A stretch of DNA of 63,575 nt from NCBI GenBank assembly GCA_002700845.1, contig PAFA01000062.1, positions 1 to 63,575 of the forward strand. Reading direction: 5' to 3'. Below the pieces are notes generated by a model. The model had not been told where the DNA came from, searched no databases, and worked only from the letters and a program-made list of their open reading frames with translations. Position numbers and translations under genes: made by a program. Positions 1-63,575 of the stretch are shown here, piece by piece. Source of the stretch: Phycisphaerae bacterium. Its GTDB lineage: Bacteria > Planctomycetota > Phycisphaerae > Phycisphaerales > SM1A02. Every line of letters begins with the position of its first letter. Positions within the stretch are counted from its first letter, which is position 1.

Positions 1-1
1 A

Positions 2-343
2 GGACCTGAACGTCAACGGTTGCTCGAGATGGCCGTGGCCAGCCTGATGCTGGCCGCAGGCTTCCTGCTTGAGGCGTGGCGACGGGGTGCCGACGGTTGG
101 CCATTGGCACCAGGATTGTCGACCGTTTTGTTGACCATCTCCTCCGGGTTCCTTTTGTTGGGATTTCTGTACTTCCGACAAAATGTCCGCTGGATTGCGG
201 AATCCCTTCGTGGCCCCTCGCCCCGACTTCGGTCCTTGCTTTGGGCAGAAGATGACGTCTTGCTTCGAGGCTGGGATCCGGGCGAATCAGACCGCCAAGA
301 TGGCAGGGCGACTTTGGGATCCGCGAAGGGCGGCAGGCCTTGA
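2..343 (+). CDS. membrane protein, C-terminal part (5' truncated by window edge)
   Basis: The frame of ORF 20..343 is open back to the window start. Two hydrophobic segments (AVASLMLAAGFLL; LSTVLLTISSGFLLLGFLYF). Confidence 0.5.
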   Translation, partial: GPERQRLLEMAVASLMLAAGFLLEAWRRGADGWPLAPGLSTVLLTISSGFLLLGFLYFRQNVRWIAESLRGPSPRLRSLLWAEDDVLLRGWDPGESDRQDGRATLGSAKGGRP

Positions 344-460
344 TGCCCCAAAAGGGGGGATTAACGGTGGCGCGGGAGTTGCATTTCCTTCCGGACCCGA
401 TGCTGTGCAGATGCAGCCCGGTTCGAAAGAACGATCACGCCCCTCAGGAGACGATCCACC

Positions 461-2176
<1,716 letters not shown>

Positions 2177-2264
2177 GCCAACACTCTTCGCACTCAACCC
2201 TCAACCCATTCACCAATACCTGAAGAAATAAGTACAAAAAGACATCACTCTGGAGAACAAGAAC

Positions 2265-2555
2265 ATGTCAGTTCAACCCCTCGAAGATCGAATTGTGATC
2301 AAGCCAGCTGACGCTGAAACGCGAACGGATTCCGGCATTTACCTTCCCGAAACCGCTAAGGAAAAGCCCATGCAGGGCAAAGTTGTTTCCGTCGGGCCTG
2401 GCCGCCGTTTGGATAACGGTGAGCGTGTGAAGCCTGCCGTCAAGAAGGGCGACATTGTGGTGTACGGCAAATACGCTGGCACCGAGATTGAAATTAAGAA
2501 CACCACCCACATCATCGTTCGTGAAAGCGAACTGCTCGGTGTCATTGAGGGCTGA
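2265..2555 (+). CDS. groS: co-chaperonin GroES
   Basis: PLEDRIVIK, SGIYLPETAKEKP, VGPG, KYAGTE; 96 aa. Confidence 0.98.
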   Translation: MSVQPLEDRIVIKPADAETRTDSGIYLPETAKEKPMQGKVVSVGPGRRLDNGERVKPAVKKGDIVVYGKYAGTEIEIKNTTHIIVRESELLGVIEG

Positions 2556-2564
2556 GGAGTTTCC

Positions 2565-4178
2565 ATGTCTGCTAAGCAAATGAAATTTGACGCCGATGCG
2601 CGTCTTTCCCTGCTCTCCGGTGCTGAGCAAATTGCTCGAGCCGTCGCGGTCACCATGGGGCCAACTGGCCGACACGTGGTACTGCAGAAGTCTTTCGGAG
2701 GTCCATCGGTGACCAAAGATGGCGTCAGCGTGGCACGTGAAGTTGAGCTCTCACACCCATTTGAAAACATGGGTGCCAAAATGGTGCACCAAGTTGCCAA
2801 GAAGACCGCTGATGTTGCGGGTGATGGCACTACGGCTGCAACCGTTCTGGCCCACGCAATCTTGGAGCAAGGCCTCAAGCAAGTGGCCACTGGTGCGAAT
2901 GCCGTTGCTATCCAGCGTGGTGTTGTTGCGGCGGCTGAAGTGGCATGTGGTGCCGTTGATGATCTTTCTAAGCCATGCAAGAAGATTGACGAACTGCGAA
3001 AAGTAGCCACCGTTTCAGCCAATCATGACCGTGAGCTTGGAGGCATGATTGCACAAGCCATCGACACCGTTGGTGCTGACGGTGTGGTCGAAGTTGAAGA
3101 GGGCAAGAGCCTTGAAACAACTTTGGACTTTGTCGAGGGAATGAGCTTCGACAAGGGTTGGCTCTCCCCGTATTTCATGACTGATCCCAAGGCCGCGGAA
3201 TGTGTGCTGGAAGATGTTCGGGTTCTGGTGCACGAGAAGAAAATCTCAAACCTTGCCGATCTGCTTCCGCTGCTCAACAAGATTGCCACGGATGGAAAGC
3301 CGATTCTCATTATTGCTGAGGAAGTTGAAAACGAGGCTCTGGCAGCCTTGGTGGTCAATCAGCTCCGCGGCGTTCTGAAAGTTGCGGCGGTCAAGGCTCC
3401 CGGCTTTGGCGATCGCCGTAAGGCCATGCTCGGTGATATTGCCGTGATGACCGGCGCGACATTCTTTTCCGAAGACCTTGGGCGCAGCCTTGAAGAAGTT
3501 GAACTCAAAGAACTTGGCACTGCCAAAAAGATTGTGGTGAACAAGGACAGCACTGTGATCGTGGAAGGTGCCGGCAAAAAGTCGGATGTGAAGGCTCGAG
3601 TCGGGCAAATTGAAGCCCAGATCGAGCAGTCCAGTAGCGACTACGACCGTGAAAAGTTGCAGGAGCGATTGGCCAAGTTGACGGGCGGCGTTGCGGTCCT
3701 TTCCGTCGGTGGACACACTGAAGTCGAAATGAAAGAGCGTAAGGATCGCGTTGACGACGCCATTCATGCGACTCGCGCCGCGGCAAAAGAAGGCTTCGTC
3801 CCCGGTGGCGGGGTTGCCGCTCTCCGAGCGATTACCTCTGTCTCAGAAGGCCGCCGAAAAGGCAAGGGTGATGAGAAGCTTGGCTACGACATCATGGCTG
3901 AGGCGTTGCGTGCTCCGGCCCGACAGATTTCAGAAAACGCTGGCCACGACGGCGACGTTGTGGTGGAAAAGGTCCTCGATAGCAAAGGTGCCCATGGCTT
4001 CAACGCCGGATCTGGTACTTACGAAGACCTGGTCAAGGCTGGAATTCTTGATCCGGCACTGGTCGTTAAGACCTGCATCCGGCACGCCGCCTCGGTGGCT
4101 GGTCTCATGCTGACCACTGATGTGCTGTTGACTGACCTTGAGGAAAAGGCTGAGCCCGCTACAGGCGCAACTGCCTAA
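2565..4178 (+). CDS. groL: chaperonin GroEL (paralog 2, no GGM tail)
   Basis: [44 protein letters not shown]; GAGGAG RBS. Confidence 0.97.
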   Translation: MSAKQMKFDADARLSLLSGAEQIARAVAVTMGPTGRHVVLQKSFGGPSVTKDGVSVAREVELSHPFENMGAKMVHQVAKKTADVAGDGTTAATVLAHAILEQGLKQVATGANAVAIQRGVVAAAEVACGAVDDLSKPCKKIDELRKVATVSANHDRELGGMIAQAIDTVGADGVVEVEEGKSLETTLDFVEGMSFDKGWLSPYFMTDPKAAECVLEDVRVLVHEKKISNLADLLPLLNKIATDGKPILIIAEEVENEALAALVVNQLRGVLKVAAVKAPGFGDRRKAMLGDIAVMTGATFFSEDLGRSLEEVELKELGTAKKIVVNKDSTVIVEGAGKKSDVKARVGQIEAQIEQSSSDYDREKLQERLAKLTGGVAVLSVGGHTEVEMKERKDRVDDAIHATRAAAKEGFVPGGGVAALRAITSVSEGRRKGKGDEKLGYDIMAEALRAPARQISENAGHDGDVVVEKVLDSKGAHGFNAGSGTYEDLVKAGILDPALVVKTCIRHAASVAGLMLTTDVLLTDLEEKAEPATGATA

Positions 4179-4190
4179 CTGTCCCCCCAA

Positions 4191-4233
4191 GATCGAAGGT
4201 CGAGTGAGCCTTAGGCTTACTCGGCCTTTGATC
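4191..4233 (+). terminator. 20-bp stem-loop between groEL2 and dnaJ (terminator or mRNA-stabilising hairpin)
   Basis: GATCGAAGGTCGAGTGAGCC-TTA-GGCTTACTCGGCCTTTGATC pairs fully with three G-U pairs on the + strand; only a weak U tail follows. Confidence 0.6.
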
Positions 4234-4252
4234 GTTCTTACAGGAACCAGCC

Positions 4253-5392
4253 GTGGCCGCAAAACGCGACTATTACGAAGTGCTAGGTGTTGATCGATCT
4301 GCTTCCGCAGACGACATCAAGCGTTCGTACCGCCGCCTGGCCATGAAGTACCACCCAGACCGCAATCCGGGTGACGCGGAGGCGGAAGCATCTTTTAAGG
4401 AAGCTTCAGAAGCCTACGAGGTGCTTTCTGATGACGACCGTCGGCAGCGCTATGACCAGTTTGGTCATGAGGGGTTGCGCGGTACACCTGGACACGACTT
4501 TGGCTCAATGAATTCTGAGGACATCTTCTCGATGTTCCAGGACATCTTTGGCGGGGGCGGTGGTGGACGCCGCGAACGCAATGCCAAGCGCGGATTCGAT
4601 CTTGAGACCGAAATTGAGTTAACGCTCTCCGAAATTCTGGAAGGCGCTGAACGTACAGTTGAGTACCAGAGACTGGAAGTTTGTGACACCTGTGAGGGAT
4701 CGGGTGCTGCGCCAGGAACAACCCCCGAGGTCTGTTCGGTATGCGGCGGGCAAGGTAAAGTCATGCAGCAGGGCCTTGGTGGCATGTTCCGCATGGTTGC
4801 GGCTTGCCCTCAATGTCGCGGACGAGGGAAGATCATCACGAAGAAGTGCGCGGATTGCCGCGGCGGCGGACGAAAGCCCGTGGCAAAGAAGGTGGAAGTC
4901 AAGATTCCCGCTGGGGTCCGTGAAGGTCAGGTGGTTCGCATTTCTGGGGAGGGGGAACCGCCCCCCCCCGAAGTTTCTCCCGATGGCACTGGAACCCGCG
5001 GCGATCTTCACGTGGTTATCCGCGAAGTCGAGCACGATCGATTTGAGCGTGATGGAGATGATCTGCTGCTGGCCCATCCCATTGGATTTGGTTTGGCTGC
5101 ACTGGGTGGATCGATCGAGGTTGAAGGACTTGATGGGGACGTGGACATTGAGATACCCCCTGGAAGTCAACATGGCGATGTCATTCGACTGCCAGGTCGG
5201 GGATTGGTCCCATTGGGTAAGCCAGGCCGACGAGGTGATTTGGTATTGATCCTGCAGCTTGTGGTTCCAGAGCGTTTGGACCAAGACCAGCGGGCATTAC
5301 TCGAGGAATGGATCCGTATTGAGCCGGATCCATTGGACATCACAGGTGGCGGTTCTTGGTGGGATCGCTTGCGACAAAGATTGGGTCGTTGA
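4253..5392 (+). CDS. dnaJ: chaperone DnaJ
   Basis: J-domain ([13 protein letters not shown]), G/F region, four CxxCxGxG repeats; GTG start. Confidence 0.97.
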
Positions 5393-5394
5393 TC

Positions 5395-5964
5395 ATGAGT
5401 GAAGAAGAATCAGTTCCAGAATCCGAAGCAGGATCTCCAGAGGTCAAGGTTGAGCATGACGCAGCAGAGTCACCCGAAGACGCTGTTGTCCCAACTCAGG
5501 AAGAGTCCTTGCGTGCCGAGCTTGCCGAAGCCATCGAGGCGCGTCAGCGCGCGCTGGCTGACTTTCAGAATTTTCAGCGTCGAAGTCTTGAGAATGAAAA
5601 AAGGGCCACCGCTTCGGGGCGGATGGATGTCATTCGTCCCCTGCTCGGTGTGCTGGATCAAGTTGATCTGGCGCTCTCCCAAGATCCCGAAGCCGTCACG
5701 GTGGAAGCGATGCTTTCCGGCGTGCAGCTGGTTCGTGATGAAATGTGCCGTGTCCTGGATGGTCAGGGTGTGGTGGCGATTGAACCTGAGCCCGGCGCAT
5801 CGTTTGACGCCCATCACCATCAGGCCGTCATGCATGAGGCCAGCGATGATGTTGACGAGGGCTGTGTGATTCGTCGACTTCAAATTGGCTGGGTCCGTGG
5901 TGACATGGTGTTGCGGCCAGCAATGGTGGCCATCTCATCTGGTCCGGCTCCGGTGGGCAACTGA
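5395..5964 (+). CDS. grpE: nucleotide exchange factor GrpE
   Basis: ADFQNFQRR, FDAHHHQAV, LRPAMVAI; ATG 2 nt after the dnaJ stop chosen as start. Confidence 0.93.
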   Translation: MSEEESVPESEAGSPEVKVEHDAAESPEDAVVPTQEESLRAELAEAIEARQRALADFQNFQRRSLENEKRATASGRMDVIRPLLGVLDQVDLALSQDPEAVTVEAMLSGVQLVRDEMCRVLDGQGVVAIEPEPGASFDAHHHQAVMHEASDDVDEGCVIRRLQIGWVRGDMVLRPAMVAISSGPAPVGN

Positions 5965-6272
5965 TGCCAACCTACGAATATGAGTGTCCCGACTGCGGCC
6001 ACACCTTTGAACTTTTTCAGTCCATGACGGCGAAAGTGAAACGCACTTGCCCAGAATGCAAATCACGCAAGCTCAAGCGATTGATTGGTACTGGTGGGGC
6101 AGTCCTCTTCAAGGGTGGAGGGTTTTACGAGACCGACTACCGCAGTGCGGGGTACAAAAAAGACGCGAAAGCAGCCGAAGCCAAGCCAAAAAAGAGCACT
6201 GAAGCCAAGAGTTCACCCAGCACTTCTGCCAAAAAGTCTCCGGGAAGTTCCAAGACTTCCAAGTCGGACTAG
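5964..6272 (+). CDS. FmdB-family zinc-ribbon protein with K/S/A-rich tail
   Basis: MPTYEYECPDC...CPEC, FKGGGFYETDYR; TGATG overlap with grpE. Confidence 0.9.
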   Translation: MPTYEYECPDCGHTFELFQSMTAKVKRTCPECKSRKLKRLIGTGGAVLFKGGGFYETDYRSAGYKKDAKAAEAKPKKSTEAKSSPSTSAKKSPGSSKTSKSD

Positions 6273-6283
6273 GCTCCACATCT

Positions 6284-8623
6284 GTGCCGCGCCGCTTTCG
6301 TCAACGTATTTTGGACCATCTGTCTCACCCCCAGGCTCGTCCCGAGCCCTTTGAGGTGTTGGTCGATCAATTATCCATTCCAGAAGATGAGCTGAATCTA
6401 TTTGAGCAGTGCCTTGACCTCATGATTGAGGAGGAGACTTTGGTTGTTGTTCGGGGCTGCCTGTCATTGCCTTCGATGCCAGAGCGGATTCAAGGACGAT
6501 TCAAGCGTCACCCCCGGGGTTTTGGGTTTATTCGGCCTTCGACTCCTTTTGCCGAAGGTGATCTGTACATCGCTGCCGAACATACTGGTGGGGCTATGAC
6601 TGGCGATGTGGTCCACGCTGAGGTCAGGTTTGGCCGTCGTGGCGATCGAAGTTCGGGTCGAGTGGTTGAGGTGGTTCATCGTCGTCGGACACGATTTACT
6701 GGAACCATGAAGAAGCATGGTTCAGGCTGGATTGCCGAGCCTGATGGTCGAGAGCTCGGAGAATTGGTGGTGGTCCGCGATGCGGACGCCAAGCACGTCA
6801 ACGCTGGTGACAAGGTGGTGCTTGAAATTGTTCATTTCCCAGAGGGTGCTTATCAGGCCGAAGGTGTCGTCGTCGAAGTTCTTGGGGCAGCCGGCGAGCC
6901 TGATGTTGAGACCGCTGCGGTCATTGCTGCGCATGGTCTTCGTACTGAATTTGAAGAGGCGGCGCTTGATGCCGCGGGAAATATGGCCCGTGACTTTGAG
7001 GCAACCTTGCCGGAAGAGCGGTTAACCCGTGAAGATCTCACCGATCGGATGGTCTTTACGATTGACCCTGACGATTCAAAGGATTTTGATGATGCCATCT
7101 CTATTCGGTGGGATCCAAGGGCCAAAGAGTGGGAACTTGGCATTCACATCGCCGACGTCGCGTTCTTTGTGCCGGCGGATTCGCCTCTAGATCAAGAAGC
7201 TCGAGCTCGGGGCAACAGTGCGTATCTTCCTCGATTGGTTTTGCCGATGTTGCCTGAAGTTTTGAGCAACGGAGTTTGCTCGCTGCAACCCGGTGTGGAA
7301 CGCATGGCCAAGAGTGTATTTGTCACCCTTGATGCCAAAGGAAAAGTCATTCGTGAACGCTTTGCGGCCACCGTGATTCGGTCTGTGAAGCGATTTACCT
7401 ACCGCGAAGCGCAAGCGGTCATTGAGGGCGATTTGGAATTGGCAAAGGGCTTTGCTCGAACCGCCCCTGAGTACTCCGAGGAATTGGTCGAGGCCCTTCG
7501 GTTGTCCGATCGCCTGGCCAAGAGTATTCAGAGCCGGCGTCGCCGGGATGGCATGATCCATTTGGACCTTCCAGATGTCGATTTGGTATTCGCTGACGAT
7601 GGTCGTGTGGTGGATGCCGTCCCTGAAGATGATGCCTTTACTCACACACTGATCGAAATGTTCATGGTGGAAGCCAATGAAGCGCTGGGAAGACTGTTTG
7701 CAAAACTCGAGGTACCCGTCTTAAGGCGAACGCACCCAGACCCTCGTTGGGGCGACATCCAACAACTGCGTATCGCAGCGAGGAACGCAGGCCTGGATAT
7801 TCCTGAAGAGCCAACCCGACATGATCTGCAACGATTGCTCGACGCGGTCAAAGACAAACCCCAATCGCGCGCGGTCTCGTATGCCGTTCTTCGAACCCTA
7901 ACCAAGGCCACATATTCACCGGCCATGGTTGGCCACTATGCGCTGGCGAGTCGCCATTACGTTCATTTTACAAGTCCAATTCGACGGTACCCCGACCTAA
8001 CGGCTCACCGGGCGCTTGATGCCTTTCTTGAGCGGACTGACAACGGAAAGGACGTTCCCAAGAAATTCGGCGGCTTGGGGCGCAAGGTTAAAGGGGACGA
8101 CCGGTGTCCGAAACGAGAAGCCCTTGAGGATCTTGGTGAACACTGTTCTGAAACCGAGGACAACGCAGAGGCTGCCGAGCGTTCTTTGCGACAGTTCCTG
8201 ATTCTGCAACTCTTGTCTGAAAAGTTCATGGGCGCAGAACTCGAAGCAAACGTCGCTGGCGTGTCAACGACAGCCGTTGCCGTCTCGATCCAACCGTTCT
8301 TGGTCGATGGTTGGATAGGCCTTGACAATCTGCCCGAGCCTGAAGGTCAATCTGATCGGTGGACGTCTGATCCATCGTCTGGACGAGCGTGGGCCCCACG
8401 CTCTGGCTGGATGCTGGCCGTTGGTGATCCGGTACGGGTTCGAGTGGAAGCCGTTGATTTGTCCTCGCGTACGTTGACGGTTTCCATAATCTCAACCCCG
8501 CGAACTGGTGAACCTCCCAAGCCTAGGGGCGGCTTTGGTGGGAACCGCCATGGCGGTCATTCCCGATATGGGAACTCAGGTCACGGTGGAGATCGTCGAC
8601 CGAAGTCTCGTCGGCGTCGTTGA
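6284..8623 (+). CDS. rnr: ribonuclease R (RNB family)
   Basis: HPRGFGF cold-shock domain, TIDPDDSKDFDDAI catalytic motif, HFTSPIRRYPD, S1 domain, basic tail. Confidence 0.93.
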   Translation: MPRRFRQRILDHLSHPQARPEPFEVLVDQLSIPEDELNLFEQCLDLMIEEETLVVVRGCLSLPSMPERIQGRFKRHPRGFGFIRPSTPFAEGDLYIAAEHTGGAMTGDVVHAEVRFGRRGDRSSGRVVEVVHRRRTRFTGTMKKHGSGWIAEPDGRELGELVVVRDADAKHVNAGDKVVLEIVHFPEGAYQAEGVVVEVLGAAGEPDVETAAVIAAHGLRTEFEEAALDAAGNMARDFEATLPEERLTREDLTDRMVFTIDPDDSKDFDDAISIRWDPRAKEWELGIHIADVAFFVPADSPLDQEARARGNSAYLPRLVLPMLPEVLSNGVCSLQPGVERMAKSVFVTLDAKGKVIRERFAATVIRSVKRFTYREAQAVIEGDLELAKGFARTAPEYSEELVEALRLSDRLAKSIQSRRRRDGMIHLDLPDVDLVFADDGRVVDAVPEDDAFTHTLIEMFMVEANEALGRLFAKLEVPVLRRTHPDPRWGDIQQLRIAARNAGLDIPEEPTRHDLQRLLDAVKDKPQSRAVSYAVLRTLTKATYSPAMVGHYALASRHYVHFTSPIRRYPDLTAHRALDAFLERTDNGKDVPKKFGGLGRKVKGDDRCPKREALEDLGEHCSETEDNAEAAERSLRQFLILQLLSEKFMGAELEANVAGVSTTAVAVSIQPFLVDGWIGLDNLPEPEGQSDRWTSDPSSGRAWAPRSGWMLAVGDPVRVRVEAVDLSSRTLTVSIISTPRTGEPPKPRGGFGGNRHGGHSRYGNSGHGGDRRPKSRRRR

Positions 8624-8640
8624 GGCGTACACTCGGCGAT

Positions 8641-10635
8641 ATGAGTGAAGACGCCCGAATCGAATCTGTACTCCATGAAGATCGACTGTTCCCTCCGCCT
8701 CAGGGTATTGCGGAGCGGCTTGGTGGGGCTCTGATTGGTGACCTCGATCAATGGCGTGAGGAACACGAACGGGCGTTGTCTGACCCGGATGAATATTGGG
8801 GGTCGGTGGCCTCTAAATTTTGGTGGGCCAAGAGTTGGGACAGTGTGCTCCGCGGAACGATGCCTGATACGGCCTGGTTCGATGGTGGACAAACCAATGT
8901 GTGCTTTAATTGTGTCGATCGCCATGTTGTTGCGGGTCATGGCGATCAAGTCGGTTTGGTGTGGGAAGGTGAGCCGACAGATGACGGCACCCCTGAAATT
9001 CGAAGGCTAACTTGGTCCATGCTCCAAGAAGAGATTTCTCGCACGGCCAACGCGTTGCGGGATCTTGGAGTTCAGTCGGGGGATGTGGTCACGATCTACA
9101 TGGGAATGGTTCCGGAGCTGGCAATCACAATGCTGGCTTGCGCCCGCATTGGGGCTGTTCACTCTGTGATCTTTGGCGGCTTCAGTGCATCAGCAATCGC
9201 AGATCGCGTGCAAGATGCGCAAAGTAAAATTGTTGTCACTTGTGATGGCTCGTGGCGGCGCGGATCAGTTGTGCCATTGAAAGCCAATGTGGACGAAGCC
9301 CTCGCCAGCATTGATCTGGTGAAGCACGTCTTGGTGTTGAAGCGATGCAAAAACGATCTTGAATGGCACGGCGGCCGTGACGTTTGGTGGCACGACGTGG
9401 TTGACAGCGCATCCTCTGAATGTCCGTGCGTTCCGATGGATGCTGAGGCACCGTTGTTTTTGTTGTACACGTCTGGATCCACCGGTAAGCCCAAAGGTAT
9501 CCTGCATACCACTGCGGGCTACATGGTTTGGACCGCTCATACGGCGAAGAACACGTTCAATCTCCGTGCAGATTCTGACCAAATGTATTGGTGTACGGCT
9601 GACTGCGGTTGGATCACCGGCCATTCCTACATCGTGTACGGCATTATGCCCAATCGGGTGCCAACATTGATGTATGAAGGCGCGCCCAATGCCCCAGCCG
9701 AGGACCGCTTTTGGGATATTTGTGCCCGGCACAAAGTGACACATTTCTACACCGCTCCAACGGCAATCCGCGCATTCATGAAATGGGGGGATGAGCACCC
9801 AAGTCGCCACGATTTGTCCTCGCTTCAAGTTCTCGGGACCGTTGGCGAACCCATCAACCCCGAAGCGTGGATGTGGTACTACCGGGTCATCGGACATGAG
9901 CGTTGCCCCATTGTTGACACGTGGTGGCAAACTGAAACTGGCGGGCACATGATCACCCCGCTTCCGTGCGCGACCCCCACCGTGCCTGGCTCATGCACAC
10001 TCCCTGCAATTGGTGTTGATGCTGCGATTGTTGACCAAGATGGTCAAGAAGTGCCACATGGGACGGGGGGCCTGCTTGCAATCAGAAAGCCGTGGCCGGG
10101 GATGCTTCGAGGGATCTACGGTGATAGGGACCGATTTATGGACACCTATTGGGCACGCCTTCCAGGCCTGTATTTTGCCGGTGACGGCGCTCGTCGTGAC
10201 GAGCGTGGGTATTTTTGGATTATGGGTCGAGTTGACGATGTGATCAACGTCTCAGGACACCGTATGGGGACTATGGAAGTGGAGAGCGCTCTGGTTTCGC
10301 ATCCCTCGGTTGTCGAAGCAGCGGTTGTCGGCGTGCCCCATGAAATCAAGGGGACGGGTATCGCGGCATTTTGCACATTGATTCCAGAACAGCGTCCGAA
10401 AACTCCGGAAGATCAAGAGGCTCTGATGGCAGAACTTCGTGCTCATGTGGGACGAGAAATCGGTGCCATTGCAAAACCTGACCTGGTCCGGTTTACCGAT
10501 GCACTGCCCAAGACACGTAGTGGCAAGATCATGCGTCGCCTCCTTCGCGATGTTGCTGCAGGTGTTGAATCCACGCAAGACATGACCACTCTAGAAGATC
10601 CCAAGGTCCTCTCTCAACTGCGGGGTGAGGTGTAG
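8641..10635 (+). CDS. acs: acetyl-CoA synthetase (AMP-forming)
   Basis: YTSGSTGKPKG, VGEPIN, DTWWQTETGG, LPKTRSGKIMRR. Confidence 0.97.
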   Translation: MSEDARIESVLHEDRLFPPPQGIAERLGGALIGDLDQWREEHERALSDPDEYWGSVASKFWWAKSWDSVLRGTMPDTAWFDGGQTNVCFNCVDRHVVAGHGDQVGLVWEGEPTDDGTPEIRRLTWSMLQEEISRTANALRDLGVQSGDVVTIYMGMVPELAITMLACARIGAVHSVIFGGFSASAIADRVQDAQSKIVVTCDGSWRRGSVVPLKANVDEALASIDLVKHVLVLKRCKNDLEWHGGRDVWWHDVVDSASSECPCVPMDAEAPLFLLYTSGSTGKPKGILHTTAGYMVWTAHTAKNTFNLRADSDQMYWCTADCGWITGHSYIVYGIMPNRVPTLMYEGAPNAPAEDRFWDICARHKVTHFYTAPTAIRAFMKWGDEHPSRHDLSSLQVLGTVGEPINPEAWMWYYRVIGHERCPIVDTWWQTETGGHMITPLPCATPTVPGSCTLPAIGVDAAIVDQDGQEVPHGTGGLLAIRKPWPGMLRGIYGDRDRFMDTYWARLPGLYFAGDGARRDERGYFWIMGRVDDVINVSGHRMGTMEVESALVSHPSVVEAAVVGVPHEIKGTGIAAFCTLIPEQRPKTPEDQEALMAELRAHVGREIGAIAKPDLVRFTDALPKTRSGKIMRRLLRDVAAGVESTQDMTTLEDPKVLSQLRGEV

Positions 10636-10637
10636 GA

Positions 10638-11825
10638 GTGCCAGACTTCGTTTATGTCGCCCGCAACACCTCGGGGCAGAAGCAGGAGGGCGTTGTTTCT
10701 GCTCCCGATCACAGTGCCGCGCTCAGCGAACTTGGCGATCGAGGATTGGTTCCCATTCAGGTGCGAGAACGCACAAGAAGGCGCAGTCGAGGTCGGGTTG
10801 GGACTGCTGCTTTGGCTCGCTTTTATCGACAACTGGCGGACCTGCTTCGAAGCGGTGTCCCCATGCTTCGCGCGCTTCGTCTTTTGGCAAAGCAATCCTC
10901 GAACCCAAGGTTGGCCGCGGCCGCGGAGGACGTTACGCAGAAAGTGACCGAGGGGGCGGGGCTCGCGGAGTCATTTGCTCGCCATGATCAAATTTTCACT
11001 GATGTCCAGTGCGCCATGGTTCGGGCCGGCGAGCAAGGCAATTTTCTTGAGGACGTTTTGGAACGCATCGCGGACAACCTTGAGCATGCTTCGAGACTGC
11101 GTTCGCAGGTCGTTGGGGCGTTGGTGTACCCCATTATTTTGCTTTTGGTCGGTCTGGGTGTGGTGGTGGTTGCCCTAACGGTGCTCGTGCCGAAATTTGA
11201 AGGCTTCCTGGCCAACGGGGATGCATTGCCGGGATCCACCAAGCTTCTGTTGGCCACCAGCGCGCTGTTACGTGCAGATTGGCCACTGATTGTGGTCGTT
11301 TTGATTGGCTTTATCGCCACTGTGTTTGTGTTTCGCCATCACCCGGTCCTTCGTCGTGTCCGAACCGATTGGCCCTTGCGGATCCCGTTGGCCTCTGGTG
11401 TCATTCGGGCTGCGGTCACAGCAAGATTCGCCCGGGCATTTGGCACCCTGCTCGACAACGGGATTGGTTTGCCACAAGCACTTGCGGTCAGCCGGGATGC
11501 GGCTGGGCACCAGCATTTGTCGGTCGCTGTAGGAGAGGCTCTTGATCGGGTCAAAGAGGGTGGTTCATTGGTCCCTCCTTTGGCTGATTCAGGATTCCTT
11601 GACCCGGACACCCTTGAGATCCTCACGGTGGCAGAAGAGTCCAATACCCTGGCCCCAGCACTTGGTCGCCTTGCCGTAGGCCTGGAACGACGGGTTGAGG
11701 ACCGGCTGACATTATTAATGAGATTGGTCGAGCCGATCTTGCTTCTTGCTATGGGTGGCGTTGTGTTCTTTATTTTTCTCTCGTTGGTTCTTCCAATGCT
11801 CAAAATGAACTCCACAGTCACTTGA
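10638..11825 (+). CDS. type II secretion system F-family inner-membrane platform protein (GspF/PilC)
   Basis: FYRQLADLLRSGVP, MVRAGEQGN, ALVYP, LVEP...LVLPM; duplicated T2SSF domain with three TM helices. Confidence 0.92.
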   Translation: MPDFVYVARNTSGQKQEGVVSAPDHSAALSELGDRGLVPIQVRERTRRRSRGRVGTAALARFYRQLADLLRSGVPMLRALRLLAKQSSNPRLAAAAEDVTQKVTEGAGLAESFARHDQIFTDVQCAMVRAGEQGNFLEDVLERIADNLEHASRLRSQVVGALVYPIILLLVGLGVVVVALTVLVPKFEGFLANGDALPGSTKLLLATSALLRADWPLIVVVLIGFIATVFVFRHHPVLRRVRTDWPLRIPLASGVIRAAVTARFARAFGTLLDNGIGLPQALAVSRDAAGHQHLSVAVGEALDRVKEGGSLVPPLADSGFLDPDTLEILTVAEESNTLAPALGRLAVGLERRVEDRLTLLMRLVEPILLLAMGGVVFFIFLSLVLPMLKMNSTVT

Positions 11826-11856
11826 GATCAGTATGCTCTTTACTTAGGAGAAAACC

Positions 11857-12378
11857 ATGCGTCGCGCCTTCAGCTTGATCGAATTGCTTATTGCTATTGC
11901 CATCCTCGTTGCCATTGGTGCGTTGGTCGCCCAGAGTCTCTCTGGCACCAAAGCTGAGGCCGACCTCGACCTAACCAAGGCTGATTTGAGCACCTTTGGT
12001 CGCTCACTCGAGCGTTTTGAGATTCACATGAATCGCGTGCCAAGTGAAGAGGAGGGTGTCGCCGCCCTCTGGTCATCCTCGGCTTTGGAGGATGAAGATG
12101 ATGCCGAGAACTGGCGTGGCCCCTATGTCACCAAGCCAATTCCAGAAGATCGATGGGGTACTGAGTGGCGTTACGCCGCGCCCAGTGAACTTGTCGAAGG
12201 CATGTTGTATGACATTGTCTCGGCCGGTCCGGATAGAGAATTTGACACCGAAGATGACCTGCACAATCACATGGCGATTGTGAATGCCGACGGAGAACTT
12301 CGTGAGGGGATGGAAGACTTCGGCGGCAGCGATGACTTTGGTCTGGGCGGTGACTTCGGATCCGGCGACGGCGAATGA
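11857..12378 (+). CDS. gspG: major pseudopilin GspG-like
   Basis: Prepilin leader MRRA|FSLIELL; P-S-E-EG, WRGPY, DRWG..WRY and the Ca-binding loop SAGPD..DTEDD. Confidence 0.88.
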   Translation: MRRAFSLIELLIAIAILVAIGALVAQSLSGTKAEADLDLTKADLSTFGRSLERFEIHMNRVPSEEEGVAALWSSSALEDEDDAENWRGPYVTKPIPEDRWGTEWRYAAPSELVEGMLYDIVSAGPDREFDTEDDLHNHMAIVNADGELREGMEDFGGSDDFGLGGDFGSGDGE

Positions 12379-12818
12379 TTTCGCGGGCCTTTGGCCGCGC
12401 CTTCACGCTCTTTGAAGTGTTGCTGGCGCTGGTTCTTTTGGTGGCTCTTTCGTCCTTGGTCGTTGGGGTCCTGCTTCGCTCTGATCGTGACCACGACCTC
12501 CTTCAGGTCCAATTGAATGCGTTGGTGGACATATCTTGCGCTCGCGCAGAGCAAAGGCGAGAGACACTTTCGGTGTGGGGACAGTCCAGTTCGGTGTTCG
12601 TCAAGACGCGCTCCGAGCAGGATGACGTCTCGCCAGTGATTTACACGAGGAAACTACCTGGCCTATTGACGTGGGATGTTCCCGTTGAATTGGCCATCAT
12701 TGCCCCGGACGGTACGGTCTTGTCGCGTGAATCTGGACAGTTGGTTGACGGTCACTTGGTTCAACTTGGTGCCGTGAATGGTCAGGTTCAAATTCTTCTG
12801 CCGGAGCAGCGGCCGTGA
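12375..12818 (+). CDS. minor pseudopilin (GspH-like)
   Basis: RA|FTLFEVLLAL N-methylation leader; ATGA overlap with gspG. Confidence 0.7.
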   Translation: MISRAFGRAFTLFEVLLALVLLVALSSLVVGVLLRSDRDHDLLQVQLNALVDISCARAEQRRETLSVWGQSSSVFVKTRSEQDDVSPVIYTRKLPGLLTWDVPVELAIIAPDGTVLSRESGQLVDGHLVQLGAVNGQVQILLPEQRP

Positions 12819-13255
12819 GACTCGGCGTGCTGCTGCTTGAAGTGTTGCTCGCGTTGGCGCTGTTTCTTGCCGTGGTTGGTCTTGGTTTCTCCGCTATTGA
12901 ATCGGGACAAAGTTCAGTTCGGCAGGGTCGCCGCGAAGCTCAAGCCGTTGATTTGGCTCTTTCCCGTTTGGCTGAACTTGAAGCTGGCATCCTGCCTTGG
13001 CCAGAACTTCGCGACGATCCTGACCAGCCGATCGGTACCGCCGCTGATTTTGACACCCCTTTTCGCCCGGACGGTTTTTTGGTTCAGGTTGAAAGGCAGC
13101 GATCCGTACCTGGTTTGGTTCGCGTGTCAATAAAGGTTCAAGAGGCGAATGACCCCGATGGGCCATTTCTTGCACGTATTGAGCGCTTGATTGAGGTTCG
13201 TCCTGATGACCCGGAAGCATTTGAATCCGACGACCTTTTTGGGGATGCTCCGTGA
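12815..13255 (+). CDS. minor pseudopilin (GspI-like)
   Basis: MRLG|VLLLEVLLAL leader; A..LA.SRL.EL and GL.RV.I.V patterns; position in the cluster. Confidence 0.7.
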   Translation: MRLGVLLLEVLLALALFLAVVGLGFSAIESGQSSVRQGRREAQAVDLALSRLAELEAGILPWPELRDDPDQPIGTAADFDTPFRPDGFLVQVERQRSVPGLVRVSIKVQEANDPDGPFLARIERLIEVRPDDPEAFESDDLFGDAP

Positions 13256-13896
13256 ACCGGGGCCTCACCTTGCTGGAAATGTTGATCGCGCTTGCGCTGA
13301 TTTTAGCGCTTACCGTTGCGGTAGGAAGGTTTGCAGAGTCGTATCGAAGTGGTCGAGACTTTGCTATCGAGGAAGCTTCTCGAGACCGAGAGATCGACGC
13401 CATGTTTGGGCGTATGGCCAAAGCTTTTGCGTCGGCTGATGCGAGTGTTGGGGGGGTGGTTGGTCAGCATGATGGAATCGTCATCGCGCATCGTGGAAGT
13501 GTCCTTCCCGCCGCAGGATCGAGTGGTTCTGCCCTCGATTTACTATCGGATTTCAGTCGGTACGAGTTTCGTATTGAAAGTGATATCCAAGAAACTTTTT
13601 TTTCTGGTTCTGCGCAAACCGATGTTTCGTGGGTCAGTTCGTTGTCGGTTGTAGAACTTCGGTATCACGACGGTACGAATTGGCTGGACTCATGGAAGAG
13701 CAACACCGGACTTCCCTTGGCAATCGAGTGCAAAATTTGGATTGATTTTGACCCTGATCCAGAAACCTTTGAAACAGCAGAGGGTGCTGTCGAGGCAGAC
13801 ACACCTCCTATTGATAAGGATGATTGGCCGCGGCCGGATCGACATCGTATTTTTGCGCCGGTTGATCCCGTCATTGCCGCGGGGGGCGCATCATGA
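13252..13896 (+). CDS. minor pseudopilin (GspJ-like)
   Basis: MNRG|LTLLEML leader; C-terminal LRYHDG.NW.DSW...LPLAIE motif typical of GspJ. Confidence 0.78.
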   Translation: MNRGLTLLEMLIALALILALTVAVGRFAESYRSGRDFAIEEASRDREIDAMFGRMAKAFASADASVGGVVGQHDGIVIAHRGSVLPAAGSSGSALDLLSDFSRYEFRIESDIQETFFSGSAQTDVSWVSSLSVVELRYHDGTNWLDSWKSNTGLPLAIECKIWIDFDPDPETFETAEGAVEADTPPIDKDDWPRPDRHRIFAPVDPVIAAGGAS

Positions 13897-15200
13897 AGCC
13901 TGGCGTGGTCTTGCCTGTGGTTTTACTGATAGGCATCAGTGTTTTGTTGTCGGCAGTTGGCCTGTTTGCGTTGTCGGTCCCAGCGGCTGAGCGGGGTTGG
14001 CAACGAAATCAAATTGCTCAGCGTGAGGCTGATGTTCGTTCGGCACTGGAGTTACTGCGGGTTCATATTGGCCGGCAACGCGAATCGGTTTTGCTTGGGT
14101 CGGCACCTGATGTTGAGCCGTCTTGGATTCTTCGTGAGGCTCCAAACGGCTTGGTGGTCTTGCGACCAATCGATGCAGATCCCACAGGAGTATGTTCCCC
14201 GCTTCGTGCCGAGTCGGGTCGTCTTGATATTCGTGTGACTCCTGAGTCGTGGTGGGCGTCTGTGCCAGAATTCAATGCCATCGCTCCTAATCTCGCAAAG
14301 GTAAGGGGCTCAACTTCGGTTCGATCCTTACTTGGGGCCGGTGTCACCCCTGAGGATTACGCGACCGTCGAGCCTCTTCTCACCGTGCACGCGGAGGGTC
14401 CTGAACTTCAACTGGATGGTCGGCAACGAATCAAGTTGGGTGCGATCTGGAACGATGACATTGCGGCACGTGTGACAGATCGGTTTGGCCAAGGCGCTGC
14501 GGATGCTTTGGCAGACCTGTACGCCAGTGATCGGGTCCCACAGGACTTGAGCGGTATGGTTCGTGTTCTTCAATTTTTCAAAGTCCCGGTTGAGGATTGG
14601 AGTGAGATCCTGGATGGGTTTTCCTACCAAGGGGATGTTGCACGTGGTCGTATTGATTTGAACACAGCCCCGGAAGTGGTCTTGTCAGCTGTGCCAGGAA
14701 TTGGATTGGCCGCCGGTCAGATTGTTGCGACTCGAGCCAGTCTTTCTGCTCAAGAACGATCCACCATCGTGTGGCCGGTCCTTCGGGACATTATTTCCTC
14801 TGAAGATTTTGATGAATGCGCTTCGTACCTCACGACCCGTTCGTTCCGATGGCGTGTTGATTTTGAGGTAGGCCTCGTTGAAGAGGATGGAGAAGATTTT
14901 GTTTCCCCGCCCGATCGTGTGAGCTGCGTCATCGATTTGGGAACCCCCCGTCCGAGTTTGGCGTCATGGCGTCCAATGAATGTGGATCAGACGGTCCAAT
15001 TCTTGGTGGGTGAGCGCCGGACAGAAGATGGGGAAGATGAAGAAGATGACGAACGTGACGAACGTCCGTTGCCCGCCTCGCGCCAAACATCACCTGATGT
15101 GCCTTCTCGATCCCGGTCAACCGAAGAACCAGAATTTCAGCTTGATGTGCCCGCGGGAGCGACTCGAGCACCTTCGCGGAGTCGGCCTCCGAATGCGTAG
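13893..15200 (+). CDS. minor pseudopilin GspK-like
   Basis: MKPG|VVLPVV leader lacking Glu5 (a GspK hallmark); ESGRLDI, GRIDLNTAPEVVLSAVPGIG, LTTRS..W.V. Confidence 0.8.
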   Translation: MKPGVVLPVVLLIGISVLLSAVGLFALSVPAAERGWQRNQIAQREADVRSALELLRVHIGRQRESVLLGSAPDVEPSWILREAPNGLVVLRPIDADPTGVCSPLRAESGRLDIRVTPESWWASVPEFNAIAPNLAKVRGSTSVRSLLGAGVTPEDYATVEPLLTVHAEGPELQLDGRQRIKLGAIWNDDIAARVTDRFGQGAADALADLYASDRVPQDLSGMVRVLQFFKVPVEDWSEILDGFSYQGDVARGRIDLNTAPEVVLSAVPGIGLAAGQIVATRASLSAQERSTIVWPVLRDIISSEDFDECASYLTTRSFRWRVDFEVGLVEEDGEDFVSPPDRVSCVIDLGTPRPSLASWRPMNVDQTVQFLVGERRTEDGEDEEDDERDERPLPASRQTSPDVPSRSRSTEEPEFQLDVPAGATRAPSRSRPPNA

Positions 15201-16656
15201 GATGTCTTTCGTGCGATTAAGACGTGAGACATCACTGGTGGCCTTAGAGCTCCGCCCAGAAGGGGGGCGAGGCCTCCATATCAAGATGGAGGGCCGTGGT
15301 GATGACGCTCACTTTGAGTTGGGTGATACGTTTGAGTTGCCCCCATTTGCGTTCGGTGATCCGGAGGCGGTAGGGATGCTGGCTGAGGCCATCGCGGACC
15401 AACCGCCGGGGCCGCTGTTGCTGGCCTTACCCCGGGAGGAATCGGTCCTTCGTCGATTGGATTTGCCCACCACAGAGCCTGATGAATTGCTCACCGTTGC
15501 TCGGTTCCGTTTGCTGCAAGAGGCGCAATTGGATGAATCTGGTGCGGCTGTTGATTACTTGCCGATCCAATCTACAGAAGCAACAACTGCGGCCATCGTC
15601 GTTGGGGCAAGTGGGCCCGTCATGCAAATGGGTTTGGAACTTGCAGCCGCATGCGGCCGGCGAATCGCTGGGGTTTCGCTGCGGGTTTTGGGTTTGCCAG
15701 ATCTCTTGGACGCTTCGGAGGGTTCACCCTCTCTGGCAATAGATCTGACTCGTGGCCCATCGTTGGCTGTTGTTGTAGATGGTGTGGTTCATCGGGTTGG
15801 GGCATCGAGTGACGCCATTGAGGATGTGGAGCGCGAGACCATTCGACTGGTCTCTGCTTGGCGAATGACGGAGGCGCAGCCGGTTGCTCAAATTGTTGTT
15901 TCGGGGCCACATGAGGTTGCTGAACATCTGATCGGCCGATTGCGCTCGGCGTTGGGCTTGTCCGTTCAACATGTCGCTGCACCCCTAGACACAGAACTTT
16001 CGTTGGGAGTTGAGCACTCGGACGGGACACCCTGGGGTTTGGTTGGTCTTGGGCGTGCGCATTTGCTCTCTCACGATCGAATCGACCTGAAGCATCCACG
16101 TGCTCCCGAGGATCGAGCGGCCCCTCGGCGGCGAAAAGCAATGTTGTTCTCGGGAGTGTTGTTGGTCCTGTTCGCTTGGATATGGACGTCGGGAACCGCT
16201 GAATTGAAGGAGATTCAAATCCGCACCAACAAGATTCGGATGCAGTTGTCCCAGCAAACCAAGGCTGAAGCCGAAGCAACACGACAGATGCTCCGTCAAA
16301 AGCATGCCACTGAATGGCTTTCAGTTTCTCCAGATTATGTCTCCGAGTTGCAGTCTATTTCCGAGGTTGTCCCCGATGACGGGCGTGCGGTCTTGGGATC
16401 ATGGCGAGCATCATTGGTATTTGATGGTGTGGTTTATGACTCCAAAGCGCCAACGAGTGAGAGATGGAACCGTTCGTATCGACTTCGATTCGTAATGACA
16501 GGTGAGGCTCAGGACCGAGCGGTCGCTGACAGCATTCGGGCCGCGCTGGTGGATGGAGATCAGTTCCGAATTGAAACCAGTGGGGCGGAAGCGGCAAAGG
16601 GAAAGAGGTTGCCACGAGCATTTACGTATGAACTTGGTCGGGAGAGTGCCCGATGA
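15193..16656 (+). CDS. GspL/PilM-PilN-like assembly-platform protein
   Basis: N-terminal actin-like region (LALPREESVLRRLDLP), IDL..P before one TM helix, coiled coil, then a ferredoxin-like periplasmic end (MTGEAQD). Start placed at the ATG overlapping the gspK stop. Confidence 0.7.
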   Translation: MRRMSFVRLRRETSLVALELRPEGGRGLHIKMEGRGDDAHFELGDTFELPPFAFGDPEAVGMLAEAIADQPPGPLLLALPREESVLRRLDLPTTEPDELLTVARFRLLQEAQLDESGAAVDYLPIQSTEATTAAIVVGASGPVMQMGLELAAACGRRIAGVSLRVLGLPDLLDASEGSPSLAIDLTRGPSLAVVVDGVVHRVGASSDAIEDVERETIRLVSAWRMTEAQPVAQIVVSGPHEVAEHLIGRLRSALGLSVQHVAAPLDTELSLGVEHSDGTPWGLVGLGRAHLLSHDRIDLKHPRAPEDRAAPRRRKAMLFSGVLLVLFAWIWTSGTAELKEIQIRTNKIRMQLSQQTKAEAEATRQMLRQKHATEWLSVSPDYVSELQSISEVVPDDGRAVLGSWRASLVFDGVVYDSKAPTSERWNRSYRLRFVMTGEAQDRAVADSIRAALVDGDQFRIETSGAEAAKGKRLPRAFTYELGRESAR

Positions 16657-17591
16657 AATCGCGCTTCGTTGTTGCTGGCATCGTGGCGGTTCCACTTTTG
16701 CTGTTCTTGGCATATCGATCCTGGTGGTCCATCCCTGTGGCCCAAGCGGAAGCAGAGCTCATTTCCTACACCGAAAGGTTGGCGAGGGCTCAGGCTGAAG
16801 TTCGTAGAGGAAAATTAGCGACTGAGGCTCTGGAAGAGCTTCGAACGCGCACACTGGGCGGTGACGAAGAGACGGTGGACCACCGAGTTCGGACACAATT
16901 AAACCGCTTGCTTGAGTCGCTTGATGTTGCTGAGGCATCTGTGACAACCACAGAACCAAAAATCATGGAGACCCCAGCGCGATCTGCATTGGGTAAGGCC
17001 TCGGCCTCCCTTCGTCGATTGCGTGACGAACCAGATTTTGCCACGTTGGAGGTCAAAATTGGCGGTGTGGCCTCGGTCGCCAATGCCATGCGCTTGCTGA
17101 CAGAGTTGCGTGCGCAAACTTGGCCTTGTCGAATCGACGATGTCCGGCTTGACCCACTTGGTGATGGAGCCCGTCTTCGGTTTGCCATCCGCTGCACCAC
17201 GATGTTCCTTTTGGGGCCTGATTCGGGGGAGCCGACGTTGTCTGGTGCCTCTGAGGGCGCTTTGGCAGCATTTGCTGACTTCGCCAATTCCAATCCATTT
17301 GCTTTGCCCAGGCGGTCACCCAAGCCAGCCCCGGCTCAAGCATCAGGAAAGACCAAGAGGCCACCTCCATCGCCGTCATTTCCTTACGAGCGCTGGCGAT
17401 TGACAGGTGTGGCTGAGCTTTCAGGTGCATTGGAGACGTGGTGGGTGCGTCCTGATGGCAATACGGTGGTTCTGCGGCATGGTGCGACTATTGGCCAAGC
17501 GACCATCGCATTCATTGAGCCTGAAGCCGTGATTTTGCAGCGTTCGGGTCGTGAACTTCGCGTTGAAATTGGTCGCGCTATTCCACGCTAA
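16653..17591 (+). CDS. GspM/PilO-like protein with a C-terminal GspC-HR/PilP-like domain
   Basis: N-terminal TM and coiled coil, PilO-like core, Pro-rich linker, then WRLTGV...GATIGQATIAFIEPEAVIL. Confidence 0.6.
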   Translation: MKSRFVVAGIVAVPLLLFLAYRSWWSIPVAQAEAELISYTERLARAQAEVRRGKLATEALEELRTRTLGGDEETVDHRVRTQLNRLLESLDVAEASVTTTEPKIMETPARSALGKASASLRRLRDEPDFATLEVKIGGVASVANAMRLLTELRAQTWPCRIDDVRLDPLGDGARLRFAIRCTTMFLLGPDSGEPTLSGASEGALAAFADFANSNPFALPRRSPKPAPAQASGKTKRPPPSPSFPYERWRLTGVAELSGALETWWVRPDGNTVVLRHGATIGQATIAFIEPEAVILQRSGRELRVEIGRAIPR

Positions 17592-17658
17592 ACCCAAACG
17601 GTCCGATAGACTCTAAACACCGGCGGAGCCGGTAGACGCAGCCACACGGAGGTGGAAT

Positions 17659-20600
17659 TTGTCAACATCACCGCGCACATTCTTGGCCCCTTTGCTTCTT
17701 GGCGGATTGGTGGTCGCCAGTCCGTTGTTGGCCGCCGCCCCCAGGGCAAATATGGTGACGCTTGAGGACGGCCCGGCTCTGCCAGAATCCTCCGAGCCGG
17801 TCATCACTTTTTCATTCAAAGAAGCGACCTTCGAACAGGTGGTGGATTTCTTTGGCCGTGCCGCCGGTCTGCCCGTGGTTTGGGAGGCTTCGCCTCCGCC
17901 CGGAACACTTCGGTATCAAAGCGATCGGACGTATGGCGTTGACGATGGACTGCAAGTTCTGAACACCATTCTTCAGGCCAAGGGTGTGATGTTGCGGCGT
18001 CGCGAAGACATGCTGTACTTGCAGCCCCTCGCAGAGATGGCCAAGCGTGATGTGCCTACGTTTGTTGGCTCGTTGCCCGACAGTGTTACGGACGATGAAG
18101 TCGTCACGCTGGTTCTGCCTTTGCGTATCGCGTCGGCCAGTGCATTGGTGGAGCAACTTCGTGGTTTGGTTGCAGGTTACGGGTCGGTCTCAGCGCTCCC
18201 ACAACAGAATGCATTGGTGGTGGTGGAGACGGCAGCTCAAGTCCGTCGCCTGGCGGGAATGGTGGCGTCTTTCGATGCCCAAGACACTGATGGTGTCGTG
18301 CGCATCATCAAACTTCAGCACGTTGGTGCGAATGAAATCATGGGGCCACTGCGTTCTTTACTCGCTGTTCGCGTGGAGAGGTACGTTGTTGACGCTAAGG
18401 GCAAGCAAGTCAAAGTTGAAGACGAGCAAATTCCAGGGATCACATTTAGTCCTGATCCACGAACCAACAGTTTGATAATCAAGGGGGGGGAGGCCCAAAT
18501 TGCAAAGCTTGAAGAAGCGGTTCGCTTGCTGGACGTCCCAACTGACCGCAGTTCAGGCCGCCGTACGTTTTCTCTCGAAAACAGCACGCCTCAGGACCTG
18601 ATTCGTGCGTTGGGTCCCTTTGTGAATCAGTTGCCAAGGGACAAGCGGCCACGTTTATTGCCGATTGCGGTAACGAACAGACTTTTTGCTACTGGTAACG
18701 ACGCGGTACTTGAAGAACTGGCGGGCCTGGTTGCCGAGTATGACGGGGGCGGCGTCAAGGTTCCCCAGGAAGACGGAGCTCCTGCGATCGAGGTGATCTC
18801 TCTCGATGCGGTTCGTGCTTCAGACATCCTGCCGCAAATTCGAGGTGTGCTTTCCATCCGTCAGCAGCAAGTGCTTCGTATGGTTGCGGGCCCAGAAGAT
18901 CGCACCTTGATCCTGGCTGGGCCAAGAGCAGATGTCGAGGCCGTCAAAGAGGTGCTCCCCGTCTTCGACAAGTTGCGAGCTGGCGAGCGAGATATCGTCA
19001 TTCTTCCCCTGCGGGGTCCCGATGCCCAGTCGAGCGTGGAGCGTGCCCTGGATTTGGCTCGTGACCGACTGGCCGGCCGAGCTATCTCTGCGGCAGATCA
19101 GACGATCGAAGCCATATTCGATTCAACACAGGGCGCTGTACGCATCGAAGCAACACGTGTGGGCGTTGATGCATTTCGGGCGGCTCTGGATGAACTTGAT
19201 CAAATTCCGCTGGTGGCGCCCAGCGTCCGTCAAGTTCCTGTTCAGTACGGTGAGGCCTCTGAGGTTGCTTCTGACCTTGCCGCCCTCCTGCAAATGCTTT
19301 CGGAAGTTCACGGAAGACGCCCAGCGGAAGTCTCGGCCGTATCTGCGATCAATTCGTTGCTCTTGACTGGTTCGACGGAAGCTGTTGCTGAAGCCGAATC
19401 ATTGCTCTTGAAGGTTGATCTTCCAAGGCCCGGCGAGCAACTGGTGCGAACCGTTTCGGTAAAAGGCGTCGCTGATCCGGAAGAGTTGCTTGAGGAGGCG
19501 CGTGGGTTCTTTGATATTTTGGCGGTTGGCGCCGGTATGGCTGACGCAAAGGTTGAGGCCTCCTACAAGGACGAGGCTGAAGTGATTGTGCTGTCTGGTT
19601 CTGCGAAGGCTGTACAGCGCATGGAAGAAGCGCTCCAGCAAGCCCGATCAGCCATGCCTGCTGAAGATGTCCGTCGTGTCATCGCTGTTCAGCGTGGGGA
19701 TGCTGAGGAGGTGGCGGACCGTCTTCGGAACGCGCTGGATGAATATCCAACCGCGCCTGGTGAAACCATCAATCCCCTTGATATCTCCGTACTTTCGGTG
19801 ACAAACGAGTTGGTTCTGCGAGGACCCGAGGAATGGGTTGAAACCGGCGTGGCATTGTTGTCAAGAGTGGACCGCTTGAACGATGGGCCCTTGCCTCCTC
19901 TGCGTTTGCTTGGGGTGCGAAACACCGACGCGTCCACAGTTGCTGATCTCTTGCGTCGTCGATTTGATGCTCGGGGTGCAGACGAGCGGCGTTCGGACCC
20001 CGTCGACATTGATGTCGCCGATGGTGCCAATGTTCTGATTGTCACGGCATCAGAGGAGCGTCAAGTCGAAATCAAAGGCTTGGTCGATGAACTCAATGCC
20101 TTTGGTGGCGCTGACCGTGAGGGCCGGGTCATTCGGATCTTCCCGCTGAAAACAGCTCAGGCCGAAGAACTCGCCCGCACGCTCGATGAGATGTTCCCTG
20201 AGAAGCCTGTGCCTCTTGATCGGCGTGGCCGGCCCATGACCGAACTCCGGGAGCCCCGAGACGTTGTGGTTCGGGCGAACCGCCAGACCAATTCGCTGAT
20301 TGTTGATGCATTGGCCGACCGGATGAGCTCGTTTGAAGAGCTGGTGCGGCAACTTGACCGCGAGCAAGTGCGGACCGAAACCTCAATTCGAACTTATCGA
20401 CTGAATGACGCTGATCCGGAACGTGTGGCCGCATCCCTACGAGAACTGTCTGCACAAGGGGTGTTGAATTCAGCGGGAGGTGATCGGCGTGTCCCCGTAA
20501 ATGTGTCGGTTGAGGAGGCGACAAAGTCACTCATTGTCTCTGGGCCAGAAGAAGCCTTCGCAAGAATTGAATCTTTGATCGAAAACTTGGATGTTGCGCC

Positions 20601-23600
20601 CCCTCGGGCAGCAACAGAACTTCGATTTTTCCAGCTGAAGCATGCGCAGGCGGATCGAATGGCTCAAATGTTCCGGCCAATTCTGCAAGCGCGTTTGCAG
20701 GAACTGATGCCAGAGCTAAAAGATCAGCGGGGGGCTCTGGAAGTTACAGCAGCGCCGGAGACCAACACCTTGATTGTTTCTGCTCCGGTGGAATTGCAAG
20801 GGGTTGCTCAAGAGTTGGTTGACCGTCTTGATCGCCTGGCTCACGCCGGCCGCCGAACCTTCCGTACCCAGCGACTGGACCCATCGATTGCCGATGCGGA
20901 AGAGATTGCTCGTAACTTACGCCGTCTCCTGGAACGCGAGGGTGGGCCCAGGGTGCGTGTGGTCACACTAGAAGAATTACTTTCTGAGCAAGAGGATTCG
21001 CCGGACAAAAAAAATCCCAAATCAATCGGTGAAGGGGGGATCAGCGCACGGTCACTTCCCGGCATGATTGCGGCCTCGGCTCTTGGACTTTCCTCCAATC
21101 CTGACGACGGCGATCTTGCCCAGGATGATGTGGACTTGATCGTTGCGGTTGACGCTGCAACCAATTCCTTGGTGTATTTGGGTTCCCCAGAGTCGATCAA
21201 GTCTGCGACAGAGCTGGTCAACGAGCTTGCGGCGGAACTCCCTCCACCTCCGGTTGAAATTTTGAGCATTGATCTTCCGGATTCAATAAACCCGAACGCG
21301 TTGGTCAATTTGCTTCAAGACGCACTGCTCCAGTTGGATGTTGCGGGAGCGACCAGTAGGGCGCAAAGGATTGGGATCCTTTCAAATGTTGAGAACAATG
21401 CAATCGTGGTCACAGGGACTGAATCCGATTTACAGTTGGTGACACGGCTGTTGTCGGCGATTGCGAAGCCGGAGAGTGGTTCACCGCGTGAGGCTCGTGT
21501 ATTTCGGCTTGAAAACACCGATGCCGACAACGCGGTTGCGGCGATTTATACCCTGGTCGGGAAAGAAATCAGGGGCTTCTTTCGCTCACGTTCTCGAGAC
21601 GAGCAACCCAAATCGGTGACGCTTAGTTATGCCGGTTTTGATCCGGTTTCAATTCGAAGTGATCAAGTTGACGCCACGGCTGATTGGTCCTCCGGGACCG
21701 TAATGGTGACTGCTCCAGTTAAAGCTTTGCCCATTCTGTCCGCATTCATTGCCGACCTCGATCAGCAGGAAGATGGCACCGCTACGGCAGTAAAGTCGTT
21801 CCGCTTGGAATTTGCCCAGGCTGAGGGTATTCAAAAAACCATTCTTCCGATTGTGAGTAGCCAGTTTGCGTCGATTGATCGATACGGTGGTCAGCGCAAT
21901 GCTGCATTGGAGATTCGTGCGGATGCGAGAACCAACACTTTGGTTGTTGCTGGAAGCGAAGAGCAGATTCAGGCGGTCTCGGGTCTGGTGGACATTTTGG
22001 ACGTCTCAGACGAGGCCGAGGGTCTCCGTCAGCGCAAAATAGAATTGGTTCGAGTTCTCGAAGCAGAACCCACTACTGTCGCAAGAGCGCTGCGAGAGCA
22101 ATTCCCCCGTGGACGAGGCAATGAGCTCACGGTGACGGTTGACCCTCGAACGCGGAGCATCGCGATTGGGGGGACAGAGGGGGTCCTGAGTCAGGTGCGT
22201 GAACTGGTCGCGATGCTTGACCAGCCCGAGGCGGCGGAAGAAACAATTCTCCAAACTTTCCGTTTGGATGAGGGTCGTGCCGAAGAGGCGGTCCGTTTGC
22301 TGACCGCATCATTGGGACTCGATGCGCAAGGTCGAACCACTGGAACGGCGGTCCTTGCCGAGGGTTCCGATCAAGCTGTTCTGGTCCGGGCTCGTATCGT
22401 CGCTGATCGCCGTACAAATGCGGTCGTGGTGAATGCCACGCAAGAATCCATGCCAATTATCGAGCGTCTGCTGGAGGATATTTCCGCAGCTCCACCCAAG
22501 CCGATGCGCGAGTTCCATGTTGTGCAACTCGAACACGCGATGGCCGATGACGTTGTCTACACGTTGCAGCGAATTTCAGATCGCGGAACTCGAGATGAGC
22601 CAGGCCCGAGTTTCGACTTTGAACGCGATGCAAACCGGGTCATTGTTCGTGCAACCACTGATCAGTGGCAAAATATCCAAGAAGTCATTGGCAGTCTCGA
22701 TCGTCCAGTCGACAACCCGTTGCTCACAGAAATTGTTTCGTTGCAGTGGTCAGAAGCAAAGCAGGTGCGTGAGGCTCTGGGGATCTTTTACGGTACCTAT
22801 GCCTATGCGGCCACGACTCCTGCTCAACGGTCGGTTTCGATTGTCGCTGACCCAAGCACCGGAAGTCTGGTGATCTCTGCACCAGAGGGTGAATGGGACA
22901 GTATTCGCTCTCTGATTTCAAAACTAGACCGTGAAGAGAACGACGCTTCGCTTCAACTCCGTTCGTTTACGCTGGATCATGCTGATGCCCGCGCGGTCGC
23001 CCGCGCTATCAACGAAGCTTTTGCTGGGGAGCTGACTGGCCGAAACCAACGCGGGGGGCAACCCTCTCGGAACGGGCGTGATGATCGAGAAGCGCCGCCG
23101 GCTGTTTTGGTTGAAGCAAATGAATGGGTTCGGGCCAGTGCTGAAACAGAAACCAACAGTGTGGTCGTTGCGGCCAACCGAAACCGAATGGAGAAAATTG
23201 CTGAGATTGTGATTTCTCTAGACACCGCTGGTGAAGAGGCTCAGGGGGGTGTGGTTGAAGTTATTCGTATTGCGTCAGCAAGTTCTGCGGTGATCGCCGA
23301 TGAACTTCGTCGCACGTTTAACCCTATTGCGAAGCGTCGAAACCAGCCCCTTTCTATCCAAGCCTCAGTTGCGTCCAATGCCCTCATTGTTTCTGCCCCT
23401 CCCCCTCTTATGGAGCGAATCGAACAAACGGTGGCGGCGTTGGAGGCTTCAGCGCCGATCGATGGTGAGTCTGTGTTGATCATTGACCTGGATCACGTCT
23501 CGCCTCAGGATGCTCAACGCTTCTTGAATAGTGTTGGTGCGGGAGGTGGCAAGGATGCAGCCGGTCGAAATTTCCGTGAGCCGCTTCGGATATCACCGGT

Positions 23601-26600
23601 CCCAGGAAGAAACGCAATTGTGGTCGCGCTGAATCCAGCGGATCGCGAACGTGTTACGTCACTGCTCAAGGCCCTGGACCGCGGCAATCCTGAGTCCTCC
23701 GCAGAGGTCCGGTTGGTTCAATTGCAGCGCAATCGTGCCAATGACATTGTGAACATTGTCCGCCGGGTACTGGATCCAGGCGACAGTGCGGTTGGCACTT
23801 CACTCGCCAAGGGTATGGCCGCTCAGCTTCAGGCACTTCGTGTTCACCAAGACGGGGGCGCAGACGAAGACTTGGCTCTTGATCTGACCGTTCCAATTAA
23901 GGTTCAGCCCGATGCCGCAAGCAACACGGTGGTTGTGACTTCTTCGCGACCCAATGTGCTGGCCATCGAAGCTTTTATTGAGATGCTTGATCGTGTTCCA
24001 GTGACGCCGGCGGTTTCGGTCAACGTCATGGTGCTCGATCACATGGATGCCCAGGCGTTTAGCAATCTGTTGCAGGATCTTTCCGCTCAAGCTGGTCGCT
24101 TCGCAAGAACCCCAGTTGCTGGCGTTCCAGGACTCCCGGCGGACCCCGCTGGTCGTGCACTTTTGACCGGTGTTGCAGTATCAGTGGATGAACGCACCAA
24201 TGCTGTGGTGGTCGCTGGTTCGGAAGAAGCCGTTGCCTTGGCTGAGGTCATTCGGATCAAGATGGACGTGCCATCATCTGATGGGTGGCTGGAACCGAGG
24301 TTGTTCCCCGTCCAGTACGCAAACGTCGAAGATTTGGCGGCGCGACTGAATGACCTCCTGTCGAATGCAGGGCAGGAGCCAGATGCCGCGCGGCGATTCG
24401 GTCGGCTTAGAGTCGTTCCCCCACTTGGCGATTCGGGTATGTACGACTCTCGCCTGAGTGCCCCTTTGGATGAAGTTTATGTAAGTGCAGAGACACGGTT
24501 GGGTGCGATTCTTGTTGTGGCTGAGCCGGATCATTTGCAAGTCGCAGCCGAGTTGATCGGAATGATGGACATACCCTCGTTCCGCAAAGGGGCTGGCTTC
24601 GCCACGATTGACTTGCTCAATGCCTCGGCTGAAATGGTTGCCGGCCGATTGCTGCGCGTGGTTGACGCGCAGCGAGAGATTGGTGCTCTTGGTGAAGATG
24701 ATGCCCTCCTGGTTGAGCCGGACATCGCCAGCAATGCCATCATTCTCTCTGGTTCCGAACCAGCGCTTGAACTGGCCCGTTCGGTGCTACCGAGTCTGGA
24801 TACGGAAAGCTCCGATGTGGTGGTCGAGACGATTGGTTTGGCTTTTGTCGATCCAGTTCGCGTTGCCGATGTGGCAGAGTCTCTGCTTCAAGCCAGGTCA
24901 CAAATGCGGGAGCGCATGGGCGCCGGTGCACGAGCCATTACTGAAACTGCGGTTGTACTTCCAGACCTGCGTACAAACAGCCTGCTGGTTACCGCCACGC
25001 AGACCGGTCTTGAAATCGTGAAAGACCTGGTCAATGAACTCGATGTCGAACGCGATCTCAATGAGACCATCTTTGAAGTAATTCCGGTTGGTCGAGCGGG
25101 ACTTTCTCGCACTGCTGATGCGGTCAGCCGTTTGCTGGAGCGCCGGACACTTGGATTGTCCGCGGATGAGCGTGCTCGTCGTCAGCCGCTGGTTATTCCC
25201 GACGCGAGGACAGGAGCACTTCTCGTCGCGGCAGCGCCCGAGGACATCGATGTCGTGCAGACCATTACCGATCAGTTGCTTGAGATCCCCGACGACCCAG
25301 CTCTGGGTCTTCATGTTGTTCCGGTGCCGGCAAATCTTGATGTGGAAGATGTCGCCCGCCGCATTGAGCAACTGATGCGAGAACGAGAGCGCTCACTTGG
25401 TGACGCTGTCGGTCCGGATGACCGTGTGGTTGTGGAGCCAGAACGATCCGCGAATGCATTGCTTGTTGCGGCAAATCAGGCCAACCTAGAAGAAGTTGAA
25501 TACCTGGTCGAGCTTCTTTCCTCTACCGGTGATCAGTTGTTGAAAGACCGTGAGATTGCCCTGATCGCGGTTGAGGGTGATACCGCGGAAAACATGTCCG
25601 ATTTGCTCGATGAGCTTTATGTTGACGATGCCAATCGCCGCCGTCCCAATTCCGTCCGTGTGGTGCCTGATTCTCGATCCAATGGGGTCCTGGTGAACGG
25701 GTCTCCGGGGGATGTTCGGGCTATACGGGATTTGATTCAGCGTCTTGATACCCAAGACCCTGCCCGACTCGTTGAGGTGCGAACGGTTGCTCTGGCCTCG
25801 GCAAATTCGATTGAAACCGTTGCCCTGATCGAGAGTGTTCTCCGCGGCGGCGGGCGATCACGCCGCGGTGCGGCCACTGTTCTCCGCTACCTGGGTGAAG
25901 ACGGTGATCCTGTTGAAGTCTCATTGGCCCTGCGTGATGTCATTGCATTAACGCCTGATGTTCGAACCAACTCGGTGATTGTTTCTGCGCCCCCCGACTC
26001 GCTCTCCTTGCTGGTTCGGATGATTTCAGATCTTGACACCTCAAGCACCGGGGCAAAGAGTGTGCGTGTGTTCGAACTGGTCAACGCGGATGCAGCGGCC
26101 ATGCGTGAGATTTTGATTGACCTCTTCAATCTTCGTCAATCTGGAAACCTGTATGTCCTGAAACCTCGTGAGGGTGGCGGAGTTCCAGACAGCAGTGGGG
26201 CCGAAGCGCTTTCTGATTTGGGAGGTGGTGAAGGATTCTTGGGCGATGATTTGACCGCGGTGCCAGATGAGCGTCAACAACTTTCCATAACGGTGGACCG
26301 CCGGACCAACTCACTCTTGGTTTCGGGCACGCCAAAGTATTTGGACCTGGTCAAAAATGTTGTTGAGCAGTTGGACTCTCTCGAAGCCAACGAGAGAGAG
26401 ACTTTTACGGTCCAGCTCCGGAATGCAAGAGCTTCGGATGTAGCCAGCATCGTTTCTGAATTCGTTGAGGAAGAGCAGCGAAAATTAGTGGGCACTCTTT
26501 CGGATGAACAGCTTGGTTCAGCAACCCGACTTCTGGAGCGAGAAATCACCATCAAGGGTGATGAGAAAACCAACACGGTTTTGGTGTCGGCCTCTCCCCG

Positions 26601-27510
26601 GCACTCTGATCGGGTTCGGCAGCTTCTCGAGCAGCTCGATGTCGACCCGCCGCAGGTGTTGATTGGAGTCATGCTGGCTGAAGTCACTTTGGACAACTCC
26701 GCCACTGACGGTATCGAGGCCAGCGTTGCGGCCGGTGGTGGTACCGCCCGCGGCACGCTTGGGTTTGGACTTGGAACCGCAGCACTCACCGGAGTTGCAG
26801 CGCCGAGCATGGAGGTTTCGGGCGCCGATTTTGGACTGTTCCTTCGGGCTCTTCGCGCTCAGGGTCGGCTTCAGGTGCTGTCAAATCCGGCGGTGATGGC
26901 GGCCAATAATGAGCCTGCACGCTTGCAGGTCGGTGATCTCATCCGTGTTGCCGATCAACAGTCGGTAAGTGCCAACGGTGTCAACACGACGACACGTGAA
27001 GAGCAGTTGGGCATCACCCTTGAGGTAACGCCAACGATTACGCCAGACGGTTTTGTACGCATGGATGTCAAGCCTTCGATCCGAGATCTGTCCGCACGAT
27101 CTGTTCAGATCTCCGAAGATTTAATCTCGCCGGTGATTACGACTCGCGAGGCTGAGACCACTGTCACCGTTAAGGATGGACAAACTATTGTTTTGGGTGG
27201 CTTGATCTCTGATCGCTACGAAAAACGAACTGAAAAAGTTCCTTTGTTGGGTGACCTTCCAGGAGTGGGTTATTTTTTCCGTGGCGAGCGTGAAACAGAT
27301 GCTCGTACCGAGCTCTTGATTGTGCTGACGCCACATGTGATTGAATCTCCAAAGCGAAGTTCGCGTGTCTCCGAGATTACTGACCGTGAGGCTTCGCGGC
27401 TTACGCTTCCGGAAGAAGTTCTTGACATGATTCGTGAGGGGCGCATCGATCCAACGAGTGGTTTGTTTGATGCCAACGGTGACCGGGTTGACTTTTCGGA
27501 GGAAGAATGA
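17659..27510 (+). CDS. giant secretin (GspD-like) with about 34 tandem secretin N-domain repeats
   Basis: GGAGG RBS with TTG start, signal peptide, N0 (ITFSFKEATF), repeated DxRTNxL-V motifs. C-terminal secretin domain starts near 26641 (PQVLIGVMLAEV, VLSNP, GITLEVTPTI, VKDGQTIVLGGLI, KVPLLGDLP, ELLIVLTPHVI). Confidence 0.93.
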   Translation: MSTSPRTFLAPLLLGGLVVASPLLAAAPRANMVTLEDGPALPESSEPVITFSFKEATFEQVVDFFGRAAGLPVVWEASPPPGTLRYQSDRTYGVDDGLQVLNTILQAKGVMLRRREDMLYLQPLAEMAKRDVPTFVGSLPDSVTDDEVVTLVLPLRIASASALVEQLRGLVAGYGSVSALPQQNALVVVETAAQVRRLAGMVASFDAQDTDGVVRIIKLQHVGANEIMGPLRSLLAVRVERYVVDAKGKQVKVEDEQIPGITFSPDPRTNSLIIKGGEAQIAKLEEAVRLLDVPTDRSSGRRTFSLENSTPQDLIRALGPFVNQLPRDKRPRLLPIAVTNRLFATGNDAVLEELAGLVAEYDGGGVKVPQEDGAPAIEVISLDAVRASDILPQIRGVLSIRQQQVLRMVAGPEDRTLILAGPRADVEAVKEVLPVFDKLRAGERDIVILPLRGPDAQSSVERALDLARDRLAGRAISAADQTIEAIFDSTQGAVRIEATRVGVDAFRAALDELDQIPLVAPSVRQVPVQYGEASEVASDLAALLQMLSEVHGRRPAEVSAVSAINSLLLTGSTEAVAEAESLLLKVDLPRPGEQLVRTVSVKGVADPEELLEEARGFFDILAVGAGMADAKVEASYKDEAEVIVLSGSAKAVQRMEEALQQARSAMPAEDVRRVIAVQRGDAEEVADRLRNALDEYPTAPGETINPLDISVLSVTNELVLRGPEEWVETGVALLSRVDRLNDGPLPPLRLLGVRNTDASTVADLLRRRFDARGADERRSDPVDIDVADGANVLIVTASEERQVEIKGLVDELNAFGGADREGRVIRIFPLKTAQAEELARTLDEMFPEKPVPLDRRGRPMTELREPRDVVVRANRQTNSLIVDALADRMSSFEELVRQLDREQVRTETSIRTYRLNDADPERVAASLRELSAQGVLNSAGGDRRVPVNVSVEEATKSLIVSGPEEAFARIESLIENLDVAPPRAATELRFFQLKHAQADRMAQMFRPILQARLQELMPELKDQRGALEVTAAPETNTLIVSAPVELQGVAQELVDRLDRLAHAGRRTFRTQRLDPSIADAEEIARNLRRLLEREGGPRVRVVTLEELLSEQEDSPDKKNPKSIGEGGISARSLPGMIAASALGLSSNPDDGDLAQDDVDLIVAVDAATNSLVYLGSPESIKSATELVNELAAELPPPPVEILSIDLPDSINPNALVNLLQDALLQLDVAGATSRAQRIGILSNVENNAIVVTGTESDLQLVTRLLSAIAKPESGSPREARVFRLENTDADNAVAAIYTLVGKEIRGFFRSRSRDEQPKSVTLSYAGFDPVSIRSDQVDATADWSSGTVMVTAPVKALPILSAFIADLDQQEDGTATAVKSFRLEFAQAEGIQKTILPIVSSQFASIDRYGGQRNAALEIRADARTNTLVVAGSEEQIQAVSGLVDILDVSDEAEGLRQRKIELVRVLEAEPTTVARALREQFPRGRGNELTVTVDPRTRSIAIGGTEGVLSQVRELVAMLDQPEAAEETILQTFRLDEGRAEEAVRLLTASLGLDAQGRTTGTAVLAEGSDQAVLVRARIVADRRTNAVVVNATQESMPIIERLLEDISAAPPKPMREFHVVQLEHAMADDVVYTLQRISDRGTRDEPGPSFDFERDANRVIVRATTDQWQNIQEVIGSLDRPVDNPLLTEIVSLQWSEAKQVREALGIFYGTYAYAATTPAQRSVSIVADPSTGSLVISAPEGEWDSIRSLISKLDREENDASLQLRSFTLDHADARAVARAINEAFAGELTGRNQRGGQPSRNGRDDREAPPAVLVEANEWVRASAETETNSVVVAANRNRMEKIAEIVISLDTAGEEAQGGVVEVIRIASASSAVIADELRRTFNPIAKRRNQPLSIQASVASNALIVSAPPPLMERIEQTVAALEASAPIDGESVLIIDLDHVSPQDAQRFLNSVGAGGGKDAAGRNFREPLRISPVPGRNAIVVALNPADRERVTSLLKALDRGNPESSAEVRLVQLQRNRANDIVNIVRRVLDPGDSAVGTSLAKGMAAQLQALRVHQDGGADEDLALDLTVPIKVQPDAASNTVVVTSSRPNVLAIEAFIEMLDRVPVTPAVSVNVMVLDHMDAQAFSNLLQDLSAQAGRFARTPVAGVPGLPADPAGRALLTGVAVSVDERTNAVVVAGSEEAVALAEVIRIKMDVPSSDGWLEPRLFPVQYANVEDLAARLNDLLSNAGQEPDAARRFGRLRVVPPLGDSGMYDSRLSAPLDEVYVSAETRLGAILVVAEPDHLQVAAELIGMMDIPSFRKGAGFATIDLLNASAEMVAGRLLRVVDAQREIGALGEDDALLVEPDIASNAIILSGSEPALELARSVLPSLDTESSDVVVETIGLAFVDPVRVADVAESLLQARSQMRERMGAGARAITETAVVLPDLRTNSLLVTATQTGLEIVKDLVNELDVERDLNETIFEVIPVGRAGLSRTADAVSRLLERRTLGLSADERARRQPLVIPDARTGALLVAAAPEDIDVVQTITDQLLEIPDDPALGLHVVPVPANLDVEDVARRIEQLMRERERSLGDAVGPDDRVVVEPERSANALLVAANQANLEEVEYLVELLSSTGDQLLKDREIALIAVEGDTAENMSDLLDELYVDDANRRRPNSVRVVPDSRSNGVLVNGSPGDVRAIRDLIQRLDTQDPARLVEVRTVALASANSIETVALIESVLRGGGRSRRGAATVLRYLGEDGDPVEVSLALRDVIALTPDVRTNSVIVSAPPDSLSLLVRMISDLDTSSTGAKSVRVFELVNADAAAMREILIDLFNLRQSGNLYVLKPREGGGVPDSSGAEALSDLGGGEGFLGDDLTAVPDERQQLSITVDRRTNSLLVSGTPKYLDLVKNVVEQLDSLEANERETFTVQLRNARASDVASIVSEFVEEEQRKLVGTLSDEQLGSATRLLEREITIKGDEKTNTVLVSASPRHSDRVRQLLEQLDVDPPQVLIGVMLAEVTLDNSATDGIEASVAAGGGTARGTLGFGLGTAALTGVAAPSMEVSGADFGLFLRALRAQGRLQVLSNPAVMAANNEPARLQVGDLIRVADQQSVSANGVNTTTREEQLGITLEVTPTITPDGFVRMDVKPSIRDLSARSVQISEDLISPVITTREAETTVTVKDGQTIVLGGLISDRYEKRTEKVPLLGDLPGVGYFFRGERETDARTELLIVLTPHVIESPKRSSRVSEITDREASRLTLPEEVLDMIREGRIDPTSGLFDANGDRVDFSEEE

Positions 27511-28034
27511 AGCCCGCCGCGTTCGGCATCATGATCTTTGGGCTGCTGGGTTGTCAGACCACAGAGGTCACCACCAACGATGGCCGCGCCCTTCCTCCCG
27601 TGCCGACACCAATTCCGCAGCCTCCAGAAAATATCCAAATTGATGCCATGACCTTGCTTGTCGGCCAACGCCCCATTGATGTTGATGGCGATGGTTATCC
27701 CGATCGGATTGAAGCGGCCGTTGCTCTATTTTCTGAAGCCTTCGCCGCCTCTTCGCTCCGGGTCGACGGAACAATCACGTTTGAGTTGGTCCCACGTGGA
27801 GCCGATCAAGTTCCCATTGCCCAGTGGTCAGTCAAAACGGATGATCTTGCGCTTCAATCCGTGGATGCGTTGTATGGACCGGCATGGCAAATTGCCCTTG
27901 ATCTCCGCGAGGTTGCGGATCCTGTCCGACCTTTGGAATGGGTAAATCTTCGCGCGTCGTTTCAGCCAGTTCAAGGTCGATCGGTGCAGACCAGTGAGGA
28001 GCCTCGTTTGATTCAAATCGGGCATGACTTGTAA
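27507..28034 (+). CDS. lipoprotein, candidate secretin pilotin/accessory protein
   Basis: Lipobox LLGC after a hydrophobic leader, Pro-rich tether, DVDGDGYPD motif; ATGA overlap with the secretin stop. Confidence 0.7.
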   Translation: MKPAAFGIMIFGLLGCQTTEVTTNDGRALPPVPTPIPQPPENIQIDAMTLLVGQRPIDVDGDGYPDRIEAAVALFSEAFAASSLRVDGTITFELVPRGADQVPIAQWSVKTDDLALQSVDALYGPAWQIALDLREVADPVRPLEWVNLRASFQPVQGRSVQTSEEPRLIQIGHDL

Positions 28035-28381
28035 TGGGTCTGTTTGACGGCACAGCGCTCCAGCGGCCGGTGACGTGTCCAGCGTGTCAGAAGCAGATAG
28101 ATGATTGCCATTGCCCGCGTAATGCTGAGGGGGTCCCATGCCACCCCAAGGACCAGCGCATCCTGGTTCGGATTGAGAAGCGTCCTGGAGGACGCAAGGT
28201 CACTGTGGCGCGTGGCTTTGATCCGGTCGCCTCAGATCTGAGTGCAGTGTTGCGGGAATTCAAATCGAAATGTGGCGGCGGCGGGACGGTTCGTGAGGAC
28301 ACTGTTGAGGTCCAGGGTGAGCACGGATCGATGGTGCTCAAGGTGCTTCTCGAGCTTGGATACCCAGGACGTATTGGGTGA
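28034..28381 (+). CDS. translation initiation factor SUI1/YciH family
   Basis: EKRPGGRKVTV, KSKCGGGGTV, EVQGEH; N-terminal CxxC..CxC. Confidence 0.9.
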   Translation: MGLFDGTALQRPVTCPACQKQIDDCHCPRNAEGVPCHPKDQRILVRIEKRPGGRKVTVARGFDPVASDLSAVLREFKSKCGGGGTVREDTVEVQGEHGSMVLKVLLELGYPGRIG

Positions 28382-28402
28382 GCCTCGGTACAATCCCGTG
28401 CG

Positions 28403-28915
28403 ATGCCACACCAATACGAAACAGTCTCTGACGCGAAAATTGGGATTTTGATGGGCTCCGCCAGTGATTGGCCGACCATGCAATCTGCAGCAAAAGCACT
28501 CCAAGATTTGGCGGTGCCTTACGAGGCCAACGTCATTTCTGCCCACCGTGCTCCACGTCGATTGGAGCACTACTGCGCCTCGGCTGAAGGCCGGGGTATT
28601 CGGGCTTTGATCTGTGCCGCGGGTGGCGCGGCCCATCTGGCTGGTGTGGCTGCTGCTTTGACTCCGATTCCGGTGTTGGCCTGCCCTATGAAGGCCTGGA
28701 GTCTTGAAGGTTTGGATTCACTTCTTTCAATGGCTCAAATGCCGAAGGGCATCCCGGTGGCCACTTTTGCGATTGGCTCCGCTGGTGCAACCAACGCGGC
28801 CTTGTTCGCTGTGGCCATGCTGGCGGGTACTGATCAGACTATTGATGCCCGCTATCGAGCATTCCGTAAGGCTCAGTCGGACAAGACTTTTCCGCTGCCT
28901 CCGGTTGAGGGCTGA
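28403..28915 (+). CDS. purE: N5-carboxyaminoimidazole ribonucleotide mutase
   Basis: IGILMGSASD, ISAHR, AGGAAHL, QMPKGIPVAT. Confidence 0.96.
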   Translation: MPHQYETVSDAKIGILMGSASDWPTMQSAAKALQDLAVPYEANVISAHRAPRRLEHYCASAEGRGIRALICAAGGAAHLAGVAAALTPIPVLACPMKAWSLEGLDSLLSMAQMPKGIPVATFAIGSAGATNAALFAVAMLAGTDQTIDARYRAFRKAQSDKTFPLPPVEG

Positions 28916-29165
28916 TCCCTAAATTCCCCAGTATTTGGGGTATCCCATTCCATCTTTTCAGTGCTAAAGTCGTTGGCTCGGCTGCGTTGTCTTTTTTGTG
29001 ATACGGCACAACAGACCTGCGTCCGAGAATATGGACCTTTTGCCGCCAGAAACGGCAGGTCCGAGAATGTTTTGAGCACACGCTCGGGGAGCCTCTGAGC
29101 GTTTGTTCATCCGATGATGAATCAGCGCTGTAGCGCCGAACTTCACCCTGTTAGGAGACCTTTCC

Positions 29166-31853
29166 ATGCATCGCATCGTCGCACTTGCCCTGGCCGCCGC
29201 TTCTTTGGCAACCGCCGAATTACCGAAATTCGATCAGGTATCGAAAGGTTTTAAAGAAGTGGTTTCGACCGCTGATGGCTCTCGTCCCCTCTACCGGATC
29301 TGGAAAAAAGACAACAGCCTCTTGGCTGAGCTGCCACGCGGCTGGGAACGTCAGCAGCACATCATTGCGGCGACTCAAAACCGGGGCACGATCTTTGCGG
29401 GCCTTCAGGGTCCAGAAGTCCTGGTGTACTGGAAGCGCAATGGTGATCGTTTGATGGTCATGACTCCCGAATTGGGAACTCGATCCAATGGTGAGCAGGA
29501 ATCCAAGGATTCCGTGAGGCGCATCTTCACCGACACCATGTTGTTCGACGTTCCAATTTTGGCGATGGGTCCTTCTGGGCAACCGGTAGTTGACCTGGAC
29601 AGCTTGCTGTTGCGATCCGCGGCAGGCGGCCTGGGTCTTGGTGGTCTGAATGCCGGCCTTGCTGAAGTGGTGACGGCCAAAACATTCCCTCAGAACACTG
29701 TGGTGTCCTTCGATGTCCCGAATCGAGGGGGACAAATTGTTGGCCTCTTCTTCTCGATTGTCGATTTGCCTCGTAACAACGGTTACAAGCCTCGTGAAGC
29801 AGACAACCGTATTGGTTACTTCATGACCAGCTATCGCGACCTTGGTGACTACAACCAAAAGACCAAATGGAAGCGGTACATCCACCGCTGGAATCTGCAG
29901 AAGCGTGACCCAAGTCTCAAGATGTCGCCGCCAAAAGAGCCCATCATTTATTACATCGAGCACACCGTTCCGGTGCGCTACCGCCGATGGCTTCGTCAGG
30001 GCGTCCTTTACTGGAACAATGCATTTGCCGAAGTGGGCATTGACAATGCCATCGAGGTTTATTTCCAGGACAAGCAAACTGGTGCCCACATGGACAAGAG
30101 TCCTGAGGACGTCCGGTTTAGCTTTATCCGCTGGCTGAACAATGATGTGTCGACCGCGATTGGCCCATCACGCGCCAACCCCTTGACGGGTGAAATTTTT
30201 GATGCGGACATCGTTCTGACCGATGGTTGGATTCGCGCGTACTGGGGGTGGTACTACGAAGATTCTCCAGACATCGTTGCTGAAGGCATGAGTTCTGAAT
30301 TGCGTGACTGGTATGACGCCAATCCGCACTGGGATCCACGTCTTCTGATTGCGTCCCCTGCTCGCCGATCAGAGTTGATTGACGCCCGTTCTTCGGTCAC
30401 GGCAGATTCACCAGAGCCGGCGATTGCTCACAACCCAGAACTGTTCGGCACCTGTGCCTCAGCCGGTTGCACCGAATGTATGGCCGCGCAGGGCTTGGCT
30501 TCTCATATGGCCTTTGCCGGACTGATGGGTGAAGATCTGGCCATGTTCGCTCCCGAGGGCGACGACGGCGCACAGTTGGACGGCATTCCCGAGTGGTTTG
30601 TCGGGCCTTTGTTTGCTGAGTTGGTGTGCCACGAAGTAGGCCACACCCTTGGTCTACGTCATAACTTCAAGGCTTCCAGTCTTTACACCCATGAGCAAAT
30701 GAACTCTGAAGAATTCAAGGGCAAGAAGACTATCGCCGGATCGGTGATGGATTATCTGCCGCCTAACTTCCGCGTTGATGCGGGTGAAGTCCAAGGCGAC
30801 TTCACCATGATCGATGTTGGTCCTTACGACAAGTGGGCGATTCGGTACGGCTACACGTTTGGTGACCCTTCCGAAGTGCTAAAAGAAGTCAATATTCCTG
30901 AGCATGCGTATCTCACGGATGATGACACTGTGGGCCCCGACCCATTTGCTCGTCGGTATGACTTCACTGCTGATCCACACGGCTACGCACAGGAGATCAT
31001 GCAAATCGTAGAGATGAAGCGTGAGAAAATCCTCTCTGACTTTGTGAAAGAGGGTGAGAGTTGGTCTCGTTCCCGAACGGGCTATCTCAAGACCTTGTCC
31101 ATGCAAAGCCGCATGATCTCCATGATGTCCAACTGGCTCGGTGGCTCTGATGTCTCCCGTAACCAAAAGGGTGATCCCGATGCTCGTCCCCCAGTGATTC
31201 CAGTGCAAGCAGATCCTCAGCGCGAAGCATTGGCCTTTGTGATGGCGAATGCCTTTGAAGACGAAGCTTTCGGTGTCACCACCGAACTGCTCCGCCACAT
31301 GACCACGGATCAGTGGTCAGACAATTCCGAGGGTGATCGGTCAGACCCAACTTTCCCAATTCACAGTCGGATTTCGGGCATCCAACGTTCGGCCCTTTCG
31401 CAGATCATGAACCCGGTGACTTTGCGTCGCGTTTATGACAACGAAATCGCAACCCCCGCAGATGTTGATCAGATCACTTTGGCTGAGGTTATGGAGGAAG
31501 TGGTTGCCAATGTCTTCCGTGAATTGGACGGGCAAGTGAACGGTGGTTCATCTCGTGAACCAGCAATCTCCAACTGGCGGCGTGGTCTTCAGGCTGAAAT
31601 GGTTTCGCGTTTGGCAGAATTGTCATCCGGGAAGTCTGGTATGCCTGGCCCAACCCGGACCTTGTCCACCATGCACCTGAAGCGGCTAAAAGGTCGTTTG
31701 GCTCGGGCCATGAAAGGCAAGGCTGACCCTTACACCGAAGCTCATCTTGATGATCTGCACATGGCCATTGACCGCGCTCTGAACCGTATCGAAACGGTCG
31801 CGGGGGCTGCTGAGCCCGCCGTAAACTTTGGTCGATTCTTCGGCGCTTCCTAA
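29166..31853 (+). CDS. secreted zinc-dependent metalloprotease (metzincin, DUF5117/DUF4953 EcxA-like)
   Basis: Signal peptide; READNRIGYF, HEVGHTLGLRHNF zinc motif, SVMDY Met-turn, GPYDKWAIRYGY. Confidence 0.9.
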   Translation: MHRIVALALAAASLATAELPKFDQVSKGFKEVVSTADGSRPLYRIWKKDNSLLAELPRGWERQQHIIAATQNRGTIFAGLQGPEVLVYWKRNGDRLMVMTPELGTRSNGEQESKDSVRRIFTDTMLFDVPILAMGPSGQPVVDLDSLLLRSAAGGLGLGGLNAGLAEVVTAKTFPQNTVVSFDVPNRGGQIVGLFFSIVDLPRNNGYKPREADNRIGYFMTSYRDLGDYNQKTKWKRYIHRWNLQKRDPSLKMSPPKEPIIYYIEHTVPVRYRRWLRQGVLYWNNAFAEVGIDNAIEVYFQDKQTGAHMDKSPEDVRFSFIRWLNNDVSTAIGPSRANPLTGEIFDADIVLTDGWIRAYWGWYYEDSPDIVAEGMSSELRDWYDANPHWDPRLLIASPARRSELIDARSSVTADSPEPAIAHNPELFGTCASAGCTECMAAQGLASHMAFAGLMGEDLAMFAPEGDDGAQLDGIPEWFVGPLFAELVCHEVGHTLGLRHNFKASSLYTHEQMNSEEFKGKKTIAGSVMDYLPPNFRVDAGEVQGDFTMIDVGPYDKWAIRYGYTFGDPSEVLKEVNIPEHAYLTDDDTVGPDPFARRYDFTADPHGYAQEIMQIVEMKREKILSDFVKEGESWSRSRTGYLKTLSMQSRMISMMSNWLGGSDVSRNQKGDPDARPPVIPVQADPQREALAFVMANAFEDEAFGVTTELLRHMTTDQWSDNSEGDRSDPTFPIHSRISGIQRSALSQIMNPVTLRRVYDNEIATPADVDQITLAEVMEEVVANVFRELDGQVNGGSSREPAISNWRRGLQAEMVSRLAELSSGKSGMPGPTRTLSTMHLKRLKGRLARAMKGKADPYTEAHLDDLHMAIDRALNRIETVAGAAEPAVNFGRFFGAS

Positions 31854-31877
31854 GCCAAGATTGATATCGAACTCTTT

Positions 31878-31908
31878 GGGAGGACCTTCGGGTCCTCCCT
31901 TTTCTTTT
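31878..31908 (+). terminator. Rho-independent terminator
   Basis: GGGAGGACC-TTCG-GGTCCTCCC followed by TTTTCTTTT. Confidence 0.9.
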
Positions 31909-31925
31909 GCCCCTAGCATGAGTGC

Positions 31926-32531
31926 ATGGCTGACTTTGACTTCGATGCCCCACCAGCTTCGCCCTTGGCTTGGATGGAGGCTTGGTTCACAGAGGGGGAT
32001 GGTCTCGATGTCCCAAACCCCAATGCGATGTATTTGGCGACGGTCGACGCTGATGGCACGCCGTCCGTTCGCACGGTTCTCCGCCGCGGATTCGATGCCC
32101 GCGGGGTGGTCTTTTACACGAACTATGAATCTCGAAAATCTGAAGCCATGTCATCTTCTGGCCGGGCATCGGTTTTGTTTCACTGGGATCAAACCGACCG
32201 GCAAATTCGGATAGAGGGTCAAATCTCAAAAGTAGAGACCGAGGTTGCAGACGCCTATTTTGCCCGAAGACATCCCGAAAGTCAGTTGGGGGCATGGGCC
32301 AGTCAGCAAAGTCGTTCGTTGCGTGACCGTGCTACTTTCGAATCTGAGGTCGAAGCGATGCGGGCACGGTTTGCTGACGCTCCAATACCCCGGCCTCCAT
32401 TTTGGGGGGGGTACCGGGTGAGTTTGGATGCGGTGGAAATTTGGCAAGGCCACCCACATCGGCTGCATGACCGTGTGCGTTGGACGGCTTCATCAGATGG
32501 TGTATTCAATCGGACTCGCCTTTACCCTTAA
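31926..32531 (+). CDS. pdxH: pyridoxamine 5'-phosphate oxidase
   Basis: PNAMYLAT, FYTNYESRK, RQIRIEG, AWASQQS, WGGYR, RLHDR, RLYP. Confidence 0.96.
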   Translation: MADFDFDAPPASPLAWMEAWFTEGDGLDVPNPNAMYLATVDADGTPSVRTVLRRGFDARGVVFYTNYESRKSEAMSSSGRASVLFHWDQTDRQIRIEGQISKVETEVADAYFARRHPESQLGAWASQQSRSLRDRATFESEVEAMRARFADAPIPRPPFWGGYRVSLDAVEIWQGHPHRLHDRVRWTASSDGVFNRTRLYP

Positions 32532-32560
32532 CTTGCACCGTGGGTTCGGCGTGGTCTGAT

Positions 32561-33061
32561 TCACTCAGGCTGGCGAGCCTTTTCGAGCATTCGGCCACAC
32601 CGGTCGGTAAAGCCACCCCGAATTGGTGCATCCCCTTCGGGTCCAAACTCAGCCCAGTCCAAAATTTGGTCCGGCGTCAAGACCACAATGTCTCCCTGCT
32701 TGGGAAGGTCGGTGTCCAGTGGCACACATTCCAGTCGGAAAGGCCCCCAGTGCCTGGGTTGCAGCCAGGTCGTCGCCCCACTTGATGTCGGGGCATACAG
32801 CACCACAAATTGGCGTTGAGCTTCAAGATCTGCGGCCATCCAACGAGTTCGCGCTCCTTCGAGGCTGCGTTGCGCATCGACCTTTGCTTCCTCAATGCAC
32901 GCGAGATACATCGGATCATCCGAAGCGATCGTGGGTATGCCATCGATGGTCTGGATCTCTTTTGGAGTATTGGTGCGACCTGAGCCCGATGGATCACAGG
33001 CGGTCATGCCCATGGCCAGGACGCATCCGACGAGAAAAAAGAAGCGGCCGTTAGGTTTCAT
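32561..33061 (-). CDS. lipoprotein, DUF2314/YegJ-like
   Basis: Lipobox MTAC; the patterns DDPM..A..EA...L, ILDW and GGFT resemble YegJ. Confidence 0.55.
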   Translation of the reverse strand: MKPNGRFFFLVGCVLAMGMTACDPSGSGRTNTPKEIQTIDGIPTIASDDPMYLACIEEAKVDAQRSLEGARTRWMAADLEAQRQFVVLYAPTSSGATTWLQPRHWGPFRLECVPLDTDLPKQGDIVVLTPDQILDWAEFGPEGDAPIRGGFTDRCGRMLEKARQPE

Positions 33062-33725
33062 TGGGGGGCTCTCCTTTGGCGATGCGTTCCGCATCCTTCA
33101 GCGTATCGGGGTCAAACGAGAACCCTTCGGTCTGGGGTGAGGGAAGGGGTTTGGCATCGGAAGGGTCTTTTACACGTTCGTGGCTTTTGGGCGAATTTTG
33201 ACGAACTTTACCCGAAATTTGCGCAGGAAGATCGACTTTTTGGCGTTTGATCCTCTCAGCTTCAGCCAATAGGTCGGGGGGAAGAACCTCATTTGGGTTG
33301 ATGCGGGTCGGCGAGGAGGTGGGGGGCTCTTTTGGGGTTCGAGCGAGCCAGTCTCGGCCCAATTCCTTTAGGAAGGCAGCAGAATCCATCGTGGATGCGC
33401 CCAACCTTTTGACCCTTCGCTGCAATTGCCGATCGGTGGTGATGACCAAAAGATGGCGGGAAATCGAACTCTGTGAGACAACTCGCGCGATCACATCATC
33501 AGCGCTCACTCCATGTCCCGAGAAGGTGATTTTTAGGCCTTCAGGGAGGAATTTTGGCGCGTCTTCCCACTGAGCGCCATCGCATACCAGATGGATTCCT
33601 TGGGGATATCGCCGAGAGGCCACAAGAATGGTGGCAAATTCTTGTGGTGAGGGACCAGCAATCTCCGTGGGGAGCGTGTCGGTTGCCCCCATCACATTGT
33701 TGGTGTCCAAGATCACTCGAGCCAT
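33051..33725 (-). CDS. NYN/YacP-like (PIN-fold) protein
   Basis: ILDTNN, VCDG, SADDVI, ITTDRQL acidic motifs. Confidence 0.65.
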   Translation of the reverse strand: MARVILDTNNVMGATDTLPTEIAGPSPQEFATILVASRRYPQGIHLVCDGAQWEDAPKFLPEGLKITFSGHGVSADDVIARVVSQSSISRHLLVITTDRQLQRRVKRLGASTMDSAAFLKELGRDWLARTPKEPPTSSPTRINPNEVLPPDLLAEAERIKRQKVDLPAQISGKVRQNSPKSHERVKDPSDAKPLPSPQTEGFSFDPDTLKDAERIAKGEPPNET

Positions 33726-33811
33726 GTGCTCAAGATACTGGTACTTCCGTGCTTGACGGGACGCTCGTTTTCGGGTGAAATAGTCGTTTCCCTCTAAGGA
33801 GCAGATGACCC

Positions 33812-34024
33812 ATGGCGATTCGAATCAAGACCCGGACCGGCGAAAGCGTTCAACAAATGATGCGGCGGTTCAAAAAGTTGTGTGAGAAGGAAGGCCTGAC
33901 CAAAGAGGTCAAGAAGCGCCAGTACTTCGAAAAGCCTTCAGAGCGTCGTCGTCGTGCGACTCGGAAAGCTGCTTCACGTCTGATTCGGACGAACACCCCG
34001 CAATCAAGCGATCGTCGCCGCTGA
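33812..34024 (+). CDS. rpsU: 30S ribosomal protein S21
   Basis: GES....RRFKK, YFEKPSERRRR; TAAGGAG RBS. Confidence 0.96.
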   Translation: MAIRIKTRTGESVQQMMRRFKKLCEKEGLTKEVKKRQYFEKPSERRRRATRKAASRLIRTNTPQSSDRRR

Positions 34025-34167
34025 TTCTGACATCTTTCGCTGACGCAATTCGTTCCATTGACCCGATCTTCTTAGGGTGAATGCTGACGCTCTGTGCGAG
34101 AGCGCACGTTGAATGCTCGGTTGAGCTTCGCGAACCACTTTTCTTTGTCTTTACCTGGATATCCCCC

Positions 34168-36456
34168 ATGGACCCAATGAATCTTTCCCCTCTGTATTGG
34201 CTTGGACCCGTTGGTGCAATCTCTGCCCTTGGTGCGGCCTTTGCGTTTAGTCGTGGTGTGATGGCGAACAGTGAAGGTGAAGGCGAGATGGTTGAGATCG
34301 CCCAAGCCGTCCGCGACGGTGCGATGGCGTATCTCACTCGCCAATACAAAGTGGTGGCGATGGTTTTTGTTGTTCTGGTGGCCGTGTTGTTTGTGCTGTC
34401 CACGCAGGGCACGCAGGCTTGGCAGACTGCCATTGGTGTTCCGGTTGCAGGCTTGTTCTCAGGTCTCTGCGGATGGTTCGGTATGAAGATGGCCACGAAT
34501 GCCTCGGCCCGAACCGCCTTTGCCGCCAAGCAATCTCTGAATGACGGCCTCAAGGTGGCATTCCGTGCGGGTGCGGTCATGGGGCTGGTGGTCGTGGGCT
34601 TTGCCCTACTCGACATCTCAGCATGGTTCTACTTGTACACCCAAGGCATCGTTTCATTGCCCGAAGGTGATGCTTTGGTTGCGATGACCACGATCATGCT
34701 TTCGTATGGCATGGGTGCCTCGACGCAAGCTCTGTTTGCTCGAGTCGGCGGTGGTATCTACACCAAGGCCGCTGATGTTGGCGCTGACCTTGTTGGCAAA
34801 GTTGAAGCAGGGATTCCTGAAGATGATGCTCGCAACCCCGCCACCATCGCTGACAACGTTGGTGACAACGTGGGTGATGTTGCTGGTATGGGCGCGGACC
34901 TCTATGAGTCGTACTACGGATCGATTCTCGCAACGATGGCGCTTGGCGCTGCCGCAGCACTCGCCGCGGCAGGATCACTCGGCGAAGGCGTTGGCTTGAA
35001 ATTGGCCGTTGCTCCATTGGCTTTGGCCGGTGTTGGCGTCTTTGCTTCGCTGATTGGGGTCTTTGTGGTCAAGGCTGAAGAAAATGCGTCCTTCAACAAG
35101 TTGCTCAAGAGTCTGCACATGGGTGTGTGGGCGGCTTCCGCCATTATTGTGGTTGCGTCTTGGTTCCTGTTGCAGAACATTTTCGCCGGGACAGAAATCT
35201 CTGCAGGTGGGGTTTGGGGCGCGATCATTACTGGGCTTTTGGGCGGACTGGTTATTGCTTGGTTCACCGAGTACTACACCAGCTACGAACACAAGCCAAC
35301 CCAAAGTATTGCCGAGCAAGCGCAGACTGGTCCGGCAACGGTGATTATTTCCGGCATTTCTGTTGGAATGATCTCGACCTGGGTACCCATCCTTGTGGTG
35401 GTCGTTGGCATCATGCTGGCCTTTTACTTGGCAGGCGGTGGTGAAACATTCCTTTTAGGACTTTACGGCGTCGGTATTGCCGCGGTTGGCATGTTGTCAA
35501 CACTCGGAATCACACTCGCGACTGATGCGTACGGCCCGATTGCTGACAATGCCGGTGGTAACGCGGAGATGTCTGGTCAACCAAGCTACGTGCGGGAACG
35601 CACAGATACGCTTGATTCTCTCGGGAACACGACTGCCGCGACGGGTAAAGGGTTCGCGATTGGTTCGGCAGCACTTACCGCCCTGGCGCTCTTGGCGTCA
35701 TACGTGATTACCGTCAAAGAGTATGCGATCAGAGCGGGTGTTTTCGGTGAAGACGCCACCAGCGCATCGGTCACCGTTCAGGACGTTGTGAACCATTACG
35801 ACGTCACCTTGTTGAACCCTTCTGTTCTCGGTGGCGTCTTTCTTGGCGTGATGTTGGCCTTCGTCTTCTGTGCGATGACCATGAACGCTGTTGGTCGTGC
35901 CGCCTACGCCATGATGAACGAATGTCGCCGTCAGTTTGGTTTGATGCGTGAAGCATTCAAAGATCTTGACATGACCGAAGATCAAATCAACGACCCGATG
36001 CAGTGGCCTAAAAAGGTGCAACACCAAGGCAAGCAGTACCCCGATTATGCTTCATGTGTTGATATCTCTACGACGAGTGCCCAGAAAGAAATGGTGATGC
36101 CATCTATTTTGGCCATCCTTGTTCCGATTCTCGTTGGACTTCTCCTGGGTGTCGCGGGGGTACTTGGCATGCTCGTTGGTGGATTGACCAGTGGCTTCGC
36201 AGTTGCGATTTACATGGCCAACGCCGGTGGTGCCTGGGACAACGCCAAGAAGTACATCGAGAAGGGCCACTTTGGTGGCAAGGGCTCTGATGCGCACAAA
36301 GCCGGTGTGGTCGGTGACACCGTTGGTGATCCGTTTAAGGACACCTCTGGTCCGGCTCTTAATATTCTGATCAAGTTGATCGCCATCGTGTCGGTCGTCT
36401 TTGCCGGCGTGGTTGTCGAGCACGGCGATCTTGTGAAGCAATTCCTCGGCGGCTAA
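34168..36456 (+). CDS. hppA: membrane-integral cation-translocating pyrophosphatase (K+-dependent; Na+ or Na+,H+ type)
   Basis: GGGIYTKAADVGADLVGKVE, DNVGDNVGD, ADLYESY, GNTTAA, GDTVGDPFKD. Confidence 0.95.
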   Translation: MDPMNLSPLYWLGPVGAISALGAAFAFSRGVMANSEGEGEMVEIAQAVRDGAMAYLTRQYKVVAMVFVVLVAVLFVLSTQGTQAWQTAIGVPVAGLFSGLCGWFGMKMATNASARTAFAAKQSLNDGLKVAFRAGAVMGLVVVGFALLDISAWFYLYTQGIVSLPEGDALVAMTTIMLSYGMGASTQALFARVGGGIYTKAADVGADLVGKVEAGIPEDDARNPATIADNVGDNVGDVAGMGADLYESYYGSILATMALGAAAALAAAGSLGEGVGLKLAVAPLALAGVGVFASLIGVFVVKAEENASFNKLLKSLHMGVWAASAIIVVASWFLLQNIFAGTEISAGGVWGAIITGLLGGLVIAWFTEYYTSYEHKPTQSIAEQAQTGPATVIISGISVGMISTWVPILVVVVGIMLAFYLAGGGETFLLGLYGVGIAAVGMLSTLGITLATDAYGPIADNAGGNAEMSGQPSYVRERTDTLDSLGNTTAATGKGFAIGSAALTALALLASYVITVKEYAIRAGVFGEDATSASVTVQDVVNHYDVTLLNPSVLGGVFLGVMLAFVFCAMTMNAVGRAAYAMMNECRRQFGLMREAFKDLDMTEDQINDPMQWPKKVQHQGKQYPDYASCVDISTTSAQKEMVMPSILAILVPILVGLLLGVAGVLGMLVGGLTSGFAVAIYMANAGGAWDNAKKYIEKGHFGGKGSDAHKAGVVGDTVGDPFKDTSGPALNILIKLIAIVSVVFAGVVVEHGDLVKQFLGG

Positions 36457-36460
36457 TTCA

Positions 36461-36835
36461 TTGGCCCGCGGTACCACTCCTGAACAGCGTGCCCTGACCA
36501 AGGGACTCGCCCTCGAACTGGCGAAATTGGCCAAGGACTATGACTGCAGCGATATACGGTTGCTGGACGTTCGAGACTTCTCGGAAGTCATGGACTGGAT
36601 CCTCGTCGTCTCTGGCACATCGGACCGCCAAATGCGGTCAGTGGCTGATCTGATGAAAAAGCACGCCCGAGAACAGGGGCAATCCGCTTGGCAGGGCAGT
36701 CGTGATCAGCATGCCACTTGGATCGTTCTGGACTTTGTGGATCTGGTCGTTCACCTCTTTGAGCCCAATCAAAGGGCTTGGTACGACATTGAAGGCCTGT
36801 GGGCAGATGCCGAAGATGTAGAACTGGCCCACTAA
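36461..36835 (+). CDS. rsfS: ribosome silencing factor RsfS (Iojap)
   Basis: DIRLLDV, SGTSDRQ, WIVLDFVDLVVHLF, YDIEGLW. Confidence 0.93.
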   Translation: MARGTTPEQRALTKGLALELAKLAKDYDCSDIRLLDVRDFSEVMDWILVVSGTSDRQMRSVADLMKKHAREQGQSAWQGSRDQHATWIVLDFVDLVVHLFEPNQRAWYDIEGLWADAEDVELAH

Positions 36836-36884
36836 TTCGACTCGGGCTCAAGTGATGGCTCCTGATGTCGATATGAGTTGAGCC

Positions 36885-38540
36885 ATGGTGTGCTTGTCTC
36901 TCTTTCTCAGTGCTGCAACTGATTTTGCAATTGGCTTTGAAGGCCTTCCTGACCCTCATCAGGATGATTTTCGGCTGATTGTCCTTGGTGACTCATTTGC
37001 GGCACCAAGAATGAACCGAATTCCCACGGCATTGATGGCTCGTCTGCCCGAAGGACGGATACGCGCCTGGCGAGTTCCCGTGACGCCCAATGCATTTCCG
37101 TTTCGCTTGGTTGATGTTGGCGCAGATGCTTTTCAAGTCAATGACTCGAGCGAAGCTGGGTGTTATCTCTTTGAGGCTGATCGTGGTGGGGCGCGAGTCG
37201 GCTTGCCATTGACCCGCCCAATGGATCTTCGGGTGGCAAATGGTCCAGCGGATCGTTTGATCTATGACTGGAGATTGGAGGGGCTTGAGCCCGGCCGGGC
37301 GGTGCTTTCGAAATTCAGTCAAGGTCCAGTGTCACTTAAGGTTATTCACCGGTGGCCAACCTCTTCATTCAACACAGTTCCTCTTACCACGACCGAGGGG
37401 ACCTGGATCCCCGGTGACATTCTTCCCCCGGGCAGCTTTGGCGAGCTTGGCACCTGTGAGTTGGATCAGCTGAGTGTTGATGATCGAATCAAACTCCGAA
37501 CTGCGGCCAATGGTGCCGGGGCCCTTCAAGCATTGGGTGCCATCTTGTCATCCCCATCGGACGGCATTTATTTCAGTGCCTTGTCGGACGAGAGTTGGTC
37601 GTATTTGGGCTACGCAAGCGATGAGCCTTGTGATGGTGCTGGAGATAAAAAGTTCGACCGGGCTGAACTTGCCGAATGGATTTCAGTCACAACGCTTGAC
37701 CCCTCAGAGCCGATTGTCTTCCTCACAATGTTGTCAACCGAGATTGTGACCGGGCAAGAATTTGATTTCACTCTTGATGATCTTGTTCAGCAGTCCTTTT
37801 CAGCAGTTTCTCAAGCTGGGCTTGATGTTCCTGTATCGATGGTCTTTGTTCTTCCCTTCCGCCATTCCATAGGGGGCGTCCTTCCAGTTGATGAGGAACC
37901 AATCGAGTTCGACGCCACTTGGGAAGCCATGTCTCAATTGGCCGACGAAAGAGAAGATGTCGGGGCCATATCTCTTTATCACCTAACGGACGGCATTCGA
38001 TTTGATGGCGGCCAGGCTGGTCGTCGGTGGCTGGAAGATCGATGCTTAAACCTGCATTCTTTTGGCGATGACACATACAACCTGTCGTTGCCCCCGTACC
38101 TGGGGATGTTGCACGACGCCGCGATGATCCACCCCCGAGATGAGGTCGCAGCCACTTTCATGGCGCGTTTGTTGCGATTCGCATGGCGAGGTTGGAGTTG
38201 GCCGGGCGATGTGGATGCTGATGGGCAGCTCACAACCGCCGACCGCGATCTGGTGTTGCAGATGGACGGCCAAACCGGGTTTTCCCCAGCAGATCTCAAT
38301 GAAGATGGCGTGGTGAACCTTGCTGATTTGGACGAAATTGAGCGTCGTTTGGATTGTGCCAGCGACCCACCGTCTCCGCCAAATCCAGATTTCAATGGTG
38401 ACGGTTCAGTCAACTACGAAGACCTGCTGATCCTGTTGGCAAACTGGGAAGCTTCGGACATCGATGAGTATGACCTGAATGCAGATGGCATGGTCGATTA
38501 CGTGGATCTCCTCATTTTGCTTTCTGATTGGTCCATCTAG
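36885..38540 (+). CDS. secreted SGNH/GDSL-like protein with two C-terminal dockerin-like (paired EF-hand) domains
   Basis: IVLGDSF (block I) and D...IHP (block V-like); DVDADG, DLNEDG, DFNGDG and DLNADG loops. Confidence 0.65.
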   Translation: MVCLSLFLSAATDFAIGFEGLPDPHQDDFRLIVLGDSFAAPRMNRIPTALMARLPEGRIRAWRVPVTPNAFPFRLVDVGADAFQVNDSSEAGCYLFEADRGGARVGLPLTRPMDLRVANGPADRLIYDWRLEGLEPGRAVLSKFSQGPVSLKVIHRWPTSSFNTVPLTTTEGTWIPGDILPPGSFGELGTCELDQLSVDDRIKLRTAANGAGALQALGAILSSPSDGIYFSALSDESWSYLGYASDEPCDGAGDKKFDRAELAEWISVTTLDPSEPIVFLTMLSTEIVTGQEFDFTLDDLVQQSFSAVSQAGLDVPVSMVFVLPFRHSIGGVLPVDEEPIEFDATWEAMSQLADEREDVGAISLYHLTDGIRFDGGQAGRRWLEDRCLNLHSFGDDTYNLSLPPYLGMLHDAAMIHPRDEVAATFMARLLRFAWRGWSWPGDVDADGQLTTADRDLVLQMDGQTGFSPADLNEDGVVNLADLDEIERRLDCASDPPSPPNPDFNGDGSVNYEDLLILLANWEASDIDEYDLNADGMVDYVDLLILLSDWSI

Positions 38541-39199
38541 TCATTACGCCGCAAGGTCATCCCACGGAAGTTTCGTCCTTCAGGGATGAACTTGCGTTCA
38601 AAGTTAGACCCAACCAACTCTCCAGCTTTTGCAGAGACACATGGCTCGTAGGCCTCTCTTTCGAACAATTCGCAGCGTTGAACGTGTTCTTCGTACCAGT
38701 CCCACAGGTCGTCGTGATCCGTAACGATTCGAAGCGTGCCACCAGGCTCAATCACGCGATGGAATTCCACCAGCGTGGCATCTTGCACGACACGTCGACG
38801 GTGATGGCGTGACTTGGGCCACGGGTCGCTGAAGTACAAATGGAAGGTATGGATGCTTTTGTTGGCCACACGTTGTCGAATAAATTCCACCGCGTCAGCA
38901 TGGAGCATCCGCACGTTGCGAAGATCGCGGCGTCGTGCTCGATCTGCGGCGTAGCGCCAAAAAGCCATCATCCATTCAATTCCCAGAAAGTTATGTTCTG
39001 GTCGATGGGGAGCTTCTTGGACAAGGAATGTTCCTTTCCCTGAACCGATCTCCAATTCAAAAGGGCGCGTTGGGTCATCAAACCAAAGCCTGGGGTCGTC
39101 TTCGGTCCGGGGAGCGTCTCCGGCGGACGGGAGTTCTTCAGCTTGATATCCATAGCCGGAGATATCAAGTCGACTTGCACTGGGAAGGCTTCTGGTCAT
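38537..39199 (-). CDS. trmB: tRNA (guanine-N7)-methyltransferase
   Basis: ELEIGSGKG, FLGIE, FSDPWPKSRHHRRR, SNFERKF. Start trimmed to MTRSLP. Confidence 0.94.
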   Translation of the reverse strand: MTRSLPSASRLDISGYGYQAEELPSAGDAPRTEDDPRLWFDDPTRPFELEIGSGKGTFLVQEAPHRPEHNFLGIEWMMAFWRYAADRARRRDLRNVRMLHADAVEFIRQRVANKSIHTFHLYFSDPWPKSRHHRRRVVQDATLVEFHRVIEPGGTLRIVTDHDDLWDWYEEHVQRCELFEREAYEPCVSAKAGELVGSNFERKFIPEGRNFRGMTLRRND

Positions 39200-39290
39200 T
39201 GGAAAGTTCAGTTTGGCTAGGATCGGTTCGGATGGCAAGCGACACATGGCATGAACCCGTGCATGATCTGAAGGTTTCTCCAATTTGCTG

Positions 39291-39431
39291 ATGCTCATTT
39301 TGATTGTGAGTGTCGTTGTGATCGCGCTCCTGTTCTTGCTCGCCAGTGGGGGAGAGCACAGCTCGGAGATCCACAGCGCTGATGCGGAAGATGCCCCCAT
39401 GTATGAAGAGGAGTACTACTCAGACGACTGA
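39291..39431 (+). CDS. 46-aa small membrane protein (not in the ORF track)
   Basis: MLILIVSVVVIALLFLLASGGEHSSEIHSADAEDAPMYEEEYYSDD*; fills the gap between two - strand genes. Confidence 0.5.
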   Translation: MLILIVSVVVIALLFLLASGGEHSSEIHSADAEDAPMYEEEYYSDD

Positions 39432-39802
39432 GGGGGCAGCGTCGGTTTTGCCCAGTTGTTCTCAGAGTCCTGAGAAAGGACTGCCGCGGCCATGCGCACC
39501 ATTTTTCGGGAGATCACCGCTTCGGGGCGACTTGGAGAAGCCCAGCCCGGATCGTCCGCACGGTTCTGAGCTGCTCGGTCGGATGTGCCCTCTTGGCTTA
39601 CCACGCAGAAAAATTCTCCGCGGACCAGTTCAGAGGCATCGGTTTCAACCGCGATCCAAGCCATGCTGAGGCAATACCCGCAGATGCACGATCCCCTGTG
39701 ACCTTCCACAAAGGGGGTCTTTTCTGACCATGGTCGGCAACAAAAGTCACACCAAAAGTCTTCGGGGGCCATATTGAGGGGGTCGGCGCCTGGGCGATGC
39801 AT
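39416..39802 (-). CDS. stand-alone ClpX C4-type zinc-finger-like protein
   Basis: CDFC...VEGHRGSCICGYC resembles the ClpX zinc-binding domain CSFC..IAG...ICDEC. Start trimmed to avoid overlapping the kinase. Confidence 0.6.
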   Translation of the reverse strand: MHRPGADPLNMAPEDFWCDFCCRPWSEKTPFVEGHRGSCICGYCLSMAWIAVETDASELVRGEFFCVVSQEGTSDRAAQNRADDPGWASPSRPEAVISRKMVRMAAAVLSQDSENNWAKPTLPPQSSE

Positions 39803-39846
39803 GGTGCACCATGGTACGTCGGCGCTGAATTCGCCATGATGGTGAT

Positions 39847-41277
39847 ATGGCAAACCGATTGCCCCTCGGGGCTCGAACTCGACTTCTGTTCTTGGGCAGC
39901 GCTTTTTTGGTGCTGGTGGTGGGCCTGCTGGTCCCATGGGTGAGGACAGAGGACGTCGTGCGTGCCTATCAAGGGCGATCAATTGAAAAAGCGTTGCAGA
40001 TTTTTGACGCTGGTGGGGATCTCGGTGAGGCCCAGGTGATCGTATTGGCTAAAGAGGATCCACAATATGAAGTGATCCGCCAGCGACTGGCGCAGCGTCA
40101 AGGTGTGGGCACCATCCGAATCATCAGGACCGAGATCGGCGAGCCCCGCGCACAGCGGTACGTGATCCGTGATGATCAAGTGCTCAAAGTCGACGTGCCT
40201 GGGATCTTTGGTGATGCTCTCTTGTTGGAATCCCGCGCGTGGTTTGTGGCTTCGGGTTTTTTGGTGTTTTTTCTGATGTTTGCCGCCTTTCATCGGACTC
40301 TCGAAAAGCTTGTTCTTAGCCCGGTGTACGGGCTCTTGTCTTCCGCAAAGTCCCTCGAAGAGGGAAGGCCTGGTGCTCGATTTTCATGTTCCTCTGGAGA
40401 TGAGTTTGAATCTCTGGCTGAGACTCTGAATCGAATTGTGGAACGGTCCGAACGCGCTCGAGAGGATCTCCGCACCATGAATGAAGCCTTGGACCTCCGG
40501 GTTGATGAGTTGCGTGACTTGAATGCGGGTCTGGATGAAGCAAACCGGCTGAAGTCAGAATTCTTGGCCAACGTGAGCCATGAGTTGAGAACGCCACTCG
40601 GTCTCATCATTGGTCATGCGGATGCCATGCACAGCGCGTTTTCCACTGAGCATCAAACCGAATCCGTTCATCGAAGTCTGCAGCACATCATTGAGTCCGG
40701 TCATGACTTGCGGCAACTCATTGAAGAGCTCCTGGCCTTGGCCAAGGTTGAAGCTGGCCGCATTGAGCTGCACCCAGTTCCTCTGCAACTCACCGATTTG
40801 GCGGCTGGACTGGAGCGGGCATTTTCGACCTCATTGGCCTCGAAAGGTTTGGCGCTGCAGGTGGAAGTGGCCGAGTGTCCCATCATCGAATCTGACCACG
40901 CCAAGGTTCGTCAGGTTCTTTACAACTTTTTGGCCAATGCCATCAAGTATGCCCCTGAAAGTGGCACGCTGCATCTGCAGGCTGGAGTTGTGGACAGTGG
41001 TCATGCGGAAATTCGTGTGATCGATCATGGACCAGGGGTGCCTGAAGATTTGCGTCAGGTGATTTTTGAAAAATTCCGACAGGGCGATTCGGGTTTGGCT
41101 CGTGGGCACGGCGGCACAGGGTTGGGTCTTGCAATCGCCCGTCAATTTGCGGACATTCTTCGCGGAACCGTCCGCTGTGAAGGCACTCCAGGAGGTGGCG
41201 CGACGTTCGTCCTGAGACTGCCTCTTACCTGGACCCGTGAAGTTGACCGTCCTCTGTTGCCGGAATCGGCGTCCTAA
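39847..41277 (+). CDS. sensor histidine kinase (2 TM, HAMP, HisKA, HATPase)
   Basis: KSEFLANVSHELRTPL, NFLANAIKY, DHGPGV, GGTGLGLAI. Confidence 0.95.
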   Translation: MANRLPLGARTRLLFLGSAFLVLVVGLLVPWVRTEDVVRAYQGRSIEKALQIFDAGGDLGEAQVIVLAKEDPQYEVIRQRLAQRQGVGTIRIIRTEIGEPRAQRYVIRDDQVLKVDVPGIFGDALLLESRAWFVASGFLVFFLMFAAFHRTLEKLVLSPVYGLLSSAKSLEEGRPGARFSCSSGDEFESLAETLNRIVERSERAREDLRTMNEALDLRVDELRDLNAGLDEANRLKSEFLANVSHELRTPLGLIIGHADAMHSAFSTEHQTESVHRSLQHIIESGHDLRQLIEELLALAKVEAGRIELHPVPLQLTDLAAGLERAFSTSLASKGLALQVEVAECPIIESDHAKVRQVLYNFLANAIKYAPESGTLHLQAGVVDSGHAEIRVIDHGPGVPEDLRQVIFEKFRQGDSGLARGHGGTGLGLAIARQFADILRGTVRCEGTPGGGATFVLRLPLTWTREVDRPLLPESAS

Positions 41278-41552
41278 TGTTGTTCGCGGAGGCGCTCGAT
41301 CATTGCATCGTCGGCGTCACGGCGAACTCGGCCCAGCATGGCACAGTCCCACCGTTCTCGTCGCACCCCATCATCCATAGCTTCGCGCAGGAGTCCGTAC
41401 GCGGCCGCCGCTATGACTGATGGCGGTAGTCGAGCGGATGGACACCACCGGTCGTAGTCCACATAGGCAAGGTAGACGACGACCGCTTCGGGGCCGAACC
41501 AAGTCCAGCCTCGAGTGTCTTCGGATTCTGCGGTCAGTTGAGACGCGTCCAA
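41274..41552 (-). CDS. hypothetical protein
   Basis: 92-aa ORF filling the gap, overlapping the upstream - strand gene's stop; no recognised motif. Confidence 0.4.
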   Translation of the reverse strand: MDASQLTAESEDTRGWTWFGPEAVVVYLAYVDYDRWCPSARLPPSVIAAAAYGLLREAMDDGVRRERWDCAMLGRVRRDADDAMIERLREQH

Positions 41553-42901
41553 AGTTGAATGGATCCTTCCTTATTGCCTTGTCGGGTGTAAACCGGGGCT
41601 TCGCCCAATCGCCCAAACATGATGTGTTGCAATTCAAACCCACGTTGTTCAAGGGTTTGTTCAGCGCCCGTCGCGGCGTTGGGATACATCAGCATCACGA
41701 CTTCCGGCTGGGCGTTGTCGAGGTCGGCCACAAAATTCCAATCCGATAAGCCACAGAGGCTGAATTGCACTGGTCGATCTCCGGCGTACACGCCAGCAAC
41801 CTCGCCGCGGAGTCCAACCACCAACGGGGGTTTGTCTGTACGTTCAAGCGTCCAAAGCATGGCTTCTTGAATAGGTTGTTTGTCGACGAGAATGATCAGG
41901 CCAAGGGGTATGACTTGCAAGGCAACCACCATGATGCGTCCGGCGGTCGGAGCCAAGGACAGTGATTGAGCCAGGGCCACCAAAACGGCGGGTAGGGCAA
42001 AAAGTCCAAATCGCGTGTACGCCCATGATCCACAGCACACGACCATGACCCAGAGGATCAACAGCCCAAGAATGGGGCCCAAAACCACGCGTCGTACCTC
42101 CCGAGAACATCGCAAGAGGCCATGGGCCGTGAAGGGGATCAACATCCAGCCAAAAGCAACTTGCCCACCAAGAATGCGAAGGAGGCCAAAGCCGCCCTGA
42201 GGTGTTCCGGCCGTGCTGGTCACTTGATCACGGGTCAGCCAGAGCCCCTCGATCACCGGCCAGAACAGAGGTGCGGACAAGATGGCGGCAAGGGCTGAGC
42301 CCAGCAGAAGCCGCCAGGGATATCGTCCAGTAAGACCAATTGCCGTGTGGCCAATCGAAAGAAATGCTGTGGTGAGGTGGGTGCCTACTCCGACAGCTTG
42401 CGTCATGGCAAAAGAAAGAAGGTTGCCGCTCCGAAGACGCCCTTCGGTGTGCAAACGATCTGCCAGTGGCAGACTGATAGCGCCAGCCAACATCATGAAG
42501 GCATAGCCACGTGCTTCGGTGGAGTACTCCAGAAGCATGGGGTTTGTGAAGGCCAGCAGCCCGGTGAGGCGGCCCACGGATGAACCGAGTCGATTCCCGG
42601 CCCATCGCCACAAGATCGCCGCGGTGGCGGCTCCAGCGACGATGCAGGGCAGCCGAAGTGCCAGTTCGCCGCCCAAGAAGCCAAACCACGTGAAGGAAAT
42701 TCTGGAGGCAAATGTTTGAAGGGGGTGGTTGGCCGGATCAAACCAATGGGTAAGACACCACCAGGCGCTACGGCCTTCGGCAGGCGAGCCATAGTCACGC
42801 CACGCCGCAATTTCGTCGTACCACAACCCTCGGGTGCCCAGGGTGAGGGCCACAATCATCCAAGCCGCGCCAAGCAGCAGCATGAGCCTTCGCGAAGTCA
42901 T
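41534..42901 (-). CDS. GT-C fold membrane glycosyltransferase (PMT/ArnT, GT39/83-like)
   Basis: GLWYDE, NHPL, ELALRLP, YSTEARGYA; multiple TM helices. Confidence 0.8.
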   Translation of the reverse strand: MTSRRLMLLLGAAWMIVALTLGTRGLWYDEIAAWRDYGSPAEGRSAWWCLTHWFDPANHPLQTFASRISFTWFGFLGGELALRLPCIVAGAATAAILWRWAGNRLGSSVGRLTGLLAFTNPMLLEYSTEARGYAFMMLAGAISLPLADRLHTEGRLRSGNLLSFAMTQAVGVGTHLTTAFLSIGHTAIGLTGRYPWRLLLGSALAAILSAPLFWPVIEGLWLTRDQVTSTAGTPQGGFGLLRILGGQVAFGWMLIPFTAHGLLRCSREVRRVVLGPILGLLILWVMVVCCGSWAYTRFGLFALPAVLVALAQSLSLAPTAGRIMVVALQVIPLGLIILVDKQPIQEAMLWTLERTDKPPLVVGLRGEVAGVYAGDRPVQFSLCGLSDWNFVADLDNAQPEVVMLMYPNAATGAEQTLEQRGFELQHIMFGRLGEAPVYTRQGNKEGSIQLWTRLN

Positions 42902-42958
42902 GGCTGATGATGGTACCGGTCGGGGGCAGATTGACGCGGCGCGGCGTACGCTGCGGTC

Positions 42959-43834
42959 ATGCTTGAGATTCAATGGACCGATACGCGGGACGCCGAAGCG
43001 GTTCAGCATTCCTTGCGAGAAGCCACACAGGTGCTGCATGATCGTCCGTGTCGACAGGGTTCGATTGATGTCCTTCCAGCCCAAGGCCGACTTTTGGTGA
43101 GCGGAGACCTGCATGACAACCCGTTCCATTTTGAAGCGCTGCTGCGGATGGCTCAACTGGAAGAAGGATCAGACCGGCACTTGATCTTGCACGAGCTTAT
43201 TCATGGTGAACATCTCATGAACGGGATGGATTTTTCATATCGCATGTTGCTCAAGACCGCCGATCTCGTTTGTGCGCACCCGGGTGTGCATCCGATGCTG
43301 GCCAATCATGAAATTGCCCAGTTGATGAAGACTCGGGTCACCAAAGGCCACGGTGAATGCGTGTCTCTTTTTCGAGACGCCCTGGAGTTCACATTCGGAG
43401 ATCAATGGGAAGCGGTAGAGCTGGCCTTGGATGAATTCATTGCCGCCATGGCCCTTGGGGTGCGAGCAGCCAATGGTGTTTGGTGCTCACATTCTCTTCC
43501 TGGTCGTGCGGTCATGCGCTCATTTGACCCAGAGATCATCCATCGCAGGCTTGTGCCTTCAGATTTTGAGAAGCCAGTAGGCGGTGCGTATTTGATGACT
43601 TGGGGCCGGGTCTTTGAGGAAGCGGATATTGATCGACTTGCAGAAGAATGGTCGGTCCGCTTGTTTTGCTTGGGCCACCGCAAAGTACCGACGGGTGTGG
43701 AGTCTGATGGCAATCGATTGGTGCTGGTCAATTCAGATCATGAAGGCGCCCGAGCGTTTTCACTTGAACTGGATCAGCCGCCGCCTTCTCCCGAGTCTTG
43801 TGTGATGAGATCACGGCCTTTGAATTCTGTTTAG
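42959..43834 (+). CDS. calcineurin-like metallophosphoesterase
   Basis: SGDLH, HELIH, LANHE, SHS and LGH motifs. Confidence 0.75.
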   Translation: MLEIQWTDTRDAEAVQHSLREATQVLHDRPCRQGSIDVLPAQGRLLVSGDLHDNPFHFEALLRMAQLEEGSDRHLILHELIHGEHLMNGMDFSYRMLLKTADLVCAHPGVHPMLANHEIAQLMKTRVTKGHGECVSLFRDALEFTFGDQWEAVELALDEFIAAMALGVRAANGVWCSHSLPGRAVMRSFDPEIIHRRLVPSDFEKPVGGAYLMTWGRVFEEADIDRLAEEWSVRLFCLGHRKVPTGVESDGNRLVLVNSDHEGARAFSLELDQPPPSPESCVMRSRPLNSV

Positions 43835-44823
43835 TTCGGATCCTCAGACTGTTGTGGTGGGATCGAAGGGGAGGATTGATCGGTCGTACCTGATGCTCGT
43901 GTTCGTTCCGGAAGCTTGGCTTCCCAAGTGCCGCTTCCAGGAATCTCAGTTCGACCATCCCCAAACCGAGCTGCTCGCCGGCCTTGCCCGTCGGTCTTGG
44001 TCATCGAAGCGGGGCCAACCGCGCGAGCCGGGCGGAAGGGATATCCCCCGACACGTCGATGGATAAAGTCTGGCCCTTTGATGAGCAGGTTCCCTTCGTG
44101 ATACCGAATGGATGCCCAGTCACCCCCGTTGCGAGACCAGCCTTCGGATTCCACCAATTCCACAATCAATTCGATGAGTTGTTCCGCTTTCTCTGCGGCC
44201 GAAGACAATCCCGGGTCTTCTGAACCACCACCAAAAAGAGATTGTGAGCCATTTCCGCCGCCGCCCTGTTGGCTTCCTTGTGCGAGGGCCGTGCCAAGGT
44301 CGAGTCTTGGGCCATTGTCAAAATTTGGAACGTCAGCGATGAGGTCCAGAATGGGATACCGCTTGAGCCTCTGCGCCCCTTTCCTGGCCAACCGTTCTTT
44401 GGTAGAGACCTCGACCCGGCCAGCCCGAAGTTGCCAGTCACACGACTCCCCGAGGTTGTCTTCGCATTGCTCAAGCATGATTTCAAGCACGGTTAATGCG
44501 GGCATCCCTCGAACATCCAGGGTGATTTCTACGTTGGGGTCTATTCCGGGTTGGCCTTTCTCGTCGTTTAAGAGTCGGAGGGGTGCGCCCGTCGCGCCAG
44601 CCAGCCAAGCAATGGCATCTTCAATTGGAGCACCCTCCATTCGGACCTGACAGTCCGTGTAGAGCAATCGTCCAAGATGGGCTGCACTTCCGGCAGAGCG
44701 GTCACGTTCGAGCTGCTCCTGGACTTGCTGAATCCTGCCGCTGAGGTTTTGGGCTGCGGCGGGAATGGTCGTCAATGTGATGCTGGATAGGACCAGCAAC
44801 CGCAATGGGAAATGCTTTGGCAT
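43831..44823 (-). CDS. secreted protein with STN/N0-like and secretin N-domain-like regions, no secretin barrel
   Basis: Signal peptide (…TIPAAAQ); GIDPNVEITLDVRGMPALTVLE; RYPILDL…LIELI…EGW…GG…SI…NLLIKGP…IH. Confidence 0.6.
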   Translation of the reverse strand: MPKHFPLRLLVLSSITLTTIPAAAQNLSGRIQQVQEQLERDRSAGSAAHLGRLLYTDCQVRMEGAPIEDAIAWLAGATGAPLRLLNDEKGQPGIDPNVEITLDVRGMPALTVLEIMLEQCEDNLGESCDWQLRAGRVEVSTKERLARKGAQRLKRYPILDLIADVPNFDNGPRLDLGTALAQGSQQGGGGNGSQSLFGGGSEDPGLSSAAEKAEQLIELIVELVESEGWSRNGGDWASIRYHEGNLLIKGPDFIHRRVGGYPFRPARAVGPASMTKTDGQGRRAARFGDGRTEIPGSGTWEAKLPERTRASGTTDQSSPSIPPQQSEDPN

Positions 44824-45138
44824 GCCCACAGTGTCCCGTGAAAGAGGGACGGATGGGGAGAAAATGACCAGAAAGGCAGCGCTGCGGCAGCGCTGCCCCG
44901 AGGCAACGCGTTGGTGCAGCCGACAGGCATGGCCCCATAAAAGGCACCCTTTAAGACCTCCTTGGTCCTGGCGCAGGATCGGCGCGGGTTTTGCCACCTC
45001 TAGAGACACAGCTCACAGAGGACCAAGCCATGAACATGTTGTATCGATTGACTGCTGCCACTCCCCACCGAAAGCGAATGGGCTTGTTCACCGTGGCAGC
45101 ATTTGTTTGCCTTTGCTGAGTTGCTCACAGGACCGCGC

Positions 45139-45165
45139 AAAAAAAAGCCCCCTCTGGGAGGGGGC
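45139..45165 (-). terminator. Rho-independent terminator of rpsA
   Basis: Minus strand GCCCCCTC-CCA-GAGGGGGC followed by T8. Confidence 0.88.
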
Positions 45166-45212
45166 GAAGGGTGTTCACAGATTTTGAGAATGGGTGCTTC
45201 GAACCGTAAGGT

Positions 45213-46997
45213 TCAGAGTTCGATCTTGTCGGAGCCCATGGCGCCGTGATCGTCCATACCGCCTTTGGAGGGGCGAGCAAATTCGTCGAATTCGCTGGCG
45301 CCGCCACCGGTGGGGCCACTGCCGTCGTAGGCGGTGGTGTCGTTGTCGCCCCATTGGGCACGCTTGAGGGAGAGGCCAATCTTCCGCTCGTCGGTATCGA
45401 CTCGCAAGATCTTGACTTCCACCGACTCGCCACTCTTGACGACGTCTTGAGGATTCTCCACCTTGTGATCCGCCAATTCGGAGATGTGGAGCAAGCCTTC
45501 CAGACCATCTTCCAGGCTGACGAAGACACCGAAGTTGGTGATCTTGGTGACTTCGCCCTGAACCACCATGCCAGGCTGGTAGTTCTCGGGAATAGCGTTG
45601 AGCCATGGATCTTCGGTGAGTTGCTTCACGCCGAGACCGACACGCTGCTTGTCCCGATCGATTTCGAGCACCACGCATTGGACGGTGTCGCCCTTCTGGT
45701 ACTTCTCGTTCGGGTGGGCGACTTTTTCGGTCCATGACATGTCGGAGACGTGAAGCAAGCCGTCGATGCCAGGTTCAATTTCAACAAACGCACCATAGTT
45801 GGCGATGTTGCGAATTTGCCCGACGATAACGGTGCCCACGGGGTACTTCTCGCTGACGAGTTCCCATGGGTTGACTTCGGTCTGCTTGATGCCGAGTGAG
45901 ATCTCACGCTTCTCATGATCGACCTCGAGGATGACAACTTCGACCTCTTGATCCACTTCCACCACTTCGGATGGATGATTCACGCGACGTGTCCATGACA
46001 TTTCGGAGACGTGCACCAAGCCTTCGAGGCCTTCGTCGAGTTGGACGAACGCACCGTAGGTCACGAGGTTCACGACCTTGCCCTTCACGCGGCTGTTGAC
46101 CGGGAAGCGTTCGTCGAGGTTTTCCCAAGGGGAATTTTCGAGTTGCTTGAGTCCGAGGGCGATTTTTTCTTTCTCGCGATCGATCTTGAGGATCATCACT
46201 TCGACTTCTTGACTGTGCTTCAGCATTTCGCTGGGGTGATTGATCCGGCCCCATGACATATCAGTGATGTGGAGCAAGCCATCGACGCCGCCGAGGTCGA
46301 TGAACGCACCGAAGTCGGCGATATTCGTAACCGTTCCGGTGACCGTTTGGCCTTCGTCGATTTTTGCCAGGATGGTGTCGCGTGCTTCGGCACGTTCTTT
46401 TTCTTGGAGCTTCCGACGACTGATCACGATGTTTCGTCGCTCTTCATCAATCTTCAGGATGACAGCACGAATGGTTCGGCCGACAAAATCCCCCAAGTCG
46501 GTTTGGCGACGGATGTCCACTTGCGACGCAGGCATGAAGACGGGTACGCCAATGTCGACCAACAGGCCGCCTTTGATCTTGCGAACGCCAAGGCCTTCGA
46601 TTTCGTCGCCTTCGTTGTGGTCTTGAAGAATCTTTTCCCAACCGCGAATTCGGTCAGCTTTGCGCTTCGAGACCGTGACTTCACCGCTCAGGTCATCGAT
46701 TCCTTCAAAGAGCACTTCAATTTCATCGCCGGTAGCGATCTCATCCCAATTTTCGAACTCGCTTCGGTGGACCCGACCTTCACTCTTGAGGCCAAGTTCG
46801 ATGATGACGTCATCACCAGCTTTGCCCACAACGGTGCCAGATACGAGTTCTCCAGGAGCGGCGGTGTTGGACACGTCGCTATCAAGAACGGTATCCATCA
46901 CATTGTCTTGTTTGGCAGCGCCAAAGGCTTCTGAGAGTTGCTTTTCGACATCGGCATCAACGTTGCCGATGGAGGCGATTAGGTTGTAATCGATCAT
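45213..46997 (-). CDS. rpsA: 30S ribosomal protein S1
   Basis: Six S1 repeats (FGAFIDLGGVDGLLHITDMSW, YGAFV..GLVHVSEMSW etc.). Confidence 0.97.
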   Translation of the reverse strand: MIDYNLIASIGNVDADVEKQLSEAFGAAKQDNVMDTVLDSDVSNTAAPGELVSGTVVGKAGDDVIIELGLKSEGRVHRSEFENWDEIATGDEIEVLFEGIDDLSGEVTVSKRKADRIRGWEKILQDHNEGDEIEGLGVRKIKGGLLVDIGVPVFMPASQVDIRRQTDLGDFVGRTIRAVILKIDEERRNIVISRRKLQEKERAEARDTILAKIDEGQTVTGTVTNIADFGAFIDLGGVDGLLHITDMSWGRINHPSEMLKHSQEVEVMILKIDREKEKIALGLKQLENSPWENLDERFPVNSRVKGKVVNLVTYGAFVQLDEGLEGLVHVSEMSWTRRVNHPSEVVEVDQEVEVVILEVDHEKREISLGIKQTEVNPWELVSEKYPVGTVIVGQIRNIANYGAFVEIEPGIDGLLHVSDMSWTEKVAHPNEKYQKGDTVQCVVLEIDRDKQRVGLGVKQLTEDPWLNAIPENYQPGMVVQGEVTKITNFGVFVSLEDGLEGLLHISELADHKVENPQDVVKSGESVEVKILRVDTDERKIGLSLKRAQWGDNDTTAYDGSGPTGGGASEFDEFARPSKGGMDDHGAMGSDKIEL

Positions 46998-47176
46998 TGT
47001 GTTGACCTTCCATCACACTGATGGAAGATGCGTCCTGTGATCCTCGGCGCGGGATCAATTTTTTGAAAATTGATGTCCTGGAACACCCAGACCATCTTTC
47101 CCCCCGGTCGCCGGAAAAGGGGGATCGAATACTTTAACTGTGGCCGGCAAAATCCGCGAGTAAATCGGGTGAATTC

Positions 47177-48496
47177 TCAGCTTTCACCTTCACCACGACG
47201 CCCAGTGGTGGTTCCAGCATCCAACTGGACTGAGCGGCGGAACATCAGCATGCCCACAAAGGAAAGGGCCACGCACAGGGCAAAGGCCAACCCTCCGGTA
47301 CCGGGTTGGGCGACCTCGGCTGTGCGGTAGGCCACTGCCCCAATACCGGGTGCAATCAGCCCACGAACCCCGGTCAGCGTGACGTGTACCCCCATATATC
47401 GACCAGCTTGGCCAGGAGGGGCATAATCAAGATGGCCCAAAGTCCAGCCAATAGAGCCACCAGCCATTGCGATGGCTCGGATCGCGATGGCGAGGTACAG
47501 CATCCAGAGTGTCCCGGTAAGTGAGGCAGTCAGAAGCAGAACATTCGCGCCAACGAAAAACCATCCGTGCACCAAGCGATAACGCAGGATATGAACTTGG
47601 TCAAAAAACTTTGCCCACTTTGGCACCGCGAAGGGAAGGACCAGCATCGGCAAAGTAGAGCCCAGGAGAATTCCTCCGAGGTAACCCTGATCAAATCGTT
47701 CCCGAATCACTTGAATGATGATGGGCATCGCCATCAGGTTGCCGCTGCCAAAGACAAACATCGCGCCCATGTACCGGCTGAACCCCACATCCATTTTCAG
47801 GATGGAAATTGCGTCTCGCCATGGCCGAGGTCTCTGGCGGCGTTCAGCTCTTTCTTGAGCGAGCAGTTTTGGTTCTGCCGGGACCGGAATCCTTCGGTAG
47901 AGCAATGAGCCCAGAAATAATGCCACCGCGCCAACCAGCAGAATCCCTCTGAAGTTTCGGTGATCGCTTTCCAAAAAAGTGCCCGAGGTTGCCCCTGCTG
48001 CTGCCAAGGTCAGCGCGGTGATGATGGACATCCATCCGGCGTATCGGCCTCGCTCTTTTGCCGGATACATCGATCGCCAGAGGGTGCTTCGAATGGTGAT
48101 CATGCCGCCCCAGCACAGACGCGCGCCAGCGCATCCAAGCACAAAAAACAACAAGCCCCAGCTGGTGTACGGCACAAAGGCGGCTGGGATCATCGCCATT
48201 GCGGCCCACCGAAGTTGTCGAGCAATGGCATCTCGTTTGGGTTTGCCTTGCGCGGATTCTGCCCACCATAGGCTGGCGAGATTGGTCCAAGCTGGGGCAC
48301 CCGAGAGCACGGCAACGGCCGCGTCAAGAAGCGCGGTTGGAACAATGGACTCCCATGCAATACGAGCAAAGACGGTCGCAACATTGCCGTCAACGGGGGA
48401 GATCCCTACCACTGCGGTGGCGGTGGCCGTCCGTTCAGCACGAAAAGATTCTCTAGGTGTTGCTGCTTTGGGTTCGTTGGTGATGCGTTCAGTCAT
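47177..48496 (-). CDS. MFS-type membrane transporter
   Basis: About 12 hydrophobic segments; YPAKERGRYAG and APPGQAGRYMG loop motifs. Confidence 0.75.
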   Translation of the reverse strand: MTERITNEPKAATPRESFRAERTATATAVVGISPVDGNVATVFARIAWESIVPTALLDAAVAVLSGAPAWTNLASLWWAESAQGKPKRDAIARQLRWAAMAMIPAAFVPYTSWGLLFFVLGCAGARLCWGGMITIRSTLWRSMYPAKERGRYAGWMSIITALTLAAAGATSGTFLESDHRNFRGILLVGAVALFLGSLLYRRIPVPAEPKLLAQERAERRQRPRPWRDAISILKMDVGFSRYMGAMFVFGSGNLMAMPIIIQVIRERFDQGYLGGILLGSTLPMLVLPFAVPKWAKFFDQVHILRYRLVHGWFFVGANVLLLTASLTGTLWMLYLAIAIRAIAMAGGSIGWTLGHLDYAPPGQAGRYMGVHVTLTGVRGLIAPGIGAVAYRTAEVAQPGTGGLAFALCVALSFVGMLMFRRSVQLDAGTTTGRRGEGES

Positions 48497-48520
48497 AAAA
48501 AAACCCCGGCGTGGCCGGGG
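48497..48520 (-). terminator. Rho-independent terminator downstream of the small lipoprotein gene
   Basis: Minus strand CCCCGGC-CAC-GCCGGGG followed by T7. Confidence 0.8.
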
Positions 48521-48602
48521 TACAAGTTCAAATTTGCAGCCAAGGTTTTTGGCTTAGGTTTGGATCAAGCCACCGACGGCTGGTTTGATCCTAGGAGCCA
48601 AA

Positions 48603-48872
48603 TTAGCGAGGCATCCCAGAGGTGTACGTGATCGGGAATGGGCTCAAGCGGCTGGGATGATCCCGAAGCCAAAAGCGACGAACGTCACCATTGAGCATCC
48701 GCTCTTGGATGTTGTCCATCACCAATTCGTTTCGCATGATGTCAATGTCACGCTGCGATTCGTTGATCAACTCAGGAGTTGGGTTCGCGGCGATTGAGGA
48801 ATAGTCGGTCCCAACGGAGGCACAAGCACCGAGGGGAAGGGACGCGAACAAGACAAAAGCAGAAAGACGCAT
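48603..48872 (-). CDS. small lipoprotein, hypothetical (89 aa)
   Basis: GGAGA RBS, lipobox LGAC, own terminator. Confidence 0.75.
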   Translation of the reverse strand: MRLSAFVLFASLPLGACASVGTDYSSIAANPTPELINESQRDIDIMRNELVMDNIQERMLNGDVRRFWLRDHPSRLSPFPITYTSGMPR

Positions 48873-49030
48873 GGTGAATCTCCATCCCCGCAAGTCGCTG
48901 GGATAGCGTTTGATACCCGGAATCAAGGGTCAACGTCAAGCCTTAAGGCCAAATCGCCCGCTCTGAGGGCAAGAAAAAGTCTCATCTGCTGGCTTGAATA
49001 CAGTCTGAGGCTAGGATTTCCACTCGAAGT

Positions 49031-49204
49031 TCAATCTTTGGGCACGACCGGGTCACGTGTGCTCGACCTTTGTTCGTTGCCTTGGGATCGCTCACCGCGG
49101 CGATGGCCAGGCCTCCACCGAGTGGAAGGCCGGGACCGACGGGACGCGATCCCCCCTCTTTCTGAGGGTTCGGGCAGCCTCACCCGGTCGTGTCCAAAGA
49201 TTGA
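49031..49204 (+). ncRNA. ssrS: probable 6S RNA
   Basis: 174-nt rod: 23-bp closing stem (TCAATCTTTGGGCACGACCGGGT / ACCCGGTCGTGTCCAAAGATTGA), CTCGACC/GGTTCGGG, central pyrimidine-rich bubble, GGGATCGC/GCGATCCC, terminal GGCCTCCAC/GTGGAAGGCC hairpin. G-U pairs favour the + strand; TAGGAT -10-like box at 49012. Confidence 0.78.
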
Positions 49205-49222
49205 TGAATTGTGGGTCGGGAC

Positions 49223-50230
49223 TTATCTGGCCGCCGCAGCCCGCAGGCCATCAGCATCCCCTGCATCCCAAAGAGCGCCTAGAGACACGCCGCGTGTGCC
49301 AAGGAACGGCAGTACCTGATCAACTCGGCCCAGATGGGCCCTTAGTCGAGCCTTGAGCGTGCTGTCCTGATTGAGATGGTCAGCAGCCTTTGCGTGGAAC
49401 GCAAGCAATGCTGGAGCGAGCGTTTGTGCAGCGGCCTCTCTGGCCTCTCTGGTGTCTCGATTGGCTGGATTCAGCAGCACCGAACGCAACGCAACAGTGG
49501 CCGACTCCATGCAAAGAAGATCTTCCATCGAGAGCGAGTCCCGCTCCGCGAGTGCTTTCAAGGCATCGGACCAACGCCGAGCAATATCAGCATTTTCGCC
49601 TCCGCCAAGCTCAACAAACCCTTGCATCACGTGACGTTTGGCGTCTGAGGAAACACGCGAAGCGATGCGGCTGAGCATGCGGGCCAAATCAATTCGGCTC
49701 CGATCGGCCAGATCAAGAGCGACGGCCTTGGTGATGCCTTGGCCGAGGGTTCGGCACATGGCCAGTGCTTTCCAAGGAGAGCTGTCGCTCTCGAGGTTGG
49801 TGATTCGTTCAGCTAAATCCATCAGGCAGTTGGTACTGCCGGTGGAGGCCAGCGTGGAGAACGCAATCATCTGCTGCTGGGGGGTGCGACGGTCGTCGTC
49901 GTAGTTTCCAAAAGACTCAAGGAGTCGGGCCCCATAGGCACGTGAGAATGCGGGAGTGAACCCGTCGGAAAGTGGGACCAAGAGGTCTTTTCGGACGGCT
50001 TCAAGATTTGCTTCGTTGGGATTTGAGGAAGCAAGTGATTTGCCCGCTGCTTCGGCAAATCGAGAGATTGTTGATTCTTGGCCAGCGCCCAAAGTGCTGT
50101 TGTTTGCCAATGCTCGAACGGTGGACACGCCGGGCAATCCATCGGCGGCGAAGGCCGGATTGACCGTGGCCAAAACCACAAGAGCTGGGATCAATATGTT
50201 GGACAAGAGTTGGTACTGGGCGATACGCAT
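49223..50230 (-). CDS. secreted all-alpha (HEAT-like) hypothetical protein
   Basis: Signal peptide ending PAFAA; Ala/Leu-rich helical sequence; GAGGAG RBS. Confidence 0.65.
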   Translation of the reverse strand: MRIAQYQLLSNILIPALVVLATVNPAFAADGLPGVSTVRALANNSTLGAGQESTISRFAEAAGKSLASSNPNEANLEAVRKDLLVPLSDGFTPAFSRAYGARLLESFGNYDDDRRTPQQQMIAFSTLASTGSTNCLMDLAERITNLESDSSPWKALAMCRTLGQGITKAVALDLADRSRIDLARMLSRIASRVSSDAKRHVMQGFVELGGGENADIARRWSDALKALAERDSLSMEDLLCMESATVALRSVLLNPANRDTREAREAAAQTLAPALLAFHAKAADHLNQDSTLKARLRAHLGRVDQVLPFLGTRGVSLGALWDAGDADGLRAAAAR

Positions 50231-50322
50231 GCGAACTCCTCGGGGTGGTTCCCCCGGAATGAACAGAACACCGTACCCCGCGATTCGCCGAAGCGTCAAT
50301 ATTCCAGCGATACACTCCCAAA

Positions 50323-52737
50323 ATGCCAAGGTCCCTATGTATGTGTTTCGTCGTTTGGGCTTGTTTGGGAGCTTCAGCTCACGGGCAGTCCTCATCAGAA
50401 GCGTTGGGGGACCTGTTGATCCGCCGGGCAAGGATGTTTGCCGCCATTCCACTGGCCTTACCAGCGGACCTTCAGTTGGCTCATTCGCTGGCCATTCGGG
50501 CCACAGAGTTGATCTCGAAAGATGCAGAAGCGTGGCGCTTGCGGCTTGATATTGCCAGGTTGCTCGAAGACGAGGAGGACATTAATCAGTCGCTCCGGCA
50601 GCTGGCCAACATCCGCCCTTCTGACGAAAGGATTCTTTTGGAGCGTTTGGATCTGGCCTTGTCAGATCGTCAAACCGTCGAGGATCGTCTTGCGGGGCTG
50701 GATCTGGTGTTGGCAGAGCCTTTGCCCAAGCCCTTGGAGGCCAGACTCTGGTGGCGGCGAGCATTGCTTCGGCAAGGTCGGGGCGATCAAGATTGGCGGC
50801 AAGACGCTGCTGCTTCGGTTATCGCGGATCCATCATTTTCCGCCCCTTTGGCAGCATTGGTGATGCCGACACTTGCGCGTGAGAACGCGGACCCAGCCGA
50901 GGTTATCGAGGCGTTGGCCGCTCTGGCCGCGGCCTCTCCCTCAGATGGTGACGTGGCGGCAAGATTGGGTCGTCGACTGCTTCGATATGGGGCTTATGCA
51001 GATGCAAGAGCTGCGTTGGTTGCGGCCGTGGAATCATCTGATCGGATCGATCGGTCGAGCCCTCCAGCCTTGTTGGCTGACCTTTTGCTCTCCATTTTGG
51101 CTGAAGATGGACCCGGGGCGGTTCGGACAGAATTGGCCGCTCGTGTGATGCCCTTGAAGCAAGCGATGCGGATGCAATTGATGTCAGGTGCAACAAGTTC
51201 TGAGGATTACCAGCAGCCCGTACCGGATCCATTTTTGGGGGTTACGAGTTCTCGAGTGAGTCCAGATATTGCGCTGCTCTTGAGTGCAGCGGCTTATCTT
51301 GAGGGCTCGGATGCTCCGGCGGAGCCAGTGCGTCGTCTTTTGCGTTTGTTTACTGACGGGCCTACTGATCTTGAGACTCGGTCCCAAACCTCATTGGCTT
51401 TGATTGAGCCATTTGAACCCGAAAAAATCGATGCTTTTCGGCTGCGGGCAAGTTGGTGGACTTTGGCTTTTGGTGGTGATCCGTCAGAAGCTCAGAGTGA
51501 TCTTGATGCAATGACGACCGAAGGCACCGTGTCCGAGCAAGATCAAGCCGTGTTCGACGGCTGGTTTGCACTCCGCGCGGGTGACTTTGGGAAAGCCGAG
51601 GAGCGTCTCAGTACTCGCTTGGATGATCCACGAGCCAGATTGGGTTTGGCGAGGGTCGCCCTTCTCACCGATCGGTCCGAGATGATGGTGGACCATGCGG
51701 CTTTTGTGGCTCGCAGTATTCCGGACAGTGTGATTGGGGTGGTTGCGGTGCGGATGCTCTCGGAGCATTTTGGTCGTCCGGTGCGTCCAGGCAAGCATGC
51801 ACTGGTGGCGGCGGCGGCGGCGGGGGACGTGCCTGAACACCTTCAAGAACTTCATTTGTATCCCGAGCGTGTGCTTCAGATTCGATTTGTGCCTCAAGAC
51901 ACCATTGGTCAACCATTTGCCCGATTTGGTTTGACTCTTGAGATCAAAAACATTGGTTCCCTTGCTGTGCCCTTGGGGGAGGGCGGGCTTTCTGAATTCT
52001 TGGCCATTGAGATTGAATCTGATCTCAGCCGGCGTGGCATGGTGCGACATGGGCGTCCAGCGAGCATGCGGCTGGAAGGTCCCCTGGTGTTGTCCCCCGG
52101 AGAAAAGCATCTGCAGAACATTGAACTGCGGAGACTGCCGGTTTCAACAGACATTGATCGAGCTGCGGTGTTGGGCATTGCCATGGAGTTGCAGGCGGTC
52201 ACCCAGCCGATCGGCTTACCGGTAGCTTCGGGGCCATATCCGATGGTGAAGCCCGGACCAATCGGCTCACTTGTTTCATCGGGCACCTTTCGATTTCCTG
52301 GATCCTTGTTGAACAAGGATGTGATCCGTGAACTTCGGTTGAAGGTTGAGCAATCCGACGAGAAGGTGCCACTGCCCATGTTGGCAGCACTCGGGCAATA
52401 TGTGGCCCCAGGGTTGGATGGCGTGGCGACCGAGGATGTTGGCGCAGAGATTGTTCTGGCCCGAGAGGTTTTCCTTGCGATCTATGCCACGCTCGATGCT
52501 GAATCAAGAGCGTTCATGGCTGGGGTTCTGCCTGGAGGTCAACTCCCAGCCTCCCTTGCAGCCGAGATGGCTGATGATCCAGATCCGTGGGTTCGCATTG
52601 TGTTTCTACTCAATCACGTTTCGGATGAGTTTGATCCATCATTGGATCGAGCCAGAACAGATCCTGACCCAATCGTTCAGCTAACGGCTGAGGTGGTTGA
52701 CGGCATGATTGACTTGATTCGTAAGATTGAGGGTTGA
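50323..52737 (+). CDS. secreted TPR-like hypothetical protein
   Basis: Signal peptide (ASAHG|Q), TPR-like helices (AEAWRL, ARLGLAR), a beta-rich segment and a HEAT-like end. Confidence 0.7.
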   Translation: MPRSLCMCFVVWACLGASAHGQSSSEALGDLLIRRARMFAAIPLALPADLQLAHSLAIRATELISKDAEAWRLRLDIARLLEDEEDINQSLRQLANIRPSDERILLERLDLALSDRQTVEDRLAGLDLVLAEPLPKPLEARLWWRRALLRQGRGDQDWRQDAAASVIADPSFSAPLAALVMPTLARENADPAEVIEALAALAAASPSDGDVAARLGRRLLRYGAYADARAALVAAVESSDRIDRSSPPALLADLLLSILAEDGPGAVRTELAARVMPLKQAMRMQLMSGATSSEDYQQPVPDPFLGVTSSRVSPDIALLLSAAAYLEGSDAPAEPVRRLLRLFTDGPTDLETRSQTSLALIEPFEPEKIDAFRLRASWWTLAFGGDPSEAQSDLDAMTTEGTVSEQDQAVFDGWFALRAGDFGKAEERLSTRLDDPRARLGLARVALLTDRSEMMVDHAAFVARSIPDSVIGVVAVRMLSEHFGRPVRPGKHALVAAAAAGDVPEHLQELHLYPERVLQIRFVPQDTIGQPFARFGLTLEIKNIGSLAVPLGEGGLSEFLAIEIESDLSRRGMVRHGRPASMRLEGPLVLSPGEKHLQNIELRRLPVSTDIDRAAVLGIAMELQAVTQPIGLPVASGPYPMVKPGPIGSLVSSGTFRFPGSLLNKDVIRELRLKVEQSDEKVPLPMLAALGQYVAPGLDGVATEDVGAEIVLAREVFLAIYATLDAESRAFMAGVLPGGQLPASLAAEMADDPDPWVRIVFLLNHVSDEFDPSLDRARTDPDPIVQLTAEVVDGMIDLIRKIEG

Positions 52738-53277
52738 TTAGGGATCAACAACCCCGAGATCAGCAACAGAAAAAAGGGACTCAAAGTTCAGCCCTGCCGA
52801 CTCGATGTTTTCTCGAGCGCCTTCTTCGCGGTTGATCACGCTGATGACCCCGGTCACTTGGGCTCCAGCTTTTTGCAAAACTTCCACCGCCTCGAGTGCT
52901 TGGCCGCCGGTAGTGGCGACGTCTTCTAAAAACACAAGCTTCTCACCAGCTTGCAGTTCGCCTTCGATGCGTTGCCCTGTTCCGTAGGCCTTCCGCTCAC
53001 CGCGTACAAAGAGCGATGGCAGTCCGGTGGCCAATGATGCTGCCGCGACCAGCGGGATTCCGCCGAGTTCTGCGCCGGCGAGTCGTTGGGTCCCTTCCGG
53101 AATTCTTTCGCGGAACATCTCGGCCAATGGCTTCAGTATTTCGGGCTTGGTGGAGAACCGATATTTATCCAAGTAGTAGTGACTTGTTCTTCCGGAGCGA
53201 AGTGTGAATTCACCCCGCAATAGAGAGGCGTCGGCGATGAGTCGGGCAAGGTCTTCGAAGCTGGGCATGGATGACAT
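52738..53277 (-). CDS. pyrE: orotate phosphoribosyltransferase
   Basis: GEFTLRSGRTSHYYLD, ELGGIP, RKAYGT, LEDVATTGG. Confidence 0.95.
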   Translation of the reverse strand: MSSMPSFEDLARLIADASLLRGEFTLRSGRTSHYYLDKYRFSTKPEILKPLAEMFRERIPEGTQRLAGAELGGIPLVAAASLATGLPSLFVRGERKAYGTGQRIEGELQAGEKLVFLEDVATTGGQALEAVEVLQKAGAQVTGVISVINREEGARENIESAGLNFESLFSVADLGVVDP

Positions 53278-53337
53278 ATTGAATGGAATCATACGACCCA
53301 GACACTTTTGAGTCGTGTGCCGGATAGCATTCGGATC

Positions 53338-54552
53338 GTGGTCGCCGTTTGCTTTTATTTTCAAGTGCACCAACCCTTCCGCTTGCGGAATTATTCGGTG
53401 TTTGCCAACGATCCGTTCTACTTCGATAACGAGGCCAACGAGGCGATTCTCCGCAAGGTTGCGGACAAGTGCTATCGGCCCGCCACTCGTTTGTTGCTGG
53501 ATTTGGTCCGTCGTCACGAAGGACGATTTCGTATTTCATTCGCAATCACCGGCACGGCATTGGAGCAGTTTTCACGCTGGACCCCCGATCTTGTTGATCT
53601 GTGGCGTGAACTTGCGGAAACAGGTGCCTGCGACTTTTTGGCAGAGACAAGCCATCACTCACTTTCGTTCCTTTACGACCAAGATGAGTTTCAGGCTCAA
53701 GTTGATGGGCATGTCGCGTTGATGCAGTCAACCTTTGGCTTCACCCCCACGGTCTTTCGAAATACCGAACTGACCTATGACAACCGACTTGCCAAATGGC
53801 TAAAAGACGATGGTCGTTTTCGTGGCGTGTGCTGTGAGGGCGTGGACCGCTTGTTGGGTGACGGGCGCAGTCCAAACTATGCCTACGGGCCGCCCGGAAC
53901 GCTTGCGGCTGGATCCACAACTCCCCTCAAAGTTCTTCTTAAGAATTATCGTCTGAGTGATGACGTGGCGTTCCGATTTTCCGATCGGGCATGGTCCGAA
54001 TGGCCACTTCAGGCCAATACTTTTGCGGGGTGGTTGGATCGTATTAACGGTGATGGGCATCTTTGCAATCTCTTTATGGACTACGAAACATTCGGCGAGC
54101 ACCAATGGGCTGAGACGGGAATTTTCCCATTCCTCGAGAAGTTGCCCGAGGCTATTTTTGACGTAAATCCCGGTCAAAATGAGTTTGTGACCTGTACCGA
54201 AGCGGTCGATCGATTCCCGGCGGTTGGAGATTGGGACGCCCCCGAAATGATTTCCTGGGCCGACTCAGAACGTGATCTCACGGCTTGGTTGGGCAACCCG
54301 ATGCAGCGTAATGCGGGACAGGAGTTGTACCGACTCCGCCCAACCATTCTGAATCGCCATGAAGCTGGGGACGAGCACATTCTGGAGGACTGGCGCAAGT
54401 TGACCACCAGTGATCATTTGTATTACATGTGCACCAAGTACTGGGCCGACGGCGATGTGCATAAATACTTCAGCCCGTACGACTCACCATACGACGCTTA
54501 CATCACTTTCATGAATGTGCTTGATGCACTGAAGCGACGTGCACAGTCATGA
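53338..54552 (+). CDS. glycoside hydrolase family 57 (alpha-amylase-like)
   Basis: FQVHQP, AETSHH, FRNTE (nucleophile), FMDYETFGEH (acid/base), SWAD.ERD, TSDH.YYM. Confidence 0.93.
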   Translation: MVAVCFYFQVHQPFRLRNYSVFANDPFYFDNEANEAILRKVADKCYRPATRLLLDLVRRHEGRFRISFAITGTALEQFSRWTPDLVDLWRELAETGACDFLAETSHHSLSFLYDQDEFQAQVDGHVALMQSTFGFTPTVFRNTELTYDNRLAKWLKDDGRFRGVCCEGVDRLLGDGRSPNYAYGPPGTLAAGSTTPLKVLLKNYRLSDDVAFRFSDRAWSEWPLQANTFAGWLDRINGDGHLCNLFMDYETFGEHQWAETGIFPFLEKLPEAIFDVNPGQNEFVTCTEAVDRFPAVGDWDAPEMISWADSERDLTAWLGNPMQRNAGQELYRLRPTILNRHEAGDEHILEDWRKLTTSDHLYYMCTKYWADGDVHKYFSPYDSPYDAYITFMNVLDALKRRAQS

Positions 54553-55566
54553 CGGCACGTTGGCGGTCTCTATTTCCAAGCGGATGGGCTTGGAAATGGC
54601 GTCGTAGTCATCAGTCAGCCGGATGGGCAGAATTCGCTGGGCTTCGGCGCCACCCTGTCGCATGCGAAGCTTCATCGTGACCTCGCTGGCGAGCAAGTCA
54701 TTTGGCAGCTGGCAGGGTAGCGCGACAAAGAAATCACGGATTGGTCGGCGACTGGCGTCATCCAGACGGAACCAGTCTTCTTCATGCAGCAGGCGGCCTT
54801 TGGGGTCAAACACTTCGATGCGTGCCTCAAAGCCGTAGGTATAGGCGTTTTCTGCTTTGATGTGCTGAAATCGATCCAGCTCGGCGTACAACACAAAGGT
54901 TGGATTCGGCCGGTACAGCATGACTGGATCGGCAGGCAGGAGAGGTTCGTACCGTCCGAAGTCTTCGACACTCCCGCACGCCAAAAGGGTCGGAATCTGC
55001 AATGCTGAGTGCTCATCCAACCGGTCGGCCAGGACCCGAGCCGCGCGGGCGGTGGCTTCGGAATCATTGGGGTCCAACTCGCGGAGGAAGCGAGCAAACA
55101 ACTCAATCCATTCTCGATCTCGAGTTTCCAGGTTTGCCAGCAATTCGGGATCCGGTCGAGCCATGGGGTCTTCGATCAGATGTTGTGCAATATTTGCCAT
55201 GACCTCCCGAGGTGTTTCTGGTTTGGCTATGGCGGGCGTTGCGTTTTCGGGTATTCCGGCGAGCAACCGTTGGACAGGATCAATAGTTACAGAAGCGGTT
55301 TGAGATTGAGCGGCCGGTGTGTTCTTTGCGGCTGCAATAGGCGGCACAACCGAAGCGATGTCCGTTTGATCTTTGGTGTTGCTCGGTGGCGATTCAGCCC
55401 GCATCAACGCATCCCGAAGGGCAGGATCAATCTTCACCATCGGGGTCACCTGTTGGGGCGATTGCGTCTCGCTGGTTGTCGTGGAGTCGTTCACCGAAGC
55501 CACACTGGCGGCCATGTTGCACGCAGGCAACAAACCAAAGAGAAACAGCAGTGGATATCGGGACAT
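54547..55566 (-). CDS. lipoprotein, hypothetical (low-complexity linker plus Ig-like C-terminal domain)
   Basis: Lipobox LPAC; GGAAGG RBS; beta-rich C-terminus. Confidence 0.7.
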   Translation of the reverse strand: MSRYPLLFLFGLLPACNMAASVASVNDSTTTSETQSPQQVTPMVKIDPALRDALMRAESPPSNTKDQTDIASVVPPIAAAKNTPAAQSQTASVTIDPVQRLLAGIPENATPAIAKPETPREVMANIAQHLIEDPMARPDPELLANLETRDREWIELFARFLRELDPNDSEATARAARVLADRLDEHSALQIPTLLACGSVEDFGRYEPLLPADPVMLYRPNPTFVLYAELDRFQHIKAENAYTYGFEARIEVFDPKGRLLHEEDWFRLDDASRRPIRDFFVALPCQLPNDLLASEVTMKLRMRQGGAEAQRILPIRLTDDYDAISKPIRLEIETANVPS

Positions 55567-55616
55567 GGCACCTTCCTTGGCAATGGCAATCCCCATCCTT
55601 GGGGGCCAAGGGCAGT

Positions 55617-56675
55617 CTACCCAGCGCAAGCCAAGGTGAGCCGAATTGCCAAAGTCTCTAGGGCCCGCCGCTCGTCACCGAGACCCTGACGGGGGGCAAG
55701 TTGTGCATCTAAGGCTTCTCGGTGTAGTCGGGCGGCGACCGAGGGGTCGATACGAGCCCCTACGTTCAATGTTGGTCCCTGCGCGGGTCCCCATAATTTG
55801 AGAGGCCGACTGAGCGACCATGGGTCGACACCCCGTTCTGCATTTATGGAGAGCGTGGCCAGCTTTCGTGCGAGATCAATGAGGCACCAAAACGCCGGGA
55901 CGGTTGATTTTCGTCCAATATCGAGCACTTCGTGCAGGACGCGAGAGGTGTGTTCTGGGTTTCCAGAAAGTACGGCTTCTTGCAAAGCCCACACTTCGTC
56001 GCTGGTCGATTTCGCGACCAGTTGATCCACCAGCGTGGCGTCAATATGTTCTTCGGCGGCGCTGGCAAGCTTTCGGAGTTCGGAATCCAGTTGGGTGAGA
56101 TCGGGGCCGACCCGCATCATCAGCAGTTGCTTTGCATCGGTCGCGATACGCCGATTGTGGTCTCGTGCGAGCCGATCAATCCAATTCGGAATTTCCCCTT
56201 CGTCGGGGGGTTTGCAGTTCACAATGGCCCCGCCTCGTTCGCTTATGACGCGATCGAGGCGACCAGGCCTCCAGTCATCCGCTTGCAGGATGAGGGTGGC
56301 GTTTGGAAAAGGAGAGTCCAGAGCCTCTTCCAAAATCTGACGTGGGGTGCGGGCCTTTTTGCCTTGGCTTGCTACAGACTGATCCTCCGCATCATCTTTT
56401 TCTTTGATGAGGTCCTCGGTGCCCTCAATGATCACCATCGTGTGGGGGGCCAAAAGACTTGGGGTGCGAATGGCATCCAGTACGTCTGCGAGCGGAGTGC
56501 GGTCGCCTCGGTGCCTTTCCACGGCCACGCCTTCCGGTCCATGCTGTTCCAAAAGGGCGTTTTCGAGGGTTTGGATCGCCAATTGCTGCAGAAGCCGTTC
56601 TGTCCCCTTGAGGACCACCACTGGTTCATGTCCTTGAAGCCCCTCAGGATTTGTCTCGGCAGCTTTTTTGGCCAT
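55617..56675 (-). CDS. holA: DNA polymerase III subunit delta
   Basis: [45 protein letters not shown]. Confidence 0.8.
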
Positions 56676-56729
56676 GCGGATCAGCGTAGCGGCGGAAGGA
56701 ATGGCTGGGGGGGTATCATGGTTTCCCTT

Positions 56730-57689
56730 ATGGCAATCCTCATTGACGGCTCTACGAAAGTTCTCTGCCAAGGTATCACCGGTTCTGCTGGGGCCTTTCA
56801 CACCAAAGGGTGTCTTGACTACGGGACCCAAATGGTCGGAGGCGTGACTCCCGGCAAGGGAGGTCAAAAAGATGCCAACGGCCTTCCAATCTATGACACC
56901 GTTGCGGATGCAGTAGAAGGCACGGGAGCCACAGCCTCCATGCTTTTTGTCCCCCCACCATTTGCTGCTGACGGCATCTTGGAAGCCGCCGCCGCTGGTG
57001 TTGAAGTGATATGTGCGATCACCGAAGGCATTCCGGTCGCGGACATGGTGCGAACGCGAGAGGTTCTGGATCGTGATCATCCTGGAGTCGTTCTCATTGG
57101 CCCCAACTGCCCAGGAGTCATTACCCCCGGCAAGCGGATCACTGGGGATGGGCCGGACGCGACCTTTGAAGGTGGATGCAAGATTGGCATCATGCCTGGT
57201 TACATTCATACCCATCGTGCCGATGCGGCAAGCGGAAAAGCTGTCGGCATCGTGTCTCGATCAGGAACGTTGACTTACGAAGCGGTCTGGCAATGCTCTG
57301 ATCGTGGTATTGGTCAATCGACCTGTGTTGGTATTGGTGGTGATCCGGTGAAAGGTATGAATTTCATTGACTGCCTTGAAAGATTTGAGGCTGATCCAGA
57401 AACCGACGGCGTGGTCATGATTGGCGAGATCGGCGGAACCGATGAAGTTGATGCCGGCCGATGGGCCGCACAGCACATGACCAAGCCCGTGGTTGGATTT
57501 ATTGCTGGTCGTACGGCCCCCAAGGGCAAGCGAATGGGCCATGCTGGGGCGATAATTGGTGGCGCCGATGACACGGCCGACGCCAAGATTGCGGCTCTTC
57601 GTGAGGCAGGACTGCAAGTTTCTGACTCTCCAGCTGGACTTGGGCACGCGATGGCCACCGCTTTGGGCTTAGCGGTCGAAGCTTCTTAA
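56730..57689 (+). CDS. sucD: succinyl-CoA synthetase alpha subunit
   Basis: [37 protein letters not shown]. Start trimmed to MAILID. Confidence 0.97.
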
Positions 57690-57754
57690 ACGAATTTCCT
57701 TCATCAGGACCGGCATGAGCGCTATCGTGGTTGACGTACCAGGAGTCTTTTTCC

Positions 57755-58264
57755 ATGCGACTATCTTCTTTCATTCTTGCTGCATCCATTGCTGTCCCTG
57801 CGACTTCAGAGACCATCGTCATCACCCAAAATGGCTTTGACTACTCACCGTTTGAAGCATCGGTGCAGGTAGGGGATACCGTTCGCTGGGAATGGTCCAA
57901 TGGCACTCACGATGTGACTTCCGGCGCAGATTGCTCAGAAGATGGACTCTTCTTCGGTTTGCTCCGCACTTCGAACCCCGTCTTTGAATACGTTGTCGAA
58001 GAATCGCTTGCCGGTCAAACGGTGGAGTACCACTGTAGTGTTGGGAACCACTGTGGCTTTGGCATGTTGGCCTACTTGATTGTGGGTGATGTGAATGAAC
58101 CATGCCCTGGTGATGTGAATGGCGACCAAGCTGTGACGTTTAATGATCTCTTGGAAATCCTGGCATCCTGGGGCAGTGATGACGCTGCTAAGGATGTTGA
58201 TGGCAGTGGAACAGTGGATTTCGGTGATCTGTTGGGCACCCTCGCCAACTGGGGCCCTTGCTGA
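57755..58264 (+). CDS. secreted cupredoxin (type-1 blue copper) with C-terminal dockerin-like domain
   Basis: Signal peptide; VGDTVRW, H(DVT), YHCSVGNHCGFGM ligand set; tail CPGDVNGD…DVDGSGTVDFGDL…WGPC. Confidence 0.85.
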   Translation: MRLSSFILAASIAVPATSETIVITQNGFDYSPFEASVQVGDTVRWEWSNGTHDVTSGADCSEDGLFFGLLRTSNPVFEYVVEESLAGQTVEYHCSVGNHCGFGMLAYLIVGDVNEPCPGDVNGDQAVTFNDLLEILASWGSDDAAKDVDGSGTVDFGDLLGTLANWGPC

Positions 58265-58293
58265 TTTCAGCCCGAGCGATCAACTTGAAACAC

Positions 58294-58326
58294 AAATCGC
58301 GGAGCCAAAAGGCTCCGCGATTTCTT
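58294..58326. terminator. bidirectional terminator-like hairpin between convergent genes
   Basis: AAATCGCGGAGCC-AAAA-GGCTCCGCGATTT. Confidence 0.75.
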
Positions 58327-58344
58327 AGAGAACTGTGATCTTTT

Positions 58345-59421
58345 TTATTCGCGGCAGGATCCCCAGCGAGACAGGATTCGGAGCGCGTCTCCCATGCCGA
58401 CGGCGCCATCACCGTCGAGGTCAGCTTCTAAATTGCCACTGTCGAACACCGCAAGCAAGGCAATGAGGTCTTGGAATCCCACGACACCGTCTCCGTCGAG
58501 ATCCTCTGGGCAATTGGCTTCTGGGCCATCCACCCAGGCCAACCCTCGAAGGTTCGTGGACAGTGGTAGGTGTCGAATGCCCTGCAAGCTCACAAAGTTT
58601 GCGTGGAACTTGGCGATTCTCAGACGATCGGGATCCAATCCCCATACCGAAGTGTCATTTTTGGCCAGATCTTGAATGCCATCAATGGTCCAAAGCCCAT
58701 CCCAGGTGTCGATGTGATTCCATGTGCCAGGCGCAACCGAAGTCTCCCAAAAGGACAAATGCATTCGGGGGACGCTGCAGGCGCCCACCAAGCGTGTGTC
58801 GTCATGAACAAGAACTCTGGCATCTGGTTGTGTCGCGACACCGTCAAGATCGATGGTGCGTCCAATCCGACCATTGGGAGCCAATTCGGAAAGTTGATCA
58901 AACCGGTCACCATCGGCGCGCCAAGCGATGCGTAGTCCTTCGGGCGAAGCGGCAAATCCTCCGGTGTAGGCTGGAGTGTCCCCGCCGATGGTTTGCAACA
59001 AACATTCGCTGACAACATTGCCGGTTCCAGGATCGAGTCGTCGCAAGACTTCCCAGCCCTCGATGCGGTCGATTGCAAACAGAACTGAGACGCCACCGGC
59101 GAGTCGTGGTGAAACCCAGTTGGTATTGGTGGGGCCAATCACTGTCACTGTTGCTTCACCAGGGGTGGTCTCATCCAGATGCACCAGATTTCCCGTCGCC
59201 AAATCGATGCTGTGGAATCCAACCTGAGGGTCGACCGGAGGCAGCGGTGGTTCGCTAGGCGGCGGCGGCGGCGGAGGTGGAGGTGGAGGTGGTCCGCCGT
59301 CTCCAGGATCGTTGTCAAAATCGGCCCACACGTTGCTTGGCAACGTCGAAGCCGCAAAGAGCGTGGACAGAATAGACAGCGCGGCGCCAAAAAGGCCCGA
59401 TCGCCAACGGTGCAACCGCAT
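58345..59421 (-). CDS. secreted polyproline / beta-rich protein with C-terminal dockerin-like domain
   Basis: Signal peptide, 12-Pro run, propeller-like strands (IDLATG, LDPGTG), tail CPEDLDGDG…DLDGDG…WGSC. Confidence 0.7.
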   Translation of the reverse strand: MRLHRWRSGLFGAALSILSTLFAASTLPSNVWADFDNDPGDGGPPPPPPPPPPPPSEPPLPPVDPQVGFHSIDLATGNLVHLDETTPGEATVTVIGPTNTNWVSPRLAGGVSVLFAIDRIEGWEVLRRLDPGTGNVVSECLLQTIGGDTPAYTGGFAASPEGLRIAWRADGDRFDQLSELAPNGRIGRTIDLDGVATQPDARVLVHDDTRLVGACSVPRMHLSFWETSVAPGTWNHIDTWDGLWTIDGIQDLAKNDTSVWGLDPDRLRIAKFHANFVSLQGIRHLPLSTNLRGLAWVDGPEANCPEDLDGDGVVGFQDLIALLAVFDSGNLEADLDGDGAVGMGDALRILSRWGSCRE

Positions 59422-59557
59422 GATGAGTCTCTCGCTTTCGTTTTCTGTCTCCACCAAGGAGACAACGAGAACGTGACCTCAAGACACGGCGGATCCAGTC
59501 TGAGTCGAGATTATGAAAGCGCCAGCGTGAGCGGTGTGCTTTGTGTCGGTTATGACG

Positions 59558-61051
59558 TCAAGAGCGCAGGGTTGCGATGAGCTTTTCTCGGACCGCGGAG
59601 GCGTCAGCTTGCCCGCCCGATTGTTTCATCACTTCACCCATAAGGCGACCGACCGCAGCGTCTTTACCAGAGGCGAAATCTTCAGCAGCCTTGGGGTGGG
59701 CTTCAATGGCTGCCGCCACCCAGGTATCCATAGCACCTTCATCACGGACTTGGAGCAAGCCCTCACGCTCCGCAACAACGGACGGTTGAGTGTCTTCTTT
59801 GCAGAGCAGGCCAAATATTGTCTCAACGGCATTTGATCCGATTTCACCCGTTGCTCGAAGCTCAACAAGCGATGCGACTTGCCCCGCCGAAACGCCAAGT
59901 TCAGGCACCGAGGTGCTTTGCTCGTTGGCCATTTTTGCCGCAGTATTCAGAAGCAATTTAGCGGTGGCGTGCGCGGCTTCTGATGACACGCCATTGATGG
60001 CGTCCTCAAAGAAGAAGCAAAAGTTTGGATCGGCCACCAATGCTTTGGCATCTTTCTCGGGCAAACCGTAGACCCCGGTGTATCTGTGGCGGCGGGCTTG
60101 GGGGAGCTCTGGCAGACGGGATCGGACTCGGTCCCGCCATGCATCATCAACCCGAAGAGGGACCAAATCAGGTTCAGGGAAGTACCGGTAATCGTGAGCA
60201 TCTTCCTTGGACCGCTGCATGATGGTGCACATTTTTTCGGGATCCCAGCCGTATGTGGCTTTCCGTCCCGGCCCCATTTCAATGCCGTCCTTCTTCCATT
60301 GTTCCACTTGGCGTTTGGCTTCGTATTCAACCGCGCCTTTAATGGCTCGAAAGGAGTTCAAGTTTTTCACTTCAGCGATGGGCGTGGCGACTTCTCGTCC
60401 ATCATCGAGGGTTATGACCACATTGATGTTGGGTTCAAACCGCATGTGACCTTTTTGCATGACTCCACCGGTGACACCAAGGAACACGCACAGGGCGTGC
60501 AGTTCTCGAGCAAAGGCCACTGCTTCTTCCGCGTTCTGCAGATCCGGCTCCGAAACGATTTCGAGCAGCGGGGTTCCGGCCCGGTTGAGGTCGAGCAGTG
60601 ACCCATCGGCTTTGCCGCCGCCGGGGAGTTCGTGTCCAAGTTTGCCGGTGTCTTCTTCCAGATGCGCGCGACAGATTCGAATGGTTCGCTTTCCGGCTTC
60701 AGTTTCAATGTCGATGCTTCCTCCCACACAAAGTGGCAGGTCATACTGGCTGATTTGGTACCCCTTGGGCAGATCTGGGTAGAAGTAATTTTTTCGATCC
60801 CATTTGCAAAAATCAGGGATGTCAGATCCCAAAGCAATGCCGACCATCATGGACATCTCCACGGCTTCCCGATTGAGGACCGGCAATGTGCCAGGTAAAG
60901 CCATGGTGACGGGATCGACCAATGTATTGGGTGGAGCATCCCATTGGTCTGGATGAGCAAGGCACGGAGCCGCAGTGAAGTTTTTGCTTTGGGTGGACAA
61001 TTCAAGGTGAATTTCCATACCCACCAAGGTTCGGGTCGAGACGATCTGCAT
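59558..61051 (-). CDS. gatB: Asp/Glu-tRNA amidotransferase subunit B
   Basis: GMEIH, RKNYFYPDLPKGYQISQ, HLEED, DLNRAGTPLLEIVSEP, EVKNLNSF, DYRYFPEPDL. Confidence 0.97.
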   Translation of the reverse strand: MQIVSTRTLVGMEIHLELSTQSKNFTAAPCLAHPDQWDAPPNTLVDPVTMALPGTLPVLNREAVEMSMMVGIALGSDIPDFCKWDRKNYFYPDLPKGYQISQYDLPLCVGGSIDIETEAGKRTIRICRAHLEEDTGKLGHELPGGGKADGSLLDLNRAGTPLLEIVSEPDLQNAEEAVAFARELHALCVFLGVTGGVMQKGHMRFEPNINVVITLDDGREVATPIAEVKNLNSFRAIKGAVEYEAKRQVEQWKKDGIEMGPGRKATYGWDPEKMCTIMQRSKEDAHDYRYFPEPDLVPLRVDDAWRDRVRSRLPELPQARRHRYTGVYGLPEKDAKALVADPNFCFFFEDAINGVSSEAAHATAKLLLNTAAKMANEQSTSVPELGVSAGQVASLVELRATGEIGSNAVETIFGLLCKEDTQPSVVAEREGLLQVRDEGAMDTWVAAAIEAHPKAAEDFASGKDAAVGRLMGEVMKQSGGQADASAVREKLIATLRS

Positions 61052-61088
61052 GGGGGATGCATGCTATCGGGACGCGTAGGATGCGCTC

Positions 61089-62216
61089 ATGCTTTTCTGG
61101 CTCTCCACAGTATTGGCGTTCATGATTGAGTGTCCTTTGGCCCCCAAATGGACGGATCAGCCGATTGGTCGACCGATTCCCATTGATGTAGGCCCCGGAC
61201 TGAGCGGTGCTCAGCTTCTTTTGCTGGATTCTGAAGGCGAGCGTCTCGCCGCCTGTGTTGTCCCTGGGACTTCATTCGACTTGGGGGAACTCATGCCTGA
61301 GGTCTGGGCTCTGGAAAGGGCCGCATGGCTTCAGGTCTTTGTGGAATCTGATCCGGTAGGGACGCCTTTGGTCGCGATTCCGCTGTTGTCTCGACAAGTG
61401 CCAATTATGAAAGAAGCGGTGACCCCCGAAGGTCGGTCGTATGCTCGAGTGGTTGGTTGGCGGGATGAACTTGATGTCCCCGTGGAGCCACCCGTGTTTC
61501 CAGACCGACCCGCACAAGATGCTGAAGCCTCAGTGCAGCGTGCTTGGGATGAACTGGTAGATCGGATGCAGTCCGAATACGAGCGACAACTTGAGGATGC
61601 GGCCGCGATCCGCGAGTTGCTTCCACTTCGGACTGGTTTGCGATTGATTCCTGATGATCTCGTTGTTGTCGAGACCGACTATGGCGACATGACTCTCCAG
61701 ATGCGTTGGGATGCGGCACCTCATACCGCAGAGAATTTTTCGCGGTTGGCCCGCAATGGGTATTACCGAGATGTCGTTTTTCATCGTGTGGTGCCTTACA
61801 CCGGCACTGGTGACCCTTTTGTTATTCAGGCGGGGGACCCTTCAGGGACCGGGAACGGCGGACCTGGGACGTGGCTTCCCATGGAACGCAGCACCCTGCC
61901 CCACAATTTTGGCGTGATTTCCATGGCACGAGACAACGATCCAGACAGTGCAGGAAGCCAGTTCTTTTTGTGTTTGTCTCGGGAAGGAACGTCACGGCTG
62001 GATGGCTCATACACCGCCTTCGGTGAGACGATCCTTGGTGCGGGGGCCATTCGTTCTATTGCCAGTGTGGAGTTGGCGAATCCAGAGACGGGGTCTCCGC
62101 TTCGTCCGCCGAGAATTCTTGGGATGCGTCTCGTTCCGGCTCCGCCCCGGATGATCCGGCAGGCGCCCGAAGCCGTTGATCCTGCCGCTTCTCCCCCCGA
62201 TCGATTCCCCCGCTGA
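61089..62216 (+). CDS. cyclophilin-type peptidyl-prolyl isomerase with N-terminal extension (probably exported)
   Basis: FHRVV, FVIQAGDP, GVISMAR, SAGSQFF, LDGSYTAFG; hydrophobic N-terminus. Confidence 0.88.
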   Translation: MLFWLSTVLAFMIECPLAPKWTDQPIGRPIPIDVGPGLSGAQLLLLDSEGERLAACVVPGTSFDLGELMPEVWALERAAWLQVFVESDPVGTPLVAIPLLSRQVPIMKEAVTPEGRSYARVVGWRDELDVPVEPPVFPDRPAQDAEASVQRAWDELVDRMQSEYERQLEDAAAIRELLPLRTGLRLIPDDLVVVETDYGDMTLQMRWDAAPHTAENFSRLARNGYYRDVVFHRVVPYTGTGDPFVIQAGDPSGTGNGGPGTWLPMERSTLPHNFGVISMARDNDPDSAGSQFFLCLSREGTSRLDGSYTAFGETILGAGAIRSIASVELANPETGSPLRPPRILGMRLVPAPPRMIRQAPEAVDPAASPPDRFPR

Positions 62217-62264
62217 AGGTGGAGTACAGTTCCCATCCTTCATTCGACCCCGAGGAGTATCCCA

Positions 62265-62762
62265 ATGACTTATCCCACTGCCAAAATTGAAACCAGCGCC
62301 GGCAACATCGAAGTTGAACTCTGGAATGATGTTGCTCCCAAACACTGCGACAACTTCATCAAGTTGGCGAAGGACGGTTTTTTTGATGGCTTGGCTTTTC
62401 ACCGAGTCATCAAAGACTTTGTGATCCAAGGTGGCTGCCCCAATACCCGCGAAGGTGAAAGCGGAATGCCAGGAACTGGTGGTCCGGGTTGGACTGTTGA
62501 CGCGGAATTCAACGAGAAGGAGCACCATGAAGGTGTCCTCTCTATGGCTCGAAGTCAAGATCCCAACAGTGCCGGCAGTCAGTTTTTTGTGTGTCTCGGT
62601 CGGCATCACTGCCAACATTTAGACCGTGAATACACCGCGTTTGGTTGTGTAACTTCTGGGATTGAAGCCGTGCGTGAGATTGGGACTTGCGATGTTGATC
62701 ATGGTGATGCACCGCTCGAACGGCAAAGCATCATCGGCGTGACCGTACTCTCGGAAGGTTAA
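62265..62762 (+). CDS. cyclophilin-type peptidyl-prolyl isomerase (cytoplasmic)
   Basis: FHRVIKDFVIQGG, GVLSMAR, SAGSQFF, HLDREYTAFG; GAGGAG RBS. Confidence 0.95.
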   Translation: MTYPTAKIETSAGNIEVELWNDVAPKHCDNFIKLAKDGFFDGLAFHRVIKDFVIQGGCPNTREGESGMPGTGGPGWTVDAEFNEKEHHEGVLSMARSQDPNSAGSQFFVCLGRHHCQHLDREYTAFGCVTSGIEAVREIGTCDVDHGDAPLERQSIIGVTVLSEG

Positions 62763-62785
62763 ACCCTTCAAAAGTGTCGGGTGGC

Positions 62786-63526
62786 TCAGCGGCGTGTTGG
62801 CATCACCCGGAATCGTTCCGGACGGAGCCAATCTGTTCCGCGATAGCGGTGGATGCGTCCGGTGATTCGTACGCTGACGCCTTCGCCTTGACCGATCACA
62901 GTCCGGGTCAACGCAGCTCGCATCCGACATGGAAGTATGGGGTGGACCACCCCGGCTTGTCCGGCGCCTTCAGGTACAAATCGTGGCAGCCCTTCCTTTG
63001 AGAGCACCAGTCGTCCTCGGCGATCGATTACTCGCGCGGTACGGCTCACATCGTCGGGCAATGCTTCGGTAGGAATGGTTCCTGCTCGCAACAGAGGCCC
63101 TGCCGCCGCCCTCAGGCGTGCCGCAATTTCGTCGGCTTGATTTTCATCGTCCGCTGGGATCGCGGGGTTGATTTCGTTGTCGGTTGGAAGTTCCACTTCC
63201 TCTGGGGCAGACCGAAGTGCATCTCTTGTCAGGAGGAGTACCGGTCGGCCTTGGTCCAAGAGCACTTCGGCGGCAATATTCCATTCCTGATCAGGTCGCT
63301 TTTGGTTGGCATCCTCCAAGCGTTCCAGGGCACTGCAGGGAGCCGATTGGAACCATTTGGGAAGGGTTGGACTTGGTGATGCGGGAACCAGTCGGGTGCC
63401 ATCGGTGTGCTGTTCCAGTCGAATGTTCAACGAGAGCACCCGAGCGCCTTCATTGAATCGCACTGGTCGTTCGGGGACCCCAGATTGTGGCGGGGCAAAC
63501 TGAAGCAATGCGGTCAGGAACAGCAC
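62786..63526 (-). CDS. hypothetical protein, probably secreted
   Basis: 246-aa ORF with a short hydrophobic N-terminus; C-terminal SVRITGRIHRYRG beta motif. Confidence 0.55.
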   Translation of the reverse strand: MLFLTALLQFAPPQSGVPERPVRFNEGARVLSLNIRLEQHTDGTRLVPASPSPTLPKWFQSAPCSALERLEDANQKRPDQEWNIAAEVLLDQGRPVLLLTRDALRSAPEEVELPTDNEINPAIPADDENQADEIAARLRAAAGPLLRAGTIPTEALPDDVSRTARVIDRRGRLVLSKEGLPRFVPEGAGQAGVVHPILPCRMRAALTRTVIGQGEGVSVRITGRIHRYRGTDWLRPERFRVMPTRR

Positions 63527-63575
63527 GTCGCAAAGTGTACGGGACCAACTGGAGTCGAAATGAAAACCGCCCCTG

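Follow-up and report, generated by a model that had tools for sequence, protein, structure and literature searches.

A GspD-like secretin with 34 N-domain repeats in a marine member of the Phycisphaerales, and its possible organisation as a two-segment periplasmic tube

Canonical GspD, the secretin of type II secretion systems, carries an N0 domain followed by three N domains (N1, N2 and N3). PulD, which contains N0–N3, is 20 nm long and engages the PulC HR domain through its N0 ring (PMC6882859), while the secretin barrel is about 8.5 nm high (PMC10828601). As described in three papers (PMC6882859, PMC4463427, PMC10828601), studied secretins contain three to six N domains and measure 20–35 nm, and the longest found there are PilQ of Thermus thermophilus and DR_0774 of Deinococcus radiodurans (8co1). 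Thermus PilQ has domains N0–N5 and, with a length of about 35 nm, lies in a periplasm some 70 nm wide (PMC4463427), while DR_0774 attains about 35 nm with N0–N3 and a flange domain (PMC10828601).

The 63,575-nucleotide stretch of DNA analysed here (the window) comes from a metagenome bin of a marine member of the Phycisphaerales and encodes a secretin with 34 N domains after N0 (Table 1). The TTG start codon of its gene is located 6 nt downstream of a GGAGG motif at 17648–17652. A preliminary description of the window had proposed that the protein consists of a signal peptide, one N0 domain, about 34 N domains and an intact secretin C-domain beginning near residue 2995, and each of these parts was recovered. 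Residues 1 to about 25 resemble a Sec signal peptide by eye. Residues 46–140 had no match in a Pfam search; the profile of this region in the giant proteins matches the N-terminal region in seven of nine ordinary secretins at E<=1e-3, and the region is thus N0-like. The C-domain starts at about residue 2999, and the whole PF00263 profile is matched by residues 3064–3229 (Pfam, E 1.4e-48). With the GspD profile TIGR02517 the protein obtains 832.6 bits (cut-off 351.35), a value inflated by the repeats, and the PilQ profile TIGR02515 scores 339.8 against 284.35, above its cut-off but far below GspD. The closest solved sequences are the type II secretins 6i1x, 5wln and 6hcg; the closest solved fold to the model is GspD 5zdh, followed by DR_0774 (8co1). 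The AlphaFold2 model of the last 1,200 residues displays barrel strands and two tail helices after the repeats, with a mean pLDDT of 73 and a pTM of 0.38, the latter meaning that individual domains are resolved and their arrangement is not. Contigs from four of four marine RNA runs include short pieces of the gene, which may derive from DNA carry-over. The protein is a real, old, GspD-like secretin and is filed as a variant of canonical GspD. It very probably works as a secretin of type II secretion system (T2SS) type and, by homology, would assemble as a gated outer-membrane pore of 12–15 subunits.

Table 1. Features of the giant secretin operon in the window
Feature	Position	Strand	Basis and remarks
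gspF, platform protein	10638..11825	+	PF00482; TIGR02120 below its cut-off
gspG-like, major pseudopilin	11857..12378	+	PF08334, PF07963; TIGR01710 78 bits against 88.85
gspH-, gspI- and gspJ-like, minor pseudopilins	12375..12818, 12815..13255, 13252..13896	+	Weak NCBIfam matches, gene order
gspK-like gene	13893..15200	+	Weak HHH_3 match, position; kept in related loci
gspL-like gene	14980..16656	+	True start probably near 15193; no informative family match; 49/94 loci
Fused GspM-like and GspC HR-like protein	16653..17591	+	Weak NF040576, NF041515, PF11356
gspD-like giant secretin gene	17659..27510	+	Intact single ORF, 3283 aa, about 9.9 kb
N-terminal Sec signal peptide, about residues 1–25	17659..17733	+	Predicted by eye
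N0-like domain, residues 46–140	17794..18078	+	Profile matches to ordinary secretins
Repeats 1–12, length-variable block	18103..20844	+	7–24 repeats before the repeat-13 equivalent in relatives
Repeat 13, junction domain	20857..21243	+	First half with extra strand and helix, disordered loop, second half
Internal hydrophobic signal-peptide-like segment, residues 1133–1144	21055..21090	+	Basic residues before, acidic residues after
Repeats 14–34, more constant block	21256..26652	+	18–28 repeats in relatives
Secretin C-domain (outer-membrane barrel)	26653..27345	+	Pfam, fold and sequence matches
Two C-terminal helices, S-domain-like	27358..27438	+	AlphaFold2 prediction
Lipoprotein, candidate pilotin	27507..28034	+	LLGC lipobox; directly after the giant secretin; 46/94 loci

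An iterated self-profile delimits exactly 34 contiguous repeats in residues 149–2998, separated by gaps of 2–9 aa. All except repeat 5 (E=0.002) are found at E<1e-3, and none of 20 shuffled sequences gave any match. Secretin_N (PF03958) scores on 27 stretches of the protein (Pfam, E 4e-240), the best of which is repeat 34 (residues 2915–2999), a ring-building N3-type domain located directly before the barrel, with its fold seen in the AlphaFold2 model. The beta-alpha-beta-beta-alpha fold is predicted for all modelled repeats, namely the second half of repeat 24, repeats 25–34 and repeats 12–14, so that the proposed identity of the repeats as secretin N domains is borne out by both profile and fold. 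The strong divergence noted from the outset is also evident, pairwise identity among the repeats averaging 23% with a maximum of 40%; the gene contains no tandem DNA array, just short diverged motif copies. Tandem or direct DNA repeats were considered as a source of artefact and rejected, none being found. A periodic super-repeat was likewise rejected, since the mean similarity of repeats is almost flat with lag (39–47). Repeats 1–4, 9–13 and 18–34 match the same-position repeat of relatives, in order, and the position of repeats 18–34 is conserved across the order, as expected if every repeat has fixed neighbours. In longer relatives, block 9–11 is present twice, together with additional blocks, and the protein of the source genome is, judged by this comparison, a shortened member of the family. 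A four-copy complex prediction of repeats 9–11 scored 0.01 and is given no weight.

The gene could in principle be an assembly artefact or a decaying expansion, given that the source bin is only 78% complete. However, contigs assembled from four of four DNA runs of different studies tile 30 of 30 bins of the gene and show neither indels nor joints; these are assembled contigs and not long reads, and none spans the whole gene. Of five genomes of the same genus, four have open frames of 3307–3333 aa, and the fifth, an assembly of 490 contigs, has 751 aa at its best match. Five single-contig genomes contain giant frames of 3776–4910 aa, and synonymous changes predominate in comparison with the same-genus orthologue. 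An artefact or a decaying gene thus has a negligible probability, and the view that the expansion is old stands.

The giant secretin gene is the penultimate gene of an operon with the order gspF-G-H-I-J-K-L-M/C-D-lipoprotein, which recurs in related loci. Family matches are clear for F and G (Pfam), and weak and under cut-off for H, I, J, K, M and C; L is placed by position, the gene at 14980..16656 being labelled gspL-like from its location and from the usual operon architecture. In the fused protein, a proline-rich linker of about 40 residues joins the GspM-like and GspC HR-like parts. The M/C gene occurs in 49 of 94 giant-frame loci, many of which are incomplete, and the lipoprotein gene in 46. 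Searches of Pfam, NCBIfam and the ESM Atlas assigned the lipoprotein to no family, and no AMIN domain was found by Pfam in the giant secretin. An ATPase gene is absent from the giant secretin operon. GspE genes adjoin four related giant operons, and all four have the gene G000 C22:1-1581 as best match (54% identity for the two complete ones), which is therefore the likely GspE partner.

The locus resembles those of GspD, PulD, XcpQ and ExeD (5zdh, 6hcg, 5wq7, 6i1x, 5wln) in the signal peptide, N0, beta-alpha-beta-beta-alpha N domains, barrel and S-like tail of the secretin, and in a gsp operon that includes pseudopilins as well as a partner bearing an HR domain. It differs in the 34 N domains after N0 instead of three, in an internal signal-like loop and two-gene forms, in the fusion of GspM with the GspC HR domain, in the location of GspE outside the operon, and in a candidate pilotin of no known family. 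Pilus-assisted uptake had been suggested as another function: a long fibre would grow through the tube and import polymers. In keeping with this, the PilQ profile passes its cut-off (339.8 vs 284.35), and planctomycetes bind dextran on fibres emanating from crateriform structures (PMC5394234). However, that fibre work was done on other planctomycete classes, the GspD score is far above that of PilQ, and the pseudopilins are of the G–K type. No PilT was seen beside giant operons, where three PilT-labelled matches proved to be the same ORFs as the GspE matches, and the PilT-like genes of the source genome are located in other clusters. A pilus or uptake role is consequently very unlikely, and a type II role is preferred.

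A first search recovered 116 giant-family proteins, including the source protein, among 2,578 candidates. Relatives in which both N0 and the barrel are present contain 31–56 repeats, and the range across loci is 24–63. A second search, with a distant member as query, yielded 936 proteins of 2,197–6,992 aa among 1,808 candidates. In a FastTree phylogeny of the C-terminal part the giants form three groups separate from ordinary secretins: the Phycisphaerales group, to which the source protein belongs, one drawn mainly from Verrucomicrobiota and a further one from planctomycetes. Within the order, 56 of 151 genomes gave a match to the repeat-13 region; in a sample of 401 Planctomycetota genomes there were matches in 53 and frames longer than 2,400 aa in 17, all but one of the latter in Phycisphaerales. 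In the 6 of 64 database parts scanned, where most proteins are unnamed, the named giant records are all metagenome bins, and no cultured carrier was identified.

Repeat 13 is the longest of the repeats. The first half of this domain can be made out in 85 of 116 proteins, and the loop between the halves could be delimited in 73, of which 62 contain an 11-mer with a Kyte-Doolittle value above 1.5, as against 15 of 577 other long loops; these control loops are shorter (median 43 vs 67 aa), which favours the contrast. The loops are less hydrophobic than N-terminal signals (median 1.88 vs 2.27), 11 of the 73 lying under the threshold, and that of the source protein is among the weaker ones (1.55–1.69). 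In 27 dereplicated loops, R/K make up 11% before the segment and 4% after it, while D/E rise from 13% to 25%. Motifs of the AxA type are present in 17 of the 27 loops against 14.4 in shuffles (p 0.16), so no enrichment is apparent. A loop profile showed hardly any preference for N-termini (9 of 113, with 0–4 in shuffles; 2 of 9 matches in genomes, with 1.2 expected), and this test is a weak one. When the source protein is compared with its same-genus orthologue, identity is 95% and 91% for the halves of repeat 13, 83–85% for the other repeats and 29–55% for the parts of the loop. In an AlphaFold2 prediction of repeats 12–14 (pLDDT 85 overall) the halves come together as one domain, from which the loop stays free and disordered.

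A single genus provides three genomes (L013, L014 and L165, with L124 and L122 duplicating the records of L013 and L014) whose gene is divided at this loop. Gene A ends past the extra helix, and gene B, whose products are P0081, P0084 and P0086, opens with a signal peptide followed by the second half of the domain; in L013 gene B has an ATGA overlap and a GAGGAG motif. The split forms make up one clade deep among the fused ones, and monophyly of the fused forms is rejected by an AU test (p 4e-80). This test, chosen after the first tree had been seen, used 34 of 143 rows, 23 of them fused, and a quickly built tree in which the other giant groups served as root. The gene split in the source giant group thus arose once, as a single event. 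The nesting of the split forms among fused ones implies that the hydrophobic segment predates the split and then became the signal of gene B. Split genes also occur in the third giant group, where signal-like loops are located 12–15 repeats before the barrel, some proteins having a second one further up, and the split is at the same 12–15-repeat site. In a mainly Verrucomicrobiota search, 109 of 113 proteins lack a hydrophobic loop and the four that have one do not look signal-like by eye; giants without the loop in this clade indicate that an internal signal is not required for a giant.

Several other candidates were rejected. A three-gene form in G050 (L121) has both breaks as frameshifts inside domains and no signal peptide. 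L043 was not counted as a true split, having an in-frame stop and no signal, nor was L026, in which overlapping frames lie next to N bases. Internal translation start as a general route to the second chain was dismissed too, Met being unenriched upstream of the segment (4 of 27 loops; 1.1% vs 1.7% background). A start codon with a 4-base Shine-Dalgarno match was found in 4 of 50 rows, which include duplicates from the same genome and split forms.

A signal-peptide-like loop within repeat 13 suggests that two chains are made instead of one. In Bradyrhizobium, the single gene fbcH gives rise to two products separated at an internal signal, a membrane protein being joined there to a second protein. 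Unlike in FbcH, both products of the giant secretin would be periplasmic and would share one domain. The lack of AxA enrichment, the weak profile test, the weak loop of the source protein and the loop-less clade keep cleavage at the level of a prediction, and we consider cutting at repeat 13 somewhat short of an even prospect.

If 8.5 nm are allowed for the barrel, the 20 nm of PulD correspond to about 2.9 nm per ring, and 35 rings would extend over about 110 nm, of which about 70 nm would belong to the barrel and the repeats after the junction (segment B) and about 40 nm to the part before it (segment A). Ring stacking is a prediction, and a long stacked tube, the most likely shape, is slightly favoured. 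The secretin would serve a type II secretion-like machine that is probably complete. That two stacked segments make up a tube of about 100–110 nm, with signal peptidase probably separating them and the split repeat 13 clasping them together, has in our estimate an even chance. The N-terminal signal would start Sec export of segment A (N0 and 12.5 repeats), and the internal signal would start that of segment B (21.5 repeats and the barrel), signal peptidase I cutting after it. The barrel of segment B would oligomerise in the outer membrane, perhaps aided by the downstream lipoprotein, and segment A would dock onto it, completing repeat 13. N0 would be retained close to the inner membrane by the HR domain of the M/C fusion, a protein with a short linker (about 40 residues), and a GspG pseudopilus powered by the GspE on contig C22 would push folded cargo along the tube. 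It counts against the model that an internal signal following a segment already exported would call for an unusual topology.

Among 52 fused loci (five rows being dropped: three split, one 5'-cut and one frameshifted), 7–24 repeats precede the junction (SD 5.2) and 18–28 follow it (SD 2.3), a pattern that fits an extension piece on a fixed tube and a fold-back collar alike. With the latter, the loop would remain uncut and anchor repeat 13 to the inner membrane, segment B alone (about 70 nm) would span the periplasm, and segment A would fold back as a collar or cage around the platform, N0 likewise lying at the inner membrane. The steadier length of segment B, hydrophobicity kept in the loop without a clear AxA signal, and an M/C linker short enough to hold N0 near the inner membrane all agree with this. 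However, the split genomes have the same segment as an N-terminal signal peptide, which would be removed, and one giant clade has no loop, so that both the anchor and the collar appear improbable. It has also to be considered that only the last few repeats build rings, the rest forming flexible beads on 15 strings, which would act as tethers between the pore and an inner membrane lying far from it or collect periplasmic cargo. N0–N2 are flexible in most secretin structures (PMC6882859), repeat number varies freely and blockwise, and the pTM of the model is low (0.38). Against this, repeats 18–34 are conserved in position across the order and inter-repeat linkers measure just 2–9 residues; we hold such beads to be a shade less probable still than the anchor. 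The stacked two-segment tube is therefore retained as the working model. A more ambitious version of it, in which a secretin polyprotein cut by signal peptidase yields the longest known channel (100–180 nm), and a chain of variable length lacking the barrel clips onto the barrel chain through the completed split domain, so that a modular ruler either determines a local widening of the periplasm or bridges it, is unlikely as a whole.

The length of the secretin had been tied to a generally enlarged periplasm of planctomycetes, an explanation weakened by the ordinary secretins that accompany the giants and by the restriction of the latter to 17 of 401 genomes. Secretins of 650–1,300 aa coexist with the giant in five of five single-contig genomes, each of which has 3–9 further matches. 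Three additional secretins are encoded in the source genome, their open frames measuring 849, 850 and at least 1,008 aa; the secretin on C41 is accompanied by a complete gsp operon of its own, while that on C33 may be on a stray contig. Giant length is thus not merely an answer to a uniformly wide periplasm, and since normal machines cross the same envelope, any wide gap must be local. The giant machine would be placed where the membranes are far apart, or would itself keep them apart, with ordinary secretins at narrow parts. An enlarged periplasm is shown in Planctopirus and Gemmata, with crateriform complexes where the membranes are close; these data concern groups other than Phycisphaerales (PMC5394234). 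For the group of the giant carriers, no documentation of an enlarged or locally widened periplasm was found in the literature searched. The nearest precedent is Thermus PilQ, in which extra N rings likewise lengthen a secretin in a wide periplasm; it belongs to a type IV pilus system, has six N domains against 35, and is found in an envelope wide throughout (PMC4463427), whereas the hosts of the giants also hold ordinary secretins. DR_0774, the second-best fold match, is similarly an elongated secretin extending toward the inner membrane, but it has no repeat array (PMC10828601).

The giant is a real new variant of type II secretin. The literature searched, which covers few subscription journals, contains no description of giant secretins or of their internal signal, in line with the initial view of a structurally undescribed T2SS variant, although supplementary tables of long proteins could list them; a giant-gene preprint (10.1101/2023.11.21.568195) deals with other proteins located beside type II systems. 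A conserved family of 24–63 domains implies an envelope geometry or a cargo beyond current models of type II secretion. Even marine genomes measuring about 2 Mb retain giants, at a cost of roughly 49,000 residues per 15-mer. Cleavage of a soluble polyprotein of the periplasm at an internal Sec signal would, if true, be unusual for bacterial export.

The single gene preceding the giant secretin gene encodes a fusion of a GspM-like part with a GspC HR-like part. Of 94 loci with a giant secretin, 49 have this fusion gene conserved next to it. The zincin encoded beyond the operon is 95% identical to its counterpart in a same-genus genome, and none was found next to other giants; it is a possible secreted protease. 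A 6-pyruvoyl-tetrahydropterin synthase-like gene (PF01242) lies directly upstream of the giant operon, or of its gspE, in five relatives, while that of the window's own genome bin (G000) is not linked to the operon.

Coordinates of features in the window, G000 contigs, another genome (G002) and related giant-secretin loci (L-numbers)
Sequence	Coordinates	Feature
Window	461-8623	two groEL copies, dnaJ, grpE, zinc-ribbon gene, RNase R; upstream of giant operon
Window		acetyl-CoA synthetase gene; immediately 5' of gspF, after the preceding stretch
Window	16653-17591	GspM/GspC HR-like fusion gene
Window	29166-31853	zincin (DUF5117, DUF4953), signal peptide; two genes beyond giant operon
G000 C33	1-14010	gspC-D-E-F-G cluster
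G000 C3	515-9121	2,868-aa frame
G000 C101	3492-4253	PF01242 gene
L170	8997-9863	PF01242 gene
L169	8811-9941	PF01242 gene
L175	3384-4745	PF01242 gene
L036		PF01242 gene
L048		PF01242 gene
L049	2693-21199	6,169-aa open frame, 63 repeats
L043	14380-14560	in-frame stop, mid-repeat
L121		frameshifts
G002 C1	65536-67230	frameshift

The other planctomycete giant group has, 12-15 repeats before the barrel, either a signal-like loop or a split of the gene accompanied by a clean signal peptide (proteins P0109-P0112; loci L052, L054, L046, L075, L055, L064, L066 and L073), and some members carry a second loop after repeat 8-11. The longest frame among the members seen is that of L049. The stop and frameshifts interrupting the otherwise whole giants of L043, L121 and G002 are likely to be sequence errors.

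Several assignments call for caution. The C33 secretin groups apart from planctomycete secretins, and G000 yields four secretin matches versus three in same-genus genomes; this contig may therefore be mis-binned. The C3 frame begins, by eye, like a retroelement protease region, and the contig is perhaps a contaminant. The labels Anaerolineales, Akkermansia muciniphila, Klebsiella and Proteobacteria are given to contigs (L026, L028, L029, L056, L062 and L065) whose giants group with planctomycete or Limisphaerales-type giants; these contigs are probably mislabelled or mis-binned.

The junction region, repeat 13 with its internal signal-peptide-like loop, had no match in 14 of 39 sampled genomes of family f1, all 14 being 2.0-2.8 Mb in size. 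Its loss in this family may accompany genome reduction, although the window's genus, with a genome of about 2 Mb, retains the giant in a shortened form.
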